Of a DNA stretch of 64,000 nt, positions 1 through 64,000 are shown piece by piece. The stretch spans positions 33,857-97,856 of the forward strand of contig CBDUQR010000002.1 in NCBI GenBank assembly GCA_965369655.1. Direction: 5' to 3'. The translations under genes and the position numbers were made by a program. The notes under the pieces were generated by a model, which saw nothing but the letters and a program-made list of their open reading frames with translations, did no database searches and had not been told where the DNA came from. Within the stretch, counting starts at the first letter, position 1. Every line of letters starts with the position of its first letter. Source of the stretch: an uncultured bacterium (GTDB taxonomy: Bacteria; Zixibacteria; MSB-5A5; JAABVY01; JAHJOQ01).

Positions 1-555
1 GCGCCGTTTGACGGCGAAATCACGGCCGTATATGTTGACCCGGGAGAGATGGTTGCGCTCGGACAGATTGTCTTCACTATTGTACGGACAGATACGATTG
101 AGATCAACGTGGAAGTCTCGGTTGAGGATGCCCTGTCTCTCTGGCCGGGTATGGACGCTGATATCCGTTCGAGATCAATTCCGGATACAGTCTTTTACGG
201 GATTCTGCATTCGGTATCAGTCAAAGCGAGCGAAGTAACAAAGAGGTACCCTGTTCGAGTACTGGTTCCAAACGAATGCGGGACTCTTCTGCCCGGCATG
301 CATACTGAGATAAGAATCATTACCGGCAGCATCTCGGATGCGATTATTGTTCCACTTGATGCCATACTCAATCGCAATGGAAAGAGAGTGGTGTTTGTCG
401 TTGAAAACGGAGTGGCTGTAATGAGGGAAGTCAGCATCGTTGCAAAACAGTCTACCGATGTCGTGCTTTCATCAGGAATTGCGGCCGGGGAGACACTTGT
501 TGTCGTTGGACAGCACAGCCTTCGGGACGGCCAGGAAGTCACAATCACCGAGTAG
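1..555 (+). CDS. Efflux RND periplasmic adaptor (membrane fusion protein). It is 5'-truncated at the window edge.
   Basis: The frame is open from position 1. The C-terminal beta-barrel motifs of HlyD/AcrA-type adaptors are present (FDGEITAVYVDPGEMV, GDQVTITE-like tail). A stop 3 nt before the RND permease start suggests translational coupling. Confidence 0.85.
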   Translation, partial: APFDGEITAVYVDPGEMVALGQIVFTIVRTDTIEINVEVSVEDALSLWPGMDADIRSRSIPDTVFYGILHSVSVKASEVTKRYPVRVLVPNECGTLLPGMHTEIRIITGSISDAIIVPLDAILNRNGKRVVFVVENGVAVMREVSIVAKQSTDVVLSSGIAAGETLVVVGQHSLRDGQEVTITE

Positions 556-557
556 TC

Positions 558-3500
558 ATGAGCAAGATATCCAACTACGCTGTCAATAACCCGGTCGTCG
601 TGAACCTGTTGATGATCGGGATCATCGTCATCGGCCTGTTCTGGGCTATGCCGGGCTTGCCCCGAGAGCTTATCCCTGAGATGTCGATGAACTGGGGGTT
701 CATTATCGTCCCATATCCGGGTGTTGCTCCTGACGAGATCGAGCAATACGTGACTATCCCGGTTGAAGACGAGGTTGAAGGTATCGACGGGATCGAGACG
801 ATTACCTCAACGAGTTCCGAGGGTCTTTCTCAAGTCTCTGTGAAATTCGAGACGATGTCGGATGATGAATTCGACAAGCGTTTCCAGGATCTCGAATCGA
901 GAGTGAACTCGATGCGTGATCTGCCGGATGGGGCGGAGGATCCGATCATCATCGATTTCGGTACCGCGGAAATGCTGCCGATGGTTTCGGTTGTCATCTC
1001 GGGCGACATTCCCGAGGCCGAAATGAAAGCGATTGCCGAGGATCTCCGCGACGTCATCGAGGACATCGACGATGTCTCGAAGGCCGACATCTATGGCCTG
1101 CGCGAACGAGAGATATGGGTGGAGGTCAGTTCCTCGAAGTTAGAGTATTATGGACTGACTCTCGGCCATATCGTGACGGCCTTGAACTCGCAGAACGTGT
1201 CGATACCCGGCGGCAGGATTGACGTTGGGCGCGAAGAGTATCTGCTCCGTACGGTCGGTCAGTTCGATTCGGTCGATGAGATGCGCGATGTGATCGTGGC
1301 CTCGACGCCGGACGGCGGATTCATCAGGCTCTCGGATATCGCCGAAATCTCTGATACTTTCGAGAAACGTACCACAACTTCGAGATACAACGACCAGAAA
1401 TCGATGACGATCTCGACATCGAAGAAATCGAACGGGAATACGATCGCGCTGATAAAGCAGATCAGGCAGACATGCGAGTATTACGAGACGAAGCTGCCGC
1501 CCGGTGTGACGATTTCGATCTCCAGCGATACCGGCATCATGATTGATGAGATTCTCTCCACGTTGACAAACAACGCGTATTTCGGCCTCATACTCGTGTT
1601 GATCCTGTTGACGATTGTCATGGGCTGGCGCAATGCGCTGTTTGCGGCGATCGGCATCCCGATATCGTTCATGCTGACGTTCATATTCCTCTGGGCCAGC
1701 GGGGAGTCATTCAACGGGAACTCACTCTTCGGACTTGTGCTTGTCCTCGGAGTCGTTGTCGATGATGCGATCATCATAATCGAAAACAGCTATCGCTATT
1801 TTCAACAGGGTTACAGCTCACATCAGGCAGCCAAACTCGGTACGGCAGAGGTAGTCGGCCCGGTTACAGCAGCCACAGCAACAACTATCGCAGTATTTCT
1901 TCCTCTGATGTTTGTTCCGGGCATAATCGGGAAGTTCATGAGAATCGTACCGATTACAGTCTGCCTGACGCTCATAGCTTCTCTTTTCGAGTCATTCGTG
2001 ATACTCCCGTCGCATTTCGCGGAGTGGAGCGGCAAACTTAGGTCAAGGAAGAAGAAGCACAGACCCTGGTTCGGAAAGCTGCGTCGCCGGTATATAAAGA
2101 TGCTGGCATTCACGATCCGCCGTCGCTATGTCGCGGTTTCCTCGATTGTGGTGCTACTCTTCGTAGCGGGCGTATTCATCGTCGCGGTAGTGGGTGTGGA
2201 GCTGTTTCGCGAAGACGAGATGGATATGATGCAGATATTCGTTCAGCTTCCACCGGGAACACGAATCGAAACGACTGATGAAATTCTCAGGGATATCGAA
2301 CAGCTTGTCTGGAAACTCCCGGATGGTGAGGTCGAATCCGTTATTGGCACCGGTGGTGTTATGCAGACGGACAAGGAGTGGCTGCAACGGACGTATGTCG
2401 GGCAAGTGGTGGTTAATCTGAGGAACAAGAAAGAGCGACTCTATACGGGGCCGCAGTTGCGCGCGATGATGGATTCGCTGATCAGGCCGCTGATCGCCGG
2501 AACCGAGGACATTAGAGTTGCAACTATCAATACCGGTCCGCCTGTGGGAGCGCCAATCGAGTTCAAGATCAAGGGGAAACATTTCGATCAACTCGAAAAG
2601 CTTGCCGATGAACTCAAAGACTCGCTCGCGACAGTTCCGGGCGTCTACAGCATCAACGACGATTTCCAGCTTGGCAAGAGGGAGCTTAAGGTCGAGGTCG
2701 ATATCGAGCGCGCGGCGATGCTCGGTCTCGACGTCGCAACGGTCGCTGCGGCTGTCGGCGGCGCATTCGACGGGATCCCGGCTGGCGTGTACCGGGATGG
2801 CGACGACGAGGTCGATATAATCGTCAAGTATGATAGGGGAAGCAGGAACGAACTTGATGATCTTCAGAATCTCAAGATCATGAACAGGTTCGGTCAGTTG
2901 ATCGCATTCAGGGATGTTGCCACGGTCCAGACCGATCAGGGCTACGCTGACATCCATCGATTCGATGGCGACAGGGCGATCACCGTCTCGGCTGAAATCG
3001 ACAAGGCGCAGAGCACTATCGACGTTGCTATCAACAAAATTGTCGAATCATACGAAGCGATCTCTCCAAAATACCCAGGGTACAGGATCGACTTCGGCGG
3101 AGAATTCAAAGAATTCGAGACAGCGTTCGACAATATCATAATGCTTTTCATGGTCGGAATGATACTGATATATGCTATCCTCGGCGCACAGTTCAAATCG
3201 TTTGCGCAGCCGCTCATTATCATGTTTACGATACCGTTCGCTGTGATCGGCGCGGCGCTCGGACTGTTCGTGACGGGCAATCCGTTTTCGATCGCCACCA
3301 TGTACGGCATCGTGGCACTTGCGGGGATCGTGGTGAACGACTCGCTCGTATTGATCAGCTTCGTCAACAGCCGTCGTGTGACAGGAGCGGAGAGGCTTCG
3401 CGCTGTCATGAAAGCCGGCCTGATCCGGCTGCGACCAATCATCCTGACGTCGATCACTACGATATTTGGTCTTCTGCCGATGACGCTCGGTCTTGGCGGT

Positions 3501-3689
3501 AAATCCTTGACATGGTCACCGCTCGCGAACACGATCGTCTGGGGGCTCTCAGTCGCGACATTGATGACGCTCTTTATCATTCCAGCGCTGTATCTGATAG
3601 TCAGCGACATATCGAGATACTTCGGGGTGTCGAGATTCAAATCCGATGTAACAGACAGATCGCTGAGAAAGAGATTCCTGACTCGATAG
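558..3689 (+). CDS. RND efflux transporter permease (AcrB/CzcA superfamily), 1043 aa
   Basis: It has the 12-TM architecture with two large periplasmic loops and conserved RND motifs (GLVLVLGVVVDDAIIIIEN, repeated in the second half). It directly follows the adaptor gene. Confidence 0.9.
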   Translation: MSKISNYAVNNPVVVNLLMIGIIVIGLFWAMPGLPRELIPEMSMNWGFIIVPYPGVAPDEIEQYVTIPVEDEVEGIDGIETITSTSSEGLSQVSVKFETMSDDEFDKRFQDLESRVNSMRDLPDGAEDPIIIDFGTAEMLPMVSVVISGDIPEAEMKAIAEDLRDVIEDIDDVSKADIYGLREREIWVEVSSSKLEYYGLTLGHIVTALNSQNVSIPGGRIDVGREEYLLRTVGQFDSVDEMRDVIVASTPDGGFIRLSDIAEISDTFEKRTTTSRYNDQKSMTISTSKKSNGNTIALIKQIRQTCEYYETKLPPGVTISISSDTGIMIDEILSTLTNNAYFGLILVLILLTIVMGWRNALFAAIGIPISFMLTFIFLWASGESFNGNSLFGLVLVLGVVVDDAIIIIENSYRYFQQGYSSHQAAKLGTAEVVGPVTAATATTIAVFLPLMFVPGIIGKFMRIVPITVCLTLIASLFESFVILPSHFAEWSGKLRSRKKKHRPWFGKLRRRYIKMLAFTIRRRYVAVSSIVVLLFVAGVFIVAVVGVELFREDEMDMMQIFVQLPPGTRIETTDEILRDIEQLVWKLPDGEVESVIGTGGVMQTDKEWLQRTYVGQVVVNLRNKKERLYTGPQLRAMMDSLIRPLIAGTEDIRVATINTGPPVGAPIEFKIKGKHFDQLEKLADELKDSLATVPGVYSINDDFQLGKRELKVEVDIERAAMLGLDVATVAAAVGGAFDGIPAGVYRDGDDEVDIIVKYDRGSRNELDDLQNLKIMNRFGQLIAFRDVATVQTDQGYADIHRFDGDRAITVSAEIDKAQSTIDVAINKIVESYEAISPKYPGYRIDFGGEFKEFETAFDNIIMLFMVGMILIYAILGAQFKSFAQPLIIMFTIPFAVIGAALGLFVTGNPFSIATMYGIVALAGIVVNDSLVLISFVNSRRVTGAERLRAVMKAGLIRLRPIILTSITTIFGLLPMTLGLGGKSLTWSPLANTIVWGLSVATLMTLFIIPALYLIVSDISRYFGVSRFKSDVTDRSLRKRFLTR

Positions 3690-3739
3690 CTAAGTAGAAC
3701 ACAACTCGAAAATTCTATTCCACCAGCAAAGAAAGTATC

Positions 3740-3768
3740 TTGACTAATCTGTCGACTTGTGGTATAAT
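3740..3768 (+). promoter_or_regulatory. Sigma70-like promoter with extended -10 (TTGACT-N17-TGgTATAAT), upstream of the 3886 gene
   Basis: TTGACT is at 3740-3745 and TATAAT at 3763-3768, separated by a 17-nt spacer that ends in TGG. This is the only sense-strand consensus promoter in the 196-nt gap. Confidence 0.4.
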
Positions 3769-3885
3769 TTCTATACAAGAGCGCGGTAATAGCTTCTACC
3801 CCTCCTATTTTATCACCGTCGTATCAAGGTGTACTGGTGCACCTGATTGCATCAGAACAACAAACAACTTCATAAGGAGGACGCC

Positions 3886-4722
3886 ATGAAGTGTTCGACC
3901 AGTATCATCCTGACAATCCTGCTGTCGATTTCGTTTATTGGCAGTACGGCATTGGCACAATTACCGGGGGACTGCAACGGATCTGGAGGAATCGACATCG
4001 ACGACGTGGTTTTAATCACATCCTACTTGTTGGAAGGGGACCAAGTTCCGACACCGGAATCAAGATCGAACTGTGACTGTGACAATAACCCTGGAATCTC
4101 GTTGGCTGATGCAGCGTTTATTATAGAAAGCATCTTCAATGGTCAGCAGTTGTTCCCGCCGACTGGCACAAAACTGACCAGGGGTTCCAGATCGACGATG
4201 TTCACAGGCGGACGGGCTACCGGGCTTCCGGGCATGGACAGGATAACTGTCCACATCGCAGTCGAGCCAAATGAAACCATCAACGGATTTCTGATACCGT
4301 TCTCTTACGCTTCACTGGCAGGCGACGCGGATATAAGCCTGACAAGCGTCGATTTTACGGGTTCCCTTCTTGAAGGATCGATAGTAGCGGTTATTGACGA
4401 TTCGAACAAGGTTCTCATGCTGTATGATGATCCACTTGCTCCGCCGAGTCTTACAGGGGGGACAATTGGACTTCTGGCCACTGTCTACTTCACCCAGAAT
4501 GCTCCCGGGAACGCTGTAGCGCTTCTCAAGACATCGACCGACAGGGTATCGCCGCTGCTCTTCCCGGAAGATTTTGTGAGTGATGATGGAGCACGGGTGC
4601 TTTATCCGGGCTTTGTCGAAAGGCCTATTGGCGATATTGACTGTTCATACTCCGTGGATATTGACGATGTTGTTGGAATGATAGGTTACATTTTTTCCGG
4701 CTTGCCGATCTGTTACTGGTAG
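3886..4722 (+). CDS. Secreted adaptor protein: N-terminal double dockerin-like repeat, cohesin-like beta-sandwich segment, C-terminal single dockerin-like repeat
   Basis: There is an AGGAGG RBS 7 nt upstream of ATG 3886 (the six-frame ORF start at 3847 lacks an RBS). A signal peptide is present (MKCSTSIILTILLSISFIGSTALA). Dockerin-like Ca-binding repeats are GDCNGSGGIDIDDVVLITSYLL, CDCDNNPGISLADAAFIIESIF and a third copy DIDCSYSVDIDDVVGMIGYIF. The central segment (RITVHIAVEPNETINGFLIPFSYASLAGDADISLTSVDFTGSLLEGSIVAVIDDSNKVLMLYDD) has the alternating hydrophobic pattern of cohesin modules. Confidence 0.6.
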   Translation: MKCSTSIILTILLSISFIGSTALAQLPGDCNGSGGIDIDDVVLITSYLLEGDQVPTPESRSNCDCDNNPGISLADAAFIIESIFNGQQLFPPTGTKLTRGSRSTMFTGGRATGLPGMDRITVHIAVEPNETINGFLIPFSYASLAGDADISLTSVDFTGSLLEGSIVAVIDDSNKVLMLYDDPLAPPSLTGGTIGLLATVYFTQNAPGNAVALLKTSTDRVSPLLFPEDFVSDDGARVLYPGFVERPIGDIDCSYSVDIDDVVGMIGYIFSGLPICYW

Positions 4723-4914
4723 CAAAATACCTGGGTCAGGACTGCCTGTCACTCGTCTCAGGACGAACAGGGGTCCTGACCTGTTACTCCTGGATTATCC
4801 TGGCAACGCTCGATGGTATCCATCCTGTTTCGCCATCCGATTTCCGGCATTGAAGAGCGTGTAAGTATTTTATGTAAGCGGCCATGATGTGTATTGATTT
4901 GAAGGAGGATACAC

Positions 4915-5170
4915 ATGGTCGACAAGCGCGACGATGCAGACAAGCTCATTGATGAGCTGATCGCAGGCTAAGTTCCCGAGGAGATAGTTGGCGAGGGTGG
5001 TCTACAGCAAGCCCTTACCAAACGGGTCTACGAACGGGCTTTTGAGGTGGAGATGACGCATCATCTGGGTTACCCGCCCAGAGCCCCCGAGGGCAGGAAC
5101 ACGGGCAACTCCCGTAATGGAAAGACCACCAAAACAGTCAAGACCGGGACCGAGTCGGTCGCAGATCCCG
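4915..5170 (+). pseudogene. IS256-family (mutator-type) transposase N-terminal remnant with an in-frame TAA
   Basis: There is a GGAGGA RBS before ATG 4915. The translation MVDKRDDADKLIDELIAG*VPEEIVGEGGLQQALTKRVYERAFEVEMTHHLGYPPRAPEGRNTGNSRNGKTTKTVKT matches the conserved IS256 transposase N-terminus (…LGY…GNSRNG…KTVKT). An in-frame stop lies at 4969-4971. Homology is lost after about 85 codons and no DDE domain follows. Confidence 0.6.
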
Positions 5171-5369
5171 TCATTGACCCCGATCTTCTCCCTCCGGGAT
5201 CCCGTGGGAGAGGGGATCCTGAGGGAGTTGCATTTCTGCCGAAACTACCTTTTGGGACAACCTCTCCACATGTGCCGATGGCGTTCAAGGTGGGGCAGAC
5301 TCTTCGAGGCACAGGACTCGCGAGGAGAGGCTGTCCCAAAAGTAGGTCGTGTTCCGAACCTGATGTAAT

Positions 5370-5600
5370 TCGGTCTCTGATCCCGATCCCGAGGGACTGG
5401 CAGGCTTCGCCTGCTGCGGAACGCCGACCTACTGGAGACCAGGACTTATGAGACAACCTCAGGACGTCTGCCGCCCACAGGAAACAGATCGCCACGTCGC
5501 TGTCGCTCCTCGCGATGACGTCGATTCCTGTTCACACCATGAGGGTTTTCTTAACAAGCCCGTCCTTTCCGGTTGCGATTGCTATATCCGATCAGTTGTC
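5370..5600. repeat. Noncoding repeat module, family C copy 1 (co-linear with 63385-63582)
   Basis: It shares ordered sub-motifs with the 63385-63582 copy: CGGTC..GATCCCGATCCYGAGGGAC, then AGATCRCCACGTCG..CGCTCCT..GATGACG, then TTTTCWAACAAGCCC. Confidence 0.45.
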
Positions 5601-5602
5601 TG

Positions 5603-6817
5603 TTAGCTTGAATATGGATCTTTGCCCTGGAGCTTGTCAGCGTAGAGCGGCGACATGGCAAGAAGCTTCTCGATAATCTCAGGCATGACCGAGATCATGT
5701 AGTCGACCTCTTCCTCACTGTTGTCCTTGCCCATCGAGACTGTGAGCGATCCCGAGCACAACTCCGCCGGAACGCCTACCGCCGTCAGCACATGCGATGT
5801 GACGAGATCTTCTTCGTCCTTACCCCGCAGGTTGGATGCGCACGCCGATCCTGATGCACACATGACGCCTTTCATGTTGAGCATCAGAAGCAGTGATTCG
5901 CCTTCGATGTACCTGATCCAGAAGCTGACATGTCCGGGCAGCCGGTACATCGGATGGCCGGTAAATTCGAGGAATTCGACATTGTTGTCGAGCCAGTCCC
6001 AGAGTTTTGTCTGGAGATTATCGAGGTGCTCGGTTCTTGACGGCGTTTCATCTATGGCGATTTCGCATGCTTTGCCCATTCCAACAATGCCGGGCAGATT
6101 CTCGGTGCCGGACCTGTAGCCCATTTCCTGCATTCCGCCGTCGAGCTGGCACTTGAGCAGGTTTCCGCTTTTCACATAGAGCGCGCCGACTCCCTTCGGC
6201 CCGTACATATTGTGCGACGAGAGCGTCATCGAGTCGACGTCGAGAAGGCGTACATCGATCGGGATGTTGCCGCCAGCCGCCGCAGCATCGGTGTGAAAAA
6301 ACACTCCCATCTCAGATGCAAACTTCCCAATGTCACCGATCTTCTGGACGGTCCCGATCTCGGAGCTTGCAGACTGTACGATCACCATCGCGGTATCGGC
6401 GCGAATCGCTTTGCGAACAGCAATCGGATCAACCCTGCCGTATTTGTCGCATTCGACGAGCGTGATTTCGTAGTCATCCTGCCTGAGTGCGTGGAACTGG
6501 CTGAGTACCGAGAAGTGTTCGATCGACGACGCGACAATATGCCTGCCCTTGTCCCGGTTGGCCTGCAGAAAGCCTTTGATCGCAAGGTTGTTCGATTCGG
6601 TCGCGCCGGAAGTGAAGATCACTTCATCCGATTCGGCGTTGATAAGACTTGCGACCTGCTCGCGAGCCTTGTCGAGCGCCTGCCCCGCCGCAACACCCTG
6701 CTTGTGGATGTGCGACGACGGGTTGCCGTAAAACTCTGAGAAATATGGCAGCATTGCCTCGACAACGCGCCTGTCGACCGGCGTCGTGGACTGGTGGTCG
6801 AAGTATATATTTCTCAT
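5603..6817 (-). CDS. nifS: Cysteine desulfurase (NifS/IscS class V aminotransferase)
   Basis: The 404-aa protein has the N-terminus MRNIYFDHQSTTPVDRRVVEAML and a PLP-lysine region (SSHNMYGPKGVGALY). A NifU scaffold gene follows on the same strand. Confidence 0.85.
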   Translation of the reverse strand: MRNIYFDHQSTTPVDRRVVEAMLPYFSEFYGNPSSHIHKQGVAAGQALDKAREQVASLINAESDEVIFTSGATESNNLAIKGFLQANRDKGRHIVASSIEHFSVLSQFHALRQDDYEITLVECDKYGRVDPIAVRKAIRADTAMVIVQSASSEIGTVQKIGDIGKFASEMGVFFHTDAAAAGGNIPIDVRLLDVDSMTLSSHNMYGPKGVGALYVKSGNLLKCQLDGGMQEMGYRSGTENLPGIVGMGKACEIAIDETPSRTEHLDNLQTKLWDWLDNNVEFLEFTGHPMYRLPGHVSFWIRYIEGESLLLMLNMKGVMCASGSACASNLRGKDEEDLVTSHVLTAVGVPAELCSGSLTVSMGKDNSEEEVDYMISVMPEIIEKLLAMSPLYADKLQGKDPYSS

Positions 6818-6919
6818 GCGCTTAATATATTCGTGATGGTCAAGTAGGGCAGGAGTGCCTCACTCCTGCCGCAACAAGATGGCAGGTGTCGGGGACACCT
6901 GCACTACTCGGTTGGGGAG

Positions 6920-7327
6920 TCAATTTTCTTTCGATTCATCTCCTTCGTGCGATTCCCTGAACTGCTTCAGCGCTTTCGCAAGAGCTTCCTCGGCCATCAC
7001 CGAGCAATGGTGCTTCACAGGCGGCAGGCCTCCGAGAGCATCGATAACCTGACGATTGGTGATTTCTTCGGCCTCTTCGATGGTCTTGCCCTTGATTATT
7101 TCCGTGAGCATAGATGATGCGGCGATTGCGGCGCCGCAACCGAATGTCTTGAATTTCGCATCGATTATTATACCGTTCTCGACCTTAAGGTACAGCCTCA
7201 TCATATCCCCGCATGCCGGGTTGCCGACATCGGCGATCACGTCGGCATCCTTGATCTCACCCATGTTGCGAGGGTTGGTGAAATGCTCCATCACTGTTTC
7301 TGAATATGGATACAACCTGCCTGACAT
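6920..7327 (-). CDS. nifU: Fe-S cluster assembly scaffold NifU/IscU
   Basis: The protein contains HFTNPRNMGEIKDADVIADVGNPACGDMMRLYLKV…FKTFGCGAAIAASS…KHHCSVMAEEALKAA, the three conserved Cys and His of the U-type scaffold. The start is set at the internal Met (MSGRLYPYSETVMEHF), not at the longer six-frame ORF. Confidence 0.85.
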   Translation of the reverse strand: MSGRLYPYSETVMEHFTNPRNMGEIKDADVIADVGNPACGDMMRLYLKVENGIIIDAKFKTFGCGAAIAASSMLTEIIKGKTIEEAEEITNRQVIDALGGLPPVKHHCSVMAEEALAKALKQFRESHEGDESKEN

Positions 7328-7548
7328 CGATCTTACTCCAACATTGACCCACCCGCCGCTGCGCTCTGGGTGGGCTATAGACTGTTGTCTCAGGCGCACG
7401 TTATATGCGCACATTTTGCCAGCACATATTATACACGAAAATTCTCTTTTTCAAAGGGAAAAAGTGTCCGGTTTTGGACATTACAGATTCGGCTGCGCAG
7501 TCGAGGATATCTTCAGCGAGGAGCAGTTCGAGAGGATCGCGATCGGTA

Positions 7549-10500
7549 TCACGCGGGTTGGAGCTTAACTCGATCCAATTCAGTTCTGATTGCCGCTCCG
7601 ATGGTTGCCTTGGTAAAGGGCTTCCTGACATAAGCACCAGCGCCGAGCGCCTGAGCCCAGAGCACCAGCCCCGACTCTGCGAACCCGGATACGATGATCG
7701 CTTTCTGGCCGGGGTGAATCCTGGAAATCAGCCTGTAGGTCTCGGCTCCGTCTATTCCGGGTGGCATGATCATATCAAGAATCAGGAGGTCCTGTGGATT
7801 ATCCTTCAGGAATTCAATTGCTTTCTCGCCACTCTCGACTGCGCTGACGGCGTAGCCAAGCTTCTTCAGGATTCTGGTGGAGACATCACGCTGGACCTCA
7901 TCATCGTCGATAATCAGTATCGTTTCGGTACCACCGACGATCTGCACAGATTCCTGCTCGTCAGCGGTCTTTCGGGTGATAGGGAAGTAGAGGTAGAACG
8001 ATGTCCCTCCTCCGACATTGCTGCTCAAGTCCAGGTATCCATTGTGGTCTTTCATGACTGCATCGACAACGCTCAAGCCAAGTCCTGAGCCCCGTTTCTT
8101 GTCAGCAGTCTTGGATGTAAAGAAAGGATCGAATATCTTCTGGATTATGTCGTCCGGGATGCCGCAGCCGGTATCGGATATGATTACCTTGACATACTCG
8201 CCCTTGGGGACGCGACCGTAGACTATGCTCACATCATCAACATAGTAGTTCTTGGTCTTCACGGTAATCGTTCCCACGCCATGCAAAGCATCCTGAGCAT
8301 TGCACAATAGATTCGAAATGCACCGATCAATCTGGGCAGCGCCTCCCATGACATTCATCAAATCGTCGCAGAGGTCAGTTTCGCAGCTTATCGTGCCGGA
8401 TCGGGTATCTATCACATTGACGGCGTGCGACACAATCCTGTTCAGGTTTATTACTTCCTGATTGTAATGGCCTCTTCTGCCCATGGCCAGGAGGTCCTGG
8501 TTGATATCACTTATCCTCTCCGCCGCGTTTTCGATATCATCAAGGTATATCAAGGCTGGATGGTTGTCCGGGAGTTCATCGCGAATCATATCCGGGTATG
8601 CCATTAACGGAGCCAGCAGATTGTTGAAATCATGGGCTACCTGCCCGGCAATCTTTCCCGCTGTCTCAAGACGTTCAGCGCGAGATTCGAGTGCCCGGAG
8701 GCGTCTGGTCTCGGTGATGTCGATAACATTACCAAACGCACCGATATATCTGCCGTTTTCGTCGAGGCGGGGAGAGACGGATACAAGCAGGATTCTCCGA
8801 TTGTTCTTTGCGGTGGTGATTTCGAGTTCATACTTGGAGGATTCCCCTCTCAGTCGGCATGCGGTTTGTTGCAGGATTATCTCCTTCTGGTCCGAATCAG
8901 CATAGTCCAGAAGAGACTTTCCGATCATCTTTTCAGGATCATCTTCCTCGAAGATACTCGCGCATGCCGGGTTGCAGAAGGTGACCTTTTCGTTCTCATC
9001 TACGACAACGATTCCCTCCAGCAGCGAAGAAAACAACTCGTCGTACTGGCTCTCCGACTTCTTCAGTGCATCCTCCACCTGTTTGCACTCGGTGATGTCG
9101 ATGCCCAACCCGATCAGATAAGTCCTCCCTTCGATCACCACTCTTCTACCGGTGAAGTAATACGGAGTTTTCATTCCCTCCTTGGTAACAAGAAGGTTCT
9201 CCATTGAACTCCAACCCTTATCGTAAACCTCCTGCATTCTTCTCGCGCATTTATCCCTCTCCGGTCCCTCTTCGAAGAAGTCCAAGAACGCCATCAGTTG
9301 GAGTTCTTCCTCTGAATATCCAGTAACTTGCGCCCAATTGTCGTTTCTTGACTGGAGAAGTCCGCTGTCTTTTTCAATGACATAAGAGAGCCCCGGCATA
9401 CTTTGGATAATGTTGGATGAATAATCCCGCTCGGCCTGCAGCAGGGTCTCCGCCCGCTTGCGCTCGGTGATGTCAAATACCCTCGCCTGAAGCACTTCCT
9501 TACCATTCAGCTCCATCTTATCAAGCAACACTTGGGCAGGAAAATCAGTACCGTCCAAACGTCGGTGTAAATGCTCAAACCGCGCGCTGCCTTCTTTTAT
9601 GGCAAGTGCAATATTGTTCTTGGCATAACTCATCGAATCAGTGCCGTCCGGCTGGGTCGGAGGCGAGAAATCGGCCGGATGCCTGTTACAAAATTCCTCT
9701 TTGGTGGCACAACCGAAAAGTCGCAGCGTCGCATCATTGCAATCAAAAAAACCTTTCTCATCGAGGAGCATTATCGAATCGCTAGACGAATCGTACAGGA
9801 CCTGGAGCTTGATCTTACTCTCGCGTATTGCCTCCTCCGCCCGTTTGCGCTCAGTGATGTCCAGCAGGATTCCGATGGAGCCGACAACCTGACCGGAATC
9901 GTCGCGAATAGGTACGGCATAGTCGCTGATCCACTTGACGTCCCCAGATGAGGTTTGGATGCGAACATCGGCTCTGTACTGCGCAGTTTCACCCCGCCGG
10001 AAGACTTCGCCGTAGGTGGCGTGATCTTCCGGACCGTCAGGATCCGTTACCACCTGTTCCATAATTATCTCGCTGTAAGCCTGTGGGGAGAACTCTTTCT
10101 GCGCAATACCAATCAGGTTTTCAATCCCGGCTCCGACGAAGACATACTTGCCGCTGGCCAGATCGAACTGATATGGAACTCCGCTCGCATTCTCGATGGT
10201 GCTTCGGTAAATCGATTCCGATTCACGCAGCGCCCTCTCCGCCTGTTTGCGCTCGGTGATGTCGCGAGCAATTCCGCACAGACCGATGATCTTGCCGGAG
10301 GTGTCGTACATCGGCACTTTGATGGTATGGAAGGTTATCTGAACCCCTTGAATAGGCTTGGTGTGTTCCTCCTCAACGGTCTCCCCACCAAGAACGCGAG
10401 AGTCCACTTCCCTGATGTGGGAGCCTGCTTCCGTTCCGAAGATATCTTCATCTGTCCGACCGATCAGCTCAAAGACCGAAAGTTCGAAAAGCCTCTCCAT

Positions 10501-11739
10501 GGTTGGGTTTACTTGTGTATATCTCAGAGAGTTGTCCTTGATAAAGACAGAGTCCTTAGCCGTCTCGAAGACTGCACGGAAACATTCCTCGCTCTCCCGC
10601 AGGGCCGCCGTTCGCTCATCTACAAGCGTCTCAACGAAACTGGCGCGGTTTCGCATCAGCATAAGTTGAGAAACTACGAGCGCAGTGAGCGCGAGGCCTC
10701 CGAGCAGGATGATCCATTGTATCCATAGGGAGTAAGCATCGAGATAGCCAGGCGATGGCGTACAGCGTATCTCCCAGGTCCGGTCAGCTATTTTGAAAGA
10801 AGTAACATATCTCAGGTTTGTACTATTATCAATTTTGAGCAGGGAATCACTCGTCTCCCAGTTGCGCAAGCGCGCCCAGTGCTGGCAAAGAAATTGCTCA
10901 CCGGGAGGTGAGGAGAGATCAATCACCTGAATATCTGTTCCTCTGGGGTCCTGTTTCCAAATTATACCCGTAAGGATATCGATAACTCGTACAGCAGAGA
11001 AGACAACGCCTTTGATAGCCGCACGGCGTTCTTCAATTGTCGAGATGGGCAAATCCTTTTCGTAAACAGGTCGATAAGCGATGACTGCCAGTTTGTTACT
11101 CTGCTCGCATGGTATTAGTATCGGACCAGTGATCGTAGACTGGTCTAAATCACGCGCTCGCTCAATCGCTTTGCGCTGGCTCGGTTTCGAGAACATATCC
11201 AAGCCCATCGCCCAATCGAGCTGCGGCAAGTGATACAGAACCGGATAGTACTCCTCGCGAGCAGGCGCGACTGCTGTGTCACCCAAATGAGAACCATCGT
11301 GGATATTGCAGTTAGCCAACCCTTCAACTTGCAGAGCTCGCTCAAAGTCGCTGCGGTTTGCGTGAGTTATGCGGGGCGCCCAGCCAAAAGCGTCGATTTC
11401 GGGGTGATTCACGAGTGCAGGTGCGGTAAACTGGATGAATTCATCACGGTCCACGAATTGCGAGCCGTCATAGAATCGCCCGAGAGCTTTGAGTTCGTCC
11501 AGGTGTCGATTAGCTTTATTCTCAAAGAGCAAACATCGTGTCTCGGCCAGTCGTTCGAAATCGAACTTGCGCAGCTCCCTCTCCCAGCTTCCCACCAGTA
11601 TACATGCTATTACGGACAACATTATTCCGATGAGCGCAGCAAACACTGCAGTATTCTGCCGCACGCGACCGGGTCGTGGATATTCCTCGTGGTTCTCAGC
11701 GTGAGGAAGGCTTCGGCCAAATGACTCTGTCTTACTCAC
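7549..11739 (-). CDS. Hybrid sensor histidine kinase: TM-CHASE sensor, ~5 PAS/PAC domains, HisKA, HATPase_c, C-terminal receiver
   Basis: The start is GTG with a GGGGGAG RBS. Domains by motif: a CHASE-like periplasmic domain between two TM helices, repeated PAS S-box blocks (ITERKRAEEAL-type linkers), an H-box (AHDFNNLLAPLMAYPD), an N/G-box (ISDTGCGIP…GSGLGLSVV) and a receiver (LIIDDDEVQRD…LDMIMP…KP). Confidence 0.85.
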   Translation of the reverse strand: MSKTESFGRSLPHAENHEEYPRPGRVRQNTAVFAALIGIMLSVIACILVGSWERELRKFDFERLAETRCLLFENKANRHLDELKALGRFYDGSQFVDRDEFIQFTAPALVNHPEIDAFGWAPRITHANRSDFERALQVEGLANCNIHDGSHLGDTAVAPAREEYYPVLYHLPQLDWAMGLDMFSKPSQRKAIERARDLDQSTITGPILIPCEQSNKLAVIAYRPVYEKDLPISTIEERRAAIKGVVFSAVRVIDILTGIIWKQDPRGTDIQVIDLSSPPGEQFLCQHWARLRNWETSDSLLKIDNSTNLRYVTSFKIADRTWEIRCTPSPGYLDAYSLWIQWIILLGGLALTALVVSQLMLMRNRASFVETLVDERTAALRESEECFRAVFETAKDSVFIKDNSLRYTQVNPTMERLFELSVFELIGRTDEDIFGTEAGSHIREVDSRVLGGETVEEEHTKPIQGVQITFHTIKVPMYDTSGKIIGLCGIARDITERKQAERALRESESIYRSTIENASGVPYQFDLASGKYVFVGAGIENLIGIAQKEFSPQAYSEIIMEQVVTDPDGPEDHATYGEVFRRGETAQYRADVRIQTSSGDVKWISDYAVPIRDDSGQVVGSIGILLDITERKRAEEAIRESKIKLQVLYDSSSDSIMLLDEKGFFDCNDATLRLFGCATKEEFCNRHPADFSPPTQPDGTDSMSYAKNNIALAIKEGSARFEHLHRRLDGTDFPAQVLLDKMELNGKEVLQARVFDITERKRAETLLQAERDYSSNIIQSMPGLSYVIEKDSGLLQSRNDNWAQVTGYSEEELQLMAFLDFFEEGPERDKCARRMQEVYDKGWSSMENLLVTKEGMKTPYYFTGRRVVIEGRTYLIGLGIDITECKQVEDALKKSESQYDELFSSLLEGIVVVDENEKVTFCNPACASIFEEDDPEKMIGKSLLDYADSDQKEIILQQTACRLRGESSKYELEITTAKNNRRILLVSVSPRLDENGRYIGAFGNVIDITETRRLRALESRAERLETAGKIAGQVAHDFNNLLAPLMAYPDMIRDELPDNHPALIYLDDIENAAERISDINQDLLAMGRRGHYNQEVINLNRIVSHAVNVIDTRSGTISCETDLCDDLMNVMGGAAQIDRCISNLLCNAQDALHGVGTITVKTKNYYVDDVSIVYGRVPKGEYVKVIISDTGCGIPDDIIQKIFDPFFTSKTADKKRGSGLGLSVVDAVMKDHNGYLDLSSNVGGGTSFYLYFPITRKTADEQESVQIVGGTETILIIDDDEVQRDVSTRILKKLGYAVSAVESGEKAIEFLKDNPQDLLILDMIMPPGIDGAETYRLISRIHPGQKAIIVSGFAESGLVLWAQALGAGAYVRKPFTKATIGAAIRTELDRVKLQPA

Positions 11740-12022
11740 CGGTTGTCTACTCCCCCTCAGTTAGCGCGGCGCCAACGAAGTCAGGATGGCATGCTCCCGG
11801 AGCGCTTCTCGATGTCAGTGCGTTGGAGAAAACTCTTTTGTTTGTATCGGCAGATTGTGCGATAATTACACTCGCTCCGGTCCAAGTCACACCTGCTGCG
11901 CCCTGCAAACGGTTGAGATATACACCGCATGAACGCGCGACGATGTTTTTTCGGTTTATTTCGCGGCGGTATTTAGTTATATATAATGGTTAGGTATGGT
12001 ATTTTGAGAAGCGAGGTGAATT

Positions 12023-12907
12023 ATGTATTACGATAGAGATCCCAGGTGGAAATTGAAAGTCGGGCTGGCCGAGATGCTGAAGGGCGGCGTCATAATGGAT
12101 GTCACGAATGCCGAGCAAGCCAAAATCGCTGAGGATGCCGGCGCTGTCGCGGTCATGGCGCTCGAACGCGTGCCTTCCGATATTCGCGCACAGGGCGGCG
12201 TTGCGAGGATGGCAAACGTCGAGGTCATCCAGAAAATAAAGGAAACTGTTTCCATCCCGGTCATGGCCAAGTGCAGGATCGGTCATTTCGCCGAAGCGCA
12301 GGTACTTCAGGAACTCGAAGTCGACTACGTGGACGAATCCGAAGTGCTGACGCCCGCCGACGAGCAGTTCCATGTCGACAAGTGGCCGTACAAGGTGCCA
12401 TTCGTGTGCGGTTGCAGGAATCTCGGAGAGGCGCTCAGACGAATCTCCGAAGGCGCAGCGATGATTCGTACAAAGGGCGAGGCAGGTTCCGGCAATATCG
12501 TCGAGGCTGTCAGACATATGCGCATGGTGATGTCCCATATCAGGCGGTTGCAGGCAATGAATCCTGAAGAGTTAAAGAACGAAGCTCAGGAGATGAGAGT
12601 ACCGATTGAAATCGTAACTGAGACCGCGAAACTCGGTAAGCTTCCGGTACCCAATTTCGCAGCGGGTGGAATCGCTACTCCGGCGGATACATCGCTGATG
12701 ATGCAACTCGGCGCAGAGGCAGTGTTCGTTGGCAGTGGCATCTTCAAGTCCTCCGATCCGCCCAAACGAGCCAGGGCTATTGTCGAAGCGACCACGCACT
12801 GGGATAATCCGAAAGCTGTGCTCGATGCCACACGGCCGCTCGGTGACGCGATGGAAGGACTTGACATCAGAGAGATTCCTGAAGACAAACTTCTCCAGAC
12901 AAGATAG
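12023..12907 (+). CDS. pdxS: Pyridoxal 5'-phosphate synthase lyase subunit PdxS
   Basis: GAGGTG RBS. The protein is diagnostic for PdxS/Pdx1 ([50 protein letters not shown]…[13 protein letters not shown]…GEAGSGN). Confidence 0.9.
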
Positions 12908-12925
12908 TATTGGGGTCGATGATAT

Positions 12926-13546
12926 TTGTTATTCGATACCGGCAGTTTTCTGCCGGTATCTGATTTTGGACAACTTGTGAGTAAAGATACGGTCGGCATA
13001 CTGGCTCTGCAGGGTGACTTCGAGATGCATCGACAGATGTTCGAGCGCATCGGTGCGTCGGTATCGCTTGTCAGGACCTCCGATGAACTGGATCGTGTGG
13101 GCAGGCTCGTGATCCCCGGCGGTGAATCGAGTACGATGTTTCTACTGATCAAACGGTATGACCTGATGCAGCCCATTCTCAGATTCGCGTCCGACAGGCC
13201 GATTTGGGGAACATGCGCCGGGCTGCTTCTGCTGGCGGCGCGAATCGATGATCCTCAGATATCACCATTCGGTCTGATCGATATAGGCGCGTCCAGAAAC
13301 GCCTATGGTCGCCAGATCGAATCGTTCGTTGCCGACGGCGTTCTCCGGCTCGACAAATCCGAAAAACCGTATGAGATGGTGTTTATTCGCGCGCCGAAGA
13401 TCGTGAGTATCTCAGAAAGCGTCGATGTCATCGGATGGTGCGGCAATGAGATCACTATGGCGAGGCAGGGTAGAATCTTAGTGACGGCATTTCACCCGGA
13501 ATTAACTGAAGATACGGCGATTCACGAGTATTATCTCAGCATGTGA
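12926..13546 (+). CDS. pdxT: Pyridoxal 5'-phosphate synthase glutaminase subunit PdxT
   Basis: It has the class I glutamine amidotransferase triad context (GILALQGDF…LVIPGGESST…GTCAGLLLLA…HPE). The true start may be GTG 12977. It lies immediately downstream of pdxS. Confidence 0.85.
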   Translation: MLFDTGSFLPVSDFGQLVSKDTVGILALQGDFEMHRQMFERIGASVSLVRTSDELDRVGRLVIPGGESSTMFLLIKRYDLMQPILRFASDRPIWGTCAGLLLLAARIDDPQISPFGLIDIGASRNAYGRQIESFVADGVLRLDKSEKPYEMVFIRAPKIVSISESVDVIGWCGNEITMARQGRILVTAFHPELTEDTAIHEYYLSM

Positions 13547-13620
13547 TGCTGGTCTGAGCATGACACCAGTGACGTCGGATAGGTGGCCGAGTCGAGTGTC
13601 TTCGGACGCTTGGACACAGA

Positions 13621-14412
13621 TTACATCTCGTCAGCTTCGACAAACATCGTAATTCCCGCGAATTTGTCGTCTTTATCCAGTACCGGGATTGTGCGAATCC
13701 TGGCGTTGAGGGGCTTGATTCCATTACCGCGCAGGTTCAGAGTTCCCTTGAATCTCTTCTTGTGGCTGTTCAGCATCAGCTTGGTGACCGCTTTTTCCGG
13801 ATTGCTTTCATCGAGTATCATTGCCAGCGGCACGCCGATAAGAGCCTGTTCGTCGACGTGGAACAGCTTTGCCGCCTTTGTGTTCATGAATGTTATTCTC
13901 TCGGAATTATCAACTTTAATTATTGCCGAAGGGACTTCCTGTAACACGTCTTCAAGTTCCCGAATTCTCGCCTTGTCATTCTTGAGACTCGTGATTTCGA
14001 CAAGTGTTCCGAGAATGGCGGGAGAGCCTTCGTACGTGCAACGTACTCCTCGAACAAGTGCATCGATGATGCTCCCGTCTTTCCTGACGAGTTTCAGTTC
14101 ATATTCCTCGATTTGCGATTCGCCAGTGAGCCGTTTGCGAGCTCTTCGCTGCATCTCGTCCCAGGAACTCGGCCCGATAACCATCCTGAGTTCGATAGGA
14201 CTGAGATCATCATCGTCATAACCAAGCATTTCGCGGATGTATGGATTATAGAAGAGAAGATGGGATTGGTTGATTATGTATATCCCGACAAGCGCGTTCT
14301 CGACGAGAGTTTTGTACTTTTGTTCGGACTCGACCACGAGTTGTCTGACAACCTTCTGCGTGTCTATATCCCGAATTGTTTCCTCGAGAAAACTGCCTTT
14401 TGCCAATTCCAA
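13621..14412 (-). CDS. PAS-domain protein (two PAS/PAC folds, no output domain)
   Basis: The 263-aa protein has two PAS S-box-like segments (ENALVGIYIINQSHLLFYNPYIREMLGY…; AIIKVDNSERITFMNTKAAKLFHV…). No kinase, GGDEF or HTH domain is present. Confidence 0.7.
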   Translation of the reverse strand: MELAKGSFLEETIRDIDTQKVVRQLVVESEQKYKTLVENALVGIYIINQSHLLFYNPYIREMLGYDDDDLSPIELRMVIGPSSWDEMQRRARKRLTGESQIEEYELKLVRKDGSIIDALVRGVRCTYEGSPAILGTLVEITSLKNDKARIRELEDVLQEVPSAIIKVDNSERITFMNTKAAKLFHVDEQALIGVPLAMILDESNPEKAVTKLMLNSHKKRFKGTLNLRGNGIKPLNARIRTIPVLDKDDKFAGITMFVEADEM

Positions 14413-14526
14413 ACCCCGCTGTTGAGTGGTTTGCTACAACTTGTTGTTGATAATGATGTTGTCGGCAGAAGGAGAAGATTCTTTACGGCCCGTGATTCGT
14501 CGTCAAAAGTTGCAGTATGAAACCCC

Positions 14527-15012
14527 TTATTCCAATTCCTTGAAAGCTCTGATTATCAGGTGAGGAGAATCGGCTTGCATGATGCTGTCGATGAATCCGG
14601 GGTGCTCCATCTTTTCGGCAAGCGCCTTGAAGACTTTGAGATAGAGAGTGTCATCGTACGGGGGGGCAGCCATACAGAAGAAAAGCCTGACCGGCAGACC
14701 GTCGGGGGCGTCGAACTCGTAGCCTTCAGAGTGTCGCCCGATGGCGATTACGAATTCTTTGGCCTGCATTGTCCTGACATGGGGGACTGCGATATGATTT
14801 CCGATTGCTGTCGTGGCCTGTTTCTCGCGGTTGATGAGGTCCAATGTTAACTTGTTCTTGTTCGAAACCTTACCCGAAGTATCAAGCAATTCGACGAGTT
14901 CACGGATTATTGTCTCCTTCATCGAATTGACTTCTTTTCTTGTATGGCCATTATCGGGATCCGGGGGCTCGAAATCGCTGTCCATCCGCAACTTGATGCG
15001 TTCCGGCCTCAT
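14527..15012 (-). CDS. ptsN: PTS EIIA type-2 (nitrogen-regulatory PtsN-like) protein
   Basis: It carries the active-site His context (TTAIGNHIAVPHVRTMQAKEFVIAIGRHSEGYEFDAPDGLPVRLFFCMAAPP). The N-terminus RPERIKLRMDSD is typical of EIIA-Ntr, so the start is set at the internal Met (MRPERI). Confidence 0.7.
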   Translation of the reverse strand: MRPERIKLRMDSDFEPPDPDNGHTRKEVNSMKETIIRELVELLDTSGKVSNKNKLTLDLINREKQATTAIGNHIAVPHVRTMQAKEFVIAIGRHSEGYEFDAPDGLPVRLFFCMAAPPYDDTLYLKVFKALAEKMEHPGFIDSIMQADSPHLIIRAFKELE

Positions 15013-15522
15013 GTATCTCGATATGTTCAAGCTAATCCTTTCATCAGTACAATGTTACGTCAATACTTGTATCGCACGATACCGCCGAATACTTGAATAG
15101 TCAATTAGAAAATCTTGACGATAATGTCGCGATGAGGGGTAGGTGGCTGCGACTACGTTTCTGCACTTAGTTTGAGCAGGTCACGTAACTCATTGTCCTG
15201 AAGTACGCTCATGGAAATAGTTGATCCAAGTTTTCTCTTGACACATTGCGTGTACCTGTTATATTGAGCATGTTGATTATGGTCCGCTCTCGGGGGATGG
15301 CGGATAGCGGCTGACTGACGGCCGCAGTTGTTCGTAATTACTCGCTTCGTCTGTACCCTTCGTCGAGTTGCATGTGCTTGAGGCTCGAAAGTTTTGTTCA
15401 AGAATACAATGTATGTAGGATTCCAAATTGCTGATAAGGAGGTGAAACAGCACAGGAGTTTATGTGGGGTTTGGTCTGAGGACCACACTTATTTTTTAAG
15501 ACTTGACAACAGGAGGATTTCA

Positions 15523-18500
15523 ATGAAATCTGCGAAATTCTTAGCAATCTTTGTGGTACTTGCGGTTCTCTTTGCCGTTCCTGCGTTCGCGCAGGATACT
15601 GGCGTTCTGGACACCGTCCGCTGGGTACCGGAGAGTACGACGTGGACGATCGATGCCGCAGGAGATTCGCTCTTCTCGATCGAGGTCTTTGGCTGGACGG
15701 ACCAGAGTATTACAGCTCTTTCACTCGGTTTCAAGATCCCGACGAGCTCCGGTGGCGGCACCGGTCATGATGATTCGCTGATAGTGGTTGATTCATTTAA
15801 TTTCACTATGTCGACGGGCTTTCCAGTACCATGGGCCTGGAGCGCGGTGGATTCAGCGCGCTTCGCAGATGATTTTCTACGGCACAGCTTGTACAATGGC
15901 ATCCTGCTCGGACGGATCATGCCGACCTTCCCTGCGAATACATCATCTAAGATTGGTGATCTGTTCATCAATATCCCTGATCCCACCTTGCTGCCATGTG
16001 AGTTCGACATAGCTATCGACTCGGTCTTTTTCCCGCCTGCTGGGGCTTTCAAGTTCTCTCCCTCTGGCGGCTCAGGCTACGCGCCTGAGTATGTAGGTGC
16101 GACAATTCATGTGGTGAACAATATCTGTATTCCTGATGAGGAACCGACAATTTACCTCAATCCGACAAGCTTTACATTTAACGCTGTCGAGAATGGTTCC
16201 AATCCGGTCGCGCAATCACTCAGTATCATTAATACAGGTTCTGGAACACTGAACTGGACAGCATCAGTTGATCAGACATGGTTGACTCTTGCCGCATACA
16301 GTGGTACAGGAGATGGTGCAGTAAATGTATTAGCTAATAGAGGTAGTTTGACTGCTGGCACTTACAATGGTACGGTGACAGTGTCTGATCCTGCGGCGAC
16401 GAATAATCCGCAGACAGCATCAGTGACATTTATCATTGCACCGGCTCCACCTGAGATCGTGCTCGATACGACGAGCTTTACGTTCGATGCAATTGAAGGT
16501 GGACCGAATCCGGATGATGATACTCTCTGGATCTCAAATGGCGGTGGTGGAACGCTCGACTGGTCGGTTGGCGATGATGCAACCTGGCTGACCACTACTC
16601 CCGTTGCGGGTACCGGAGACGGATACACCGTCCTGAGCGTGAATGTCTCAGGCCAGCAAGTCGGCACTCACGTTGCGACTGTTTTTGTCACCGATCCTGC
16701 CGCAAGCAATACTCCTCAGACGGTTGATGTTACACTGAATATTGTATGCGACCCATCTGAGATAGAGGTGACTCCGTTGAGTTTCACATTCGATGCTGTC
16801 GAAGGTGGACCGAATCCACCGGCACAGAATATGTTAATTGGAAGTAGTGGTTCTTGCGACGTCAATTGGACTGCAACGATTATAGCTGGATGGCTTTCAC
16901 TTTCTGAATATTCCGGAACTGCGGCGTCGAGTGTCGATATTTCTGTGGACATCTTGGGATTAGACGCCGGTACTTATGAAGATACTATCGTGATTTCACA
17001 CGATGGGATCAATGAAAGTCCCGTTAAAGTTCCAGTGACGCTGTATGTTAATTGCATTCCGGCAGAGTTGGAGACTTCACCATCGAGCTTCGCTTTTGAT
17101 GCTCAGGAGGATGGCGCAAATCCGACCCCGCAGATCCTGCACATTACAAATGGTGGGACTTGTGAACTATATTGGGGTGCAAGTAATTCTCAGCCCTGGC
17201 TCACGCTTTCTGATTACTCTGGAACTGGCCCCATTGATATCGATGTCATGGTTGATATAACCAGCATGACTGCTGGCGAGTACCACGATACGATTGTCGT
17301 ATTCGATGATGGCAGTCAAATTGACACCATACCTGTTGTGCTCACAATCGGTACAGAGCCGCTGTTGATGGTTGCGCCGAGCGAGCTCAATTTCACCGCT
17401 CCGGATGGCGGACCGAATCCTGCTTCTCAGGATGTTGATATTACATCGACCGACTCGCCTGATACGGAGCTTGAGTGGGTCGTTATTGAGCCTGGCAAGC
17501 CTATCGCCTGGTTGAGTTATGATCCGGCTTTGGGCACCACCCCTTCGGTTATGACTGTCAGTGTAAATATGGATGGGCTGTCTGCGGGTGTTTACAACGA
17601 CAGCATAATGCTTACGAAGAATGTTCCGGACAAGGACGATATCGGCGATACGGTGACTGTCTATGCTGAATTGACGGTTACTGGTGTTCCGGAAATCGAT
17701 CTGATTCCGAATTACTTCTTCTTCACCTGGGAAGAGGGTTCACCGATTGTTCCTGATGACCAGGATATGAATATCACCAACACAGGCTCCGGTACCCTGA
17801 ACTGGACTCTCTATGATACCGAGCTGATTGGCTGGCTTGATCCGTCGGCGTTTTCAGGTACCGCGCCATCGGTGGTGACACTTTCGATAGACACTGGTCC
17901 ATCACTTACAGCCGGCAACATATATGTTGACACGATTGTAGTTGAATGTGCTGATGCGATCAATCCGCTCGAGATTGCGATTGTCGAGCTTGAAGTGACC
18001 GAACCGCCGGTGCTTGACGACGACACGGTCTGGGTTGGAAATACAAGCGGACTTCCCGGCGAGCAGGTTATCGTTCCTGTGACTTTCGCCAACAGTGTAT
18101 ATCTGTCAGGCATCTCACTGCCGCTTATCTTTGACGATATGCTGGCGAAAATCGACAATGGTATTACCTGTGACTCGGTCTCGTTCATCGGGTCGAGGGT
18201 CGACTACATTGGCGCGAAGCCAGTCACGATTGACAATATCAACAAGACTGTACTGGCAGGTGTGATAGTTATTAGCGAGCCGCTAATTCCGGCAGGCAAC
18301 GGCCTGATGGCGAACCTGTATTTCTCGATCGCTCCGGGCGCCGCACCGGGAATCGTTCCGATAGACTCGACGTTTATCCTTCCTGCAAACGAACTGATGT
18401 TCGCTGACAGCCTTGGTGGCGCGATCTATCCGGAGTTCTTCTATGGAACAATTGAGATTCTCGAACCACCTTCGACGGCTTGCCTCGAGGTCAGCGATGG

Positions 18501-20562
18501 CTTCTTTGATTTCCAGGCGATTGTAAGCGGTCCGAATCCTTACGATCAGTACCTTGACATCATCAACTGTGGTGATGTGGAACTCAACTGGGATGCCTGG
18601 ACTCATGTAGGTACGTGGCTGAGCATCGATCCAACAACGGGAGTGGATGATGCAACGGTGACTCTCTCAGTCGATATTACAGGTCTTCCGGAAGGTGATT
18701 ACATCGATTCAATTACTGTTGATGCCGGTGATGCCGACAATTCACCGCAGTACGTACATGTTGACTTGCACGTTGGCCCGCCGTTGTCACAGTACATCTC
18801 AGGCGTCGTGCAGGATCCTGCCGACGTAGTGATTGACGGCGCGACTGTCGAGCTCTGGGATGTGTTCCCCACTGGTACCATCCTCGAGACGGCAACTTCA
18901 GCAGGCGATGGTTCGTTCATGTTCACTGGTTACACAGGTTATTATGTGGTCCGTGCGTACAAGAACGGTTACTATCAGAATTTCATGGATGTGACCGCGC
19001 CAGACGAGGCTGTTGTCATAGTCCTGACGCCGACTGGCACGCCAACTCCTACCAACGAGTGGGTGGATCTCTACTGTGACATGGCCATGTTCGAGGATTA
19101 TCCGATCCTCCCGGGTGATGTCGTAGAAGCTTACGATCCGGACGGTATTCTCTGCGGTCAGTATTTCGTCACCGAGATTGGCAAGTACGGCTTCATGCCG
19201 GTCTACCGCGACGACGACTTCACACCTGGTATCGACGAAGGTTGTGATCCGGGTGACGCGATCACGGTGATGCTCAACGGCTTCGATATGACTCCGTACC
19301 TCGGTGCTCCGTTATTCTGGACCCAGAATGGTGACAGGATCGAAGCATGCTTCGATGGTTACATCATCGACGAGATTTGCATGGATCTCTGCGAGGGTTG
19401 GAACCTGATCTCGTGGAATGTCGATACGGAAGTTGACGACATCGACGTCGTTATGCTTCCGATCATGGATTACATTGACGTCATGCTTGGATTCGAACAG
19501 GGTGCGTTGACGTTCGATCCCGATTATCCTGAGTTCTCTACGCTCGAGTTTGTCGACCACTACCACGGTTACTGGGTCAAGATGACTCAGGCTGCCGAGT
19601 TCTGCGTATCAGGTTTGCCGGTCGATCCATCGACGCCAATCTCTCTCGAAGAAGGCTGGAACCTTGCGTCCTATCTGCCTGATGGCGTTATGGCCACAGA
19701 GGAAGCTCTGGTTTCGATTCTTGACGTGCTGATCGTCGCTCTCGGATTCAACTGCGAAGAGGGCGGTATGGTGTACGATCCTGAGAATCCTGGCATGTCT
19801 GACCTCGAATTCCTTGGCCCAGGATTTGGATACTGGTACAAGGTCACTCAGGATGTCATGCTGACCTATCCGAGCGATGTTCCGTGGGCTGCGATGTTCT
19901 CCGGTGAGCCGGACAAGACATCGGCCAAGCTTGCCGTGCTGAAAGATGTTACTCCTACGACTCAGTGGGTGGATATCTTCGGCGGCAATGTCACGATTGA
20001 CGGTCGTGCGCTTGCAACCGGTTCGATCGTCGAGGCTGTCGATGAACACGGCGCCGTTTGTGGCGCGTTCGAGATCAAAGCCTCCGGCAGACTCGGTTTC
20101 ATGGCGGTCTATGGCGATGACATGACAACTTCAGATACGTACGAAGGTCCGACTACGGGCGGTACGTTTTACCTCGTGGTGGACGGCATCGCGACAGAGG
20201 AGACATTCGTGTGGACCGGGCACGGCGAGCGTGTCGAGATCGGCGCCCTGAGCTCTCTCGGTGGCGGCGGCGTAACGCTTCCGGATGCTTACGTACTGGA
20301 GCAGAACTATCCGAACCCGTTCAATCCGAAGACCAGCATCTCGTTCAGCGTCGGTAACGATGCTTATGTGAATCTGGTCGTATACAACCTTCTTGGCGAA
20401 GTTGTGAATGTTCTGGTCGATGAATTCAGAGCCGCCGGCGACTACACGGTCGACTGGAACGGTGACGACCTGAGCGGACGCACAGTCTCTTCCGGCGTCT
20501 ACTTCTACAAGCTGACGTCCGGCGACTATACTGAGACCAGGAAGATGATGTTGATGAAGTAA
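15523..20562 (+). CDS. Giant T9SS-sorted scaffoldin-like surface protein (1679 aa). It contains 7 BACON-type Ig repeats, a cohesin-like module, a CarboxypepD_reg-like domain, two novel ~77-aa W/CG repeats, two EGWNL repeats and a C-terminal T9SS sorting domain.
   Basis: There is an AGGAGGA RBS before ATG 15523 and a signal peptide (MKSAKFLAIFVVLAVLFAVPAFA). Seven repeats fit the BACON pattern SFTF(D/N)A.EGGPNP…LNW…WL…SGTGDG…AGTY…VTV…NPQT. The cohesin-like segment is VWVGNTSGLPGEQVIVPVTFANSVYLSGISLPLIFDD…NLYFSIAPGAAPGIVPID. The C-terminal YPNPFNPKTSISF…GVYFYKL…RKMMLMK is a T9SS C-terminal domain. Confidence 0.8.
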   Translation: MKSAKFLAIFVVLAVLFAVPAFAQDTGVLDTVRWVPESTTWTIDAAGDSLFSIEVFGWTDQSITALSLGFKIPTSSGGGTGHDDSLIVVDSFNFTMSTGFPVPWAWSAVDSARFADDFLRHSLYNGILLGRIMPTFPANTSSKIGDLFINIPDPTLLPCEFDIAIDSVFFPPAGAFKFSPSGGSGYAPEYVGATIHVVNNICIPDEEPTIYLNPTSFTFNAVENGSNPVAQSLSIINTGSGTLNWTASVDQTWLTLAAYSGTGDGAVNVLANRGSLTAGTYNGTVTVSDPAATNNPQTASVTFIIAPAPPEIVLDTTSFTFDAIEGGPNPDDDTLWISNGGGGTLDWSVGDDATWLTTTPVAGTGDGYTVLSVNVSGQQVGTHVATVFVTDPAASNTPQTVDVTLNIVCDPSEIEVTPLSFTFDAVEGGPNPPAQNMLIGSSGSCDVNWTATIIAGWLSLSEYSGTAASSVDISVDILGLDAGTYEDTIVISHDGINESPVKVPVTLYVNCIPAELETSPSSFAFDAQEDGANPTPQILHITNGGTCELYWGASNSQPWLTLSDYSGTGPIDIDVMVDITSMTAGEYHDTIVVFDDGSQIDTIPVVLTIGTEPLLMVAPSELNFTAPDGGPNPASQDVDITSTDSPDTELEWVVIEPGKPIAWLSYDPALGTTPSVMTVSVNMDGLSAGVYNDSIMLTKNVPDKDDIGDTVTVYAELTVTGVPEIDLIPNYFFFTWEEGSPIVPDDQDMNITNTGSGTLNWTLYDTELIGWLDPSAFSGTAPSVVTLSIDTGPSLTAGNIYVDTIVVECADAINPLEIAIVELEVTEPPVLDDDTVWVGNTSGLPGEQVIVPVTFANSVYLSGISLPLIFDDMLAKIDNGITCDSVSFIGSRVDYIGAKPVTIDNINKTVLAGVIVISEPLIPAGNGLMANLYFSIAPGAAPGIVPIDSTFILPANELMFADSLGGAIYPEFFYGTIEILEPPSTACLEVSDGFFDFQAIVSGPNPYDQYLDIINCGDVELNWDAWTHVGTWLSIDPTTGVDDATVTLSVDITGLPEGDYIDSITVDAGDADNSPQYVHVDLHVGPPLSQYISGVVQDPADVVIDGATVELWDVFPTGTILETATSAGDGSFMFTGYTGYYVVRAYKNGYYQNFMDVTAPDEAVVIVLTPTGTPTPTNEWVDLYCDMAMFEDYPILPGDVVEAYDPDGILCGQYFVTEIGKYGFMPVYRDDDFTPGIDEGCDPGDAITVMLNGFDMTPYLGAPLFWTQNGDRIEACFDGYIIDEICMDLCEGWNLISWNVDTEVDDIDVVMLPIMDYIDVMLGFEQGALTFDPDYPEFSTLEFVDHYHGYWVKMTQAAEFCVSGLPVDPSTPISLEEGWNLASYLPDGVMATEEALVSILDVLIVALGFNCEEGGMVYDPENPGMSDLEFLGPGFGYWYKVTQDVMLTYPSDVPWAAMFSGEPDKTSAKLAVLKDVTPTTQWVDIFGGNVTIDGRALATGSIVEAVDEHGAVCGAFEIKASGRLGFMAVYGDDMTTSDTYEGPTTGGTFYLVVDGIATEETFVWTGHGERVEIGALSSLGGGGVTLPDAYVLEQNYPNPFNPKTSISFSVGNDAYVNLVVYNLLGEVVNVLVDEFRAAGDYTVDWNGDDLSGRTVSSGVYFYKLTSGDYTETRKMMLMK

Positions 20563-20574
20563 CAGCCCTTTAAC

Positions 20575-20608
20575 GGCAGGGCGGTTAGAACCCGCCCTGC
20601 CCTTTCTC
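20575..20608 (+). terminator. Rho-independent terminator
   Basis: A perfect 10-bp stem (GGCAGGGCGG / CCGCCCTGCC) has a 6-nt loop and is followed by CTTTCTC. Confidence 0.6.
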
Positions 20609-20619
20609 GGAGGTGACTC

Positions 20620-21669
20620 TTGAAGAAATTCAAACGTAATATCGCGAGGCTGTTACCTCTCTTGTTGTTGTCAGTCCTTATGGCGTCATCCGCAAGCGCT
20701 CAGGTAATTCCGACAGACCAGTGGGTGCATTTCTGGAGCCCGAGTTCGACCTTAAATGGACAGCCGCTGCCGATTGGAGCGATTGTTGACACATATGATC
20801 CGGACGGCGTACATTGCGGTCGGTTCATCGTCCATACTACCGGTCAGTACGGTTACCTTTCAGTTTACCATGATGATAGTTACACGCCGGGTGTCGATGA
20901 GGGTGCGCTTTCCGGCGATACGATCACAATCATGGTAAATGGCGTACTGGCAGATGTTCTTGGTCCTGACGATCCCGAGTGGACGTTCAACTTCGCATTT
21001 CTGAACATCGACCTGGGCGTTCTGATCAATCTTGCGCTCGAGTTGACTACTCCACTTGACGACGTGGGAGCGCCAAACGGTTTCGTCGATTACACGTACA
21101 AGGTGAAGAATACCGGTGAGGGGATCGATTTCTTCAACCTCGAAGCTGTTTCATCCGGTGGATGGACAGTCGAAATTCTCGGCGGCGACGCCACAGGCTA
21201 CCTGAATCCGGGGGAGGAGACAGATGTAGTCGTGCGAGTCCATGTACCAGGCACTGCCCAGGATGGCGATACCGATGATCTGACTCTGACCGCCAGTTCA
21301 GCTATGGATGCCACCGTATCTGAGAGCGGTACAGTGACGACCTCGGTGATCGAAAGCGCCGCAGGGGATCCCTATGATCCTCTCATTCCGGGCGTGTTTC
21401 ATCTTCGCCAGAACTTCCCGAATCCGTTTAATCCTGTGACGACAATCGAGTTCTCGATCGAAAAGGCGATGGACGTCGAGTTGATCGTTTACAACGTTAT
21501 CGGGCAGGAGGTCAAAACGCTGGCCAACCGTCATCTGGAGATAGGCATGCATCAGTTCGAATGGGATGCCACAGATGAGAGTGGACAGAAAGTTGCAAGC
21601 GGAATCTACTTCTATCGACTTATCACTGATGAGTACGCGAGAACGCGCAAAATGATGCTGATGAAATAA
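20620..21669 (+). CDS. T9SS C-terminal-domain secreted protein (349 aa) sharing the W/CG repeat with the scaffoldin
   Basis: The start is TTG with a GGAGGTG RBS. It has a signal peptide and one copy of the W/CG domain (DQWVHFWSP…PDGVHCGRFIV…YGYLSVYHDD…TIMVNGV). Its T9SS C-terminal domain (FPNPFNPVTTIEFS…GIYFYRL…RKMMLMK) is near-identical in pattern to that of the scaffoldin. Confidence 0.75.
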   Translation: MKKFKRNIARLLPLLLLSVLMASSASAQVIPTDQWVHFWSPSSTLNGQPLPIGAIVDTYDPDGVHCGRFIVHTTGQYGYLSVYHDDSYTPGVDEGALSGDTITIMVNGVLADVLGPDDPEWTFNFAFLNIDLGVLINLALELTTPLDDVGAPNGFVDYTYKVKNTGEGIDFFNLEAVSSGGWTVEILGGDATGYLNPGEETDVVVRVHVPGTAQDGDTDDLTLTASSAMDATVSESGTVTTSVIESAAGDPYDPLIPGVFHLRQNFPNPFNPVTTIEFSIEKAMDVELIVYNVIGQEVKTLANRHLEIGMHQFEWDATDESGQKVASGIYFYRLITDEYARTRKMMLMK

Positions 21670-21692
21670 TTCACCCTGTCCTGTTGTTGAGT

Positions 21693-21727
21693 CGGAGCCC
21701 TTCCCATGAGGAGGGGCTCATTTTTTT
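21693..21727 (+). terminator. Probable Rho-independent terminator
   Basis: An imperfect GC-rich hairpin (GGAGCCCTTCCC..GGAGGGGCTC) is followed by ATTTTTTTC. Confidence 0.45.
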
Positions 21728-22131
21728 CAGGTTGTGTCTTCTCCGCAATCCGGCATCGAGATGAGCATAATTGTCGACAGAAACTTTCGGGAGTCCGCGA
21801 AAAATCTGACCGCACCCGAGCTGACAATCGGATTCAATGATCTCAAGCTCATTGGATTGGGGCGTTCATCATGTCCGAATACTATCGGAGCCTGTACAGC
21901 CTGTATGTCGTTCGGGTTCATTTCTTCCAGTTCAACACGCCAGAGCATTCGCGGCATCGAGCAGTGAACCATACGCTGTCGGATGTTTTCTTCTGCCGGC
22001 GTGTCACTGTCCGAATCGCAGACTGAGTCACTCTGGGCGAGAATGAGTCCGTGATCGGTGGAATTGGGACTCCCCCAATCGGGAGAATCACAGCAGTTGT
22101 ACTTGGCGAATATGTGTTCGTGCATGTCCAT
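21727..22131 (-). CDS. Hypothetical protein (weak call)
   Basis: It is the only ORF over 100 aa in a 690-nt gap. The product is Cys/Asp-rich with no recognisable domain and no clear RBS. Confidence 0.25.
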   Translation of the reverse strand: MDMHEHIFAKYNCCDSPDWGSPNSTDHGLILAQSDSVCDSDSDTPAEENIRQRMVHCSMPRMLWRVELEEMNPNDIQAVQAPIVFGHDERPNPMSLRSLNPIVSSGAVRFFADSRKFLSTIMLISMPDCGEDTT

Positions 22132-22355
22132 TTGTTAATTGTACGACAACTGAAGGACAATATCGGGCGGCTCTCTGTTGTCGTCAATATAGAACCGGTG
22201 TCATCAATCTCGAATCATTCAAGACGTTTTTTGGATTGACAGGGATGCCCGCAGGTCCTTTTATGGGGGTAGTTAGGCACGGGTCTGATGACGGGATGCT
22301 GTATCTCTTATTGTTGGCAATCCCGTATCAGCCGGAATACCCGAGGAGTGCATGA

Positions 22356-22760
22356 ATGGATGAAGCTGCAACGCAGCAACAGGACATGGTCGTATCGCCG
22401 TTTGCGACCGAGTTTGAGTTTGAACTTCCCAAGGGATACATCGACGACTATGGAAACGTGCATCGAGTCGGCAGAATGAGACTTGCGAACGCGAAGGACG
22501 AGATAGCGCCGCTTTCTGATCCTTTAGTGAGGGAGAACAAAGCGTATCTGGTGATATTGATTCTGTCGAGAGTGATAACGAGTCTTGGTAAAATCGAAAT
22601 CGTCACGCCTGAGACAGTCGAACGATTGTTCTCGGCTGACATTTCATACCTTCAGGACTTTTATCAGAAGATCAATACCGATGGCGATGCGGTTGTCCCG
22701 GCGAAATGTCCGTCGTGCGGGCATGCGTTTGAGGTGGAGTATAAATGCCTGGGAAAATGA
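22356..22760 (+). CDS. Phage tail assembly chaperone-like protein (gpG/gpE-type), 134 aa
   Basis: The core (GNVHRVGRMRLANAKDEIAPLSDPLVRENKAYLVILILSRVITSLGKIEIVTPETVERLFSADISYLQDFYQKIN) has the pattern of tail assembly chaperones, and the tail is a C-terminal Zn-ribbon-like CPSCGH. The ORF ends at a G GGA AAA TGA slippery site. Confidence 0.55.
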   Translation: MDEAATQQQDMVVSPFATEFEFELPKGYIDDYGNVHRVGRMRLANAKDEIAPLSDPLVRENKAYLVILILSRVITSLGKIEIVTPETVERLFSADISYLQDFYQKINTDGDAVVPAKCPSCGHAFEVEYKCLGK

Positions 22761-22924
22761 CGGGCTACCCCCGTGAAGAGATATTTCGGGAGGTGGCCTT
22801 TATCGCATATCACTTTCACTGGAGACTCGATGATATAATGGTTCTGGACCACGGGACACGGCACAGGTTCATCGAGGAGATTTCGGGAATAAACCGTCGT
22901 ATCAACGAGAACAGGTCGACATGA
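22745..22924 (+). CDS. Small ORF in the -1 frame overlapping the end of the preceding gene. It is the probable frameshift extension (GT/E'-like) of the chaperone.
   Basis: The 59 codons (MPGKMTGYPREEIFREVAFIAYHFHWRLDDIMVLDHGTRHRFIEEISGINRRINENRST) are too short for the ORF track. They lie in the -1 frame relative to 22356-22760 and begin inside the slippery heptamer region. Confidence 0.45.
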   Translation: MPGKMTGYPREEIFREVAFIAYHFHWRLDDIMVLDHGTRHRFIEEISGINRRINENRST

Positions 22925-23000
22925 AAGCAAGGATGAAACACGATATGGCTGACGGTGCGACCGCGGTCGGCCACAGAGGAGTAACAGAAAAGGAGAAGAC

Positions 23001-23852
23001 ATGTTGAAGAAGCTGGCTATTCTATTGACGATCAGTCTGCTGATCCTCGGATGTTCGCCATCGGAAGAGACCGACGCCGAAACGACGCAGTCGGATTCTT
23101 ACGTCACTATTGCGTACACGATGAAGGTGTCCGGAATACCGATGATGGCTGAGATGACGTTCAATCAGAAGTATCTTACCGATGGCGCGATTGGCAGAGT
23201 TGAAATGGAATCGATCATTCCTGTCGGAGAGGATACGAAGACCTCGAAGTTCAGCACTATCATCGACGTCGATAACCGCGTCGTGCATTATGTCAATGAC
23301 GTCTCGAAAACGTTTGCGACCGTACCTTTCCCCGACTCGCTCAGCACGCCGCCGATGACCTCACCGGAAATGACGATCAGCGTCGAGCCTAACGGGCAGG
23401 TGGATACGATTGCGGGTATCGAGTGCGACGGTATCGATCTTGCGCTGGAAATCTCATTCGTCGCTCAGGATCAACCTGTGAAATCGACCATGAGCGGGAC
23501 GCTCTGGACCAGCGAGGATTTCCCCGGCTACGCCTCATATCAGGCGTTCCAGGAGAAGACCAGGAATGCGCTTCCGTCCGGCCAGATGCAGAGCGGGGGT
23601 TTCCTTGATTTCCTGACGAGATTCGGGATGAGCCGTGAGAACCTCGATTCGTTGTATGCTGCCATGAAAGGTTTCCCGTTCTCCGGTGATCTCGTAATCA
23701 CATTGAACAAAGGTCTGCCGAATAGCTTTGACCTGAACACTAGGCTCGAAATGATCGAGACAAACACTGATGCGATCGACCGAGCGCTGTTTTCGGTACC
23801 TGAAGAATACACCGAGACAGAAGTCATGCAGATCATGATGCCGTCGAAGTAG
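23001..23852 (+). CDS. Hypothetical lipoprotein
   Basis: It has a signal peptide with a lipobox (LLILGCS) and no recognisable catalytic motifs. Confidence 0.6.
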   Translation: MLKKLAILLTISLLILGCSPSEETDAETTQSDSYVTIAYTMKVSGIPMMAEMTFNQKYLTDGAIGRVEMESIIPVGEDTKTSKFSTIIDVDNRVVHYVNDVSKTFATVPFPDSLSTPPMTSPEMTISVEPNGQVDTIAGIECDGIDLALEISFVAQDQPVKSTMSGTLWTSEDFPGYASYQAFQEKTRNALPSGQMQSGGFLDFLTRFGMSRENLDSLYAAMKGFPFSGDLVITLNKGLPNSFDLNTRLEMIETNTDAIDRALFSVPEEYTETEVMQIMMPSK

Positions 23853-23993
23853 TTTCACTCGGCGGCTGTTTGTGTTTTGATAGAAAGGCTGTGCTTCGCC
23901 GCTCCTTCAGGTGAGTGATTTCACAGGCGGCGGTGCATGGCCTTATCTCTATTCGATTAGCGTTATGTGTCGGGGAGGGCCGTTCTTAATCGC

Positions 23994-24629
23994 ATGGACA
24001 CATCCTGGATCAAGACCGCAAAGCGTTTGGAGAACGATCTTGCGGAATATCGCAGCCTGAAGATACGGCACGCCGAAGATGACACACTTGCTGCAATAAA
24101 AGCTCAACTCGATCGGCGCTACGCTCAGATGGCGGCGTTTGCTCTGGGGCTGCCTGATGCAGATATTAGTTTCGACTGCGACCTCGAATCGATGACCGAG
24201 CAATGGGTCGGCGTTGAAGGTCTCCGGTCGGTATTCGGACCCTCAGCCATTTCATCCTCACCGCCGTATATCTCAGCCGAACTGATCGGCTATGCCGGGA
24301 AACTCACCGATAGAAGTATAGCTACGGGTGTTTCCGACATGCCGGATCCCGTCGATAAGGGCGGACAGGTTACATATACATCCGCTCGAGCGCCGATGCT
24401 CGCTGATCATCTTCTGCAAAAATACGCAAGGAGAACTCTGCCGTCTAATGGCGTGTTTCAGGATGCACAGAGACTCGCAGAGGATTTCGCGAGTCGCAAC
24501 AGCGCAGCACATATCCAGACTGTCGAGCGTCGCATTGGTTGCGGGGTCAGGCTGGATGCGGCTCAATCAAAGTATGATCTGGAGGCCCGAGGTGCAGATT
24601 CGCTGCCGAGTTTTTGCCATATCAAGTAG
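23994..24629 (+). CDS. Hypothetical protein
   Basis: The 211-aa ORF has ordinary composition and no recognised domain. Its start is uncertain (ATG 23967 or 23994). Confidence 0.45.
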   Translation: MDTSWIKTAKRLENDLAEYRSLKIRHAEDDTLAAIKAQLDRRYAQMAAFALGLPDADISFDCDLESMTEQWVGVEGLRSVFGPSAISSSPPYISAELIGYAGKLTDRSIATGVSDMPDPVDKGGQVTYTSARAPMLADHLLQKYARRTLPSNGVFQDAQRLAEDFASRNSAAHIQTVERRIGCGVRLDAAQSKYDLEARGADSLPSFCHIK

Positions 24630-24661
24630 CGCTGTCTCAACAGTTATGCTGATAATCGCGA

Positions 24662-26017
24662 ATGATTAGACTAACTCGCAGAAATACGATTGTAATCATT
24701 ATTGTTTGCGCACTGGCTGCCGCTTGTGTGACGTCCTACCTGTTGTTTCTCGTTCCAGCCGATGATCTGGAAATGTCTCTCTCGGAACGGCTCGGTATCG
24801 CTGAGCCATCTGGCGAGTTTCGTCTCTGGGTCAACAGTTTTCCCGAGGGCGCGGAGGTTCTGCTTGATGATTCGCTTGTAGGACAAACTCCTCTCTCGCT
24901 GGTGGAGTTGCCGGCTGGTCAGTACCTGGTATCTCTTCGCAGCGAGCGGTTCCATGCGGTCGATACTATCATTTTGGTTTCTGATGAAGGCAGCGTTGAA
25001 CTGCCGCTGTTCGTACTCCAGAGGACAATTCGTCTCGAAAGCATACCATCCGGAGCAGTCGTGATTCTGAATGGCGAGGAGCTGTCCGGTGTGACACCAA
25101 TTGAAATTCGCCAGCCATCGAGCGACACGTTCCTTGTTTCATACGCTCACCCTGATCTTGGAGGAATCTGGCTTTCCGCTGTAGACCCGTCCGACGGATC
25201 GGCAATCGTTCCGCTGGGTCAGCGATGGGAGATCGACAACGGTGACCCATTGGTCCTTCACGGTTTGTTCAGCAAAATGTGCACTCTTCGGACGGTTCCG
25301 ACTTTTGCTTATATTTATCTGCAAGAGACCGACAGCCTCCTCGGCCTCACCGGTCAGCCAATTGAATTACCCTGTGGCATGAGGGAATATGTGCTCACGA
25401 AAGATGATTTCAACACCCTGACAATCGAACTCGATGCATGTGCCGAGGGCGCATGGGACAACCTGTTTGAATTGACACACGTTCTCCGTGTAAGCGCGGT
25501 CTCGTTCGAAGCGCCCGACGGCGACGACATTGGTGCGATGATCACCACGCTTCAAAGTGGATCGATTGTGGAGTCCGTCAATGAGCGGACGCCTGCAGAT
25601 ATTGAACTCAGGGGGGTTGAATACCGACTCTGTCTTCAGGCTGATGGCTTCGTTGATACCTGTGTGGTGATATCTGCAAGCCAGACGTTAATCAAGGTGA
25701 AAATGAAGAGACGGGGACTTGCTCCAGATCTGTCGGGAGCGGTTCCGGTCTCTGGCGCCGAGCGGGTAGAGTTCCTGGTGCGCGACAAGAGGAGCAAGTC
25801 CGGGCTGCCGGGTGTCGATGTCATTGCGCGATTCAAGAGCGAGAACCGGACTGTACTGTTAGGAGTAACCGACAGCGCCGGTTACCTGGCTGTCGATCTT
25901 ACACCCGGTAAGTATGAATTCAGACTCGTCAAGGAAGGATACAAGCAGGTCAGGAAGAAACATACCGTGAAGCGGGGCCAGACCAAATGGTTTGACATTT
26001 TGCTCAAGACGAACTGA
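24662..26017 (+). CDS. PEGA-domain membrane-anchored protein with C-terminal carboxypeptidase-regulatory-like fold
   Basis: It has an N-terminal TM helix and at least two PEGA motifs (FPEGAEVLLDDSLVGQTPL; IPSGAVVILNGEELSGVTPIEI). The C-terminal segment is (GVDVIARFKSENRTVLLGVTDSAGYLAVDLTPGKYEFRLVKEGY). Confidence 0.7.
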   Translation: MIRLTRRNTIVIIIVCALAAACVTSYLLFLVPADDLEMSLSERLGIAEPSGEFRLWVNSFPEGAEVLLDDSLVGQTPLSLVELPAGQYLVSLRSERFHAVDTIILVSDEGSVELPLFVLQRTIRLESIPSGAVVILNGEELSGVTPIEIRQPSSDTFLVSYAHPDLGGIWLSAVDPSDGSAIVPLGQRWEIDNGDPLVLHGLFSKMCTLRTVPTFAYIYLQETDSLLGLTGQPIELPCGMREYVLTKDDFNTLTIELDACAEGAWDNLFELTHVLRVSAVSFEAPDGDDIGAMITTLQSGSIVESVNERTPADIELRGVEYRLCLQADGFVDTCVVISASQTLIKVKMKRRGLAPDLSGAVPVSGAERVEFLVRDKRSKSGLPGVDVIARFKSENRTVLLGVTDSAGYLAVDLTPGKYEFRLVKEGYKQVRKKHTVKRGQTKWFDILLKTN

Positions 26018-26109
26018 GTCGTCCCCAATTGTTGCACACAGTCGGCAGCGTGCGGCGTGCGTCGATTTTGTTGTTGCTATATCTGCACGATCTGTTTTTT
26101 AGGTTACTT

Positions 26110-27168
26110 ATGAAAGTTGAGATCATTGGAAAGACCGACGTGGGATTGCAGCGTGATGCGAATGAGGATTCGTTCGGCATTCTCGAATCCAAACGCCTGG
26201 CTGTCGTGTGTGACGGTATGGGCGGTCATGCAGCTGGCGAAGTTGCTTCGCGCTGCGCGGTAGATACATTACTGAGTCTGTACAAAGGCGCCGAGATTCC
26301 GGATGCTGCAGGCGACGCATTCGAATTGTCACCCGAACTGAGCGAGGAGGCTCGATTCCTCGTTTCTTCCGTACGAATCGCGAATACACGCACATATCTG
26401 ATGTCGGAGGCGGACCCGCGACTTGCGGGCATGGGTACGACTATTGTCGCAGCCGTATTCAGCGGCGGATCGATCACGATTAGTCATGTCGGAGATTCGC
26501 GAGCCTACCGGATCAGGAAAAACAGTCTGAGCCAACTGACCGTGGATCACTCGCTCGTGAGTGAGTTGCTGGCGTCAGGACGGATCACTCAGGAGAAAGC
26601 AGGGGAGTATCCTAATCGCAACATTATCACGCGAGCGCTCGGTGTCAGGGAACGAGTCAGGGTTGACGTACGCGAGCAATGTGTCGAGGCTGGTGATCTC
26701 TTTCTTCTATGCAGTGACGGCCTGACGGGAATGGTGAAAGAGACGGAGATTCTTCGCATAATCACTGACAGCGATGGCGACCTCGATACGATGGCCGACA
26801 GGCTGATTGCCGCCGCCAATGAGGGAGGCGGTGGGGATAACATTACGTGCGTTCTCGCTCGTGTGACCAGTGTCACGGAAAAGGACGTGCATGATGTGGA
26901 AATGACAACTCTGACGGTGCCGGAGGAGAGGGACTCGGAGCTTGCCGCTCAACGTATTGTGAGTGATGCGCTGGAGTCGATGCCCGAGGGCATGGCTGGG
27001 AATTCGTCCGGCGCAGATGACGCCGATTCTGCTCCTCCGAAGTCTCGCAGGTTCCCCGGCCTTCTGATAATCTGTCTGGTGGCCGCAGTGGCGCTGATTC
27101 TGCTGGCGTTTGTGGCCGATGTTACCGGTACGCGTGAGGCATTGTCCCGAATGTTCGGTCTCAATTGA
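26110..27168 (+). CDS. PP2C-family Ser/Thr protein phosphatase with C-terminal TM anchor
   Basis: PP2C motifs are present (EIIGKTDVGLQRDANEDSF…AVVCDGMGGHAAGEVAS…LLCSDGLTGMV…GGGDNITCVL). A hydrophobic helix (FPGLLIICLVAAVALILLAFV) lies near the C-terminus. Confidence 0.8.
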   Translation: MKVEIIGKTDVGLQRDANEDSFGILESKRLAVVCDGMGGHAAGEVASRCAVDTLLSLYKGAEIPDAAGDAFELSPELSEEARFLVSSVRIANTRTYLMSEADPRLAGMGTTIVAAVFSGGSITISHVGDSRAYRIRKNSLSQLTVDHSLVSELLASGRITQEKAGEYPNRNIITRALGVRERVRVDVREQCVEAGDLFLLCSDGLTGMVKETEILRIITDSDGDLDTMADRLIAAANEGGGGDNITCVLARVTSVTEKDVHDVEMTTLTVPEERDSELAAQRIVSDALESMPEGMAGNSSGADDADSAPPKSRRFPGLLIICLVAAVALILLAFVADVTGTREALSRMFGLN

Positions 27169-27251
27169 CCCTTAAATCCATCAAGAATGAATGCCTGAAT
27201 TGATCTCCGGATCAGTTTGTCTTCCCAGTATAGAAGTGTCCGGATAAAGCA

Positions 27252-27282
27252 AAAGGAGCGACCCGTTAGGGCCGCTCCTTTG
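27252..27282 (-). terminator. Rho-independent terminator of 27332-30541 (this copy has one stem mismatch)
   Basis: The plus strand reads AAAAGGAGCGACCCGTTAGGGCCGCTCC. On the minus strand the hairpin is followed by a T-tract. The terminator of the paralogue (30847-30878) has the same sequence. Confidence 0.5.
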
Positions 27283-27331
27283 ATTTACTCAGCCTGATAC
27301 AGTCAGTATCAGAGCCGTAGTGGACATGTTA

Positions 27332-30300
27332 TTAGCAGCAGGCAGCCGGATCGGGCGCTGGTCCTCCACCGAAGATGTAGTTGATCAGATACACTACATC
27401 ATCGATGTCGATACCGCCCAAACCGTTGGCATCACCGCAACAGATATGATCCACAGGCTCTGGTCCGCCACCGAAGATATAGTTGATCAGATACACCACA
27501 TCATCGATGTCGACACCACCAGAACCGTTAGCATCGCCCGAAACGCAATCGGACACAGGCTCACAACCCGGACAGTCAATGTTAGCACAGATCCAGGTCT
27601 TACCCTTATCGATGAGATTTTGCAGATCTGAAAGGCCTGTAAGGCTCGAGGCCTTCACCTTGCAGTATACGACGCACTCCTCTGCTGCAAGTGTGAGATC
27701 CTGAGCGATGACGTACACCGAATTGAGGTCCTCTACTGAATCCGAGGCGAGAAATCCGGTATGTGTAGCCAACAGATTGCCTATTTCGGCAGGTACATAA
27801 CCGGAGTTATCATACACCCAGGTGTCGTTTTCGAGGACGATGGCACCAACGATATCACCACAGAAGGATGCGCCGCCATAGTAGTCCTCGTAAGGCGAAC
27901 TGCCGGCGGGACCATACTGGTAGACCATCTGTCTGTCTTCATCGACTCCGGACTGGTTGTCACTGCCGTCTTCGCCGTCCGGTATATCCCAGTCGATACC
28001 TTCACCGAGATGGATGGTGATAGCGGCATCGGTGTTGTTGCAGACTTCAACGCGCTCGATCAGTACACAGACATCCGGGTGCTTCGGCACGTACCACTCA
28101 ATCACACCGGTGATGGCTGAGTCTGGAGTAGCCCACTCGCCGTGAGCGTAGTCGTAGTTGACATCATCCACAAGTATCAGCGAGTCTAAAGCGACGAAGC
28201 TGACTTTGCTGTTGGAGCCGTCGAACATCGAGAAGAATGTCTGAGAGACGTCGTCAGCATATGTCACGATGATACCCTCGTCGTACATTGGCGCGAACTC
28301 TTCGAGGAACCAGAACATATTGCCGAGATCACTGCGTTGAGCAACACCGGCTCTCGGGACGTTCCAGACGCCGATAGACCAGCAAGCGGTCGACAGAATT
28401 TCGTATTCCGGCGGGAAGTACTTACAGGCGACCAGAAGGTTGACAGGAATGTCGACTTGATCGGAACCTTCAGTACTGGTCAGACTGACACTCACGTTAC
28501 CGATTTCGGCGGTTTCGTTGGCCACCGGGCCAACGTCCACGGTGATAGTGGCTACGGTATTGATACCAGCCGTCACCGTACCGGTACCGCCGGTGATGCT
28601 CATCCAGCTTTCAGTTTCGCTTACAATGTAGCCGATCTCGACGTTACCGGTGTTGACGATAACGACATCAAACGACGTCGTAGTCGGCATCGTGCAGTCG
28701 GTACCGCTCGTGGGAGAGATTATCACAGACTGGTCCTCAGGAGCGACCGAATAGCTGAAAATGGCTTCCGGAGTGAAGCATGGGTACGTGGCGTAGAGAA
28801 CCTCGTTCTCGGTTTCTTCTCCCTCATCGTGAACGAACGAGCCAGCGTCATGGTCGCTGACGTAGAAGAGGTGCAGTACACCAGACGAGTATTTGGCCAT
28901 CGATCCGAAGTTCTCGTTGTGGCATGCACCGGCCACACAGCCGTCGGAGTATGTATTGGTCAGGTTGACATAAGTGCCGAGCTTGACCGGGACGCCGCTG
29001 CCAGCGGTCGTCAGTGTGTCGAATTCGTCCAGGGTGCCGTCGGGACCCCATGTGATGCCGCCATCGCTCGATGCAGTCAGGCAGAATTCGCCGTTTGCAT
29101 AACCATTTGCGGAGCAATCACCGTTGTTGTCACCACGGGGCCAGGTTCCAAAACGAGTAAACGAAACGTACATGTTGCCGTCGCATTCGGAGATGTTGAT
29201 TCTGGAAATGGCGCCGAGACCACCACCGATACCGCCGCTGCAGAATCCAGTCGGGGAGGTAGCGTCGAGAACGCGCGATATGACGTTGCTGGACTGATCC
29301 CAGTGCCACATATTGCCGCGGAACAGCGGCTGGCAAGGATCATCTTCTCTGAAATCAGGAGTCAGCCAAATGATGTGAAGGTCCCCGTCAGAGTCGTAGA
29401 CGGCTGATATTTCCGATTGAGCCTTGTGCACAAAATTGATGGGGTCAAGTGTTCCTCCCTCGGTGTAGTCAGTGATGTTGACTTCCGAACCCCAGGTGGC
29501 GCCGCCGTCAGTCGATTCCATGTAGACTATGTCGTGTTGTACCCACTGGAAGTTATTGAGATCGCCGGCAGGGTTGCCATCGCCATCACAACTGTTTCTC
29601 GGGTCACCCTGCTCGTAGAAAGGTTTGCACCAGATGAGGGCCACGTCGTCCGATGTCGGAGCGGGATCAGAGCGAACAGTAGCATTGACCGTATGGGAAG
29701 CATCGATGTAGAGGCCGAGCGTGTCGGTAGAGGTACCGGGGCACTCAGCGAGATCACCGTCAATATACCGATAGTAGATGATCGATTGTATCGACTCGTC
29801 AGGAAGAGCCACCGGCGGCGACTCGGTTGAGACTATGTGCAGTATCTCTTCGCCGGTTGTCAGTTTCTGGAACTCACCTACCGGCCAAATGTATGCATCA
29901 CCTTCATTTGTGCCGGACATTTCTCCCTGGCAGTTCGGTGGACCCGGCGCCCAGCGACTCACGTCAGGAAGGGCTTGAGGAAAGTAGCCGGACGGTGGCA
30001 TCATATCTATGCCCGACCTTGTGGAATAGAGCGCCGAACCCGGGCCTGCATGCCAGAATCCGACCGCAACACCGGCGTCGGTGACGTCAATAGTGGTATA
30101 TCCGCCATTGTTGGCAGATGCTGAATTCCCGGTGTGGCCCCACACCCATGCGCTGGGAGTAGTGATTTTGCGAGAGTTGTAATATATTCTCCGAAAACCG
30201 CTATGATCAGTCGGATGGCCTCTCATCCAGAGAAAGTGAACATATTCCAAACCGCTACCCTGGAAGTTCGGCGTGTAAGCGATCTGCCTCCCCATCGTGC

Positions 30301-30541
30301 CGTTTTTTTGATATTCGTAGTAGGTCACGCCGACTGTGTCGCCGATTGGATTCTGACGCGAAGCAGCGCCTGAAGGGCCGAGCCTCGGGCCGCTCGGTGT
30401 GTCATCACCGGCGATGCTCTTGTAAGGTTTCATCTTGTAGGACTGGCTGGTGGCGTCATCGACATTGGCGATGGCCGAACCCGCAAAGATCAAGAGTGTG
30501 ATCATCGCGATAGCCAGTACAAAATTCTTGCTGGAAATCAT
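27332..30541 (-). CDS. Secreted BNR-repeat (sialidase-like beta-propeller) protein with a C-terminal tandem dockerin-type repeat; paralogue A, 1069 aa
   Basis: It has a signal peptide (MISSKNFVLAIAMITLLIFAGSAIA). BNR motifs are present (STDGGATWGS, SSDGGITWGPDG). The C-terminus is GDANGSGGVDIDDVVYLINYIFGGGPEP…GDANGLGGIDIDDVVYLINYIFGGGPAP, two canonical dockerin Ca-binding segments. It is about 80% identical to 30915-34154 over the C-terminal third. Confidence 0.8.
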   Translation of the reverse strand: MISSKNFVLAIAMITLLIFAGSAIANVDDATSQSYKMKPYKSIAGDDTPSGPRLGPSGAASRQNPIGDTVGVTYYEYQKNGTMGRQIAYTPNFQGSGLEYVHFLWMRGHPTDHSGFRRIYYNSRKITTPSAWVWGHTGNSASANNGGYTTIDVTDAGVAVGFWHAGPGSALYSTRSGIDMMPPSGYFPQALPDVSRWAPGPPNCQGEMSGTNEGDAYIWPVGEFQKLTTGEEILHIVSTESPPVALPDESIQSIIYYRYIDGDLAECPGTSTDTLGLYIDASHTVNATVRSDPAPTSDDVALIWCKPFYEQGDPRNSCDGDGNPAGDLNNFQWVQHDIVYMESTDGGATWGSEVNITDYTEGGTLDPINFVHKAQSEISAVYDSDGDLHIIWLTPDFREDDPCQPLFRGNMWHWDQSSNVISRVLDATSPTGFCSGGIGGGLGAISRINISECDGNMYVSFTRFGTWPRGDNNGDCSANGYANGEFCLTASSDGGITWGPDGTLDEFDTLTTAGSGVPVKLGTYVNLTNTYSDGCVAGACHNENFGSMAKYSSGVLHLFYVSDHDAGSFVHDEGEETENEVLYATYPCFTPEAIFSYSVAPEDQSVIISPTSGTDCTMPTTTSFDVVIVNTGNVEIGYIVSETESWMSITGGTGTVTAGINTVATITVDVGPVANETAEIGNVSVSLTSTEGSDQVDIPVNLLVACKYFPPEYEILSTACWSIGVWNVPRAGVAQRSDLGNMFWFLEEFAPMYDEGIIVTYADDVSQTFFSMFDGSNSKVSFVALDSLILVDDVNYDYAHGEWATPDSAITGVIEWYVPKHPDVCVLIERVEVCNNTDAAITIHLGEGIDWDIPDGEDGSDNQSGVDEDRQMVYQYGPAGSSPYEDYYGGASFCGDIVGAIVLENDTWVYDNSGYVPAEIGNLLATHTGFLASDSVEDLNSVYVIAQDLTLAAEECVVYCKVKASSLTGLSDLQNLIDKGKTWICANIDCPGCEPVSDCVSGDANGSGGVDIDDVVYLINYIFGGGPEPVDHICCGDANGLGGIDIDDVVYLINYIFGGGPAPDPAACC

Positions 30542-30846
30542 AGCTTCTTTCCCTCTGTTGAAGTGAAAAGTTACTTACTTTCATAACATCGACTCCGGCG
30601 ACTTAATTCATCACCGGAACTGATTGAGGATTAAGATTCCTCGGGGCAATCTCTGATCCGATTGAACATATTCCCTCCTCTGTTACAAACAGTTTGGCGT
30701 ACTTAAGAGAGCGGTGAGTATTCTTCTACTATTAGTATAATAATTGCAACTGCTTACAAGTCAAGACAAAAAGAACATCACAGGGGAGCGGTTGCGGCGT
30801 GTGCTCAGTGGGCGGTGCGCTGGGGACAGGCCTGTTTCCAGGCAGT

Positions 30847-30878
30847 GAAAAAAAGGAGCGGCCTGTTAGGGCCGCTCC
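30847..30878 (-). terminator. Rho-independent terminator of 30915-34154
   Basis: GGAGCGGCC-TGTTA-GGGCCGCTCC is a perfect 9-bp stem. It is preceded on the plus strand by an A8 run, which is a T8 run after the hairpin on the minus strand. Confidence 0.55.
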
Positions 30879-30914
30879 CATTTGGTCTTCATCTGTTGCC
30901 TGATTCGAAATCAA

Positions 30915-33900
30915 CTAACAGATATCAACGGGCGGAGGTCCTCCACCGAAGATGTAGTTAATCAGGTAGACTACGTCATCGATGTCGACGCCACCAGAAC
31001 CATTTGCGTCGCCGCAGCAATTATCCTGCACAGGCGGAGGTCCGCCACCGAAGATGTAGTTAATCAGATAGACTACGTCATCGATGTCGACACCGCCACT
31101 GCCGTTTGCGTCACCAGGCACGCAGTCGGGGCCACTGCTAACACAGCCGGGACAGTCGATTTCCGGTGTGTCGGCGATGAATTCCTTGCCCTTATCGATG
31201 AGATTCTGCAGATCCAAAAGGCTTGTAAGGCTCGAGGCCTTCACCTTGCAGAACGTGGTGCAGGCCTGTGCATCGAGGGTAAGATTCTGAGCGATGACGT
31301 ACACCGAATTGAGGTCCTCGGCTGGGTCCGGATTTGGGGCGACAAATCCGGTATGTGTAGCCAGCAGATTACCTATGTCGGCAGGTATGTAACCGGAGTT
31401 CGGATACACCCAGACATCGTTTTCGAGGACGATGGTACCGACGATGTCAACGCAGAAGGATGCACCACCGTGGTAGTCCTCGTAAGGCGAACTGCCAGTG
31501 GGACCATGCTGGTAGACCATCTGTCTGTCGGTATCGACTCCGCAATTGTTGTCAGATCCATCATCTCCATCCGGGAAGTCCCAGTCGATACCTTCACCGA
31601 GATGGATGGTGATAGCAGCATCAGAGTTGTTGCAGACTACGACGCGCTCGATCAGCACACAGTACACCGGGTGCTTCGGCGTGTACCAGTCGATAGTGCC
31701 GGTGATGACAGAGTCCGGAGTGGCCCACAGGCCATTGGCCTGTTCATAGGTGGAATGGTCTGTAACAGTCAATGGTCCCATGGCTATGAAGCTGGCATCA
31801 CTGTCAGAGCCGTCGAACATCGAGAAGAATGTCTGAGAGACATCCTCAGCGTATGTCAAGATGAGACCCTCGTCATACATCGGAGCAACATCCTCGACAA
31901 ACCACCACATGTTGCCCTCGTCATTTCTCTGAGCGAGTCCGGCTCTCGGAACGTTCCAGACGCCGACTGACCAGCAGTGTGTCGAGATCAGGGCATATTC
32001 GGGCACATAGTACAGGCACTCGACATGCGCCGTGACATCAACCACAATTCCCGATGCACTGCCAGCGGAGCTGGTCAGGTCGATTGTTACCGTCCCAGGG
32101 TATTCGCCCTCGGCCCCGATCGGACCAACTGTCATGACGACATCAGCCGTTGGATTGATGCCGGCAGTGATTGTACCACTACCGGAAGCAGGATTCAACC
32201 ATGACTGGTCGGATGTGAACGTATAGTTGATCGGAACGTTTCCTGCGTTCGTGATCGTAATAGTGAAGTCGTCGGTGTATTCGATAGTACAGTCGGGTAC
32301 GCCATTCGGTGCGATCGGCACGAACGCGCTTGATGGATCAACTCTGTAATCGAACGTACCTTCCGGCTCGAAGCACGGATATGTCATGTACATATATGCG
32401 TTATTTGTGTATTCACCTTCCGCATCCACAACGACGGCTGCGCCGGGATGGTTGTCGTCAATGTACGCGATATGTACGACGTCGGTCGAGTACTTGGCCA
32501 TGCTTGACCAGTGTTCGCTGTGGCAATCGCCAGCCACGCAATCGTCAGTGCGAGTGTTGGTCACGTTGACTGCCGTGCCAGTTTTCACTGCGGTACCTGT
32601 TCCTCCGGTCGTGAGGTAGTCGTATGGAGGAGCGGCAGCGTCCGGACCCCACGTGATACCACCGTCGCTGGAACCTGTCAGGAAGATGTCACCGTTGAGA
32701 AACATCAGATCCGAGTAGTCTCCACCAACACTGTCATGAATAACCATGGCAGGGTCCATTGTTGTGTCAGGATGAGCGCCGAAACGGGTGAACGAAACAT
32801 AGAGCCTCTCGTCACACTCGGAGATATTCGGCTTGCTGGTCATTATGTTCCACACACCGGTGTTCGAGAAAGTACCACCGGGTCCTCTGAAGAGGAAGGG
32901 CATCGTGGCGTCGTAGACCGGGGTGATTTCCTGGTTGAAATCATCCCAATGCCACATCATGGTGGTATAGTAGCTTCCTTCACACGCACCGGCAGCGGGC
33001 CATACCGGAGTATTCCAGACAATGTGCAGTGTGCCGAGATGGTCATACAGCGCAGTCACATCTGTATACGCCATGTACTTGATCTCACTGATCGCGAGAG
33101 TGCCGCCGTCTGAGTAATTGGTGATGTTGGTCGGTGTCGCATCCCAGGTCACGCCGCCATCATTGGATTCGAAGTAAGCGACGTCGTGCTGCCACTGTGT
33201 GTACTCGCAATCATTATTGGGATGGTTAGGATCAGGATACATATCCTTTAGATACACGATGGCGACCTTATCCGAACCCGGGTCGGATCGGACTACCGGG
33301 GTGATGTTCTGGTCCTCGGTCATCCAGCGACCGAGAGTATCCGTAGATGTACCCGTGCACTCGTCCGTGGTATCGTTCACAATACGGTAATAGATGAAAG
33401 ACTGTATCGTGGCTGCCGGGGGTATAGGATCCCCACCCGGGTTCTCGGTGGATATGACGTGATAGACGTCATTTCCGTCGACATTGTCATACTCTATGAC
33501 CGGCCAGAGGTATTCGCTTTCCAACTCATAACCATCCTCACCTTCGCCCTCGCAGTTTGGCGGAGCCGGTTGCTGAAGCTTGGAGAACGGGGTGTTCGGC
33601 GGCATTAGGTCCTTGCCAGCATATGTGAAGTAAAAACCGGCGAGGCCCTCATGCCAGGAGGCGATTGCGGCGCCTTCGCTATTGACGTCGATTGTCGTAT
33701 ATCCGCCATTAGCGCCGGAGAATGATGTGCCGGCGTTATCATCGCCGTGCCTGTGAATCCATGCCTGCGGGGCACTCAACTTTCTTGCGTTGTAACGGAT
33801 ATACCTTGTCGCGCCAGGGGCGTTCCTCCACATCCAGACAAAGTGAATATATGGATGCCCATTTAGATCTGGGGTGTAAGCAATCTGTCTGCCCATTGAG

Positions 33901-34154
33901 CCGTTGTGCTGGAAGTCGTAGTATGTCAAACCTGCGGTATCACCGGGAGGCTGGGGGACAGGGCCGAAGCGTGACGGGCCGAAACGCGGCACGTCAGCGC
34001 CGATAAGTTCATCGGATCCGCCAGTTACAGCCTGAGGGGTCAATTGGCTCTCTGGACGGACGTTACTGATTTCACTTTCGATTGCCATCGCAGGTGCGGC
34101 AAGCATAAGCAGGATCGCCACCGCAAGGCAAAAGACTTTTGAATTTTCTGTCAT
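30915..34154 (-). CDS. Secreted BNR-repeat beta-propeller protein with a C-terminal tandem dockerin-type repeat; paralogue B, 1079 aa
   Basis: The start is set at MTENSKVF, with a GGAGAGG RBS. It has a signal peptide and BNR motifs (SNDGGVTWDA, SSDGGITWGPDA). The C-terminus is GDANGSGGVDIDDVVYLINYIFGGGPPP repeated twice. Confidence 0.8.
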   Translation of the reverse strand: MTENSKVFCLAVAILLMLAAPAMAIESEISNVRPESQLTPQAVTGGSDELIGADVPRFGPSRFGPVPQPPGDTAGLTYYDFQHNGSMGRQIAYTPDLNGHPYIHFVWMWRNAPGATRYIRYNARKLSAPQAWIHRHGDDNAGTSFSGANGGYTTIDVNSEGAAIASWHEGLAGFYFTYAGKDLMPPNTPFSKLQQPAPPNCEGEGEDGYELESEYLWPVIEYDNVDGNDVYHVISTENPGGDPIPPAATIQSFIYYRIVNDTTDECTGTSTDTLGRWMTEDQNITPVVRSDPGSDKVAIVYLKDMYPDPNHPNNDCEYTQWQHDVAYFESNDGGVTWDATPTNITNYSDGGTLAISEIKYMAYTDVTALYDHLGTLHIVWNTPVWPAAGACEGSYYTTMMWHWDDFNQEITPVYDATMPFLFRGPGGTFSNTGVWNIMTSKPNISECDERLYVSFTRFGAHPDTTMDPAMVIHDSVGGDYSDLMFLNGDIFLTGSSDGGITWGPDAAAPPYDYLTTGGTGTAVKTGTAVNVTNTRTDDCVAGDCHSEHWSSMAKYSTDVVHIAYIDDNHPGAAVVVDAEGEYTNNAYMYMTYPCFEPEGTFDYRVDPSSAFVPIAPNGVPDCTIEYTDDFTITITNAGNVPINYTFTSDQSWLNPASGSGTITAGINPTADVVMTVGPIGAEGEYPGTVTIDLTSSAGSASGIVVDVTAHVECLYYVPEYALISTHCWSVGVWNVPRAGLAQRNDEGNMWWFVEDVAPMYDEGLILTYAEDVSQTFFSMFDGSDSDASFIAMGPLTVTDHSTYEQANGLWATPDSVITGTIDWYTPKHPVYCVLIERVVVCNNSDAAITIHLGEGIDWDFPDGDDGSDNNCGVDTDRQMVYQHGPTGSSPYEDYHGGASFCVDIVGTIVLENDVWVYPNSGYIPADIGNLLATHTGFVAPNPDPAEDLNSVYVIAQNLTLDAQACTTFCKVKASSLTSLLDLQNLIDKGKEFIADTPEIDCPGCVSSGPDCVPGDANGSGGVDIDDVVYLINYIFGGGPPPVQDNCCGDANGSGGVDIDDVVYLINYIFGGGPPPVDIC

Positions 34155-34527
34155 TGTTCTACCTCTCCTCAAGGTTTCATCACTGGTGTTGCGCGTGATG
34201 TTGGTTCAAAGTAAGAGAAAGCCTCTAACATAAGTTGCTGTTTCAAATTCGTTAGAAGCTAAGTCGAAGTACCGGCATGCGTCCTCCTATTATGTTTTGT
34301 GTTCCGGGTCAATTGTAGTATTCAACAATACTATTTAAAGAAGAAGCTCTGCTCATGTTTAGATTAATAGACACGGCCATGAAAGTCAAGGCAAAAAACA
34401 CAATTGTTTGCCCAAAAAAAACGTGACGGAAGCTTTCGATGGCGTTTTGGGACTGACTTCCAGGACCGATATCTGGCCGGATGAACCGGCGCAATAATTG
34501 CGAAAGTACGCCGTGCAGAAGATATTG

Positions 34528-35592
34528 TCAACCTCTGTATCCACCTTCGAGCAGGTTCCCGATCGGTCGCAGCGGTTCGATATGATCGCAAATAACCTTG
34601 AAACCTGCCGTGATGGGCATCGCCAGTATGATTCCGACTCCACCCCAGAGCCAGCCCCAGTAGACCGTTGCGATCAGGACTGATGTCAGATTGATGTTAA
34701 TGCGGTCGCCGACCAGTTTCGGGGTTATGATGTTTCCTTCAAGGAACTGCAATACGAGAAAGAATATCCCGACATACATCAGCCACCACATCGACTGGTT
34801 CTCGATAGATGCAACTATCATGGGCGGGATCGCCCCCATGACCGCGCCGATGTAGGGGATCAGATTCAACGCTCCGGCGAGCGGTCCCCACACATACGCA
34901 TACGGCACGCCCATTATCAGCAGTCCGATGGTTACGACAACCGCAAGGGCAGTCGTCGTGGCGAATTTCACAGCCATGAATCCGGAGATATTACTCGATA
35001 TTTTGTCGACTATCTGCCTCGATGCGTCACTGTGCTCGCTTCCGAACAGGTTGGCCAGCTTGTCCTTGAATCCTTCCTGTTCGATCAGCACGAACGAAGT
35101 CATCAACAGCACAAGAATGGTCTTCCATAGAATGGAAAATGCAGACCCGAGTCCCGCGAAGAAGTATCTCGATATAGATGTGATTTCGCTGAACTTGATG
35201 TCTTGCAGTGGATTGATCGTCCCGTCCGAGACGTCTCCCGGAAGGTACTGTGCCAGCGACGGGAACTGATCGAGCCAGGTTGAGAGCTGTTTCTGGAATC
35301 CGGTCCAGTACTGCGGGAATTTGACGACCAGTTCACCTGCCTGGGATGCTATCAGGGCGGCGATGCTGAGGAACAGTATGAGAGTTGTCAGTACCACGAT
35401 TATGACTGCCGCCACACGTGGGAGCTTGAGTCTCATCAGCAGCTTGACAACCGGATTGAGAATGAACGCGAAGGCTATTCCGAGCAGGACCGGCAGGAGT
35501 ATCGGCTTCGCGTAGTACAGAAACACCGACATAATCATCAGCGATATGATCGGTATGGCAATTGACTGTATCTTGATAATTCGCTGTTCCAT
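34528..35592 (-). CDS. AI-2E family transporter (PerM-like permease)
   Basis: The 354-aa protein has 8 predicted TM helices. The family pattern is present (…PILLPVLLGIAFAFILNPVV…GLLIMGVPYAYVWGPLAGALNLIPYIGA…). Confidence 0.8.
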   Translation of the reverse strand: MEQRIIKIQSIAIPIISLMIMSVFLYYAKPILLPVLLGIAFAFILNPVVKLLMRLKLPRVAAVIIVVLTTLILFLSIAALIASQAGELVVKFPQYWTGFQKQLSTWLDQFPSLAQYLPGDVSDGTINPLQDIKFSEITSISRYFFAGLGSAFSILWKTILVLLMTSFVLIEQEGFKDKLANLFGSEHSDASRQIVDKISSNISGFMAVKFATTTALAVVVTIGLLIMGVPYAYVWGPLAGALNLIPYIGAVMGAIPPMIVASIENQSMWWLMYVGIFFLVLQFLEGNIITPKLVGDRININLTSVLIATVYWGWLWGGVGIILAMPITAGFKVICDHIEPLRPIGNLLEGGYRG

Positions 35593-37695
<2,103 letters not shown>

Positions 37696-38045
37696 AAACC
37701 CACCCGACGCTTTCGCTTTGGGTGGGCTACCGGTCTGATTGACTTGAGCGAGAAGCTGACTCTGTCGCTCCCGCGGAGGCGGGAGCCTATTTAACGATAA
37801 CGCATTCAATAGATTCCCGCCTGCGCGGGAATGACGCTATTTTCTTTCGCAAACATGATTACCTGCCTTTCGAATCTTTTGGGACAACCTCGGGAGGTCT
37901 ACCAGCCACAAAATGAGATTGCCACGCTCCCTTCGGTCGCTCACGATGACCGCATCGAGGGAAATTCCACAGAAAAGCAGAAGGGAGCGGCATGTGCCGA
38001 CTCCCTTGCCAAGCCATCTTGTGATTTTGACTGGTCTGTGCCGAT

Positions 38046-38276
38046 CTAATGTCCGGCGGAGTCTATCACTGCTGCGGCAGTGTCGAGCACTTCCTCCATC
38101 ATCGTAGTGTCGGTCACCACAGTGGTGTCATCCAAGATCTCGATTTCGGCCGGCGCCTCTTGTGTCACTGCCGGTGTCTCTTCTGCGGGCTGTTCTTCCT
38201 TCTTCTGTCCGCATGCGGCGATGATTAGCACAGCCATGAAAAGAACGAGACAAAAAACCAGAGTCGTGCGCCTCAT
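38046..38276 (-). CDS. Small acidic lipoprotein (76 aa)
   Basis: It has a GGGAGA RBS, a signal peptide with a lipobox (LIIAAC) and a Glu/Thr-rich tail. Confidence 0.4.
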   Translation of the reverse strand: MRRTTLVFCLVLFMAVLIIAACGQKKEEQPAEETPAVTQEAPAEIEILDDTTVVTDTTMMEEVLDTAAAVIDSAGH

Positions 38277-38475
38277 ACGCTTCTCCCTTCAAAGATTTCT
38301 TACCATAGCTTTGCGGACACGGCGATCATAGTCAACAAAAAAACGATCCCGCGCTGGGCTGATTTTGCTTGCTGGCGACCTTAAACTCGGATATTTTCGA
38401 CTTGCGGCGGTTTATGAAACAATTGGATATGCCGCACGGTAAAATTCTTAAGGCTATCGGGAAAGGACGCGGCTG

Positions 38476-39198
38476 ATGCCTGTTGTTACAATGCCCGCAG
38501 ACATGGGTAATCTCGGTTTCTTCGATCTGATCAGCCAGTCAAGCTTCTTCGCAGGTTTGATACTTCTGATTCTTGTTGTCATGTCGCTTATTTCTTGGGC
38601 GATTGTGATCGCTAAGTTCCGTCAGTACAGAACTGTTTCACGGGACAACGAGGAGTTTATCAGGCTGTTTCGCGAGCGCAAAAGGCTTATGGATGCCCAG
38701 GCGAAATGCGCTCCACGGAAGGCGAGTCCGCTTTTTACGGTGCTCGAAGATGGTTTGTCCGATCTGTCGCTTATCGTGGAGAAGAAGAAAGGACAGGGGA
38801 ATCTGCAGGCCGGGCTGGTCAAGCTCGATTCGCATGATCTCGACGCCATTTCAAAAACGCTTGAGAGATCGTCGACCGAACAGCATGCGTATCTGGAGAA
38901 GCTCGTGGTTTTCCTTGCGACAACTGCGAATACCGCGCCATTTTTTGGATTGCTGGGGACCTGCTGGGGAATTATGAATGCGTTCATGAGTATCGGTGCG
39001 AGAGGTTCCGCCTCGCTGGCGGTCGTTGCTCCGGGAATCGCCGAGGCCCTGATCGCGACCATCGTCGGGCTGGGAGCCGCGATTCCGGCGGTTATCGCCT
39101 ATAACTGGTGCAACAATAAACTGAAATTTATCGCTGACGATCTCTCCAATTTCTCGCTTGAATTCCTCTCCGCCGTGCAGAAAGAAAACGAATTTTGA
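38476..39198 (+). CDS. tolQ: MotA/TolQ/ExbB proton-channel protein (TolQ of the Tol-Pal system)
   Basis: It has three TM helices and the conserved C-terminal block (TAPFFGLLGTCWGIMNAF…GIAEALIATIVGLGAAIPAVIAYN). It is the first gene of a tolQRAB-pal-ybgF array. The start may be the internal Met at 38503. Confidence 0.8.
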   Translation: MPVVTMPADMGNLGFFDLISQSSFFAGLILLILVVMSLISWAIVIAKFRQYRTVSRDNEEFIRLFRERKRLMDAQAKCAPRKASPLFTVLEDGLSDLSLIVEKKKGQGNLQAGLVKLDSHDLDAISKTLERSSTEQHAYLEKLVVFLATTANTAPFFGLLGTCWGIMNAFMSIGARGSASLAVVAPGIAEALIATIVGLGAAIPAVIAYNWCNNKLKFIADDLSNFSLEFLSAVQKENEF

Positions 39199-39611
39199 TG
39201 CGACGTGCCCGGACATACAGGATGATGGCGGAAATCAACGTCACGAATCTCGTTGATGTTGTCCTCGTGCTGCTGATAGTCTTTATGATTTCAGCGCCTC
39301 TCTTGCAGTCCGGGATAGATATTGACTTGCCCAGGACAACTTATGTCGATAAAGAGCTTGCCGAAGGAGTGGTCATCACGATCAACAAGAAGGGCGGGAT
39401 TTTCATCGATGATATATTCTGCAGGCCTGAGCAACTCGAAGAGAAGCTGACTGAGTATATCGGACGCAAGAGAATCAGCGCTATATACCTGCGCGGTGAC
39501 AAGAATGTGAACTACGGCTCTGTGATCGATGTCATTGCGAGGCTCAAGAAGATGGGCATCGCGGATGTCGGGTTGGTTACGAAACCATTCGAAGAGGCCG
39601 AATCGAAGTGA
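39195..39611 (+). CDS. tolR: ExbD/TolR biopolymer transport protein
   Basis: It has the signature INVTNLVDVVLVLLIVFMISAPLL and overlaps tolQ by 4 nt. Confidence 0.8.
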   Translation: MMRRARTYRMMAEINVTNLVDVVLVLLIVFMISAPLLQSGIDIDLPRTTYVDKELAEGVVITINKKGGIFIDDIFCRPEQLEEKLTEYIGRKRISAIYLRGDKNVNYGSVIDVIARLKKMGIADVGLVTKPFEEAESK

Positions 39612-40336
39612 AGACCCAGGATATTCTGGTATCAGTACTGCTTCATCTGGCGTTTTTCGCCGTGATAGTGATATTCTCAGCCGCGAGGGGTCGCGCTCGG
39701 CAGTTTGATCCGGAGGATATCGCAAATGTGCAGCTCTTCGAGTCGGTGCCGATGGGAGGGAAGGCAATTGAAAAGCAAGAGCCTGAACCTGTTGAACCTG
39801 AGCCAGTCGAGTCAAAGCTACCGGATATGGCGGTCAATCAGATAGTTGAAGATTTCGTTGAGGAGGAGCCGGTGCAGATCGCGTCGATAGAGACTCCGTA
39901 CGAAATTGAGAAGAAGGAAGCCAGGAAACCCCCGAAGCCCAAACCCAAAGATACGGAGTCCAAATCATCTAAACCGGCGAAGAAGAAGGCCGTGATCGGC
40001 GATGGCGAGGTCAAGACATCGATCGGTTCCGATGGCGTATCGGGCGGTCTCGGTGTCGGTGATTTCCCGTACGACATAGGGCGAGTGACACAGTTGATAG
40101 ATCGCAACTGGGACAACCCTGTGCTGTCGCAAAAGACGCTCGCGTGTGTCGTCTATTTTCAGATCGATCGAAGCGGCAACATTCGAGGTGCCACGATCGA
40201 GACGTCATCCGGTAACAGCCAGTTCGATATGACTGCCCTGAACGCGGTGATGCGAACGAAAACGCTTCCGCCGCTGCCGGTTTCATTCAACTATGATATC
40301 CTCGGTTTTCATCTGGAGTTCGAATACACGCCGTGA
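39608..40336 (+). CDS. TolA-like/TonB C-terminal-domain energy transducer
   Basis: It has an N-terminal TM anchor, a Pro/Glu/Lys-rich linker (EPEPVEPEPVE…KPPKPKPK) and a TonB_C-like C-terminus (VYFQIDRSGNIRGATIETSSGNSQFDMTALNAVMR). Its position between tolR and tolB supports a TolA role. Confidence 0.65.
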   Translation: MKTQDILVSVLLHLAFFAVIVIFSAARGRARQFDPEDIANVQLFESVPMGGKAIEKQEPEPVEPEPVESKLPDMAVNQIVEDFVEEEPVQIASIETPYEIEKKEARKPPKPKPKDTESKSSKPAKKKAVIGDGEVKTSIGSDGVSGGLGVGDFPYDIGRVTQLIDRNWDNPVLSQKTLACVVYFQIDRSGNIRGATIETSSGNSQFDMTALNAVMRTKTLPPLPVSFNYDILGFHLEFEYTP

Positions 40337-41637
40337 GATTCCTGCTTGTCATAGCGGTGATGCTGGCCTGCCTGACTGTGCAGGTGTCCGCTCAGACTGC
40401 GGCGGATGTGACCATCAAGCTGCACAGGAGCGGGTTCGATCAGTATCGGACCTCAGTTGAGGATTTCAAGGCATCACAGTTTGTCGTCTCTCCCGAAGAA
40501 ATGAAGCTGGCGCTCGACATCGCTCAGATCGTGCGGGATGACCTCGATTTCCATATCGCGTTCAAGAATATCCCGATGGATTCGTCGCTCCTGACTGTCC
40601 TCGAAATGACTGAGATGACGCGGCTGGCGTGGAAACACCTCGGCGCCGAGTATCTTGTGACCGGGGATTTCGAGTTCACCGACGATGAAATCTCCGTGCG
40701 GTATATGATCTGGGATCTCAACAGAATGATGGAGGTCAGGTCGGATGGTTTCCGGACCGACAGGCGCAATTACCGGGCGCTCGCGCACTCGATCTCCGAT
40801 GACGTAATCTGGCGGGTGGCCGGGTATGATCCGATATTCAACACTAAGACAACATATGTCTCGGCGAAGTCGGGTAACAAAGAGATCTATGTATGTGATT
40901 ACGATGGTTCCAACGCCTATCCGCTTACCGCCAACGGTTCAATCAATATTTCGCCGGTATGGGACGCGCAGGGCAAGGCTGTTTACTATACATCGTATAA
41001 AGATGGTTCACCGGATCTGTTCCGGGTCGATCTTTCGGGCGGAAAGCACACGAAGGTGGCTTCGTTTCGCGGCCTGAATTCTGCCGCGGCGATTTCCCCC
41101 GAGAACGATGAGATATGCCTGACACTCTCGAAAGACGGCAATGCAGAGCTTTATCTTCTCGAAATCTCTGGCAAGATCAAGAGAAGGCTGACTCGCACTC
41201 GCGCAATCGAGTCATCGCCGTCGTTTGGCCCCGGTGCTCATGTCATAGCATTCTCATCCGACAGGACAGGCACGCCGCAGGTGTATCTCATGGATCGAGA
41301 GGGGCTGAACGTGCACAGGGTGACATACGAAGGCAGATACAACGATTCACCGGCGCTTTCCCCGGATGGCTCCAAAATTGCATTCGTGACCCGGACGGCT
41401 CGCGGCAATTTCGATATATGCGTCGTCGATGTCGACGGTGAGAATTTCAGGGTGATTACAAACACCGGTTCCAACGAGAACCCCCACTGGGCGCCTGACA
41501 GCTATCACCTTATCTATTCTACAAGGAGAGGGGATGTCAGCGACCTGTATATCTCCGATTTTCTGGGGCTGAATAAGCGCAAGATCACTGGCGATATGAA
41601 ATCGAGCAATCCATACTGGGGGCCAGCATCGAGGTAG
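40333..41637 (+). CDS. tolB: Tol-Pal system beta-propeller protein TolB
   Basis: It has an N-terminal TolB domain followed by repeated propeller blades with the SPDGSKIAF…DIYVVD…G pattern (4-5 copies). Confidence 0.85.
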   Translation: MRFLLVIAVMLACLTVQVSAQTAADVTIKLHRSGFDQYRTSVEDFKASQFVVSPEEMKLALDIAQIVRDDLDFHIAFKNIPMDSSLLTVLEMTEMTRLAWKHLGAEYLVTGDFEFTDDEISVRYMIWDLNRMMEVRSDGFRTDRRNYRALAHSISDDVIWRVAGYDPIFNTKTTYVSAKSGNKEIYVCDYDGSNAYPLTANGSINISPVWDAQGKAVYYTSYKDGSPDLFRVDLSGGKHTKVASFRGLNSAAAISPENDEICLTLSKDGNAELYLLEISGKIKRRLTRTRAIESSPSFGPGAHVIAFSSDRTGTPQVYLMDREGLNVHRVTYEGRYNDSPALSPDGSKIAFVTRTARGNFDICVVDVDGENFRVITNTGSNENPHWAPDSYHLIYSTRRGDVSDLYISDFLGLNKRKITGDMKSSNPYWGPASR

Positions 41638-41745
41638 AGATCAAAAGTTATTGTTGACCGGTGCGGCTAACAATAATATGTTCTTTAGCCGGTAGGTAGT
41701 GGAGTAGAAGAATTACTGTTTGAGAAAATAGAAGGAGGAAGGGAC

Positions 41746-42267
41746 ATGTTTTCACGTGTATTGGCAATTTTGGGAATCATAGCGCTGGCATCGATACTTG
41801 TGGTTGCCGGATGCGGAAAGAAGCCTGCAATTGAAGACAAGCCGGTAATTCCAGATGTGCCTGACACCACTGGGCAGGTAATCGATGAACCGGATATACC
41901 GGAGGATAAACCCGTTGTCAGGCTGACCGAGGATCAGTTAAGGATTGCGTACTTCGATTTCGACAAGTACAATCTGCGTTCCGACGCCAGAGACGCGCTC
42001 GAATACAATGCAAGACTTCTGAAGGACAATCCTGATGTTACAGTACTGATCGAGGGGCACTGCGATGAGCGCGGCACGGTCGAGTACAACCTTGCTTTGG
42101 GTGAGAAACGCGCCAAATCCGCCATGGATTATATCAAGAGTCTCGGAGTCGATGCTGATCGCCTGAACATCATATCCTACGGCAAGGAGCGTCCGATGGC
42201 ATTGGGTCACGACGAATCCGCCTGGAGCAAGAACCGTCGCGCGAAGTTCACGATAACCTCGCAGTAG
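41746..42267 (+). CDS. pal: Peptidoglycan-associated lipoprotein Pal (OmpA family)
   Basis: It has a lipobox (VVAGCG) and an OmpA_C peptidoglycan-binding domain (YFDFDKYNLRSDARDALEYNARLL…IEGHCDERGTVEYNLALGEKRAKS). Confidence 0.85.
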   Translation: MFSRVLAILGIIALASILVVAGCGKKPAIEDKPVIPDVPDTTGQVIDEPDIPEDKPVVRLTEDQLRIAYFDFDKYNLRSDARDALEYNARLLKDNPDVTVLIEGHCDERGTVEYNLALGEKRAKSAMDYIKSLGVDADRLNIISYGKERPMALGHDESAWSKNRRAKFTITSQ

Positions 42268-42276
42268 TAGATAAGT

Positions 42277-43029
42277 ATGTTGAAGACATTTGTTCTTTCA
42301 TTCCTGATCCCCATTCTCCTGTTGGCGGGATGTATGTCGTCCCGCCAATTGGACGAGATGTCGCTCAGGATGACTGTCATCGAGCAGCAGAACCGGGCAA
42401 TCGAGGAGAAGCTGATCGAACTCGACAGCCTCTCGGAGACTCTGCTTGAAGCGCTGACTGTGTTCAAGGCGCGGACCGAGTTCGCCGACGAGGCGGGCGA
42501 TGCGCGTCTCGAAGAGATTAGCGCGAAACTCAACGATGTGCTCGATCGATCTGAGAGACTGCAAGCCTCGCTTACCGCACTGCAACTCGGACTGGTGAGG
42601 ACGCCGGTCGAGGACTCGACGGCCGCCCCTGGAGACATTGTTACTGATACGTTCACATATGTCGATGCGAGGAAGCTATTCGACAGAGCTTTCAAGGACC
42701 TGACAGCAGGCGATTATGCGCTGGCGGTGCTTGGATTTACGGAGTATGTCAAACTCTATCCGAAGACTGACCAGGCTGATGACGCTCAATTCCTGATCGG
42801 CGAGGCTCACTATCGGCAGAGCGACTACGCGCGGGCTAAAAGCGCTTATGTCGATGCCGAGAAGTCATATCCTGATTCGGATCGAATGCCGACCGTTCTC
42901 TATAAACTGGGAAGATGTTACCAGGAGTTGGGCGACGATAAGAAGGCGAAGAAGTATTTCAATTTGACCGTAGAAAAGTTTCCTGAGACCCAGGAAGCGG
43001 AACTGGCGAAGGGTAAATTGGGCGGATAG
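42277..43029 (+). CDS. cpoB: Tol-Pal system protein YbgF/CpoB (coiled coil plus TPR)
   Basis: It has a signal/lipobox, an N-terminal coiled coil and C-terminal TPR repeats (YALAVLGFTEYVKLYPKTDQADDAQFLIGEAHY…). It is the last gene of the tol-pal array. Confidence 0.75.
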   Translation: MLKTFVLSFLIPILLLAGCMSSRQLDEMSLRMTVIEQQNRAIEEKLIELDSLSETLLEALTVFKARTEFADEAGDARLEEISAKLNDVLDRSERLQASLTALQLGLVRTPVEDSTAAPGDIVTDTFTYVDARKLFDRAFKDLTAGDYALAVLGFTEYVKLYPKTDQADDAQFLIGEAHYRQSDYARAKSAYVDAEKSYPDSDRMPTVLYKLGRCYQELGDDKKAKKYFNLTVEKFPETQEAELAKGKLGG

Positions 43030-43043
43030 AGAAAGGCCAACAA

Positions 43044-43556
43044 TTGGGTGATTGCCGGATATCTGTCGATGTCGCCGGTGCGAAAAATATCCCGCAGGCG
43101 AGGGGATTCTATGATCTCATGGAGAATCTCCTCAACTTCCCGATAAAAGCGAGGGGGAAATTCCACTCTTATATCCAGAGCGAGTATCTATCCATAGACA
43201 TTGATAAGAAGGGGTTCCTGCTCAACGTGGAGGTCTCTCTCCCTCGTGATGACTGGACGGCTGACCCGCGCATTGTCGTACCTGTCGGCGCCGAGATGAG
43301 CAAGCTGCGTTTCCTCGATTACCGGCTCGACATATCGGGGGAGTCGTACTTCACAAACGAGAAGAAAGACCTGCTGTATATATGCTTCTCTCAGGACCGG
43401 CATGTCAAGACATTCGAGATCGCAGAGAACATTCTCGCCGATGTCAACCTCGTGAACGAACTTGTTGGCCTGTGGCTGCTCAGTCTCGAGGAAGACTACG
43501 AATTCAAGGCGGAGATGGCGTTCCGAAAAGGTGTGGAAGTCAAGAGCCGGAAGTAG
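43044..43556 (+). CDS. Hypothetical protein
   Basis: The 170-aa ORF lies 14 nt after cpoB on the same strand. A competing antisense ORF at 43188-43601 was judged less likely. Confidence 0.4.
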   Translation: MGDCRISVDVAGAKNIPQARGFYDLMENLLNFPIKARGKFHSYIQSEYLSIDIDKKGFLLNVEVSLPRDDWTADPRIVVPVGAEMSKLRFLDYRLDISGESYFTNEKKDLLYICFSQDRHVKTFEIAENILADVNLVNELVGLWLLSLEEDYEFKAEMAFRKGVEVKSRK

Positions 43557-45330
43557 TATCTTTCTGATTCCCGTACCATTCCCAGAAACTGATCGATTCA
43601 CTGTACAGATGTTTGATAATCTGAATCTGTTGTCTTAGCATATAATCTCGTTCAAAAAGATCAGCATCGATATCTCCAAACGAGAAATCAATAGGTGGCT
43701 TAGGTTGGAATATTTCGTTCGGCTCGATAAGCCTGTAGACTATCCCCTGTGGAGCCGGTCTGAAGTACGCTTTGTCACGGAAGTCGTGTATCATGATGAA
43801 ATATTTCGGTCTGTCAGGTACTGACATAATTGCTGAAATGAGTGACTGAAAGGCATCCTCGATCACTGCCTGATCAAACTCCAGTCCACGTTCGAACAGT
43901 CTCAATTGCGGTATAAGACGTTCCCGCTCCTCTTTGATACTCCTATAAAGAGCAGAATCGATCGCTTCGATATAGTCATAGTACCAACTTCTCCGCAACA
44001 ATTCATAATCGATAGCAGTGATGTCGAGTCTTTCTTTATCGATGTTTTGCCTGTACAGGAGTGGGCTGTAGAAGCTCCAGTTGGTGGTAAGAAAAATACC
44101 GTTAGGTTCTATTGAAGCAAGCAGCATGTCGGTCTGCTTGTCGACAAAATCATAACGGCTTCGATCTGCGAAGGATCGTCCTGTGACAATTAAGTGTGTC
44201 CCCAATAAGAGAAAGATTACAGCGACGACAACAGGGGCTTCAATTTTCGGTAATCTCGGCAGCTTGTGGAATGCCAGGTCAACCAATGCTGCGATGCCGA
44301 CGGCGCAGAACAGCGCGTAGATGAATATCATCGGGAGCAGGTATGTGTCGATCTCAGGGATCGTGTATCCGGCGGCGAAGACAATGTTCAGAGCGAGAAT
44401 CACCAGCAGGCAGGCCGACAGGATTCGGTCTCTCCTGAACAAATGAATCAGTCCGAACAGAGCGGGGATAATCAGCGCGATTGGGAATTCAGTGACTGTC
44501 ATTCGGATGAGATCGAACATGCTCGATATGTGCTCATCGAATGGCTTGTTGAACATCCATGTACGATATTGCCAGCCGGAAGCGTGCCTTATGAAGTTCT
44601 CGAATGTCGATGGGTTACCCCAATTGAGTAGTGGCGATTGAGATGCTCGTATCGGTAGATACAAATACGCGCTGATCGCGATCGGCAGCATGATTGCAGC
44701 AGTCGTTGCCAGTCTGCTAAACTGACGGCGAAGATTGCGGTCGGCGATGACCCACAGCATGATCGCAGCCGCGACGAAAACGGTCGATGAGTGATTGCAG
44801 AACGACAACCCGACAATGTATGCTATCAATGCAAATATCCGGATGTCGGATCGCCCGGGGGTGAAGCGGGCACGAGTTACCAGAAAAGTGATCGCCGACA
44901 GGAAGAGAAGATGAAGAGCGTAGACTTCATTCGTGACCGACAGAATCCATACCTGAGGCGAGTAGAGAAGAAGCATGCCGGATGTTGCTGCCGCGACAAG
45001 AGTCAACGACGATTTTCTGTTTCCCGGACGCAGTGAGCCGAAAAGAATTAGGCATGTGAGAAAAAAGAAGATAGCTGAGCCGATTCCACAAACGACTGAC
45101 AGGAACGATACTGCCTGAATAACCTCACCGGGATGGAGAATGCAGAACAGTCTTCCCAGCAGCGTGTAGAGTGGATATCCCGGCGGATGCGCGATACCGA
45201 GTGTGCTGCAGGCGACGGCAAGTTCGCCTGAATCAACGAATCCTACGTAGTTGGCGGATGTCCTGACAAGCCAGGCGAAATTCACCAACAGCAGTGCGCC
45301 GACTGCAAGCTTTGCGGCTTTAGAGTTCAT
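43540..45330 (-). CDS. DUF2723-type polytopic membrane protein (GT-C-fold glycosyltransferase-like)
   Basis: The N-terminal motif (VDSGELAVACSTLGIAHPPGYPLYTLLG) is typical of DUF2723/TMEM260-like proteins. It has about 11 TM helices and a C-terminal soluble domain. Confidence 0.65.
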   Translation of the reverse strand: MNSKAAKLAVGALLLVNFAWLVRTSANYVGFVDSGELAVACSTLGIAHPPGYPLYTLLGRLFCILHPGEVIQAVSFLSVVCGIGSAIFFFLTCLILFGSLRPGNRKSSLTLVAAATSGMLLLYSPQVWILSVTNEVYALHLLFLSAITFLVTRARFTPGRSDIRIFALIAYIVGLSFCNHSSTVFVAAAIMLWVIADRNLRRQFSRLATTAAIMLPIAISAYLYLPIRASQSPLLNWGNPSTFENFIRHASGWQYRTWMFNKPFDEHISSMFDLIRMTVTEFPIALIIPALFGLIHLFRRDRILSACLLVILALNIVFAAGYTIPEIDTYLLPMIFIYALFCAVGIAALVDLAFHKLPRLPKIEAPVVVAVIFLLLGTHLIVTGRSFADRSRYDFVDKQTDMLLASIEPNGIFLTTNWSFYSPLLYRQNIDKERLDITAIDYELLRRSWYYDYIEAIDSALYRSIKEERERLIPQLRLFERGLEFDQAVIEDAFQSLISAIMSVPDRPKYFIMIHDFRDKAYFRPAPQGIVYRLIEPNEIFQPKPPIDFSFGDIDADLFERDYMLRQQIQIIKHLYSESISFWEWYGNQKDTTSGS

Positions 45331-45343
45331 CCGCCTTTAAGAT

Positions 45344-45769
45344 TTAGAACGGCAGATCGTCATCTTCGCCCGGTGTGGCTTCGGGGAAGTCGGCTTCAGC
45401 CGGAGCTGTCTGGTCGAATCCGGACGTTGATGAATCGCCTTTACGTCCGAGAAACTCCATTTTCTGGAGCACCACTTCGGAAGTGTACCGTTTGTTGCCG
45501 TCTTTATCCTCGTAGCTGCTGTTGTCGATGCGTCCTTCGATGTAGACCGGACTGCCTTTGGACAAATACTCATTTGCGACTTCGGCATGCCGGCCCCATG
45601 CGACGATACGGTGCCATGTGGTTCTTTCCTGCAGCTCGCCGCTCTTGTCCTTGAATTTCTCTGAAGTCGCTATCGAGAACTTGGTGACCGCAGTGCCGTT
45701 CGGAGTGTATCTCATCTCCGGGTCGCGCCCCAAATTGCCTATCAGAATTGCTTTGTTGACAGACGCCAT
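45344..45769 (-). CDS. ssb: Single-stranded DNA-binding protein
   Basis: It has an OB fold (MASVNKAILIGNLGRDPEMRYTPNGTAVTKFSIATSE…TTWHRIVAWGR…) and an acidic C-terminal tail (DDDLPF). Confidence 0.9.
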   Translation of the reverse strand: MASVNKAILIGNLGRDPEMRYTPNGTAVTKFSIATSEKFKDKSGELQERTTWHRIVAWGRHAEVANEYLSKGSPVYIEGRIDNSSYEDKDGNKRYTSEVVLQKMEFLGRKGDSSTSGFDQTAPAEADFPEATPGEDDDLPF

Positions 45770-45865
45770 GTAACCTCCTGTTTTGTTCGATACTGTGGGA
45801 ATATACTACAGTAGAGGTTGGTTGTCAAATTAGTTGCTCGATATTTGAAAGTCTTGACCATATTC

Positions 45866-45925
45866 AGAACCCACCCGAAGCTGCGCTTTGGACAGGAAGG
45901 GGTTTCGATCTACTCAACTATTAGT
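45866..45925. repeat. Composite short repeat (family B): AACCCACCCGAMGCT and GGACAGGWAARGGTTTCGAYCTACTCAACT
   Basis: The first motif also occurs at 37699-37713, the second at 50149-50182. The second motif overlaps the stop codon of the 45910-46686 gene. Confidence 0.4.
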
Positions 45926-46686
45926 TCCCTAGCGAAAAGATCTTTCATCATCTGATTTGTTGCGTCAATTGACAGAGACAGCAGGTCTTGTGCTTGATCC
46001 AAGTCATACCGCGCATCTGGATGTTGAGTTGGATTGCGGAAATTTATCCGGATGTTATCGAGATGATCTAATAGTGACTTCTTTGGGACGTCACTGCGTT
46101 TTCTAAGGTGCATTATCATCGCGTTCCACATCAGTGATTTAGTGCGACCACGCTTTACAATCGTCGTATAGTAATACCGGAGTGCCCCTTCAGTGCCACG
46201 CATAAGATGGAACGCTGCTGCTGTTGAGAGTGCAAAACCAATACAATGACAGGCCTGCGCAAAGTCAAACTGTGTAATTGTAGGCAATGTTGAATAGACG
46301 CCTTTGGCGAAGAGATTCCCTGGGCTATATAACAAATTGTCTAAGTCAAAACGCTTCGGCGTGACAATATACGCGTAACGGAGTTGCAACTCAGCATCAA
46401 GAGTCTTGTCGAGTTGTTCGATAGCTTCGTGGACCTCTGTCTCTAGATCGCCATCCATTTTCGAATCTACAGGCAGTTTTTTGACTCGACTTTGAATCAA
46501 GCGAAGCATCCCTGCTGCCTGATTCGTTACCTGAAGATTCAGACCGTCAGCATAACTAAGGAACTCGTTGATCCGATCCAGAAGGGAATTACTTTCTCCA
46601 TGCACAGTCATTCCCTTCTTCGAGAATCGAAGGATGTTGTAATTGTACCCGAATGCAAAATAGTCGTATATTGGGATACGCTTCAT
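45910..46686 (-). CDS. Hypothetical protein with a C-terminal HEPN-type Rx4H motif (Abi-like)
   Basis: The 258-aa protein has an AT-rich gene (~43% GC against ~55% nearby). The motif is NIRINFRNPTQHPD. It lies in an islet bounded by dispersed repeats. Confidence 0.5.
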   Translation of the reverse strand: MKRIPIYDYFAFGYNYNILRFSKKGMTVHGESNSLLDRINEFLSYADGLNLQVTNQAAGMLRLIQSRVKKLPVDSKMDGDLETEVHEAIEQLDKTLDAELQLRYAYIVTPKRFDLDNLLYSPGNLFAKGVYSTLPTITQFDFAQACHCIGFALSTAAAFHLMRGTEGALRYYYTTIVKRGRTKSLMWNAMIMHLRKRSDVPKKSLLDHLDNIRINFRNPTQHPDARYDLDQAQDLLSLSIDATNQMMKDLFARELIVE

Positions 46687-46864
46687 TAGTAGTTCCTCAC
46701 TTTCGCCTCATCGAAATCGTAATTTTAAAAAACAATAGCTCCGTCTTCAGGAATCCAGATAATTAAAAGTATATTGCAAGTGGCTTTGGTAGTCAAGCGA
46801 TTGGTGCGAAATTCGTTCACGGTATGAGTAGGGGTGAGCTCGCAGCGGAGTGAATGGTTCAGTT

Positions 46865-46936
46865 CTTGTAGGTCAAGCGCGCTCGCGCTTGACGATTAGA
46901 AAAGATGTCAAGCGGTCAGGCCGCTTGACCTACAAG
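46865..46936. repeat. Nested palindromic element (family A): a 15-bp perfect terminal inverted repeat CTTGTAGGTCAAGCG / CGCTTGACCTACAAG enclosing two inner hairpins
   Basis: It reads CTTGTAGGTCAAGCGCGCTCGCGCTTGAC…GTCAAGCGGTCAGGCCGCTTGACCTACAAG. Related elements occur at 49426-49645. Confidence 0.55.
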
Positions 46937-46992
46937 ACTGCGGATATCTGTAATCTCCTTGACTTGAATGCTCGCCTCGGTATACTTCTGTT

Positions 46993-47676
46993 ATGAGTGA
47001 TGGAAAATTATACATAGTCGCGACGCCTATCGGTAATCTCTCTGATGTTACTCAGCGAGCTGCGGACACGCTTCGTTCAGTCGATATCATCGCATGCGAA
47101 GATACAAGGCATTCTGGCAAATTGCTCAAACATCACGGTATCTCTGCGAGACTGATTCAGTACCACGATCACAACAAAGATCATTCCGCGCCCGGCATCG
47201 TCAAGATGCTTCTCGAAGGACACGATGTCGCGCTAATCACCGACTCGGGCACGCCGGGCATCTCTGATCCGGCATTTGTACTCGTGCGACTCGCGCTGGC
47301 CGATGACATAGAAATTATCACCATTCCAGGCGCCTGCGCAGCTATCGCAGCGCTCACCATCTCGGGACTGCCGATGGACAGGTTTGCGTTCGAGGGTTTC
47401 CTGCCTGTGCGAGTTGGTAGACGAAGAACGAGACTCCTGAGTGTCAAGGATGATCCGCGCACGCAAGTGTTCTACGAATCGCCTCATCGGCTTGTCAAGG
47501 TGCTCGCCGCTATGAGGGAAGTATTCGGAAACAGGAATGTGGCGATCGCGCGGGAATTGACCAAGATCCACGAAGAGGTTATCAGGGGGACGTTCGACGA
47601 CATCTTAGACCGGTTCAGCGAGTCAAAACCACGAGGGGAATTCGTCATCATTGTCGAAGGAAACACCGGCAAATAG
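46993..47676 (+). CDS. rsmI: 16S rRNA (cytidine1402-2'-O)-methyltransferase RsmI
   Basis: LYIVATPIGNLSDVTQRAADTLRSVDIIACEDTRHSGKLLKHHGI…is the tetrapyrrole-methylase-fold signature of RsmI. Confidence 0.85.
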   Translation: MSDGKLYIVATPIGNLSDVTQRAADTLRSVDIIACEDTRHSGKLLKHHGISARLIQYHDHNKDHSAPGIVKMLLEGHDVALITDSGTPGISDPAFVLVRLALADDIEIITIPGACAAIAALTISGLPMDRFAFEGFLPVRVGRRRTRLLSVKDDPRTQVFYESPHRLVKVLAAMREVFGNRNVAIARELTKIHEEVIRGTFDDILDRFSESKPRGEFVIIVEGNTGK

Positions 47677-48550
47677 CAGCAGCCGCGGACTCATCCCGGT
47701 AGATTATCTGGTCCTTGGCTACCTGATTCTTACAAGCACACTTTTTATCGTCTCAGATTGTGCTGCTTCCTGTCGAATTGTATGGCTCGGATTCAATGCA
47801 GCAGCGGCAGTGCTTGTTCTGATTCTCAGGAGAATCGACCTGCGAGCATCCGGACGCGGCGTCAGATGGCTGCGAGAATACTATCCCGTCCTGCTGTTCA
47901 CATTCTTCTATGAACAGACCCAGCCCTTAATTGACGCGTTCAGTTCAGGATGGCTCGATGCTCAGGTGGTCGAGTTCGAGATTGAGCTTCTCGGATTGCA
48001 GCCCTCGCTTGTGGTGGAGAGGTACTTCAGCCCGCTCCTGAATGATGTCATAATTGGGTGCTATGTTTCGTACTACCTTTGGCTGCCTGTGGGACTGCTG
48101 TACTTTCTGATCAGGAGTGATGAGAATACCGCTGACCAGGTTCTCACGGCGGCGACCATAGTATTCTTCATTTCATATGCGACCTTCGTTCTCTACCCGG
48201 TCGAGGGGCCGAGATACCATCTTGCAGGTCTGTTCGAAAGAGACATGGTCGGGTACATCTTCGTGCCACTGGTCGGACAGATCATGGATACTGCGGCAGT
48301 ACATGGCGGTGCCATGCCGTCGTCTCATACAGCAACCGCGCTGATCGTGCTTGTGGGACTGTTTCGTCGGTCAAGACGGCTTGGAATTCTGCTTTTGCCT
48401 GTCTTCCTCGGTCTGATGATCGGATGTGTCTGGGGGCGATTTCATTATGTATCCGATGTCGCTGTCGGGATCGCCATCGCGATTCTCGCGGAATGCCTGA
48501 CGAGGCTCATATTTGCCAGAGGATGGTTGGGAGCGCGCCGACTGCTATAA
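47651..48550 (+). CDS. PAP2-superfamily membrane protein (lipid phosphatase or inositol-phosphoryl transferase-like)
   Basis: PAP2 motifs C2 and C3 are present (PSSHTA; GRFHYVSDV) in a protein with 6 TM helices. It overlaps the rsmI end by 26 nt, so the start is uncertain. Confidence 0.7.
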   Translation: MSKETPANSSSRGLIPVDYLVLGYLILTSTLFIVSDCAASCRIVWLGFNAAAAVLVLILRRIDLRASGRGVRWLREYYPVLLFTFFYEQTQPLIDAFSSGWLDAQVVEFEIELLGLQPSLVVERYFSPLLNDVIIGCYVSYYLWLPVGLLYFLIRSDENTADQVLTAATIVFFISYATFVLYPVEGPRYHLAGLFERDMVGYIFVPLVGQIMDTAAVHGGAMPSSHTATALIVLVGLFRRSRRLGILLLPVFLGLMIGCVWGRFHYVSDVAVGIAIAILAECLTRLIFARGWLGARRLL

Positions 48551-48606
48551 AGTTGTTGATCGATCGATATAACATGAGTATCATCCTGCCTGTTTGAAAG
48601 GACCGC

Positions 48607-49422
48607 ATGTATCCTGAGATAGTCAAATTAGGACCGATAGTTATCCGCTCGTATGGATTGATGTTGGCGTTGTCGTTCTTTGCTGGTGTGCTGTTGGTGA
48701 GATATCGAGCAAAGAAGATCGGCGTCAATCCCGAGTTTGTGGTGAATTTATCGTTTATCGTCATTATTGCAGGAGTCATCGGGGCAAGGCTGTTCTACGC
48801 ATTTTATCACTGGTCGGATTTTGCCGGAGATATGCTTGATATCTTCAATCCTTTCGGATCATCTGAAGGTTTTGGAATTGCCGGTCTGAACATGCAGGGT
48901 GGATTGTTGCTCGCATTTCTGTCGGCTGTCGGTTACTGCCTGATCAGGAAGCAATCGATTGCGGTAGTATTCGACCTGTTTGCTCCGGCGGTCGCCCTTG
49001 GGATATTCATCACCCGAATCGGATGCTTCCTCAATGGCTGCTGCTTTGGTACGGAATGCGATTTGCCGTGGGCGGTTCGTTTCCCGGAGGGGAGTATTCC
49101 GAATTCGCACCTTGGCGATGTTTACATACATCCGGCGCAGTTGTATTCGTCGCTTTACGGGCTTTTGTTGTTTTTCATTCTGTCTTTTGTCGAAAAGAAG
49201 AAGACTTTTGTGGGATTGACATTCTCTCTGTTTCTCATAATCGAGGCAGTGTTTAGATACGCGATAGAATACGTTCGCTACTATGAGTATCAGATGAAGG
49301 TTGAGCTTTTCGGTGTGATGTTTACCTACAATCACATTGTCGCGATTCTGATGTTCCTGGCTGGCTGGGGATTGCTTCTATTCTTTCGCGCAAGAGTCGG
49401 ATCGAAGACACCTGCCGTTTAG
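48607..49422 (+). CDS. lgt: Prolipoprotein diacylglyceryl transferase
   Basis: Lgt signature blocks are present (GPIVIRSYGLMLALSF…RLFYAFYHW…) in a protein with 7 TM helices. Confidence 0.85.
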   Translation: MYPEIVKLGPIVIRSYGLMLALSFFAGVLLVRYRAKKIGVNPEFVVNLSFIVIIAGVIGARLFYAFYHWSDFAGDMLDIFNPFGSSEGFGIAGLNMQGGLLLAFLSAVGYCLIRKQSIAVVFDLFAPAVALGIFITRIGCFLNGCCFGTECDLPWAVRFPEGSIPNSHLGDVYIHPAQLYSSLYGLLLFFILSFVEKKKTFVGLTFSLFLIIEAVFRYAIEYVRYYEYQMKVELFGVMFTYNHIVAILMFLAGWGLLLFFRARVGSKTPAV

Positions 49423-49660
49423 ACAGTAGGTCAAGCTCACTTGGAGCTTGACTCTTCACACGTCACGCCCCTCTTCGTCAAACTCAAGACAGAGCAAGTG
49501 GGCATGTTTGTGGGCGGCAGACGTCCTCGTCTGCCCCATCCAGCGTTGACATCGGCAGATGTGGACATCTGCCCCGCACAAGTAGGTCAAGCTCACTTGG
49601 AGCTTGACACTTCACACGTCATGCCCCGAGTGGGCATGACCTACTACTCTGCGACCTAAT
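49423..49660. repeat. Highly structured intergenic region: two ~46-bp direct repeats of a family A element plus several perfect hairpins
   Basis: The direct repeats are 49426-49471 and 49581-49626 (GTAGGTCAAGCTCACTTGGAGCTTGAC(T/A)CTTCACACGTCA(C/T)GCCCC). The second is completed by GAGTGGGCATGACCTAC. Perfect hairpins are GGCAGACGTCCTCGTCTGCC and GGCAGATGTGGACATCTGCC. Confidence 0.5.
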
Positions 49661-50002
49661 CTAATAACCCGAGATGTACCGCCATTCGACTTTCTCTCCG
49701 CCATGCAGCATATACTTGTCGGATGCTATTGTGGCGGTAGTGTCATTCACGAAGTAGAGCCAGTATGCTGATCTCGTGTTGGCTGTGCTATCGATGCTTT
49801 TGACGAACACGCCTGAGGGAGATGAATCATATTCAACTTCGTGATCTGATCTGAGAAGATCGAAGACTGAGATACCGGATGAGTCGGGTAGAGCAATTGT
49901 ATGGATAGATTCCTTGCCAGATTCTGAAGAACAGTTAACCAGCAAGAGAGTTGTCAAGATCAGGAACACGGCGAGAACGAACTGTCGGGTTTGTTTCAAC
50001 AC
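49661..50002 (-). CDS. DUF4430-like secreted lipoprotein
   Basis: It has a signal/lipobox (LLVNCSS). The pattern VFDLL…VEY…GVFVKSID…YWLYFVND…GEKVEWRY matches DUF4430. Confidence 0.5.
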   Translation of the reverse strand: MLKQTRQFVLAVFLILTTLLLVNCSSESGKESIHTIALPDSSGISVFDLLRSDHEVEYDSSPSGVFVKSIDSTANTRSAYWLYFVNDTTATIASDKYMLHGGEKVEWRYISGY

Positions 50003-50298
50003 AGAAGCAGGTTACCTGTTTCACGTCCTGAGAACAAGTTTGAAAGTTGAGGTCAAATCTCGGAGTCCGCGAAGCGAACGGAGAGACTTGACAATCCTTT
50101 TTCCTTTTCGCGCTTCGCGCAAGATGTCGAAACCACCCTTCGCAGGCTCAGGACAGGTAAAGGTTTCGACCTACTCAACTGTCAAGACGTTAAATAGTTA
50201 TGAGAACTGACATGGGTTGTTCGGGACGGCGAAACAGCTTGACGTTATGTTTTGAGGCTCGTATATTTCTCAACTTAATGGAAGTGGTGTTAGCTAGT

Positions 50299-50901
50299 AT
50301 GAATTCTGATTTAAGAGCAGCATATGAATTGAAATCGCAGTATTTCGGACGATTCTGTCTGAAACTCGGGCTGACGCCCAATATGCTTACGGCTCTCAGC
50401 CTTGCTCTCAGTGTTGTTGCAGGCATTGTCCTCTGGAAAGATTACCTGATATGGGGCGCTGTATTTATCCTGCTCACCTCCTTCGCCGACATGCTCGATG
50501 GCGCTACCGCGCGAGCCGGCAAAATGGGGACCGTGTACGGCGGCATACTGGATCATGTCTCCGATCGATACGCCGAGTTTTTTATTATAGCCGGGATACT
50601 TCTTTCACAGCGTGTTCATGCAGGTTGGGCGTTGTTCGCTCTTTTTGGAATGATAATAGCATCGTACACGAGAGCGGCAGCGGAATCGATCGGCAAGATC
50701 GAGAACTGCGAAGTAGGGGCTGTCGGAAGGCTCGAAAAATTCACTATGATAATCGTCGGGCTTATCATGGAAGAGTTGTTCCCAGGATACTTTATCCTTG
50801 CCGGCGCTCTGGTTATTGTCGGAGCCGTTTCATACGTGACATCGATTCAGAGGCTCAGATTCACCAAGAAGGCGTTGCGTGAAAAGGGAGATGGTCGATG
50901 A
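50299..50901 (+). CDS. CDP-alcohol phosphatidyltransferase (probable phosphatidylinositol-phosphate synthase)
   Basis: The CDP-OH_P_transf motif is present (DMLDGATARAGKMGTVYGGILDHVSDRYAEF…), equivalent to D..DG..AR..8..G..LD…D. It is followed, with a 4-nt overlap, by a kinase and MIPS. Confidence 0.75.
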   Translation: MNSDLRAAYELKSQYFGRFCLKLGLTPNMLTALSLALSVVAGIVLWKDYLIWGAVFILLTSFADMLDGATARAGKMGTVYGGILDHVSDRYAEFFIIAGILLSQRVHAGWALFALFGMIIASYTRAAAESIGKIENCEVGAVGRLEKFTMIIVGLIMEELFPGYFILAGALVIVGAVSYVTSIQRLRFTKKALREKGDGR

Positions 50902-51815
50902 TTACCGCTGTCGGAAATCCGGTCTACGACACAATCGAAACTCCATTTATTAGGACCGATGGCAGGGTGCTCTCGGGATGCTCGACGAATTTCTGCCTTG
51001 CGCTCGCAAAACTCGGAGTCGGTTCGACGCTGGTGGGCAATATCGGTGGAGAATTCAAAGATAAGATCGTATCCGATCTCGATGGTTTCGATATCGTACG
51101 CACACTGTATGACTCTGCAGAGAGCGGAGGCTTTGGCCTGCGATACTTTGGGGATCATGGCGAGCGCGAACTGAAGCTTCTTGGTGATGCGGGTTCGATC
51201 GACAGTTTCCCGGAGGAATGTGTCGGCAGCGATTTCGTGGTATTCGGACCGATTCTCGGCGAGGTGGACCTTGCGTATATCAAGAACGTGAAGGCCGTGT
51301 CATCGGCGCAGATCGTGCTGGACCCGCAGGGGATTTTGAGGAATCACCGGAACGGTATTATATTTCACGAGAAGAAGGACGAGACCGAGGAATTGATCGG
51401 GCTTTGCGACATCGTGAAGCCGAACGAACTCGAATGCGAGGTTCTGACCGGAATCGATCCACGTGTCGATGCGAGAAGACCGGCTGAAATAATCAAATCG
51501 TGGGGGCCGAAAATTGTCGTGATAACGCTCGCGGAACTCGGTTCGGTCGTATATGACGGGGCGGATTTCATCCCGATACCGGCGTACGAGACCATCGCGA
51601 AGGACTCGACCGGCGCCGGTGATACATATATGGCAGGTTTTATATACGGATATATCAAGGGCTGGGATCTGCGCAGGTGCGGCTGCATGGGAGCGGCTGT
51701 TGCCAGCGTGATGATCGAACATACCGGTCCCGATTTTCCACTTGTTCTGGACGAGACTCTGGAGAGACAGCAGAAGCTCCTGAGACTCAACACTGAAATT
51801 GAATCTTTGAATTAG
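50898..51815 (+). CDS. PfkB-family carbohydrate/polyol kinase
   Basis: It has the ribokinase-fold N-terminus ([10 protein letters not shown]) and C-terminal anion-hole/ATP motifs ([16 protein letters not shown]). Confidence 0.75.
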
Positions 51816-51829
51816 GGAAGGGAGATTCG

Positions 51830-52993
51830 ATGGGCAAAGTACGGGTTGCTATAATCGGCGTCGGAAACTGTGCCTCATCATTCGTGCAGGGAGTGCACTA
51901 CTATCGAAACGCGTCGAAGGACGACTTTATCCCGGGCTTGATGCACGTCAATCTTGGCGGGTATCATATCTCCGACATCGAGTTCTCGGCAGCGATCGAT
52001 ATAGACAAGAACAAAGTCGGCAAGGATATCTCCGAAGCGATTTTCACTGCGCCGAACAACACTTTCAAATTCACCTCTGTACCCAAAACGGGTATAACGG
52101 TGCAGCGCGGAATGACGCACGACGGTCTCGGTAAGTATCTATCCGAGATCATCGAGAAGGCTCCCGGAGACACGGTCGACATTGTGAAGCTTCTCAAAGA
52201 CACACGCACCGACGTTGTGGTCAACTACCTGCCTGTAGGATCTGAGGAGGCGACCAAGTGGTATGTAGAGCAGATACTCGACGCCGGGTGTGGGTTTGTG
52301 AATTGTATCCCGGTGTTCATCGCCCGAGAGCCATACTGGCAGGAGAGATTCAAGAAGAGAAAACTCCCCGTCATCGGCGATGATATCAAGTCGCAGGTCG
52401 GCGCTACCATCGTGCATCGCGTCCTGACAAGACTTTTCCGTGAACGTGGAGTCAAACTCGAACGGACGAGCCAGTTGAACATTGGCGGAAACACAGATTT
52501 CCTGAACATGCTCGAACGCTCGCGCCTCGAATCGAAAAAGATATCCAAGACGAATGCCGTGTTATCGCAGCTCGACTATGACATCGGGAAAGACAATTGC
52601 CATATCGGTCCGTCAGACTATGTCCCGTGGCTGCTCGATCGGAAGTGGGCGTATATTCGCATGGAAGGCCGCACGTTTGGTGATGTCCCACTGAATATTG
52701 AGTTGAAGCTCGAGGTATGGGATTCACCTAACTCGGCCGGCGTCGTCATCGATGCCGTCAGATGCTGCAAGCTTGCGCTTGACAACGGTCTTTCCGGCGC
52801 GATGGAGGCTCCGTCGTCATATTTCAAGAAGTCCCCGCCGATTCAGTTCTACGATGACGAGGCACGCAACATGACCGAGGAGTTTATCCAGAAGTACAGC
52901 GGAAAGACTAAGAAATCGGTTCCGAAGAAGCGAACTCCAAAAACCCGGAAGACGACCCGGGAAAAAACATCGGCTCGTGCAAAGAAGAAATAG
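51830..52993 (+). CDS. ino1: myo-Inositol-1-phosphate synthase (MIPS, archaeal/bacterial type)
   Basis: It has an NAD-binding N-terminus ([22 protein letters not shown]) and a conserved catalytic core (…[14 protein letters not shown]…). A Lys-rich C-terminal tail is unusual. Confidence 0.85.
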
Positions 52994-53038
52994 GAATCAG
53001 GAAAGGCAGCTTGACCGCTGCCTTTCGTTTGAGGGATT

Positions 53039-53689
53039 GTGCGGAAAGGCGCTCTGATAACTCTTGAGGGGATCGACTATTCGGGTAAGTCGACCCAGGC
53101 GGATATTCTCGTCAAACGGCTTCGCGATCATGGCGTGGATGCCATACTAATTCGAGAACCGGGAGGCACTGATCTATCCGAGAGAATTCGCAATATCCTG
53201 CTCAGTCGCGGCGAGATAGAAATCAATCATCGGGCGGAACTTTTCCTGTTTCTGGCTGCCCGCGCGCAGCTTGTCGATTCTGAACTGCGACCATTGCTTG
53301 ACTCAGGTGAAGTCATAATCTGCGACAGGTTTTTCGATTCCACGATCGCATATCAAGGCTATGCCAGAGGTGTCCCGGTCGATCTCGTCCGGACGATGAA
53401 CTCTTTCGCGACAAAGGACCTCGACCCGGACCTTACGTTGCTCTACGATCTTCCTGTCGATGCCGCTCGGGAAAGAGGTCGTAATTCCAACAATGCGCCT
53501 GATCGACTCGAACGGGAAGAGCGGGAGTTTCACCAGAAAGTCAGAGACGGGTACCTTGCGCTTGCCGCAGAGCATTCTGACAGGATCAAAGTTATTGACG
53601 CTGCCGTTGATGTTGACAGCATCTCTGCCAAGACATGGGAACTAACGCGACATTTGCTGGAGCGACAGGGCATTGCACTCCGGGGATAA
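53039..53689 (+). CDS. tmk: Thymidylate kinase
   Basis: GTG start. It has a P-loop (LEGIDYSGKSTQ), DRY-like motifs (ICDRFFDSTIAYQG) and a lid region. Confidence 0.85.
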   Translation: MRKGALITLEGIDYSGKSTQADILVKRLRDHGVDAILIREPGGTDLSERIRNILLSRGEIEINHRAELFLFLAARAQLVDSELRPLLDSGEVIICDRFFDSTIAYQGYARGVPVDLVRTMNSFATKDLDPDLTLLYDLPVDAARERGRNSNNAPDRLEREEREFHQKVRDGYLALAAEHSDRIKVIDAAVDVDSISAKTWELTRHLLERQGIALRG

Positions 53690-53705
53690 CGTCAACCGCA
53701 TTCGG

Positions 53706-55322
53706 ATGCTCAGGGCGATCTTCTGCCCCGCTATTCTCATACTGCTGATACTGTGTGTCCTGATCGCTGTCGGAGACCAGAGATATCGAAGTGCGCGGTT
53801 TCTTGCCGCATCTATCGCCCTGGTCAGCGCCAATTCGAGCGAAGATTTCGGACCGGAGGATATATTCAATGCGTCGTGGAAGGGAATGAAAGATATCCTC
53901 GATCCGTTCACCAGTTTCATACCAGCGTCGTCATACCGCTATGTGGACGAAGAGAACCGGGGGAGTTTCGAGGGAATCGGCGTAGAGATAACCGTTCGAG
54001 ACGGCCTTGTCACGGTAATCAGCCCGATAGCAGGATCGCACGCCGAGGAGGTCGGCCTGAGACCCGGAGATCAGGTAATCTCTGTAGACTCGGTGGATGT
54101 CGCCGGGATGCCTGCGGAAGAAGTGACCCGGATGATACGCGGTCCGGCAGGCACGACAGTACTCCTCGGCATTCGTCGTCCCGGCTTCGGAGACGATATC
54201 GAAGTCGCGGTCGAGCGACGGCGTATCGGGTTGTCGAGTGTGCCGTTCAGCGGTGTTGTCGATTCGGTCGGTTACATTCGTCTGACAAGGTTCTCGCTCG
54301 GCACACCGTATGAGATCAACGATGCAATCGACAAACTGACCGCTCAGGGGATATCTTCGCTGATTCTCGATCTTCGCGGCAATCCCGGAGGGTTCATGTC
54401 GTCCGCCGTATATATCGCGGAAATGTTTTTGCCTGAGGGTGAAGTGGTCGTGGCGACGCGAAGCGCGCGTCGGTGGGAGAACTACACTGTGCGTTCTACT
54501 GACAACGGCCTGCTTGTCGATCTGCCGCTCGCAATACTTATCGATGCTGGCTCGGCGTCCGCTTCGGAGATTGTCGCAGGCGCCCTGCAGGATCACGATC
54601 GTGCGGTAATAATCGGTGACACGACATTCGGCAAGGGACTCGTTCAGACGAATCTGATGCTCGACGGGGGCAATGCGTTCAGAGTGACGACCTCGAAGTA
54701 TTACCTGCCATCGGGAAGGCTCGTGCAGAGATTCTCGGACAGAGACTGGGGGCGTCACATCGCTGTGTCGTCTGAAGAATTAGATGCCGCGTACAGGACA
54801 ACAGGGGGCAGGAGTGTCTACGGCGGCGGTGGAGTGGCTCCCGATGTGCCGTCCGTCCGTTCCGGCATCAACTATCTCTCATCCGCGCTGGCCTACGGCA
54901 GCTATTTCTTTAGATTCTCTGTGGATTATCGAGTGCTGCATGGCGACTCGATTCCCATCGAAGTAGGCAACACCGTCCTGCAGGACTTCCGCGACTATGT
55001 AAACGATAAGGGATTCGTTCCTCCTAATCCATTCCTCAGGGCGATAGACAATCTTGAGCATGAGCTTGACGGGATCGACTCGGAATTGATTCGTGACAGG
55101 ATCAATGCCATGAAGCGTACGGCTGAGTCTTTCGTCGAGCAGGAATGGATTGAGGCTGAACCGTTCATCGTGCGGCGTCTCAGGGAACGTTTCGCCAGGC
55201 AGAGTGGAGGTATCGAGGAAGTGTATCTTTCGTGCAGGCTCAGGTATGACTCTCAGATACTCACGGCAATTGACCTGCTCGAAAATCGCGAACTGTACGA
55301 CAGACTGCTGAAGGGGGATTAG
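53706..55322 (+). CDS. S41-family C-terminal processing peptidase with PDZ domain
   Basis: It has an N-terminal TM/signal sequence, a PDZ domain (GIGVEITVRDGLVTVISPIAGSHAEEVGLRPGDQVISVD) and a catalytic region (ILDLRGNPGG…SASASEIVAGAL…TFGKGLVQ). Confidence 0.8.
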   Translation: MLRAIFCPAILILLILCVLIAVGDQRYRSARFLAASIALVSANSSEDFGPEDIFNASWKGMKDILDPFTSFIPASSYRYVDEENRGSFEGIGVEITVRDGLVTVISPIAGSHAEEVGLRPGDQVISVDSVDVAGMPAEEVTRMIRGPAGTTVLLGIRRPGFGDDIEVAVERRRIGLSSVPFSGVVDSVGYIRLTRFSLGTPYEINDAIDKLTAQGISSLILDLRGNPGGFMSSAVYIAEMFLPEGEVVVATRSARRWENYTVRSTDNGLLVDLPLAILIDAGSASASEIVAGALQDHDRAVIIGDTTFGKGLVQTNLMLDGGNAFRVTTSKYYLPSGRLVQRFSDRDWGRHIAVSSEELDAAYRTTGGRSVYGGGGVAPDVPSVRSGINYLSSALAYGSYFFRFSVDYRVLHGDSIPIEVGNTVLQDFRDYVNDKGFVPPNPFLRAIDNLEHELDGIDSELIRDRINAMKRTAESFVEQEWIEAEPFIVRRLRERFARQSGGIEEVYLSCRLRYDSQILTAIDLLENRELYDRLLKGD

Positions 55323-55364
55323 CCGACGCGACTCACTCGATTGAGGATCGGCTATGGATTGATT

Positions 55365-56012
55365 ATGGGATTCTCGCTGTTTATCGATTTCGACGGTACG
55401 ATTGCGGTTCAGGATGTCGGGAACCGACTGTTCACCGCATTCAGCGGCGGCAGGAACTATGATATTGTCGAGAGGTGGAAACGCCGCGAAGTAACCTCGG
55501 TGGTCTGCCTGACCAAGGAGGCGGAACTGATTTCGGCGAGCCGGTCGGAACTTGTCGACTTCGTTTCCCAATTTGAGATTGACGAGGGGTTCGGAGGACT
55601 CTGCGACCTGTGCAGGGAGAACGATATTCCCGTCATGGTAATAAGCGACGGTCTCGATCTGTACATACACGCCATACTGGACAGGCACGGATTCGGCGAC
55701 ATACCGGTGATGTCGAATCGAGCGGTCTTCGAGAATGGACGGCTCAGGATCGAATTTCCACAATTGGATCACTCCTGCGGATTCTGCGGAAACTGCAAGG
55801 GTTCGGCAATCAGGCGGCTGACTCGCGACGTTGACAAATCGATTTTCATCGGCGATGGCTACTCTGATCTCTGTGCGATCGATGTCTCCGATTATTTGTT
55901 TGCTAAGGCGGATTTGGCGAACTATCTTGCGCAATCAGGCAGGGAGTTCATACCGTATGAAAACCTTTGTGATGTCACAGAGCGAATCAGAAGAAAGATT
56001 CTTGCCGATTAG
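55365..56012 (+). CDS. HAD-superfamily hydrolase, subfamily IB (MtnX/PSP-like)
   Basis: It has motif I (FIDFDGTI), motif II (…VISDG) and motif IV (IFIGDGYSDLCA). The start is ambiguous (TTG 55341 or ATG 55365). Confidence 0.65.
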   Translation: MGFSLFIDFDGTIAVQDVGNRLFTAFSGGRNYDIVERWKRREVTSVVCLTKEAELISASRSELVDFVSQFEIDEGFGGLCDLCRENDIPVMVISDGLDLYIHAILDRHGFGDIPVMSNRAVFENGRLRIEFPQLDHSCGFCGNCKGSAIRRLTRDVDKSIFIGDGYSDLCAIDVSDYLFAKADLANYLAQSGREFIPYENLCDVTERIRRKILAD

Positions 56013-56045
56013 AAGTGTTTCCGCCGAAAGAGAGGATACCCGGAA

Positions 56046-58553
56046 ATGAAAGCGATAATAATGGCGGGGGGATTCGGTACTCGTTTGAGGCCGCTGACAC
56101 TCGGGCTGCCAAAGCCGATGGTCCCGATAGCAAACCGTCCGATGATGGAACATGTTGTTGCCCTGCTTCGCAAGCACGGGTTCGATGAGATACGGTCGTT
56201 GCTTTATTTTCAGCCGGAGGCGATATCGGGATATTTCGGCGACGGCTCCGAATTCGGCGTCAGCATGGATTATCTTCTCTCGAAGGATGATTACGGGACG
56301 GCTGGCAGCGTACGTAGCGCGTCAGACTTTATCGGGTCAGATCGAATTCTCGTTATCTCGGGAGATGTGCTGACCGATTTCGATCTGACTGAAGCTGTCA
56401 AGTTCCATCAGGATCGCAAGTCGATGGCAACGATGCTCCTTACTCACATGGAGAATCCGAGGCAGTATGGCGTGGTAATCACTGACAAAAGCGGCCGGAT
56501 CACTCGCTTCCTCGAAAAGCCAACCTGGGGAGAGGTATTCTCCGACAAGATCAATACCGGCATTTATATTCTCGAACCTGAAGTCGTCAATATGATTCCG
56601 CATCAGAAATTCTACGATTTCTCGAAGGATCTCTTTCCCCGCCTGCTCAAAGACGACTCTCCGATGTATGGATACACGGCTGACGGATACTGGCGTGATG
56701 TTGGCAACATTCAGGAATACATGCGCGCCCACATGGATATTCTCGATGGCATCGTCAAGCTCGACCTGTCACTGAATCAGTTGGCGCACAAGGGAGCTAC
56801 TCTCTGGGTGGGCAAGAACCAGGAGGTCGATGACTCCGTCGATTTCAATGGTGTGGTAATCCTTGGCGATGGAGTCACCGTTGGTCCCAATGCGTCACTG
56901 AGTAATTGCGTGATCGGCGAGAAGACCGCTATTGGCGAGTCGGTGACTATCTCCGAGTCGGTCGTTTGGAATGGTGCGAGGATTGCTCAGGGCGCCAGTG
57001 TGACGAAGGCGATGGTTCTGTCGAATGCAACGATACGGGGCGATGCGATTCTGGAAGAGAACTCGATCGTCTCAGAGAACGCCCGCATCGGCAAGGGCGC
57101 TCGCGTGAAAGCCGGATGCAAGGTTTGGCCCGGTAAGGAAGTCGAAGATGGCGCTACACTATCGACGAGCCTGATCTGGGGGGAGAAGTGGAACAGGGAA
57201 CTGTTCACGGACGCCAAAGTATCGGGGCTGGCCAATATCGAGATCACGCCCGAGTTCGCTGCCAAGCTCGGAGCCGCTTACGGATCATCGATTCCGACCG
57301 GACAAAGCATTGTCATATCGAGGGATGCCGGGAACGCGAGCCGAATGGTAGCCCGTTCGATAATCACCGGCATACTTTCCGCAGGCGTAAACACAGAAGA
57401 TATTCGGACTCTTCCGATTCCGCTCGTCAGATATGCGCTCAAGACCGGACGTCACGCTGGCGGTATACATGTGCGGCATTCGCCTCAGGCCAAAGAGGTA
57501 ATAGATATAATATTTGTCGATGGGGACGGCCTCGATTTGCCGACTTCGCGAGCCAAATCGCTCGAAAGGTTGTTCTTCTCCGAAGATTTCCCGCGAGCTA
57601 AGCTGGATGACATAGGCCAGATCGAATACCCGATTCGGATACTCGAAGCATACAGGCAGGACTTTCTCAAAGCTATCGATGTCGATCTGGTCAGGAAAAG
57701 GCGATTCAAGGTGGTCGTCGATTATGATCACGGCGGCGCTGTGGAAGTGTTTCCGGTCATATTCGCCGCTCTGAACTGCGAGGTTATTTCGCTGAACGCG
57801 TTTATTGATCCATCGAAGATCGGCAGGGCTCCGGAGCGGACCGAAAGCTCGCTTCAGACACTCTCTTCGATTGTCAGATCATTGAACGCAGATGTCGGGT
57901 TCCTGATCGACAACAGCTCGGAGAAACTCCGGGTCGTGGACAGGGAGGGTAACAGGATTTCCGACATGCTCCTGCTGCTGCTTGTAACATCGCTGTTCCT
58001 GCGGACTCACAGAACCGAGACCATCGCCGTACCGGTTACGGCATCGATGGGTGTCGAGGCGATCGCTTCGGAGTATGGCGTCAAGGTGGTCAGGGTACGC
58101 AACGATCACCTCGCGATGATGCACGCGCTGATTAATCTCGATCCCGGATTTGTTGGCGGGACGCGAGGCGGGTTCATCTATCCCGGATTCCAGAGAGGCA
58201 CCGACGCTATGTTCTCTGCTGTCAAGATTCTCGAGTTGATGGCTATGAGCGGCGCCACGCTCGCTGAGATTCGCTCGGAGTACGAGGGTTATTTCATGGA
58301 TGAGATTGAAGTGTACTGCGACTGGGCCGCTAAGGGGAGAGTGATGCGCCGCCTGATGGAGCACTCAGCCGACAGGAAGCGGGATCTCGTCGATGGAGTC
58401 CGCATCAACTTCGATGATCACTGGGTGCTTGTGACGCCGGATCGCAATAAGGCGTCGTTCTGGGTGATCGCCGAATCGAGGGACGAGGATTTGACCGCCA
58501 GGACGCTCTCGGAGTACAGTTCATACATCTCAGAGTGGCAATCTGAGGCTTAG
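56046..58553 (+). CDS. Bifunctional sugar-1-phosphate nucleotidyltransferase / phosphohexomutase (835 aa)
   Basis: It has an N-terminal NTP_transferase (IIMAGGFGTRLRPLT…KPM), a left-handed beta-helix hexapeptide region and a C-terminal phosphogluco/mannomutase-like alpha/beta/alpha domains I-III. Confidence 0.75.
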   Translation: MKAIIMAGGFGTRLRPLTLGLPKPMVPIANRPMMEHVVALLRKHGFDEIRSLLYFQPEAISGYFGDGSEFGVSMDYLLSKDDYGTAGSVRSASDFIGSDRILVISGDVLTDFDLTEAVKFHQDRKSMATMLLTHMENPRQYGVVITDKSGRITRFLEKPTWGEVFSDKINTGIYILEPEVVNMIPHQKFYDFSKDLFPRLLKDDSPMYGYTADGYWRDVGNIQEYMRAHMDILDGIVKLDLSLNQLAHKGATLWVGKNQEVDDSVDFNGVVILGDGVTVGPNASLSNCVIGEKTAIGESVTISESVVWNGARIAQGASVTKAMVLSNATIRGDAILEENSIVSENARIGKGARVKAGCKVWPGKEVEDGATLSTSLIWGEKWNRELFTDAKVSGLANIEITPEFAAKLGAAYGSSIPTGQSIVISRDAGNASRMVARSIITGILSAGVNTEDIRTLPIPLVRYALKTGRHAGGIHVRHSPQAKEVIDIIFVDGDGLDLPTSRAKSLERLFFSEDFPRAKLDDIGQIEYPIRILEAYRQDFLKAIDVDLVRKRRFKVVVDYDHGGAVEVFPVIFAALNCEVISLNAFIDPSKIGRAPERTESSLQTLSSIVRSLNADVGFLIDNSSEKLRVVDREGNRISDMLLLLLVTSLFLRTHRTETIAVPVTASMGVEAIASEYGVKVVRVRNDHLAMMHALINLDPGFVGGTRGGFIYPGFQRGTDAMFSAVKILELMAMSGATLAEIRSEYEGYFMDEIEVYCDWAAKGRVMRRLMEHSADRKRDLVDGVRINFDDHWVLVTPDRNKASFWVIAESRDEDLTARTLSEYSSYISEWQSEA

Positions 58554-58610
58554 GGGGCACTATAATCTGTTGTCATTCAGGCTCTTGCGCCGCGCCTGAA
58601 ATGCCTTGAC

Positions 58611-60281
58611 TTGTATTTCCGGCATGTATATACTTCGACCCAATATGTCATATCTGTGGCTGTTTGCAAGGGAGATCGAATAAAGTTGTTTAAGTATCTG
58701 AGCATTGCGGCTCTCGTGGCCCTGCTTGCAGTTGAATCGTCCTTCTGTAATCCCGGATTTGATTCCGGGACGCCATCAGACAGCCTGAAGCCGGTTCTTG
58801 CCAGGGACCGACTGGAGGCCTCGGTTCTCGACAAAGTTGTTGATCCCGACGAATACTATGTTGGTCCCGGCGACATGTTCGCAATCGTCTTCGGCGGCAA
58901 ACTGGTGAATCGCTATACGCTCGAAGTGACGCCGGAAGGCGTCCTGCTTATACCGGAGTTCGGCCCTGTCGATGTCGCCGGTGTTTCGCTCTCGACAGCC
59001 AAAGAGAGAATCCTGCGAGCGCTTCGCAGCAGGTACAGAGATGTGGATATCTCGATTTTCCTCGTGCAGTTGCGCAGGGTCAAGGTCACGGTCTCCGGTG
59101 AAGTGCTGTTTCCGGGTGTATATATCCTGTCTGCCAGCGACAGAGTCAGCGAAGCGATCAGGATGGCCGGAGGAGCGGGGGAACACTCGTCTGAGAGAAA
59201 CATCATTCTCTTTCGTGGCGACCGGCAGCTCATGGTCGATCTGCAGAAGTATTTCAGAGTTGATGTGAAAGACGCCAATCCGTATGTGCGCGAGGGGGAT
59301 ATCGTTCTTGTGCCGATATCCGAAAGTGTGATCAACAGGATCGGCATCTACGGCGCGGTCCGTTCGCCGGGTGATCACGAATTCGCGTCCGGTGATAATC
59401 TGCTCGACCTGATAATGCTGGCGTACGGACTCACGACGGACGCCGATTCGTTATCCTGCGAGATAGTACGATTCGAGTCGGACAGGCTTACGACGAGGAC
59501 GATGATCGTGTCACTGCCCGCTGGCGATGAATGGCTTGATAGCGTTAGACATGTTCAATTGCTTCCCGATGACAGGATTTACTTTCGGTCCATCCCTGAG
59601 TTTCACAAGAAAGCTCAGGTCGTTATCTATGGAGAAGTCGTCTATCCGGGCGCGTATCCGATAATTGAGGATGTCACCAAACTCAGTGAAGTGATCGAGA
59701 TGGCAGGCGGTCTTACGGAAAACGCCTCGCTCTCTGAGGCAAGGATGGAGAGAGCAGGTTATGAATCGATCGAAGAGGGGGAGTTTGAGCGCCAGTTGAA
59801 ACTCTCGGCGGAGGAACTCAACGACATAGAAAGAGAATACCTGAGGGCTCAGTCGATCGGCAACCCGGGTCGTGTCTCGGTCGATTTCAAGAGGCTGCTT
59901 GTCGACAAAGAAGGGCGACACGACATCGCGCTGAAGAATCGAGACATGATTATCATACCCCGGCTGAGTCGTACGGTTCGAGTGATAGGCAAAATAACGC
60001 GCCCCGGCCTTGTGGTTCACATATCCGGCATGAATGCCAAATACTACATAGAGCAGGCTGGCGGGTTCGGCTGGCGGGCGAATAAGGGCAAGATAAGAAT
60101 AATCAAGGCAGCATCAGGTGCGATTGTGAAGCCGTCAGGCAAGGTTCCGATCGAGGTCGGCGACGCCATAGTCGTTCCGGAGAAGAGTGAACGCAATTGG
60201 TGGAATACGGCTAAGGATGTCGGTATCTTTCTTGCAAACCTGGCCACTGTCTACATTGTGATCGATCAGGTAATAGAGTAA
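58611..60281 (+). CDS. Polysaccharide export protein (Wza/SLBB-domain family)
   Basis: A Poly_export motif is present (YYVGPGDMFAIVFGG…YTLEVTPEGVLLIPEFGPVDVAGVSLSTAKERI), followed by repeated SLBB-like segments. The start may be TTG 58686, with a GGGAGA RBS and the signal peptide FKYLSIAALVALLAV. Confidence 0.7.
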   Translation: MYFRHVYTSTQYVISVAVCKGDRIKLFKYLSIAALVALLAVESSFCNPGFDSGTPSDSLKPVLARDRLEASVLDKVVDPDEYYVGPGDMFAIVFGGKLVNRYTLEVTPEGVLLIPEFGPVDVAGVSLSTAKERILRALRSRYRDVDISIFLVQLRRVKVTVSGEVLFPGVYILSASDRVSEAIRMAGGAGEHSSERNIILFRGDRQLMVDLQKYFRVDVKDANPYVREGDIVLVPISESVINRIGIYGAVRSPGDHEFASGDNLLDLIMLAYGLTTDADSLSCEIVRFESDRLTTRTMIVSLPAGDEWLDSVRHVQLLPDDRIYFRSIPEFHKKAQVVIYGEVVYPGAYPIIEDVTKLSEVIEMAGGLTENASLSEARMERAGYESIEEGEFERQLKLSAEELNDIEREYLRAQSIGNPGRVSVDFKRLLVDKEGRHDIALKNRDMIIIPRLSRTVRVIGKITRPGLVVHISGMNAKYYIEQAGGFGWRANKGKIRIIKAASGAIVKPSGKVPIEVGDAIVVPEKSERNWWNTAKDVGIFLANLATVYIVIDQVIE

Positions 60282-60322
60282 GAAAACGCAGCTTTTGAAG
60301 GCTCTGAGGCATTGAGGTTAAT

Positions 60323-61333
60323 ATGATAAACATCGGTATGGTCGGGGTGGGAGCCTGGGGAAGGCATCTCCTGAGAAACTTCGCAAACCTGCCCGGCTGT
60401 CGCGTGAAAACTGTCTGTGATCTGAGCGAAAAAGTAAGATCGACTGTCGAAGCCACGTATCCCGGCGTGCGAGCGGTTGAGGATTTCGGGGAGATCACGT
60501 CTGATTCCGAGATCAACGCGGTCGTGATCGCTACGACGCCTGAGACGCACTATAAGCTCGCTGCTGCGGCTCTCGGGTCCGGCAAGGATGTATATGTCGA
60601 GAAACCGCTCGTTCTGAAGATCGCGGACGGGGAGGACCTGATCAAGCTGGCGAAGAACAACCAGAGAATTCTGATGGTCGGTCATATCATGGTGTATCAT
60701 CCTGCCATCCTTCACTTAAAGAAGATTATCGACTCGGGCGAACTCGGAGAGATATACTACGTTTATGCCTCCCGGCTGAATCTCGGAAAGGTACGGGAGA
60801 TCGAGAATGCTCTCTGGAGTTTTGCTCCGCATGACATATCGATAGCGCTGTTCCTTCTCGGGCAGGAGCCTGTCAGTGTTACATCAGTCGGGCAGTCGTA
60901 TCTGCAGCGGTCGAAAGGTATTCAGGATGTGTCATTTATGACTATGCTTTTTGCAGACGGCAAAATGGCGAATGTCCATGTGTCGTGGCTTGACCCCAAT
61001 AAAGTTCGCAAGCTGACTGTGGTTGGATCAAAGAAGATGGCGGTTCTCGACGATGCGAGCGCGTCGGAGAAGCTCAGGATATATGACAAGGGCGTAGAAG
61101 TAGCGACTGATTTTCAGACCTACGGCGAGTTCCTGTCACTTCGGACAGGCGACATTGTGATCCCGAAAATCGACTCGTCGGAACCTTTGCGGAGCGAGTG
61201 TTTACATTTTATTAAGTGCGTTGAGGATAGAACCAAACCGAGGTCCGATGGCGTGGAGGGACTCAAGGTGCTGAAGATTCTCGCGGCTGCTCAGAAGTCC
61301 ATGGAGAACGGTGGCGTTCCAGCCAGGATATAA
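60323..61333 (+). CDS. Gfo/Idh/MocA-family NAD-dependent sugar dehydrogenase (WbpB-like)
   Basis: It has a Rossmann N-terminus (INIGMVGVGAWGRHLLRNF) and the family consensus EKPL…DGEDL. Confidence 0.8.
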   Translation: MINIGMVGVGAWGRHLLRNFANLPGCRVKTVCDLSEKVRSTVEATYPGVRAVEDFGEITSDSEINAVVIATTPETHYKLAAAALGSGKDVYVEKPLVLKIADGEDLIKLAKNNQRILMVGHIMVYHPAILHLKKIIDSGELGEIYYVYASRLNLGKVREIENALWSFAPHDISIALFLLGQEPVSVTSVGQSYLQRSKGIQDVSFMTMLFADGKMANVHVSWLDPNKVRKLTVVGSKKMAVLDDASASEKLRIYDKGVEVATDFQTYGEFLSLRTGDIVIPKIDSSEPLRSECLHFIKCVEDRTKPRSDGVEGLKVLKILAAAQKSMENGGVPARI

Positions 61334-61342
61334 GAGGAATTT

Positions 61343-62089
61343 ATGGTTAAATATGTATCTCCAACAGCTAAGATCGGTGAGATGACTATCATTGGACGTT
61401 TCTGCGTGATCGATGATGACGTTACGATTGGTGAGAACTGCATCCTGGGAAACAATGTCGTGGTCTATCCGGGCGCGACTATCGGAAACAATGTGAGGAT
61501 AGACGACGGTACTGTGATCGGAAAGCAGCCGATGCGGGCTGCGAACTCTGCGGTCACTAAAGACCAGGAACTTGAGCCTGCAAGAATCGGTGATAACTGC
61601 ATCATCGGGACTAATGTCGTAATCTATGCCGGTTCGATCATAGGCGAGAAGGTCCTCGTGGCGGACCTCTCGACAATACGCGAAAATGTAACGATTGGCG
61701 ATTTCACGATCGTCGGAAGATGTGTCGCGATTGAGAATTTCTGCAAGATCGGCTCCTACTGTAAACTGGAGACCAATGTATATATCACGGCGTTCTCGGA
61801 GCTCGAAGACAGAGTTTTCGTGGCGCCCTGTGTGGCGACATCGAACGACAATTTTGTCGGGCGCACAAAGGAACGATTCAAATACTTCAAAGGTGTAACA
61901 ATCAGGAAAGGCGGCAGAATCGGTCTGAACGCGACGATTCTACCCGGCAAGGTGATCGGCGAGGATACGCTCGTCGCGGCTGGAGCACTGGTGACTGCCG
62001 ACACGCCCGCACGGAAGATCGTTGCCGGCGTACCTGCGAAAGTCTTCCGGGATGTGCCGGAGGAACAGCTCCTCGAAAATCAGGAATAG
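61343..62089 (+). CDS. Hexapeptide-repeat sugar N-acetyltransferase (WbpD-like)
   Basis: It has continuous left-handed beta-helix hexapeptides (IGENCILGNNVVVYPGATIGNNVRIDDGTVIG…). Confidence 0.75.
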   Translation: MVKYVSPTAKIGEMTIIGRFCVIDDDVTIGENCILGNNVVVYPGATIGNNVRIDDGTVIGKQPMRAANSAVTKDQELEPARIGDNCIIGTNVVIYAGSIIGEKVLVADLSTIRENVTIGDFTIVGRCVAIENFCKIGSYCKLETNVYITAFSELEDRVFVAPCVATSNDNFVGRTKERFKYFKGVTIRKGGRIGLNATILPGKVIGEDTLVAAGALVTADTPARKIVAGVPAKVFRDVPEEQLLENQE

Positions 62090-62101
62090 AAAGGACCCGG
62101 A

Positions 62102-63208
62102 ATGCAAGTACCGCTCCTGGACTTGAACAGGCAGTATAAGACTATCAAGAAAGAAATCGATGATGCCGTGATGACGGTGCTGGAACACTGTCGTTTCATC
62201 AACGGTCCCGAAGTGAAGCAATTCGAAGAAGAAGTTGCCGCATTCTGTGGCGTGAAGTATGGAATCGGAGTGAACTCAGGGACGGATGCTCTTCTCATTT
62301 CGCTGAGAGCCTGCGGAGTAGGTAAGGGCGACGAAGTCATAACGAGTACATTCTCGTTTTTCGCAACCGCCGGCGTCATCTCTCGTCTTGGGGCGAAGCC
62401 TGTCTTCATCGACATCGATCCGACATATTACAATATCGACATCGCAGCGATAGAGGATGCGATAACATCCCGGACGAAGGTAGTTATACCGGTCCACCTG
62501 TTTGGGCAGTGCGTCGATATGGATGCGATTCTCGAAATCTGCAAGCGAAAACATCTGATGGTCGTGGAAGATGCAGCACAGGCGCTGTCGGCCACGTACA
62601 AAGACCGGAAGGCCGGGACTATCGGAGATTTCGGCTGTTTCTCTTTCTTCCCATCGAAGAACCTCGGCGCCGCAGGCGATGCCGGGATGATTGTCTCGGA
62701 TCGCGAGAGCGAGGTGGAGTTCTCTCGCACGCTTCGCGTGCATGGAGCAAAGCCGAAATACTATCATTCGCATATTGGCTATAACAGCAGGCTGGACACT
62801 ATTCAGGCCGCGATACTCTCGGTGAAGCTCAGGCACCTGCCGGAATGGTCTGATGCGAGACGTGCAAAAGCAGCTGTCTACGATCAAGCTTTCGCCGACG
62901 TCGAGCAGGTCACGACGCCGTGCGTCATGGACGGCAATCGTCACATCTATCACCAGTATACGATTGCAGTACCGAACCGCGATGAACTGCGTGACCACTT
63001 GCGGGAAAAGAGTATCGGGTGTGAGACATATTATCCTGTCCCCCTGCATGCCCAGGAATGCTATGCAGAACTCGGATACCGGCCCGGTGCGCTGCCGGTT
63101 TCGGAGCAGAAGGCGAATGAAGTGATCTCGCTGCCGGTTTTCCCGGAGCTGACCGAGGATGAGCAGCAGTATGTGATCGAAATAATCAAGGCGTTTTACA
63201 GTCGGTAA
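62102..63208 (+). CDS. DegT/DnrJ/EryC1/StrS-family PLP-dependent sugar aminotransferase (WbpE-like)
   Basis: The N-terminus is MQVPLLDLNRQYKTIKKEIDDAV. The PLP-Lys context is FSFFPSKNLGAAGDAGMI. Confidence 0.85.
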   Translation: MQVPLLDLNRQYKTIKKEIDDAVMTVLEHCRFINGPEVKQFEEEVAAFCGVKYGIGVNSGTDALLISLRACGVGKGDEVITSTFSFFATAGVISRLGAKPVFIDIDPTYYNIDIAAIEDAITSRTKVVIPVHLFGQCVDMDAILEICKRKHLMVVEDAAQALSATYKDRKAGTIGDFGCFSFFPSKNLGAAGDAGMIVSDRESEVEFSRTLRVHGAKPKYYHSHIGYNSRLDTIQAAILSVKLRHLPEWSDARRAKAAVYDQAFADVEQVTTPCVMDGNRHIYHQYTIAVPNRDELRDHLREKSIGCETYYPVPLHAQECYAELGYRPGALPVSEQKANEVISLPVFPELTEDEQQYVIEIIKAFYSR

Positions 63209-63267
63209 GGCGACTCCATATATTTCTGGATTGATCGATCCAGTGTGCAGCAGAAAAGCAAATCATG

Positions 63268-63300
63268 AGTGCGGCCGTTGCGGGCCGCGCTTTGCTATTT
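63268..63300 (+). terminator. Possible Rho-independent terminator
   Basis: The GCGGCC-GTTGC-GGGCCGC hairpin is followed by GCTTTGCTATTT. Confidence 0.4.
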
Positions 63301-63384
63301 GGTCGGACATTCCGACATTAAGGGCTTGTTGAGAAAGGCAGTTGAGATGGAATCCCGAGCGGCCAATGGATTCCGCCGTCATTG

Positions 63385-63582
63385 CGAGCAACCGTCGGTC
63401 GCCGATCCCGATCCTGAGGGACGAGGGGATCCCCGAGGGACAGGGAGCGTGGCGATCTCATGTCAAACAGCGTACTACAAGAATCGAGATCACCACGTCG
63501 TTACCGCTCCTTGTGATGACGACTGCGAGGACCTGCGCCCGAAATGGATTTTTCAACAAGCCCATGAACGTGAGTTTGCGAG
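63385..63582. repeat. Noncoding repeat module, family C copy 3, ending at the flippase ATG
   Basis: It contains CGGTCGCCGATCCCGATCCTGAGGGAC, GAGATCACCACGTCGTTACCGCTCCTTGTGATGACGAC and TTTTTCAACAAGCCC in the same order as 5370-5600. Confidence 0.45.
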
Positions 63583-64000
63583 ATGTTTGTTAAGGACAGC
63601 ATAAACACTTTCATTCTTCGCTGTGGCGTTATGCCCCTTGCATTTGTGATCTCGATCGTCGTCTCGAATCTCGGGCAGGAGATCAAGGGACAGATCGCCA
63701 TCGTACTCTTTGTCGTTGGCCTGCTGAAACTGATTATGACGATGGGTTTTGAGGCAGCGGTCATCTACTATCTGAGAAGGAGTAAGTACGATTTCGATAC
63801 ATTGACGAGGAATCTTAACCTTGCCTATCCGGTCCTGTTCGTCGTCTGGTCTGCGATTCTGATTCCCTCGTTTTACTTTCTGCATGTGCAGGGCCTTTTT
63901 GGTGAGATCGGCTTTATCCTTGTAGGTGCGGCCTTTGTCATAGCTCCTTTCGACATCCTTCTCGACATCCAGATTGGCATTCTGTCAGGGACGGGTGAAA
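63583..64000 (+). CDS. Polysaccharide flippase-like membrane protein (Wzx/MOP superfamily), 3'-truncated by the window end
   Basis: The frame is open from ATG 63583 to the end of the window. It is absent from the ORF track because no stop is reached. The product has consecutive TM helices (MPLAFVISIVVSNLG…IAIVLFVVGLLKLIMTMGFEAAVIYYL). Confidence 0.5.
   Translation, partial: MFVKDSINTFILRCGVMPLAFVISIVVSNLGQEIKGQIAIVLFVVGLLKLIMTMGFEAAVIYYLRRSKYDFDTLTRNLNLAYPVLFVVWSAILIPSFYFLHVQGLFGEIGFILVGAAFVIAPFDILLDIQIGILSGTGE

What the first reader, a model, noticed from the sequence alone, without database searches (positions are those of the whole stretch)
46865..49660. Family of nested palindromic intergenic elements with GTAGGTCAAGC / GCTTGACCTAC termini
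The element at 46865-46936 has a perfect 15-bp terminal inverted repeat and two internal hairpins. The element at 49581-49645 has the same termini (GTAGGTCA…TGACCTAC) with different internal hairpins. A truncated copy lies at 49426-49471, a 46-bp direct repeat of the left half with 2 mismatches. The 240-bp gap between lgt and the DUF4430 gene (49423-49660) additionally holds two perfect hairpins (GGCAGACG-TCC-TCGTCTGCC; GGCAGATGT-GG-ACATCTGCC). The structure resembles REP/BIME-like or MITE-like elements. It could also be a structured sRNA or an attachment site.
Basis: seen in the sequence. Interest (0 to 1): 0.5.

Follow-up and report, generated by a model that had tools for sequence, protein, structure and literature searches.

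The report
GTAG-tagged REP/REPIN repeats in Zixibacteria

Summary
Each unit is an unpaired GTAG tag followed by a perfect 9-10 bp hairpin (GTAG-GTCAAGC…GCTTGAC). Units sit as head-outward inverted pairs at 46865-46936 and 49581-49645, with a decayed pair at 49425-49500. The two GGCAG hairpins (49516-49573) belong to a second class, which has an intact GTAG-tagged pair at 6844-6907. The window holds 7 GTAG-tagged perfect hairpins against 0.56 expected.

This is the anatomy of GTAG-type REPs paired as REPINs and clustered like BIMEs. The same head and hairpin recur in many Zixibacteria and Ignavibacteria MAGs, on several contigs per genome, with compensatory changes in the inner stem. In relatives, both classes directly flank genes for REP-associated tyrosine transposases (RAYT/TnpA-REP). 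The whole pair occurs in unrelated gene contexts in two metagenome contigs. It is absent from the same sites in more distant syntenic genomes and present but decayed in a closer one.

No RAYT gene lies in the window, and the rest of this genome could not be read. Copy number and the cognate transposase in this organism are therefore inferred.

Verdict: new member of a known kind; low-to-moderate interest.

The parts
46865..46936 (.). REPIN 1: head-outward pair of two GTAG-GTCAAGCG REPs with a 13-nt spacer. It lies between the two divergent promoter-like sites.
   Evidence: Perfect 15-bp terminal inverted repeat. It folds as one long hairpin, -28 kcal/mol, z = -8.4. Promoter-like sites are at 46959-46986 (+) and 46796-46768 (-).
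46868..46893 (+). REP unit a: GTAG + GTCAAGCGCG-ct-CGCGCTTGAC
46907..46933 (-). REP unit b (read on the - strand): GTAG + GTCAAGCGG-cctga-CCGCTTGAC
49426..49452 (+). REP unit c1: GTAG + GTCAAGCTC-acttg-GAGCTTGAC. It starts 4 nt after the lgt stop codon.
   Evidence: (D12)
49462..49500 (-). Decayed partner of c1: GTCACGCCCC...GTGGGCATG, with about 26 nt inserted in the loop and the CTAC end lost.
   Evidence: Alignment A1; sequence
49508..49581 (.). Pair of second-class REPs (GGCAGACG-tcct-CGTCTGCC and GGCAGATGT-gg-ACATCTGCC). The heads are degenerate (GTGGGC on the + strand, GCGG on the - strand).
   Evidence: Same class as 6844-6907, as the hairpin next to the REPIN in L126, and as the REPs flanking the RAYT in L138-L140.
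49582..49608 (+). REP unit c2: identical to c1
49618..49644 (-). REP unit d (read on the - strand): GTAG + GTCATGCCC-actcg-GGGCATGAC. With c2 it forms REPIN 2 (49581-49645).
   Evidence: The whole pair is 85-87% identical to L126 and L127.
6844..6907 (.). Third GTAG-tagged head-outward pair, second class: GTAG-GGCAGGAGTG-cct-CACTCCTGCC ... GCAGGTGTC-ggg-GACACCTGC-A-CTAC. It lies between ORFs 5603-6817(-) and 6920-7414(-).
50046..50174 (.). Probable decayed pair. Left unit: GTTGAG-GTCAAATCTC...GAGACTTGAC. Right unit: GTCGAAACC-(27 nt)-GGTTTCGAC-CTAC.
   Evidence: The GTCGAAACC stem matches the REP upstream of the RAYT in L131.
45865..45919 (.). Partial copy of the right unit above, ending GGTTTCGAT-CTAC. 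Its CTAC supplies the stop codon of the 258-aa ORF.
   Evidence: D18, 83% to 50146-50180

Best explanation
These are REP sequences of the GTAG-tagged type, arranged as REPINs (two REPs in inverted orientation, tags outward) and, between lgt and DUF4430, as a BIME-like cluster of three pairs. The window holds two classes, GTAG-GTCAAGC... and GTAG-GGCAG....

**Proposed mechanism, by analogy with the E. coli, Stenotrophomonas and Marinomonas systems.** When the DNA is single-stranded, each unit folds into a hairpin. A single-copy RAYT/TnpA-REP, an HUH tyrosine enzyme related to the IS200 transposase, recognises the GTAG tag and the hairpin, then cuts and rejoins nearby. This occasionally copies or excises a REPIN without making a target duplication. 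Copies then persist and decay in place. Units whose tag has mutated (GTGG, GCGG here; GCAG, CCAC in L141) are predicted to be dead.

**What is shown:** the anatomy, the family's dispersal, stem covariation, RAYT genes flanked by both classes in relatives, and presence or absence at orthologous sites.

**What is inferred:** that this genome has its own RAYT, and that the copies have any host-level role such as protecting mRNA 3' ends after lgt.
For: **Anatomy**
- Each unit is a GTAG tag plus a perfect 9-10 bp stem. The pairs are head-outward, with spacers of 9-13 nt.
- This matches the published definition of GTAG REPs and their HH dimers (PMC3733652) and of REPINs (PMC3116915).

**Excess over chance**
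- 7 tagged hairpins against 0.56 expected.
- 4 palindromes against 0.04 expected.

**Family**
Zixibacteria and Ignavibacteria MAGs account for 63 of 135 matches, with several contigs per MAG.
- Zixibacteria loci also carry sister classes: GTCAGG, GTCAAA, GGCAGG.

**Structure under selection**
- In 46 distinct units chosen only by GTAGGTCA...TGAC, the five free stem pairs are 97.3% paired.
- They show 58 two-sided changes against 12 in shuffles (0 of 500 shuffles as high).

**Transposase link**
- RAYT ORFs abut these REPs on both sides in L006 and L105, and in L128/L130 (36 nt upstream, 5 nt downstream). L131 and L134/L136 have a sister-class REP upstream. L138-L140 are flanked on both sides by the GGCAG class.
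- The L006 and L105 proteins score 141.8 and 136 bits on NCBIfam NF047646 REP_Tyr_transpos (cut-off 80).
- The L006 protein matches E. coli TnpA-REP, PDB 4ER8, at E = 2.8e-25.
- The HUH histidines and the catalytic-region Tyr are invariant in 23 sequences.
- Of the 120 best RAYT matches listed, the five that carry an organism name are all Zixibacteria.

**Mobility and history**
- The whole c+d pair is 85-87% identical in L126 and L127, which share no flanking genes with the window.
- Syntenic loci L142 and L143 lack REPs at both sites.
- L141, with 77-90% amino-acid identity in the neighbouring genes, has two decayed pairs at the same spacer.
- No target duplication is present, as expected for IS200-type chemistry.
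- Independent short-read contigs end in or next to the elements.
Against: - The cognate enzyme and the true copy number in this organism are unknown.
- Only three clusters are seen in 64 kb.
- An exact-27-mer scan of JGI metagenomes found just two other contigs.
- L141 shows that the lgt cluster is old and vertically inherited, so recent movement is not demonstrated.
- No RAYT activity on this REP class has ever been tested.
Confidence: 0.85

Rival explanations
1. Local duplication only: the copies near lgt and rsmI arose by duplication within this 3-kb stretch. The hairpins are ordinary transcription terminators or mRNA-end stabilisers, not members of a dispersed element family.
For: - 49425-49471 and 49581-49627 are a local direct repeat at 96% identity.
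- The cluster sits between convergent genes.
- One hairpin read on the - strand has a T-rich tail.
- L141 keeps a cluster at the same spot.
Against: - The same pair occurs in unrelated contexts in other genomes.
- The same head and hairpin lie on many contigs of many MAGs.
- It flanks RAYT genes.
- Terminator-like sites are no more frequent than in shuffles, 4 against 2.4, and the other hairpins have no T run.
- Element 1 lies between divergent promoters, where a terminator has no role.
Confidence: 0.04
2. Operator sites: GTCAAGC-N-GCTTGAC palindromes are binding sites for a dimeric transcription factor that regulates the neighbouring genes.
For: The palindromes are perfect. Two of them lie 35 bp apart between divergent promoters.
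Against: - The GTAG tag is on one side only of each palindrome, which a symmetric dimer site does not need.
- The inner stem varies freely with compensating changes, so pairing is conserved rather than sequence.
- Most copies lie in 3' or convergent spacers and beside unrelated genes in other genomes.
- The units are associated with RAYT genes.
Confidence: 0.03
3. Structured RNA: the region encodes an sRNA or a cis-acting RNA element whose function is carried by the hairpins.
For: - The RNA fold of 49423-49660 is strong (-111 kcal/mol, z = -8.1).
- REPs in other bacteria are often transcribed as mRNA 3' ends (PMC3733652).
Against: - No Rfam family matches at gathering or relaxed thresholds.
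- The units occur in both orientations within each pair.
- Loops and spacers are not conserved.
- An RNA role would be secondary to the REP identity and would not replace it.
Confidence: 0.05
4. MITE derived from a DDE-type insertion sequence, moved through its terminal inverted repeats.
For: A 15-bp perfect terminal inverted repeat and small size.
Against: - There is no target-site duplication at either complete element.
- The termini are themselves GTAG plus hairpin feet.
- Single unpaired units exist (49426-49452, and L006).
- The only transposase genes found beside such units are HUH/Y1 enzymes.
Confidence: 0.02

Closest known systems
GTAG-tagged REPs and their HH dimers (Di Nocera, De Gregorio & Rocco 2013, PMC3733652); E. 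coli REP/BIME
   Same: - Unpaired GTAG at one end, a 6-13 bp stem and a short loop.
- Units paired tags-outward 1-100 bp apart, sometimes clustered.
- Extragenic, and associated with RAYT genes in REPtrons.
   Different: - The stem sequence GTCAAGC (and GGCAG) was not found in the text or held supplements of that paper. Its Figure 1 could not be read.
- No paper in the library links GTAGGTCAAGC to repeats.
- The host phylum, Zixibacteria, is not among those listed there.
- The palindromes are perfect, unlike the bulged E. coli REP.
REPINs of Pseudomonas fluorescens SBW25 (Bertels & Rainey 2011, PMC3116915)
   Same: - Two REPs in inverted orientation with a short spacer, predicted to fold as one hairpin (46865-46936).
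- Pairs are conserved as a unit across genomes.
- They persist at orthologous sites.
- Each class is tied to its own RAYT.
   Different: - In 49581-49645 the two halves have different stems (GTCAAGCTC and GTCATGCCC). That pair folds as two hairpins joined only by the 8-bp ends, more like the Y/Z pairs of E. coli BIMEs (my own knowledge).
- Population size in this genome is unknown.
TnpA-REP / RAYT of E. coli (PDB 4ER8; PMC3479197) and the group 2 / group 3 REPtrons studied by Corneloup et al. 2021 (PMC8266576)
   Same: - The RAYTs next to these REPs in relatives are full-length equivalogs, with HUH and Tyr intact.
- They end in a nearly invariant Gly-Glu. In E. coli TnpA-REP, a C-terminal Gly-Glu contacts the last two bases of GTAG.
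   Different: - Only about 36% identity to the E. coli enzyme.
- The REPs are perfect palindromes, as in the published group 3, while the protein looks closer to the E. coli type.
- No biochemistry exists for this clade, and the Gly-Glu correspondence is a resemblance, not an alignment-proven match.
IS200/IS605 ends and their palindrome-associated miniature derivatives
   Same: Subterminal hairpins recognised as single-stranded DNA by a Y1 HUH enzyme, with no target duplication.
   Different: The adjacent enzymes score far higher on the RAYT model than on the IS200 model (141.8 against 31.9 bits). The units are short, GTAG-tagged and symmetric rather than distinct left and right ends.

Membership tests
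GTAG-type REP | Short (20-40 bp) palindromic unit able to form a stem-loop | tested here: met
   The GTCA-class units are 26-27 nt, made of a 4-nt tag and a 22-23-nt hairpin with a perfect 9-10 bp stem. DNA folds have z-scores from -6 to -8.4.
GTAG-type REP | Unpaired GTAG tetranucleotide at one end of the hairpin | tested here: met
   All five GTCA-class units and both units at 6844-6907 carry GTAG. The two units at 49508-49581 have degenerate tags.
GTAG-type REP | Extragenic location | tested here: met
   All copies lie between ORFs. In other genomes, 35 of the 45 well-formed units lie outside long ORFs.
GTAG-type REP | Many dispersed copies in the same genome | tested here: inconclusive
   - Only 64 kb is visible. 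It holds 7 tagged hairpins in 3 clusters against 0.56 expected.
- Contigs of other assemblies end at or near the elements.
GTAG-type REP | Cognate RAYT/TnpA-REP gene flanked by the same REPs (REPtron) | not testable with these tools
   For this genome, no RAYT lies in the window and the rest of the genome is unavailable. In relatives the feature is met: L006, L105 and L128/L130 for the GTCAAG class, and L138-L140 for the GGCAG class.
REPIN | Two REPs in inverted orientation, separated by a short spacer, that together fold into one hairpin | tested here: met
   46865-46936 folds as one long hairpin. 49581-49645 is an inverted pair but folds as two hairpins because its halves differ.
REPIN | The pair, not the single unit, is the conserved or replicating entity | tested here: inconclusive
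   The whole pair, spacer included, is 85-87% identical in L126 and L127. No within-genome population could be analysed.
MITE (DDE-type) | Terminal inverted repeats flanked by a target-site duplication | tested here: not met
   Flanks are ...TTCAGTT | element | ACTGCGG... and ...CGCACAA | element | TACTCTG.... Neither shows a direct repeat.
Intrinsic terminator | GC-rich hairpin followed by a T run | tested here: not met
   Only one of nine hairpins scores, and only on the - strand. The total is 4 against 2.4 in shuffles.
Any Rfam RNA family | Match to a curated covariance model | tested here: not met
   No match at gathering score over the whole window. Only two chance-level hits (E > 3) appear in 46600-49800.

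The most novel reading that the evidence does not exclude
The 11-nt head GTAG-GTCAAGC is shared by REP families in at least six phylum-level groups: Zixibacteria, Ignavibacteria, Chloroflexota, Bacteroidota, Marinimicrobia and Melainabacteria. It sits beside at least two different RAYT types, the 166-aa E. coli-like clade and a 208-aa protein in L096 that falls below the RAYT model cut-off.

Such sharing would imply either cross-phylum transfer of REP-RAYT systems, which are generally held to be vertically inherited, or a strong shared constraint on what these enzymes can recognise.

In this lineage the repeats may also have driven local rearrangement. The DUF4430 gene is inverted and an orphan 258-aa gene is inserted, and both are bounded by REP copies.
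Probability: 0.3. Interest if true: 0.45.

Novelty: new member of a known kind. Interest (0 to 1): 0.27.

Why it matters
REPs and REPINs have been studied almost only in Proteobacteria and a few cyanobacteria. This finding adds a well-defined pair of REP classes, with candidate cognate RAYTs, in Zixibacteria and their neighbours.

It gives annotators a simple signature: GTAG-GTCAAGC...GCTTGAC and GTAG-GGCAG.... That signature explains hairpin-rich spacers in these MAGs and possibly contig breaks as well.

The broad sharing of one REP head across phyla could be used to ask how RAYT specificity evolves. Nothing here changes how these elements are thought to work.

Tried and rejected
- **Rfam:** the whole window at gathering score and the region at relaxed threshold gave nothing.
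- **tRNA and tandem repeats:** no tRNA gene, and only a trivial 15-nt tandem repeat inside lgt. This gives no support for an attachment site or a repeat array such as CRISPR.
- **Terminator scan:** not enriched.
- **RAYT in the window:** phmmer found none. The probes were the E. coli RAYT and IS200 TnpA sequences written from memory. They were used only as probes, and the hits were validated afterwards with Pfam, NCBIfam and PDB.
- **Recovering the rest of this organism's genome:**
  - Exact-protein look-ups returned only 1-3.5 kb contigs from other samples. One look-up found nothing.
  - The single metagenome scan, with the exact 27-mer, returned two contigs from other organisms.
  - No GTDB locus is a close relative; the best nucleotide identity is 67-73%.
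- **Literature:** no relevant paper contains GTAGGTCAAGC or GTCAAGC, and the supplements of the GTAG-REP survey do not either.
- **GGTAGTCAAGCG at 46786-46797:** I first took this for a REP remnant. It is better explained as the -35 box of the leftward promoter-like site.
Full report
**1. The observation**

- At 46865-46936, CTTGTAGGTCAAGCG and CGCTTGACCTACAAG form a perfect 15-bp inverted repeat.
- Within that element, GTCAAGCGCG-ct-CGCGCTTGAC (46872-46893) and GTCAAGCGG-tcagg-CCGCTTGAC (46907-46929) are perfect hairpins.
- At 49581-49645 the same ends enclose GTCAAGCTC-acttg-GAGCTTGAC and GTCATGCCC-cgagt-GGGCATGAC.
- 49425-49471 repeats 49581-49627 at 96% identity (D12).
- The two GGCAG hairpins lie at 49516-49535 and 49554-49573.

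None of this is chance.
- The GTCAAGC...GCTTGAC palindrome occurs 4 times against 0.04 expected.
- GTAG followed by a perfect stem occurs 7 times, all with stems of at least 9 bp, against 0.56 in dinucleotide shuffles.
- Folding energies are 6 to 8 standard deviations below shuffles.

**2. The unit**

The informative way to parse the elements is as single units, not as nested palindromes. Each unit is an unpaired GTAG followed at once by a 22-23-nt perfect hairpin. Units come in inverted pairs with the tags facing outward:
- a + b at 46868-46933;
- c2 + d at 49582-49644;
- c1 plus a broken partner at 49426-49500.

GCAGGTGTC-ggg-GACACCTGC-A-CTAC. This shows that the two GGCAG hairpins in the lgt spacer belong to a second class whose tags have decayed to GTGG(GC) and GCGG.

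The 238-nt spacer between lgt and DUF4430 is therefore filled by three pairs in a row. It starts 4 nt after the lgt stop codon and ends 15 nt before the DUF4430 stop codon.

Decayed relatives lie at 50046-50174 and 45865-45919.

**3. Relatives elsewhere**

By my estimate, about 480 chance matches are expected in 596 Gb. The single hits inside coding sequence, with unpaired spacers, look like that background. Matches in MAGs labelled Zixibacteria (36) and Ignavibacteria (27) dominate. They lie mostly outside long ORFs, on several contigs per MAG, and many are followed by a second hairpin ending in CTAC. Weak nucleotide similarity of window genes to Zixibacteria loci, and the names attached to PAP2 homologues, place the window in Zixibacteria.

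*Covariation.* I took every unit matching only GTAGGTCA-N15-TGAC in all held sequence, which gave 46 distinct units. The five unconstrained stem pairs are 97.3% paired, with 58 two-sided changes against 12 in shuffles. Pairing collapses when the partner column is slid. The hairpin, not its inner sequence, is what is kept.

**4. The transposase link**

I screened all ORFs in the held loci with approximate RAYT and IS200 probes, then validated the hits. This found REP-associated tyrosine transposase genes lying directly against these REPs.

| Locus | REPs flanking the RAYT gene |
|---|---|
| L006 | Three GTAG-GTCAAGCCGCC units on one side; GTCAAACGGC...-CTAC on the other |
| L105 | The pair GTAG-CTCAAATC... 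+ GTCAAGCCTCG...-CTAC on both sides |
| L128/L130 (Zixibacteria) | GTAG-GTCAAGACC hairpin 36 nt upstream; its inverted twin ending CTAC 5 nt downstream |
| L131 | Sister stem GTCGAAACC upstream |
| L134/L136 | Sister stem GTCAGGACT upstream |
| L138-L140 | GTAG-GGCAGAACC on both sides, i.e. the window's second class |

The L006 and L105 proteins score 141.8 and 136 bits on NCBIfam REP_Tyr_transpos (cut-off 80), against about 30 bits on the IS200 model. The L006 protein matches E. coli TnpA-REP (4ER8) at E = 2.8e-25. A search with it found 599 relatives, and the five named ones among the 120 listed are all from Zixibacteria. The HUH histidines, the Tyr of DYIHYNPVKH and a C-terminal Gly-Glu are invariant or nearly so. 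Both REP classes also sit side by side in other genomes (L057; L126).

**5. History at these sites**

- *Other assemblies of the same organism.* Contigs from four other samples are 100% identical where they overlap the window. They end at 46800, 46865 (L001 begins there), 46952, 46975 and 49532. The last two of these positions lie inside REP elements and the others within about 65 nt of one. This fits a repeat that breaks short-read assemblies, but it is only suggestive.
- *A diverged strain.* In a strain 94% identical across this stretch (L002), unit c1 has already lost stem pairs.
- *Unrelated contexts.* L126 and L127 carry the whole c+d pair at 85-87% identity next to unrelated genes.
- *Empty sites.* The syntenic loci L142 and L143 (57-78% amino-acid identity in the neighbouring genes; 49% for DUF4430) have no REPs in either spacer.
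- *An old cluster.* L141 (77-90% identity) has two decayed pairs at the same lgt/DUF4430 spacer, with tags GCAG and CCAC. The cluster therefore entered after the split from the L142/L143 lineage. It has been inherited vertically since and is eroding, which is the pattern described for REPINs.

**6. Mechanism**

In the studied systems, TnpA-REP binds the folded single-stranded REP and needs the GTAG motif for cleavage. It cuts at a nearby CT and is a down-regulated monomer (PMC3479197; PMC8266576). In S. maltophilia, single tag substitutions reduced cleavage (CTAG), left it barely detectable (GCAG) or abolished it (GTTG, GTAC).

By analogy, the intact GTAG units here are substrates of a RAYT encoded elsewhere in this genome, and the units with mutated tags are relics. 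That step is inference.

A host-level role for the hairpins immediately after lgt, such as protecting the mRNA 3' end, is possible but untested. They are not canonical terminators. Element 1 sits neatly between two divergent promoter-like sites without touching either.

**7. Rivals**

- *Local duplication with terminators* fails on the copies in other genomes and on the RAYT association.
- *Operator sites* fail on the one-sided tag, the free covariation of the inner stem and the unrelated gene contexts.
- *A structured RNA* has no Rfam support and no conserved loops or spacers. It could at most be a secondary use.
- *A DDE-type MITE* fails for lack of target duplications.
- *An attachment site* has no tRNA and no integrase among the annotated flanking genes.

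**8. Verdict**

This is a new member of a known kind: GTAG-tagged REP/REPIN elements of two classes in a Zixibacteria genome.

What is missing is the rest of the genome, which would give the copy number and the cognate RAYT.

The mildly interesting residue has two parts. One is the sharing of the GTAG-GTCAAGC head across several phyla and two RAYT types. The other is the coincidence of REP copies with two local rearrangements, a DUF4430 inversion and an inserted orphan gene.

Noticed in passing
window 45910-46686 (-): A 258-aa ORF with no Pfam match is absent from the syntenic loci L142 and L143, where SSB and rsmI are directly divergent. In the window it is bounded by a partial REP copy (45865-45919, whose CTAC supplies its stop codon) and by REPIN 46865-46936. 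It may be an insertion associated with the repeats.
   Followed up: partly
window 49661-50002 (-), compared with L142:9420-9761 and L143:6857-7192 (+): The DUF4430 gene is inverted in the window and in L141 relative to L142 and L143. In the window the inverted gene is flanked by the REP cluster 49425-49645 and by the decayed pair 50046-50174, which suggests repeat-mediated inversion.
   Followed up: partly
L003, L014, L019, L051, L071, L097, L119 (Chloroflexota); L049, L093; L017, L096; L013, L030, L077; L046, L067, L082, L107: A sister REP type, GTAGGTCAAGCATCCCTGCTTGAC (8-bp stem, 1-4-nt loop), occurs in Chloroflexota (Anaerolineae, Caldilinea), Marinimicrobia, Bacteroidota and Melainabacteria MAGs. 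It is usually paired with a second hairpin ending in (C)TAC. In L096 it flanks a longer (208-aa) Y1 protein that scores below the RAYT model cut-off (69.5 against 80 bits).
   Followed up: partly
window 37606-38040: A long spacer holds other hairpins: CCCACCC...GGGTGGG-CTAC at about 37699-37730, GCTCCCGC-ggag-GCGGGAGC at 37767, and ATTCCCGC-ctgc-GCGGGAAT at 37813. A 40-nt stretch (37911-37950) is 92% identical to L126:3641-3680. These may be further repeat families.
   Followed up: no
window 27332-30541 and 30915-34172 (-): Two adjacent ORFs of about 1070-1085 aa are tandem paralogues (80-86% nucleotide identity over long stretches, spacing about 3.59 kb). Each has a similar GGAGCGGCC...GGCCGCTCC hairpin beside it, at 27255-27289 and 30844-30878 (D1-D3, I6).
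   Followed up: no
RAYT alignment A2 (P0001-P0117, L105, E. coli): RAYTs of this clade end exactly in a nearly invariant (F/Y)-G-E. In E. coli TnpA-REP, a C-terminal Gly-Glu contacts the last two bases of GTAG (PMC8266576). The correspondence is suggestive but not established by the alignment.
   Followed up: no

Follow-up and report, generated by a model that had tools for sequence, protein, structure and literature searches.

The analysed window is a 64-kb stretch of an uncultured Zixibacteria genome, and all coordinates below are positions within it. Using the ORF list and a Pfam/NCBIfam profile scan, we found the six open reading frames of the initial annotation to be real at their coordinates and upheld their family assignments. 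They are listed here together with the associated sequence signals.

47651–48550, plus strand: PAP2_3 membrane protein (PAP2_3/PAP2; PF14378) with an IPC-synthase-like predicted fold
48607–49422, plus strand: Lgt
49661–50002, minus strand: DUF4430 protein
50239–50267, plus strand: promoter-like site TTGACG-17 nt-TATATT (10/12 consensus matches, a consensus match only), 31 nt 5' of the transferase ATG
50299–50901, plus strand: PIP synthase-type CDP-alcohol phosphatidyltransferase (CDP-OH_P_transf; Pfam PF01066), 200 aa
50898–51815, plus strand: PfkB-family kinase, predicted ATP-dependent myo-inositol 3-kinase, 305 aa
51830–52993, plus strand: MIPS, myo-inositol-1-phosphate (inositol-3-phosphate) synthase of the actinobacterial type, 387 aa (PF01658, TIGR03450, match to 1GR0)
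52889–52990, plus strand: Lys/Arg-rich C-terminal extension of MIPS, residues 354–387
53001–53026, plus strand: 10-bp hairpin GAAAGGCAGC-TTGACC-GCTGCCTTTC, read from the sequence, possible operon end

The six genes do not form the single transcription unit initially proposed. While rsmI, PAP2 and lgt do lie together, co-oriented on the plus strand, the DUF4430 gene is on the opposite strand and the inositol genes form a separate unit, leaving lgt and DUF4430 as bystanders of the inositol system. The conserved unit is the operon at 50299–52993 (transferase, PfkB kinase and MIPS); a promoter-like site of its own precedes it and a hairpin follows its last gene. The reported 4-nt overlap of the transferase and kinase genes (ATGA, 50898–50901) and the 14-nt spacing between the kinase stop codon (51813–51815) and the MIPS ATG (51830) proved exact, and a Shine-Dalgarno-like GGGAG lies 5' of both the kinase and the MIPS starts. 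The overlap, the short spacer and the Shine-Dalgarno sites indicate that the three genes are probably co-expressed. An alternative start of the transferase ORF at 50200 is possible; the homologues, as well as the position of the promoter-like site inside the longer ORF, support 50299 as the likely start. The hairpin begins 8 nt past the MIPS stop and is followed by the tmk gene, starting at 53039. Because its T tract is weak (GTTTG), the hairpin was omitted by the terminator scan.

The PfkB kinase and its genomic partner

The kinase is predicted to be a myo-inositol 3-kinase of the ATP type. When a profile of its acceptor domain (residues 1–165) was compared with the PDB, the myo-inositol 3-kinase (MI3K) of T. 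kodakarensis ranked first (E = 4e-8), followed by the N78L/S89L mutant of TM0415, which had been converted to a 3-kinase (1e-6), and wild-type TM0415 (3e-4), with ribokinases at 4e-4 or worse. The mutant also outscored the wild type in bits (93 vs. 85). Residues G27, L81, L92, I119, Q144 and R148, which align to G26, L77, L87, V112, Q136 and R140 of MI3K, are invariant throughout the family, including its Chloroflexus and archaeal members, and L81, L92 and I119 are the counterparts of the hydrophobic MI3K residues that set phosphorylation of the 3-OH over the 1-OH group. The inositol-contact set of MI3K (D12, G26, Q136, R140 and D219) has invariant counterparts in D11, G27, Q144, R148 and D242, the last four aligned directly and the D11-D12 match being positional only, outside any aligned segment. 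At the residue level, these comparisons support the earlier guess that the kinase salvages free inositol.

The donor motif of the enzyme is STGAGD (S237-T-G-A240-G-D242) and not RxGRGD, and therefore the donor is predicted to be ATP rather than PPi. The bulky residues occluding the ATP cleft of the PPi-type enzyme TM0415 are also absent, F221 being replaced by Ala and M266 by Ile. Counting against the ATP reading, K174 is kept across the family and corresponds to TM0415 K171, which is given in the TM0415 literature as PPi-binding and as missing from ATP- or ADP-dependent members. The overall identity to known inositol kinases is low, only 18–26%. A PfkB-type myo-inositol 3-kinase has already been described from Thermococcus (PMC5931981), and what is new is thus not the class of kinase but its pairing with a PIP synthase.

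This pairing was traced through 80 species-level kinase loci from Zixibacteria, Aminicenantes (Aminicenantaceae), Chloroflexi and archaeal MAGs, whose surroundings are otherwise unrelated. The transferase is present in 76 of them and lies within 150 bp of the kinase in 70, and three of the four loci lacking it are contig ends. In Chloroflexi, the order of the two genes is swapped, and MIPS adjoins the pair in close relatives only. On this gene-order evidence, the kinase-transferase pair is an evolutionarily fixed core, with MIPS as a frequent yet dispensable neighbour. The pair of kinase and lipid synthase recurs in several bacterial phyla and some archaea and has not been described previously.

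An unlikely, though not negligible, alternative is another acceptor for the kinase: a sugar, a nucleoside, an intermediate of catabolism or a different cyclitol (e.g., scyllo-inositol). The transferase would then either attach the resulting phospho-alcohol, producing another head group, or have no metabolic connection with the kinase. The matches of the kinase to many NCBIfam sugar kinase models are weak and sub-threshold (at best IolC, with 72 bits where the cut-off is 300), members of the family are named 'ribokinase' or 'fructokinase' in their sources, 2c49 and 3kd6, both nucleoside kinases, belong to its top fold matches, and the true acceptor of TM0415 may itself be something other than inositol. 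However, the DPQGxxR segment is missing from 3kd6 in the alignment with the kinase, each published inositol contact of MI3K has an invariant counterpart in the family, and with another acceptor it would be hard to explain why the gene lies beside an inositol-phosphate-type transferase almost everywhere and often beside MIPS.

The PAP2_3 gene beside lgt

The PAP2 protein had been proposed as either a PIP phosphatase or an inositol-phosphoryl transferase. It matches PF14378 with 63 bits and the PI-dihydroceramide synthase model NF052609 with 20.7 bits (cut-off 480), and a sequence search of the PDB gave no match. In a Foldseek comparison of its AF2 model (pLDDT 92) with the PDB, the only matches at E ≤ 0.001 were the IPC synthases 9vj4 (8e-6) and Aur1 9ivc (9e-5), and PgpB-type phosphatases appeared at E > 0.2. 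Residues S224, H226, H265 and D269 are invariant and show a His-His-Asp catalytic pattern; the SxH / HYxxDV arrangement is typical of head-group transferases (SMS/Aur1 family). The predicted structure thus favours the transferase half of the proposal and speaks against the phosphatase half.

The gene always adjoins lgt and not the inositol genes, and in the complete Zixibacteria chromosome CP070796.1 the PAP2-lgt pair and the inositol operon are 650 kb apart. Because PAP2 is inherited with lgt, far from this operon, its link to inositol consists of the IPC-synthase-like predicted fold alone. Tentatively, the modelled protein may be a downstream user of PI outside the conserved operon. That all six genes represent one inositol-lipid locus with the PAP2 protein as PIP phosphatase appears improbable. 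PgpB-type lipid phosphate phosphatases do belong to the PAP2 superfamily, and the closest relatives (loci L002–L007) keep the order rsmI-PAP2-lgt-DUF4430-PIPS, but the PAP2-lgt pair is located elsewhere in more distant Zixibacteria, the opposite-strand DUF4430 gene is moved or flipped among relatives, and the PAP2 model with its SxH / HYxxDV pattern resembles IPC synthases rather than PgpB.

The transferase and MIPS

The previously noted motif D-x2-DG-x2-AR…G-x3-D-x3-D of the transferase is complete (D64, D67, G68, A71, R72, G81, D85 and D89 in the numbering of the 200-aa protein), and these metal-motif residues are invariant among 30 family members. The NCBIfam models score in the order AIP synthase (122 bits), PIP synthase (97; 96.6 unrounded), BT_1523 type (79; 78.7 unrounded), DIPPS (45) and PgsA (25), an order repeated in 30 of 30 kinase-linked transferases. 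Although the transferase falls below the equivalog cut-offs (NF040950, 180; NF045883, 170; NF052561, 350 bits), the AIPS, PIPS and BT_1523-type models still rank first. Its top PDB sequence match is PgsA1 of M. tuberculosis (6H53), whose residues S132, K135, E139, R152, R155 and R195 correspond to the invariant S122, R125, E129, R144, K147 and R185. In PgsA1, S132, R155 and R195, together with K135 and R152, hold the phosphate of inositol-phosphate (PMC6506517). The substitutions in this pocket include R155 to Lys (K147) and R137 to Ala. As judged from residue conservation, the mycobacterial site for inositol-phosphate is retained in the transferase.

The MIPS protein matches PF01658 with 127 bits (cut-off 27) and the mycothiol-type INO1 model TIGR03450 with 536.7 bits over the whole model, below the cut-off of 638, and its residues 3–353 match M. 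tuberculosis Ino1 (1GR0) with E = 5.6e-144. The unusual C-terminal extension noticed initially is genuine, consisting of 34 aa (residues 354–387) past the end of Ino1 and absent from 1GR0. Each of the 35 MIPS genes from related loci encodes a basic tail (26–58 aa with 10–25 K/R), conserved in composition and not in sequence.

The initial annotation had named two findings that would weaken its core reading of inositol-lipid synthesis: a transferase grouping with PGP or cardiolipin synthases, and an orphan MIPS in a di-myo-inositol-phosphate context. Neither was observed, and the core reading is supported. The PgsA and cardiolipin synthase (ClsA) models reach about 25 bits in the profile comparison, far behind AIPS and PIPS, and no cytidylyltransferase domain was found in the transferase or adjacent to it in the window and the 80 loci. 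It is accordingly very doubtful that, instead of converting CDP-diacylglycerol to PIP, the operon follows the example of hyperthermophiles, Rhodothermus and a proposed Bacteroides vulgatus-type cluster, with either a soluble compatible solute (glycerophosphoinositol or di-myo-inositol phosphate) as product or CDP-inositol as the donor of the head group. MIPS operons are known to serve such a role elsewhere, and an NTP-transferase (56046) and a HAD phosphatase (55341) lie a few genes downstream of the operon. However, the weak DIPPS match (NF041135) covers the transferase part only and is far under the cut-off of 580, the NTP-transferase is a mannose-1-P guanylyltransferase/phosphomutase fusion beside polysaccharide genes, and neither downstream gene follows the kinase-transferase pair in Chloroflexi or archaea. 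Use of an archaeal-type or ether-linked CDP-alcohol donor, yielding an archaetidylinositol-like lipid in this FCB-group bacterium, is hardly credible: the archaeal AIP-synthase model is the top match in 30 of 30 family members and the same gene pair occurs in archaeal MAGs, but all scores with this model are under the equivalog cut-off, the scanned window ORFs contain no archaeal lipid genes, and the model ranking mirrors phylogeny, not lipid specificity.

Proposed pathway and comparison with known systems

With a probability of roughly 65%, we propose that the operon makes phosphatidylinositol phosphate (PIP) from inositol phosphate of two sources. In the de novo route, MIPS would cyclise glucose-6-phosphate to 1D-myo-inositol-3-phosphate, and in a salvage or recycling route, the PfkB kinase would phosphorylate the 3-OH group of free myo-inositol with ATP. 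Both enzymes would give one isomer, the one used by PIP synthase. The membrane-bound transferase would then convert CDP-diacylglycerol and inositol-3-phosphate to PIP; the lipid donor may be CDP-diacylglycerol or an ether analogue, the best transferase model being archaeal. PIP would be converted to PI by a phosphatase; no PIP phosphatase was found, and a PgpA homologue is absent from the window. We infer the substrates, regiochemistry, ATP donor and lipid product of this scheme from the observed gene anatomy, family assignments, conserved linkage and substrate-site residues.

A wider proposal, to which we give slightly less than even odds, is that the pair represents a widespread, undescribed two-gene cassette, conserved in Zixibacteria, Aminicenantes, Chloroflexi and some archaea, that would provide the inositol kinase step (free inositol to Ins(3)P to PIP) missing from prokaryotic PI synthesis. 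In Zixibacteria, MIPS would contribute de novo synthesis, and its basic tail may keep the enzyme at the anionic membrane beside the synthase. The separate IPC-synthase-like PAP2_3 protein paired with Lgt may then transfer the head group, inositol-phosphate, to another acceptor.

The PAP2_3 protein belongs to the same Pfam family (PF14378) as the IPC synthases (yeast Aur1 9IVC, 9VJ4 and Bacteroides BT_1522), matches them in its predicted fold over the full length and has their His/His/Asp catalytic pattern, but is only 14–15% identical and kept beside lgt instead of inositol or sphingolipid genes. The system resembles the PI pathway of mycobacteria and Bacteroides thetaiotaomicron (MIPS, PgsA1/BT_1523, PIP phosphatase) in its M. 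tuberculosis Ino1-type MIPS, its CDP-alcohol phosphotransferase (class I, six helices), in which the metal motif and the site for the phosphate of inositol-phosphate are the same, and the predicted PIP intermediate without direct use of free inositol. It differs in that the transferase forms a separate clade nearer to the archaeal AIP synthase models, that homologues of the PgpA-like PIP phosphatase BT_1525, whose loss makes PIP accumulate in Bacteroides, and of BT_1524 from B. thetaiotaomicron are lacking, and that a predicted inositol kinase gene is built into the operon, whereas a candidate for this kinase could not be found in mycobacteria and Tannerella (PMC4587543). In contrast to the PPi-dependent myo-inositol 1-kinase TM0415 of Thermotoga maritima (1VK4/5YSP), which is encoded in a catabolic inositol operon, the Zixibacteria kinase lacks the RxGRGD PPi motif, belongs to a lipid operon and carries Leu/Leu at the positions of N78 and S89, where mutation of TM0415 yields a 3-kinase (7E4L). 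It resembles the T. kodakarensis enzyme (TK2285; 3W4S/4XF6/4XF7) in its ribokinase/PfkB fold, in being small and in having an ATP-type GxGD motif, whose second residue is small; at the positions of G26, L77, L87, V112, Q136, R140 and D219, its residues are the same or conservatively exchanged. It differs from TK2285 in its N-terminal signature (GNPVxD...LSGCSTN) at about 18% identity, and in being a bacterial and archaeal type that is operonic with a lipid synthase.

The predicted inositol operon and its conserved linkage

The window belongs to the genome of a diderm member of candidate phylum Zixibacteria, and its nearest species-level counterpart, the locus L002 of a Zixiibacteriota MAG, keeps the genes from rsmI through that of the S41 peptidase in identical order and encodes proteins of 75–96% identity. 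The six ORFs and Pfam families reported in the initial annotation were all present as described, together with the complete CDP-alcohol motif of the transferase, the 4-nt overlap between the transferase and kinase genes (ATGA at 50898-50901) and the 14-nt spacer between the kinase gene and that of the myo-inositol-1-phosphate synthase (MIPS). The relevant features are as follows:

49661-50002, minus: DUF4430 small protein with a lipobox-like N-terminus (LLVNC)
50239-50267: promoter-like site, TTGACG-17-TATATT
50299-50901, plus: CDP-alcohol phosphatidyltransferase of the phosphatidylinositol phosphate (PIP) synthase type
50898-51815, plus: PfkB-family kinase
51830-52993, plus: MIPS, with its basic tail at 52889-52990
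53001-53026: 10-bp hairpin 3' of the MIPS stop codon

The transferase gene most likely starts at 50299 rather than at the upstream ATG at 50200, because the homologue alignments begin there and the promoter-like site lies at 50239-50267.

We collected 80 species-representative loci whose kinase is related to that of the window (44–82% identity) and searched each by tblastn for homologues of all window genes. The transferase gene was present somewhere in 76 of the 80 loci, with an upstream flank of less than 500 bp in three of the four exceptions, and lay at most 150 bp from the kinase gene in 70/80. The MIPS gene was an immediate neighbour in 9/80 loci, lay some kb distant in 26/80 and, within the loci collected, was missing in 16/80 although at least 6 kb were present on both flanks. 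These 16 loci came chiefly from Chloroflexi and included some of the Zixibacteria type, while the archaeal contigs were too short to judge MIPS. The kinase-transferase pair was found in Zixibacteria, Aminicenantaceae, MAGs labelled Ignavibacteria or Eubacteriales, Chloroflexi and four archaeal MAGs, in which the two genes overlap. The Chloroflexi (Chloroflexus, Kouleothrix, Roseiflexaceae and Anaerolineae) show the gene order kinase to transferase, and across the groups the genes around the pair are not otherwise related.

Many Zixibacteria loci contain gaps of about 0.8–6 kb between the kinase and MIPS genes, and a TetR-family gene separates the two in many Zixibacteria. A gene in this position was considered as the missing phosphatase and rejected, as in comparison locus L065 it codes, on the opposite strand (8941-9597, minus), for a TetR-family regulator, possibly a local regulator of the inositol genes.

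The PAP2 gene and its neighbours

The six genes do not form one locus, as initially assumed, and instead represent a juxtaposition of rsmI-PAP2-lgt, the DUF4430 gene and the inositol operon, because the PAP2-lgt linkage is independent of the operon and the DUF4430 gene varies in place and strand between relatives; the latter is unrelated to the inositol genes. The PAP2 gene is located directly upstream of lgt, mostly after rsmI, in three distant Zixibacteria as well, and in the complete chromosome CP070796.1 some 650 kb separate the PAP2-lgt pair from the kinase operon. The PAP2_3 gene lies immediately upstream of lgt or overlaps it in every case, at these positions:

window 47651-49422
comparison locus L082, 6001-7760
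comparison locus L083, 6001-7744
comparison locus L084, 6001-7753

The AF2 model of the PAP2 protein (pLDDT 92) gave only two significant fold matches in the PDB, both to inositol phosphorylceramide synthases and nearly over the full length (9VJ4, E = 8e-6; Aur1 9IVC, E = 9e-5), whereas PgpB-type phosphatases scored at E > 0.2. Sequence comparison gave no such support: PDB searches with the protein or its profile produced no significant match to a lipid enzyme. Together with the membership in PF14378 and the invariant residues S224, H226, H265 and D269, the modelled fold favours a head-group transferase over a PIP phosphatase, and the protein may possibly consume phosphatidylinositol (PI). A head-group-transferase-like gene kept beside a lipoprotein diacylglyceryl transferase gene is a puzzling arrangement.

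In Anaerolineae, a bona fide lgt gene directly follows the kinase-transferase pair, so that two distant phyla have lgt close to the gene for PIP synthase:

comparison locus L062, 9774-10256
comparison locus L069, 9556-10383 (Pfam LGT, 222 bits)
comparison loci L070, L071 and L073

The remaining scanned part of the window contains housekeeping genes (PdxS/PdxT, LigA, Tol-Pal, OmpA) and the features listed below. The place of the TMEM260-like gene upstream of ssb is kept in close relatives, and the order of the HAD-IB phosphatase and fusion genes after MIPS-tmk-S41 is kept across Zixibacteria.

43540-45330, minus: homologue of TMEM260-like protein O-mannosyltransferases (PF11028, 114 bits)
55341-58553: HAD-IB (MtnX/PHOSPHO-like) phosphatase, then an 835-aa mannose-1-P guanylyltransferase-like/phosphomannomutase-like fusion
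58611-63208: polysaccharide genes for a Wza/SLBB-like exporter, a Gfo/Idh/MocA oxidoreductase, a hexapeptide acyltransferase and a DegT-type aminotransferase (translations inspected)

A candidate inositol kinase

An exact-sequence lookup of the window kinase gave no record, and close relatives served instead. None of the NCBIfam/Pfam-type models scanned represents a curated family covering the kinase, and current database labels of its family are generic (PfkB-family sugar kinase, ribokinase or fructokinase). Invariant segments of this highly conserved family are GNPVxD, GRxLSGCSTN, GGF-L-Y, R-L-LG, PIL-E, DPQGxxR, KPNExE and TGAGDT. Whole-fold searches with the AF2 model (pLDDT 92) did not separate inositol kinases from other members of the ribokinase family, the margins being small, and a PDB search with the single-sequence N-terminal half yielded only spurious RecA matches. 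The discriminating search was that of a profile of residues 1-165 against all PDB sequences:

Thermococcus myo-inositol 3-kinase (MI3K): E = 4e-8
TM0415 N78L/S89L, a mutant of the Thermotoga 1-kinase engineered into a 3-kinase: E = 1e-6
3KD6: E = 1.7e-6
wild-type TM0415: E = 3e-4
ribokinases: E = 4e-4 or worse

In MI3K, inositol is contacted by D12, G26, Q136, R140 and D219, and the hydrophobic residues L77/L87/V112 correspond to N78/S89/L116 of the 1-kinase TM0415 (PMC5931981). The alignment places G27, L81, L92, I119, Q144, R148 and D242 of the window kinase at MI3K G26, L77, L87, V112, Q136, R140 and D219, respectively, while the pairing of D11 with D12 is by position only. Each of these residues is invariant throughout the family, including the members from Chloroflexus, Anaerolineae and archaea. 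The phosphate donor is likely ATP, judging from the motif S-T-G-A-G-D instead of R-x-G-R-G-D and from Ala and Ile in place of the bulky TM0415 residues F221 and M266. The family nevertheless keeps an invariant lysine (K174, encoded at 51417-51419) equivalent to TM0415 K171, a reported PPi-binding residue missing from ATP/ADP-dependent relatives, yet lacks the RxGRGD PPi motif.

The transferase, MIPS and the proposed pathway

The window transferase was scored against NCBIfam models as follows, and the ranking was identical for 30/30 kinase-linked transferases examined:

archaetidylinositol-phosphate synthase: 122 bits
PIP synthase: 97 bits
BT_1523-type: 79 bits
DIPPS: 45 bits
PgsA / ClsA: about 25 bits

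Because none of these scores reached the equivalog cut-offs, the kinase-linked transferases form, by sequence, a distinct clade of predicted inositol-phosphate-using enzymes. The closest solved relative is PgsA1 of M. tuberculosis, in which S132, R155 and R195, with K135 and R152, bind the phosphate of D-myo-inositol-3-phosphate (PMC6506517); they align, in this order, to S122, K147, R185, R125 and R144 of the transferase, all invariant in the family. Routes via IPCT/DIPPS or CDP-inositol were ruled out as the simplest reading because a cytidylyltransferase is absent both as a domain of the transferase and as a neighbouring gene. We also rejected the downstream HAD-IB phosphatase and fusion genes as parts of a B. 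vulgatus-type alternative pathway, since the fusion is of the mannose-1-P guanylyltransferase type and adjoins polysaccharide genes, and since neither gene accompanies the pair outside Zixibacteria-type synteny.

The window MIPS is of the actinobacterial type, matching 1GR0 across the whole core (E = 5.6e-144), whereas archaeal and Bacteroides MIPS matched far more weakly (E about 1e-7). Its Lys-rich C-terminal extension, already noticed in the initial annotation, recurs in the MIPS of 35/35 related loci and is absent from M. tuberculosis Ino1. The tails comprise 26–58 residues with 10–25 Lys/Arg and are of low complexity, often AAKKPA-like, with the composition kept while the sequence drifts. 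We infer that they may plausibly tether MIPS electrostatically to the anionic membrane close to the synthase.

In the proposed pathway, MIPS and the kinase, both soluble, would yield one and the same isomer, Ins(3)P, as substrate of the membrane synthase, which would produce PIP for conversion to PI by a phosphatase. The window gave no tblastn match to PgsA or PgpA homologues queried from a Zixibacteria chromosome. A second CDP-alcohol transferase gene lies beside that of PgpA in L082 (1777-2816), presumably as an ordinary PgsA-PgpA pair for phosphatidylglycerol; because the Bacteroides PIP phosphatase belongs to the PgpA family, PgpA of this chromosome is a candidate PIP phosphatase. Across the 80 loci, the kinase-synthase linkage is tighter than the MIPS-synthase linkage, suggesting either that inositol entering in free form, whether environmental or released by turnover, may represent the ancestral source or the more general one, or that MIPS may be encoded elsewhere in those genomes. 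Chloroflexus itself contains PI. In a Chloroflexota isolate, PI has been reported as a major polar lipid (PMC12453558).

Bacterial PI synthesis via PIP requires inositol phosphate, and the entry of free inositol is an acknowledged gap, for which a kinase gene conserved beside that of PIP synthase would provide a concrete candidate step. The pair may also serve as a genomic marker of inositol-lipid capacity in uncultured Zixibacteria, Aminicenantes and Anaerolineae and in cultivable Chloroflexi. The bacterial PIP pathway has been noted to lack a known inositol kinase candidate, none having been identified for mycobacteria or Tannerella (PMC4587543), and the literature searched, with incomplete coverage, contained no report of a PfkB inositol kinase tied to a bacterial PIP synthase. 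The individual kinds of enzymes are already known, with earlier accounts of PIP synthase and MIPS from Actinobacteria and Bacteroides (PMC9246714, PMC6506517) and of a PfkB myo-inositol 3-kinase from Thermococcus (PMC5931981); what is new relative to the searched literature is the conserved operonic kinase-synthase pairing across phyla, the distinct transferase clade and the tailed MIPS.

Follow-up and report, generated by a model that had tools for sequence, protein, structure and literature searches.

Blocks of non-coding sequence recur at three places in the 64,000-nucleotide stretch of DNA analysed here (the window), and at two of them they lie just upstream of the start codons of unrelated genes, ligA and a flippase gene. 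This raises the question of whether they form a promoter cassette, leader or riboregulator, as a preliminary description of the window had considered, or are repeat DNA of another kind. We conclude, with a probability of roughly 0.8, that the feature is selfish non-coding repeat DNA, comprising one decayed copy and two fragments of a mobile element built on a doublet of hairpins.

The ordered blocks reported as common to 5370–5600 and 63385–63582 are real. In the 5-kb and 63-kb copies the first block, CGGTC..GATCCCGATCCYGAGGGAC, is identical at 24 of 27 positions, the central core at 30 of 38 and the last block, TTTYTYAACAAGCCC, at 13 of 15. Global alignment of the two intervals gave 135 identities in 180 aligned columns and a score of 45.5, which is about 11 standard deviations above that of shuffled sequences (9.0 ± 3.2), and the similarity is therefore far beyond chance. 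The description of these copies as about 80% identical with similar spacing holds for the distance from the core to the last block (26 nt at 5 kb and 27 nt at 63 kb), but identity is about 75% in the aligned columns and the spacers between blocks cannot be aligned, the similarity being confined to the blocks. A 36-nt form of the core (GAGATCRCCACGTCG..CGCTCCTYGYGATGACG) is present on the plus strand at 5485–5520 and 63486–63521 and, with a 1-nt deletion, on the minus strand at 37656–37690; two core matches were found in none of 100 shuffled windows.

The 63-kb copy defines the unit. Its last block has an inverted partner at 63322–63336, so that the interval 63385–63582 truncates the element, and we therefore take the unit to be 63322–63563, bounded by the inverted pair 63322–63336/63549–63563 (Table 1). 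The architecture of this interval agrees with that of 14 intact metagenomic copies described below, and a doublet HMM matches 63444–63520 with E = 1.7e-11. Relative to the intact-element template, the spacer, hairpin B and the right repeat are intact, hairpin B having its tagged, hairpin-forming strand on the minus strand (CGTCATCAC...GTGATCTC). The two halves of hairpin A are detected separately by nhmmer, at 63377–63391 (E = 0.034) and 63445–63459 (E = 0.26), and the loop between them contains two GATCCyGAGGGAC words (63404–63422 and 63427–63441) that correspond to the first shared block. The flanks, ATTAA and ATGAA, show no clean target duplication and are not palindromic, and the copy folds weakly better than shuffled sequences (z = −1.8).

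Table 1. Coordinates of the element, its fragments and the associated REP units in the window.
Feature	Position	Strand	Remarks
63-kb copy, whole element	63322–63563	+	Read as a 242-nt expanded, decayed copy of a 152-nt palindromic element (left terminal repeat, hairpin A, spacer, hairpin B, right terminal repeat)
Left terminal inverted repeat	63322–63339	+	GGGCTTGTTGAGAAAGGC
Hairpin A	63378–63459	+	CGTCATTGCGAGC ... GAGCGTGGCGATCTC; apical loop grown to ~57 nt
A–B spacer	63460–63485	+	26 nt; ~26–35 nt in other genomes
Hairpin B (core of the preliminary description)	63486–63521	+	GAGATCACCACGTCGTTACCGCTCCTTGTGATGACG; HMM E = 4.9e-8
Right terminal inverted repeat	63549–63563	+	TTTTTCAACAAGCCC; 19 nt before the flippase ATG (63583)
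5-kb copy, displaced fragment	5170–5228	+	GTCATTGACCCCGATC...GGGATCCCGTGGGAGAGGGGATCCTGAGGGAG; resembles the 5' half of hairpin A plus loop words; assigned by reading the sequence, no HMM match
5-kb copy, second fragment of the expanded hairpin-A loop	5371–5397	+	CGGTCTCTGATCCCGATCCCGAGGGAC; 24/27 identical to 63396–63422
5-kb copy, hairpin B (second copy)	5485–5520	+	HMM E = 2.1e-12
5-kb copy, right terminal inverted repeat	5547–5561	+	TTTCTTAACAAGCCC; 26 nt past hairpin B, 41 nt before the aminotransferase stop (5603)
ligA cluster, hairpin B (third copy)	37656–37690	-	E = 5.1e-12; GAGATC...GATGACG on the minus strand toward ligA
ligA cluster, nested dimer of classical CGTC-1-type REPs	37763–37836		Tags outward
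ligA cluster, CGTC-1-type unit	37763–37789	+	TGTC-GCTCCCGC-GGAG-GCGGGAGC-CTA
ligA cluster, CGTC-1-type unit	37810–37836	-	CGTC-ATTCCCGC-GCAG-GCGGGAAT-CTA
ligA cluster, degenerate hairpin A (fourth hairpin)	37915–37950	-	A-arm HMM E = 0.0037

Assemblies made independently from the source samples are broken at 63384, 63404, 63424 and 37806, as is typical of multicopy repeats. The window organism has one full copy plus fragments in the 64 kb, and the assembly breaks suggest further copies indirectly. A strict composite pattern of the three blocks had no match in the metagenome collection, and the GATCCyGAGGGAC words therefore appear private to the window lineage. When the loci of other genomes were searched, the words TTTTGGGACAACCTC and GGGATCCYGAGGGA were absent, and matches resembling the terminal inverted repeat were unlinked to hairpins.

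The 5-kb copy lacks the left terminal repeat, contains in addition an unrelated 95-nt palindrome, and adjoins the stop codon, rather than the start, of a minus-strand class-V aminotransferase gene (5603–6817). Its position beside an IS256 remnant, noted previously, is confirmed by a Transposase_mut match (E = 2.9e-6); the displaced fragment directly follows this IS256-family remnant (∼4915–5165). The 5.4–5.6 kb copy is a right-half remnant accompanied by scrambled pieces of the element.

At the third site the preliminary description had placed both the central and the distal block. The core hairpin is there (nhmmer E = 5e-12), with its tagged strand on the plus strand (CGTCATCACGAGGAGCGGAGCGACGTGGTGATCTC); the distal block is not, and the terminal inverted repeat is absent. 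This hairpin and the degenerate hairpin A make up an A...B pair, in which nested repeats have widened the spacer to 224 nt. One stretch of the nested dimer (37813–37832) fits exactly the consensus ATTCCC-N8-GGGAAT of the Neisseria dRS3 repeats, which, with the NIMEs, fall in the CGTC superfamily (PMC1797815), and the whole ligA–exbB spacer is a mosaic of nested units. We read the 37.6–37.95 kb cluster as an A...B pair that other REP units have invaded. A −35/−10 match for ligA, TTGACA-17-TACATT (37640–37612), lies between the third hairpin and the ligA ATG at 37605. The repeats had been said to run directly into the ligA and flippase start codons; in fact the third hairpin stops 50 nt upstream of the ligA ATG, and 19 nt separate the end of the 63-kb repeat (63563) from the flippase ATG.

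Comparison with related loci indicates how the 63-kb copy may have come to lie beside the flippase gene. Two more distant flippase orthologues, at 62% and 57% identity, share with the window an operon-like arrangement of genes, GFO/Idh/MocA, hexapeptide transferase, DegT, flippase and GT4. No hairpins are present in the DegT–flippase spacers of the orthologous loci, which measure 143 and 134 nt; the corresponding window spacer, of 374 nt, equals 132 nt plus the 242-nt element, and the native ACGTG..ATG stretch, in the 15–19 nt before the flippase ATG, is retained. The flippase start at 63583 is confirmed by a public contig encoding a 439-aa Polysacc_synt_3 protein. In a relative of 91% identity (L133, GCA_030623025.1) the element is at the same site, on a contig that starts inside hairpin A, and the same hairpin-A arm is split by a different loop insert. 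We believe that 63322–63563 is an old copy, which a recent ancestor acquired between its DegT aminotransferase and flippase genes, and that the loop of hairpin A was probably swollen later by nested palindromic words. Integration linked to a tRNA was considered separately and rejected, as the window holds no tRNA.

We then asked how widely the hairpins occur, by scanning species-representative genomes with a 31-position core pattern, AGATCRCCACGTCGN{3,6}CGCTCCTYGYGATGAC; matches are selected by the pattern, and the distribution is a lower bound, not a census. The pattern was found at no fewer than 113 loci (that is, at least 113) in about 12 phyla, including cultured isolates (Halomonas garicola, Pelotomaculum propionicicum) and closed long-read chromosomes. 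The taxa listed are Chloroflexota, Bacillota, Desulfobacterota, alpha-, beta- and gamma-Pseudomonadota, Bacteroidota, Rhodothermota, Chlorobiota, Acidobacteriota, Zixibacteria, Patescibacteria, Spirochaetota and Armatimonadota. Several genomes hold at least 10 core matches, some of them in tandem clusters, such as that of H. garicola with five units about 125 nt apart, and the hairpins are present in uncultured phage contigs as well. Closed genomes in which the core is abundant include OY760687.1, OZ220731.1 and those of H. garicola and P. propionicicum. A partner hairpin A (GTCATTGCGAGCGAAGCGYGGCAATCTC; GTCATTGCGAGCGAAGCGTGGCAATCTC) lies inverted within 80 nt upstream in 69 of the 133 matches listed, usually about 30 nt away.

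The hairpins are conserved as structures. A variable stem position covaries, so that ATCGC..GCGAT stands against ATCAC..GTGAT, with mixed forms in 3 of the 134 matches listed. Across 66 aligned doublets, pairing within the two local hairpins reaches 97.7%, with compensatory changes at five pairs, a result that none of 500 shuffles reached. The compensatory changes favour two separate hairpins over a single long one. That single A:B hairpin was rejected as the selected structure, as it shows zero compensatory change and its pairing is broken by variants of B that keep their own stem.

On its tagged strand each hairpin reads (C/T)GTC, a 5-bp stem started by A-T, an internal loop, a GCGNAGC or longer inner stem-loop, the returning stem and CTC, and hairpins A and B stand tail to tail with their tags outward. 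In hairpin A the GTC is invariant (66/66) and is preceded by T (31) or C (24), pair 5–40 is A-U in 62 of 66 and pair 6–39 is U-A in 64 of 66; the two corresponding pairs of hairpin B hold in all 66. The base after the GATGAC of hairpin B is A in 80 (TGTC) and G in 49 (CGTC) of the 133 matches listed, and the corresponding sequence in the window copies is CGTCAT (63378; 63521, minus; 5520, minus; 37656). The 3-nt tail is conserved as CTC in 57 of 66, not as CCA. GCGNAGC is an extraordinarily stable DNA mini-hairpin (PMC13037366) that also caps RAYT-linked enterobacterial REPs (PMC2817692), and this cap points to structure at the level of DNA.

Evidence for mobility comes from intact relatives. 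Metagenomes scanned for the core and last block at the window spacing yielded 14 loci, of which 12 came from a single sample; in one metagenome (Ga0180009), 12 contigs carry at least 13 elements. The intact element is 150–165 nt long (modal length 152) and is ordered GGGCTTGTTGARAAACCC / ∼8 nt / hairpin A / 29-nt spacer / hairpin B / ∼20 nt / TTTTTCAACAAGCCC, with terminal inverted repeats of 15–18 nt, GGGCTTGTTGARAAA on the left and TTTTTCAACAAGCCC on the right, beyond which the flanks of different copies are unrelated. Exact direct repeats flank 9 of the 14 copies, eight of 4 bp (CTTG, GGAA, TCCA, CATT, CAAG, TGAA, GAAA, CTTG) and one of 6 bp (ATATTA), and at least four of the copies without an exact repeat are mismatched at one position. 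In five of the 14 copies the flanks are palindromic, with complementarity at 7 or more of 8 positions, compared with 2.9% of random sites; the empty sites, when reconstructed, are short hairpins. The same contigs contain uninterrupted target hairpins, one of which, TGTC-ATACCGAT-GCAA-ATCGGTAT-CCA, is a textbook CGTC-1 REP, and the other CCCCACAGC-TCT-GCTGTGGGG. A CGTC-1 hairpin has the sequence TGTCATACCGATGCAAATCGGTATCCA. Folded as DNA, an intact copy with its flanks reaches −46.9 kcal/mol (z = −6.25). From the flanking repeats, the palindromic empty sites and the uninterrupted hairpins it follows that REP tetraloops are the insertion sites of the element and that the loop is duplicated on insertion. 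The intact relatives are thus multicopy elements with sharp boundaries and 4-bp target duplications, lodged in tetraloops that belong to other REP hairpins. The evidence on target duplication and on hairpin loops derives from these relatives, found in other metagenomes, and not from the window organism. In the window lineage, a doublet of two REP-type DNA hairpins enclosed by 15–18-nt terminal inverted repeats makes up the 152-nt miniature element, presumably moved by a transposase that acts in trans and makes 4-bp staggered cuts.

The same doublet also occurs in other shells. In Chloroflexota it is enclosed by CTCAYGCGTACCCAGTTT .. AAACTGGGTACGCGTGAG in units of 136–138 nt, with 9–10-bp direct duplications in 15 of 26 copies, and further shells are found in Syntrophomonas and Pelotomaculum; looking for copies of the Chloroflexota outer palindrome without the doublet gave no match. 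The inner doublet is therefore the near-identical part across phyla, and the outer repeats and the length of the duplication differ. This combination could arise by repeated capture of the doublet by palindromic elements, as an element that bears the doublet itself targets hairpin loops, or could reflect some enzyme that reads the hairpins. Tentatively, and at rather long odds, the A/B doublet may be the functionally constrained core of a non-autonomous family that spans at least 12 phyla in different shells, the 4-bp REP-tetraloop shell and the Chloroflexota 9–10-bp shell among them.

The partner genes of such a family were sought without success. The window, 0.9 Mb of loci and the plasmid collection yielded no transposase or autonomous parent with these terminal repeats, and a BLAST search of the plasmids with the intact element gave nothing meaningful. 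Clustering of neighbouring ORFs for a linked transposase returned ordinary metabolic families only, with no recurrent protein family.

Among known repeats, the hairpins most need to be compared with the CGTC-tagged REPs (Di Nocera et al. 2013, BMC Genomics 14:522, PMC3733652). These have CGTC or TGTC tags, stems started by A-T and a 3-nt tail, occur mostly as inverted dimers in five phyla with no linked transposase and no link to RAYT genes, and form a superfamily that includes Neisseria dRS3 and Rickettsia RPE-4/-6 (PMC3733652). The A/B hairpins share the tag, the A-T start, the length of the tail, the inverted dimers with outward tags and spacers of 20–100 nt, the presence in several phyla with unusually similar sequences, the lack of a linked transposase and the spurious short ORFs. 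CGTC-tagged REPs are sometimes enclosed in longer palindromes (PMC3733652), and the outer palindrome around the dimers of H. neapolitanus, GGGaaGCTT-GAAAaACC.., resembles the window terminal repeat. The four CGTC families have uninterrupted 8–9-bp stems, loops of 4–5 nt and a CCA tail, whereas in the A/B hairpins a 5-bp outer stem leads through an internal loop to an inner stem capped by GCGNAGC, and the tail is CTC; in the window the stem and loop of the four families occur only in units 37763–37789 and 37810–37836. We therefore file the A/B hairpins in the CGTC superfamily as a variant, on the strength of tag, A-T start and dimers, with stem and loop at odds and a CTC tail. We found no mention in PMC3733652 of target duplication or insertion into REP loops, both of which are present in the A/B element.

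As a whole, the element looks like an undescribed variant within the CGTC-tagged REP superfamily, packaged as a MITE. Like MITEs it is 150–240 nt long, non-coding and intergenic and has 15–18-nt terminal inverted repeats, and an intact copy folds back strongly on itself; target duplications and multiple copies are seen in its intact relatives. It differs from them in that its best-conserved part is the internal doublet and not the termini, in that the same core occurs in varied shells, and in that no parent IS was found. IS1397 and ISKpn1 insert in the REP loop with a 3–4-bp duplication, as the 152-nt element inserts inside REP hairpins; those are autonomous IS3-family elements ending in TG..CA, whereas the 152-nt element is non-autonomous and itself carries REP hairpins. 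In a literature whose coverage is incomplete, we came across no non-autonomous element described as carrying REP hairpins and also targeting them, and searches with the repeat sequence and the encoded pseudo-peptides returned primers and unrelated papers only.

Could the repeats nonetheless control the genes beside them? A mobile promoter or 5'-UTR cassette, or a conserved leader or riboregulator acting on the downstream gene, gains some appeal because two of the three window copies precede a start codon by 19–50 nt and both run from A to B toward the gene, and because read-through from the upstream DegT gene would transcribe the element. Three of the 14 intact relatives also lie 30–50 nt upstream of an ORF, yet this shows that such closeness is common by chance; all 14 are intergenic, in mixed contexts. 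The window copies share no sigma-70-like promoter site, the sole match on the ligA side lying outside the repeat, and the 5-kb copy is at the 3' end of a gene. Rfam has no hit at the gathering score, and relaxed matches (window E ≤ 5, intact copy E ≤ 10) are at the level of chance (E 0.9–5.9). Among the matches listed in other genomes, the core occurs in tandem (45), convergent (27) and divergent (19) spacers, and in tandem spacers on the same (15) or opposite (30) strand, and its neighbours are unrelated housekeeping genes. The orthologous flippase loci do without the element, and the covariation supports two separate hairpins with a DNA-type cap. A regulatory function is thus very unlikely, and the leader or promoter reading as a conserved function is largely refuted already: of the idea of a MITE carrying expression signals, the MITE remains, with its terminal repeats and target duplications in relatives, and the signals are not supported. 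We found no evidence that the position of the window copies beside gene starts is regulatory, and we attribute their proximity to the ligA and flippase starts to the insertion of the element into intergenic DNA. The repeats may still influence expression of ligA or the flippase gene, for instance by adding structure to a 5' UTR or to polycistronic mRNA, but such an effect would be an incidental one; a co-opted regulatory role is conceivable.

Two other readings concern how the hairpins spread. A REPIN-type doublet might be moved by a Y1/HUH RAYT-like transposase acting on single-stranded hairpins, with the outer repeats as passive target or passenger; this would fit the conservation of the inner hairpins, rather than the outer repeats, across phyla, the likeness of the hairpin build (unpaired tag, bulged stem, GCGNAGC cap) to RAYT-linked REPs, and the inverted doublets that are a REPIN hallmark, tagged imperfect hairpins, inverted doublets and tandem clusters being features of the REP/BIME/REPIN–RAYT systems of Proteobacteria too. 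GTAG-type REP doublets are present in the window as well. The doublet tag, however, is (C/T)GTC and not GTAG, and CGTC-type REPs are reported without a RAYT link (PMC3733652). A RAYT probe found nothing below E = 0.7 by tblastn in the window and 0.9 Mb of loci, a search in which one gene per genome is easily missed. The duplications, of 4 bp or, in the Chloroflexota shell, 9–10 bp, flank the whole composite bounded by terminal repeats, and Y1 transposition is not known to make target duplications. We regard this reading as unlikely. A role as recombination or integration sites of the dRS3/NIME kind, in which a site-specific recombinase, incoming IS or phage targets the repeats and builds mosaic intergenic clusters, is distinctly unlikely as a separate account. 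The exact dRS3-type unit in the mosaic ligA–exbB spacer, the IS256-family remnant at 5 kb and the hairpins in phage contigs all speak for it, and REP hairpins serve as insertion targets here and for IS elements of five families (PMC1525189; Tobes and Pareja 2006). NIMEs (dRS3 plus RS blocks) likewise form intergenic mosaics of short hairpin repeats that bracket lineage-specific blocks; those are long, regular, Neisseria-specific arrays, in contrast to the small, nested window clusters, whose A/B hairpins do not fit the dRS3 consensus. A target role leaves the multicopy A/B doublet with its sharp boundaries and duplications unexplained, no recombinase gene is linked to the hairpins, and the reading is compatible with the mobile-element explanation and no alternative to it. 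Chance similarity or an assembly artefact, suggested by the short blocks, by three or four sites in 64 kb and by the metagenomic source, is hardly credible given the shuffling results above and the recurrence of the same sequences in independent assemblies (L001, L132, L133), isolate genomes and closed long-read chromosomes.

We therefore return to selfish repeat DNA as the preferred explanation, in which a false regulatory lead is removed: the ligA and flippase ‘leaders’ are repeat debris, and the overlapping short ORFs at 63269–63604 and 37556–37738 are probably spurious. Repeats of this kind fragment metagenome assemblies, four independent contigs ending inside them. The feature is ordinary in kind, REP/MITE debris, and the family to which it belongs is unusually broad and has a clear insertion signature, with near-identical hairpins across phyla, a series of filled and empty REP tetraloops, and one core in shells with different ends. 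If the doublet is indeed a constrained core, a widespread enzyme or host process would read GCGNAGC-capped, GTC-tagged hairpins, the ‘orphan’ CGTC REP superfamily would gain a mobilization mechanism, and nested Russian-doll clusters would be explained. These data supply concrete sequences and target sites with which to seek a means of spread for CGTC-type REPs.

The A/B doublet, a pair of inverted REP-type DNA hairpins (A and B) separated by ∼30 nt, occurs in tandem clusters in two other genomes: five units spaced ∼125 nt apart in Halomonas garicola (locus L013, 2585-3205), and three spaced ∼135 nt apart in a Thioalkalivibrio MAG (locus L027). Neither cluster is a single insertion; both are BIME-like arrays. 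Uncultured ‘Bacteriophage sp.’ contigs of human faecal origin also carry hairpin A or B, with identities of 91-100% (matches H2-H10; one is listed in the table). Carriage of the hairpin repeat on putative phage DNA is a possible route for its spread between phyla.

The 95-nt palindromic unit within the 5-kb repeat cluster is bounded by 19-bp inverted repeats (CTTTTGGGACArCCTCTCC) that are complementary at 18 of 19 positions, and a solo terminus lies in the ligA-exbB spacer; no match to the unit was found when it was sought in the loci of other genomes. The IS256-family remnant directly abutting the 5-kb cluster retains ∼80 codons and is interrupted by a stop codon. REP-associated elements have been reported to include the IS256 family (PMC1525189).

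A second repeat family in the window, unrelated to the A/B hairpins, consists of GTAG-tagged REP hairpins (GTAGGTCAAGC...GCTTGAC). Two of them are inverted doublets with the tags facing outward, the classical REPIN layout, of which a RAYT transposase is the usual associate. DNA segments of the adjacent paralogous genes are 80-86% identical at an offset of 3.58-3.59 kb, and the dockerin-like GATGTCGA.. repeats of both also match the dockerin protein gene. The 35-nt direct repeat, whose copies are 83% identical and 4.26 kb apart, may delimit an insertion; there are no tRNA genes anywhere in the 64-kb window.

Features of the window, with one match from the phage collection
Feature	Position	Strand	Remark
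Palindromic unit, 95 nt	5250-5344		inside 5-kb repeat cluster
Solo terminus of palindromic unit	37877-37897		ligA-exbB spacer
IS256-family (Transposase_mut) transposase remnant	4897-5181		N-terminal
ORF across repeat cluster	63269-63604	+	
ORF across repeat cluster	37556-37738	+	
ORF across repeat cluster	5047-5451	+	
GTAG-tagged REP hairpins	46868-46933, 49425-49451, 49581-49645		
GTAG-REP doublet partner	49618-49645		GTAG-GTCATGCCC-ACTC-GGGGCATGAC
Large paralogous genes	27332-30541, 30915-34172	minus	1069 and 1085 aa
Dockerin protein gene	3847-4722		
35-nt direct repeat	45885-45919, 50146-50180		
Phage-collection match	MT835548.1 21420-21447		

The three ORFs that run across repeat clusters (60-134 codons) are probably all spurious; a Pfam scan of those beginning at 63269 and 5047 gave no match. 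Protein databases are probably contaminated by pseudo-peptides of this kind that repeats encode (..LLAMT, ..EIATSL..).
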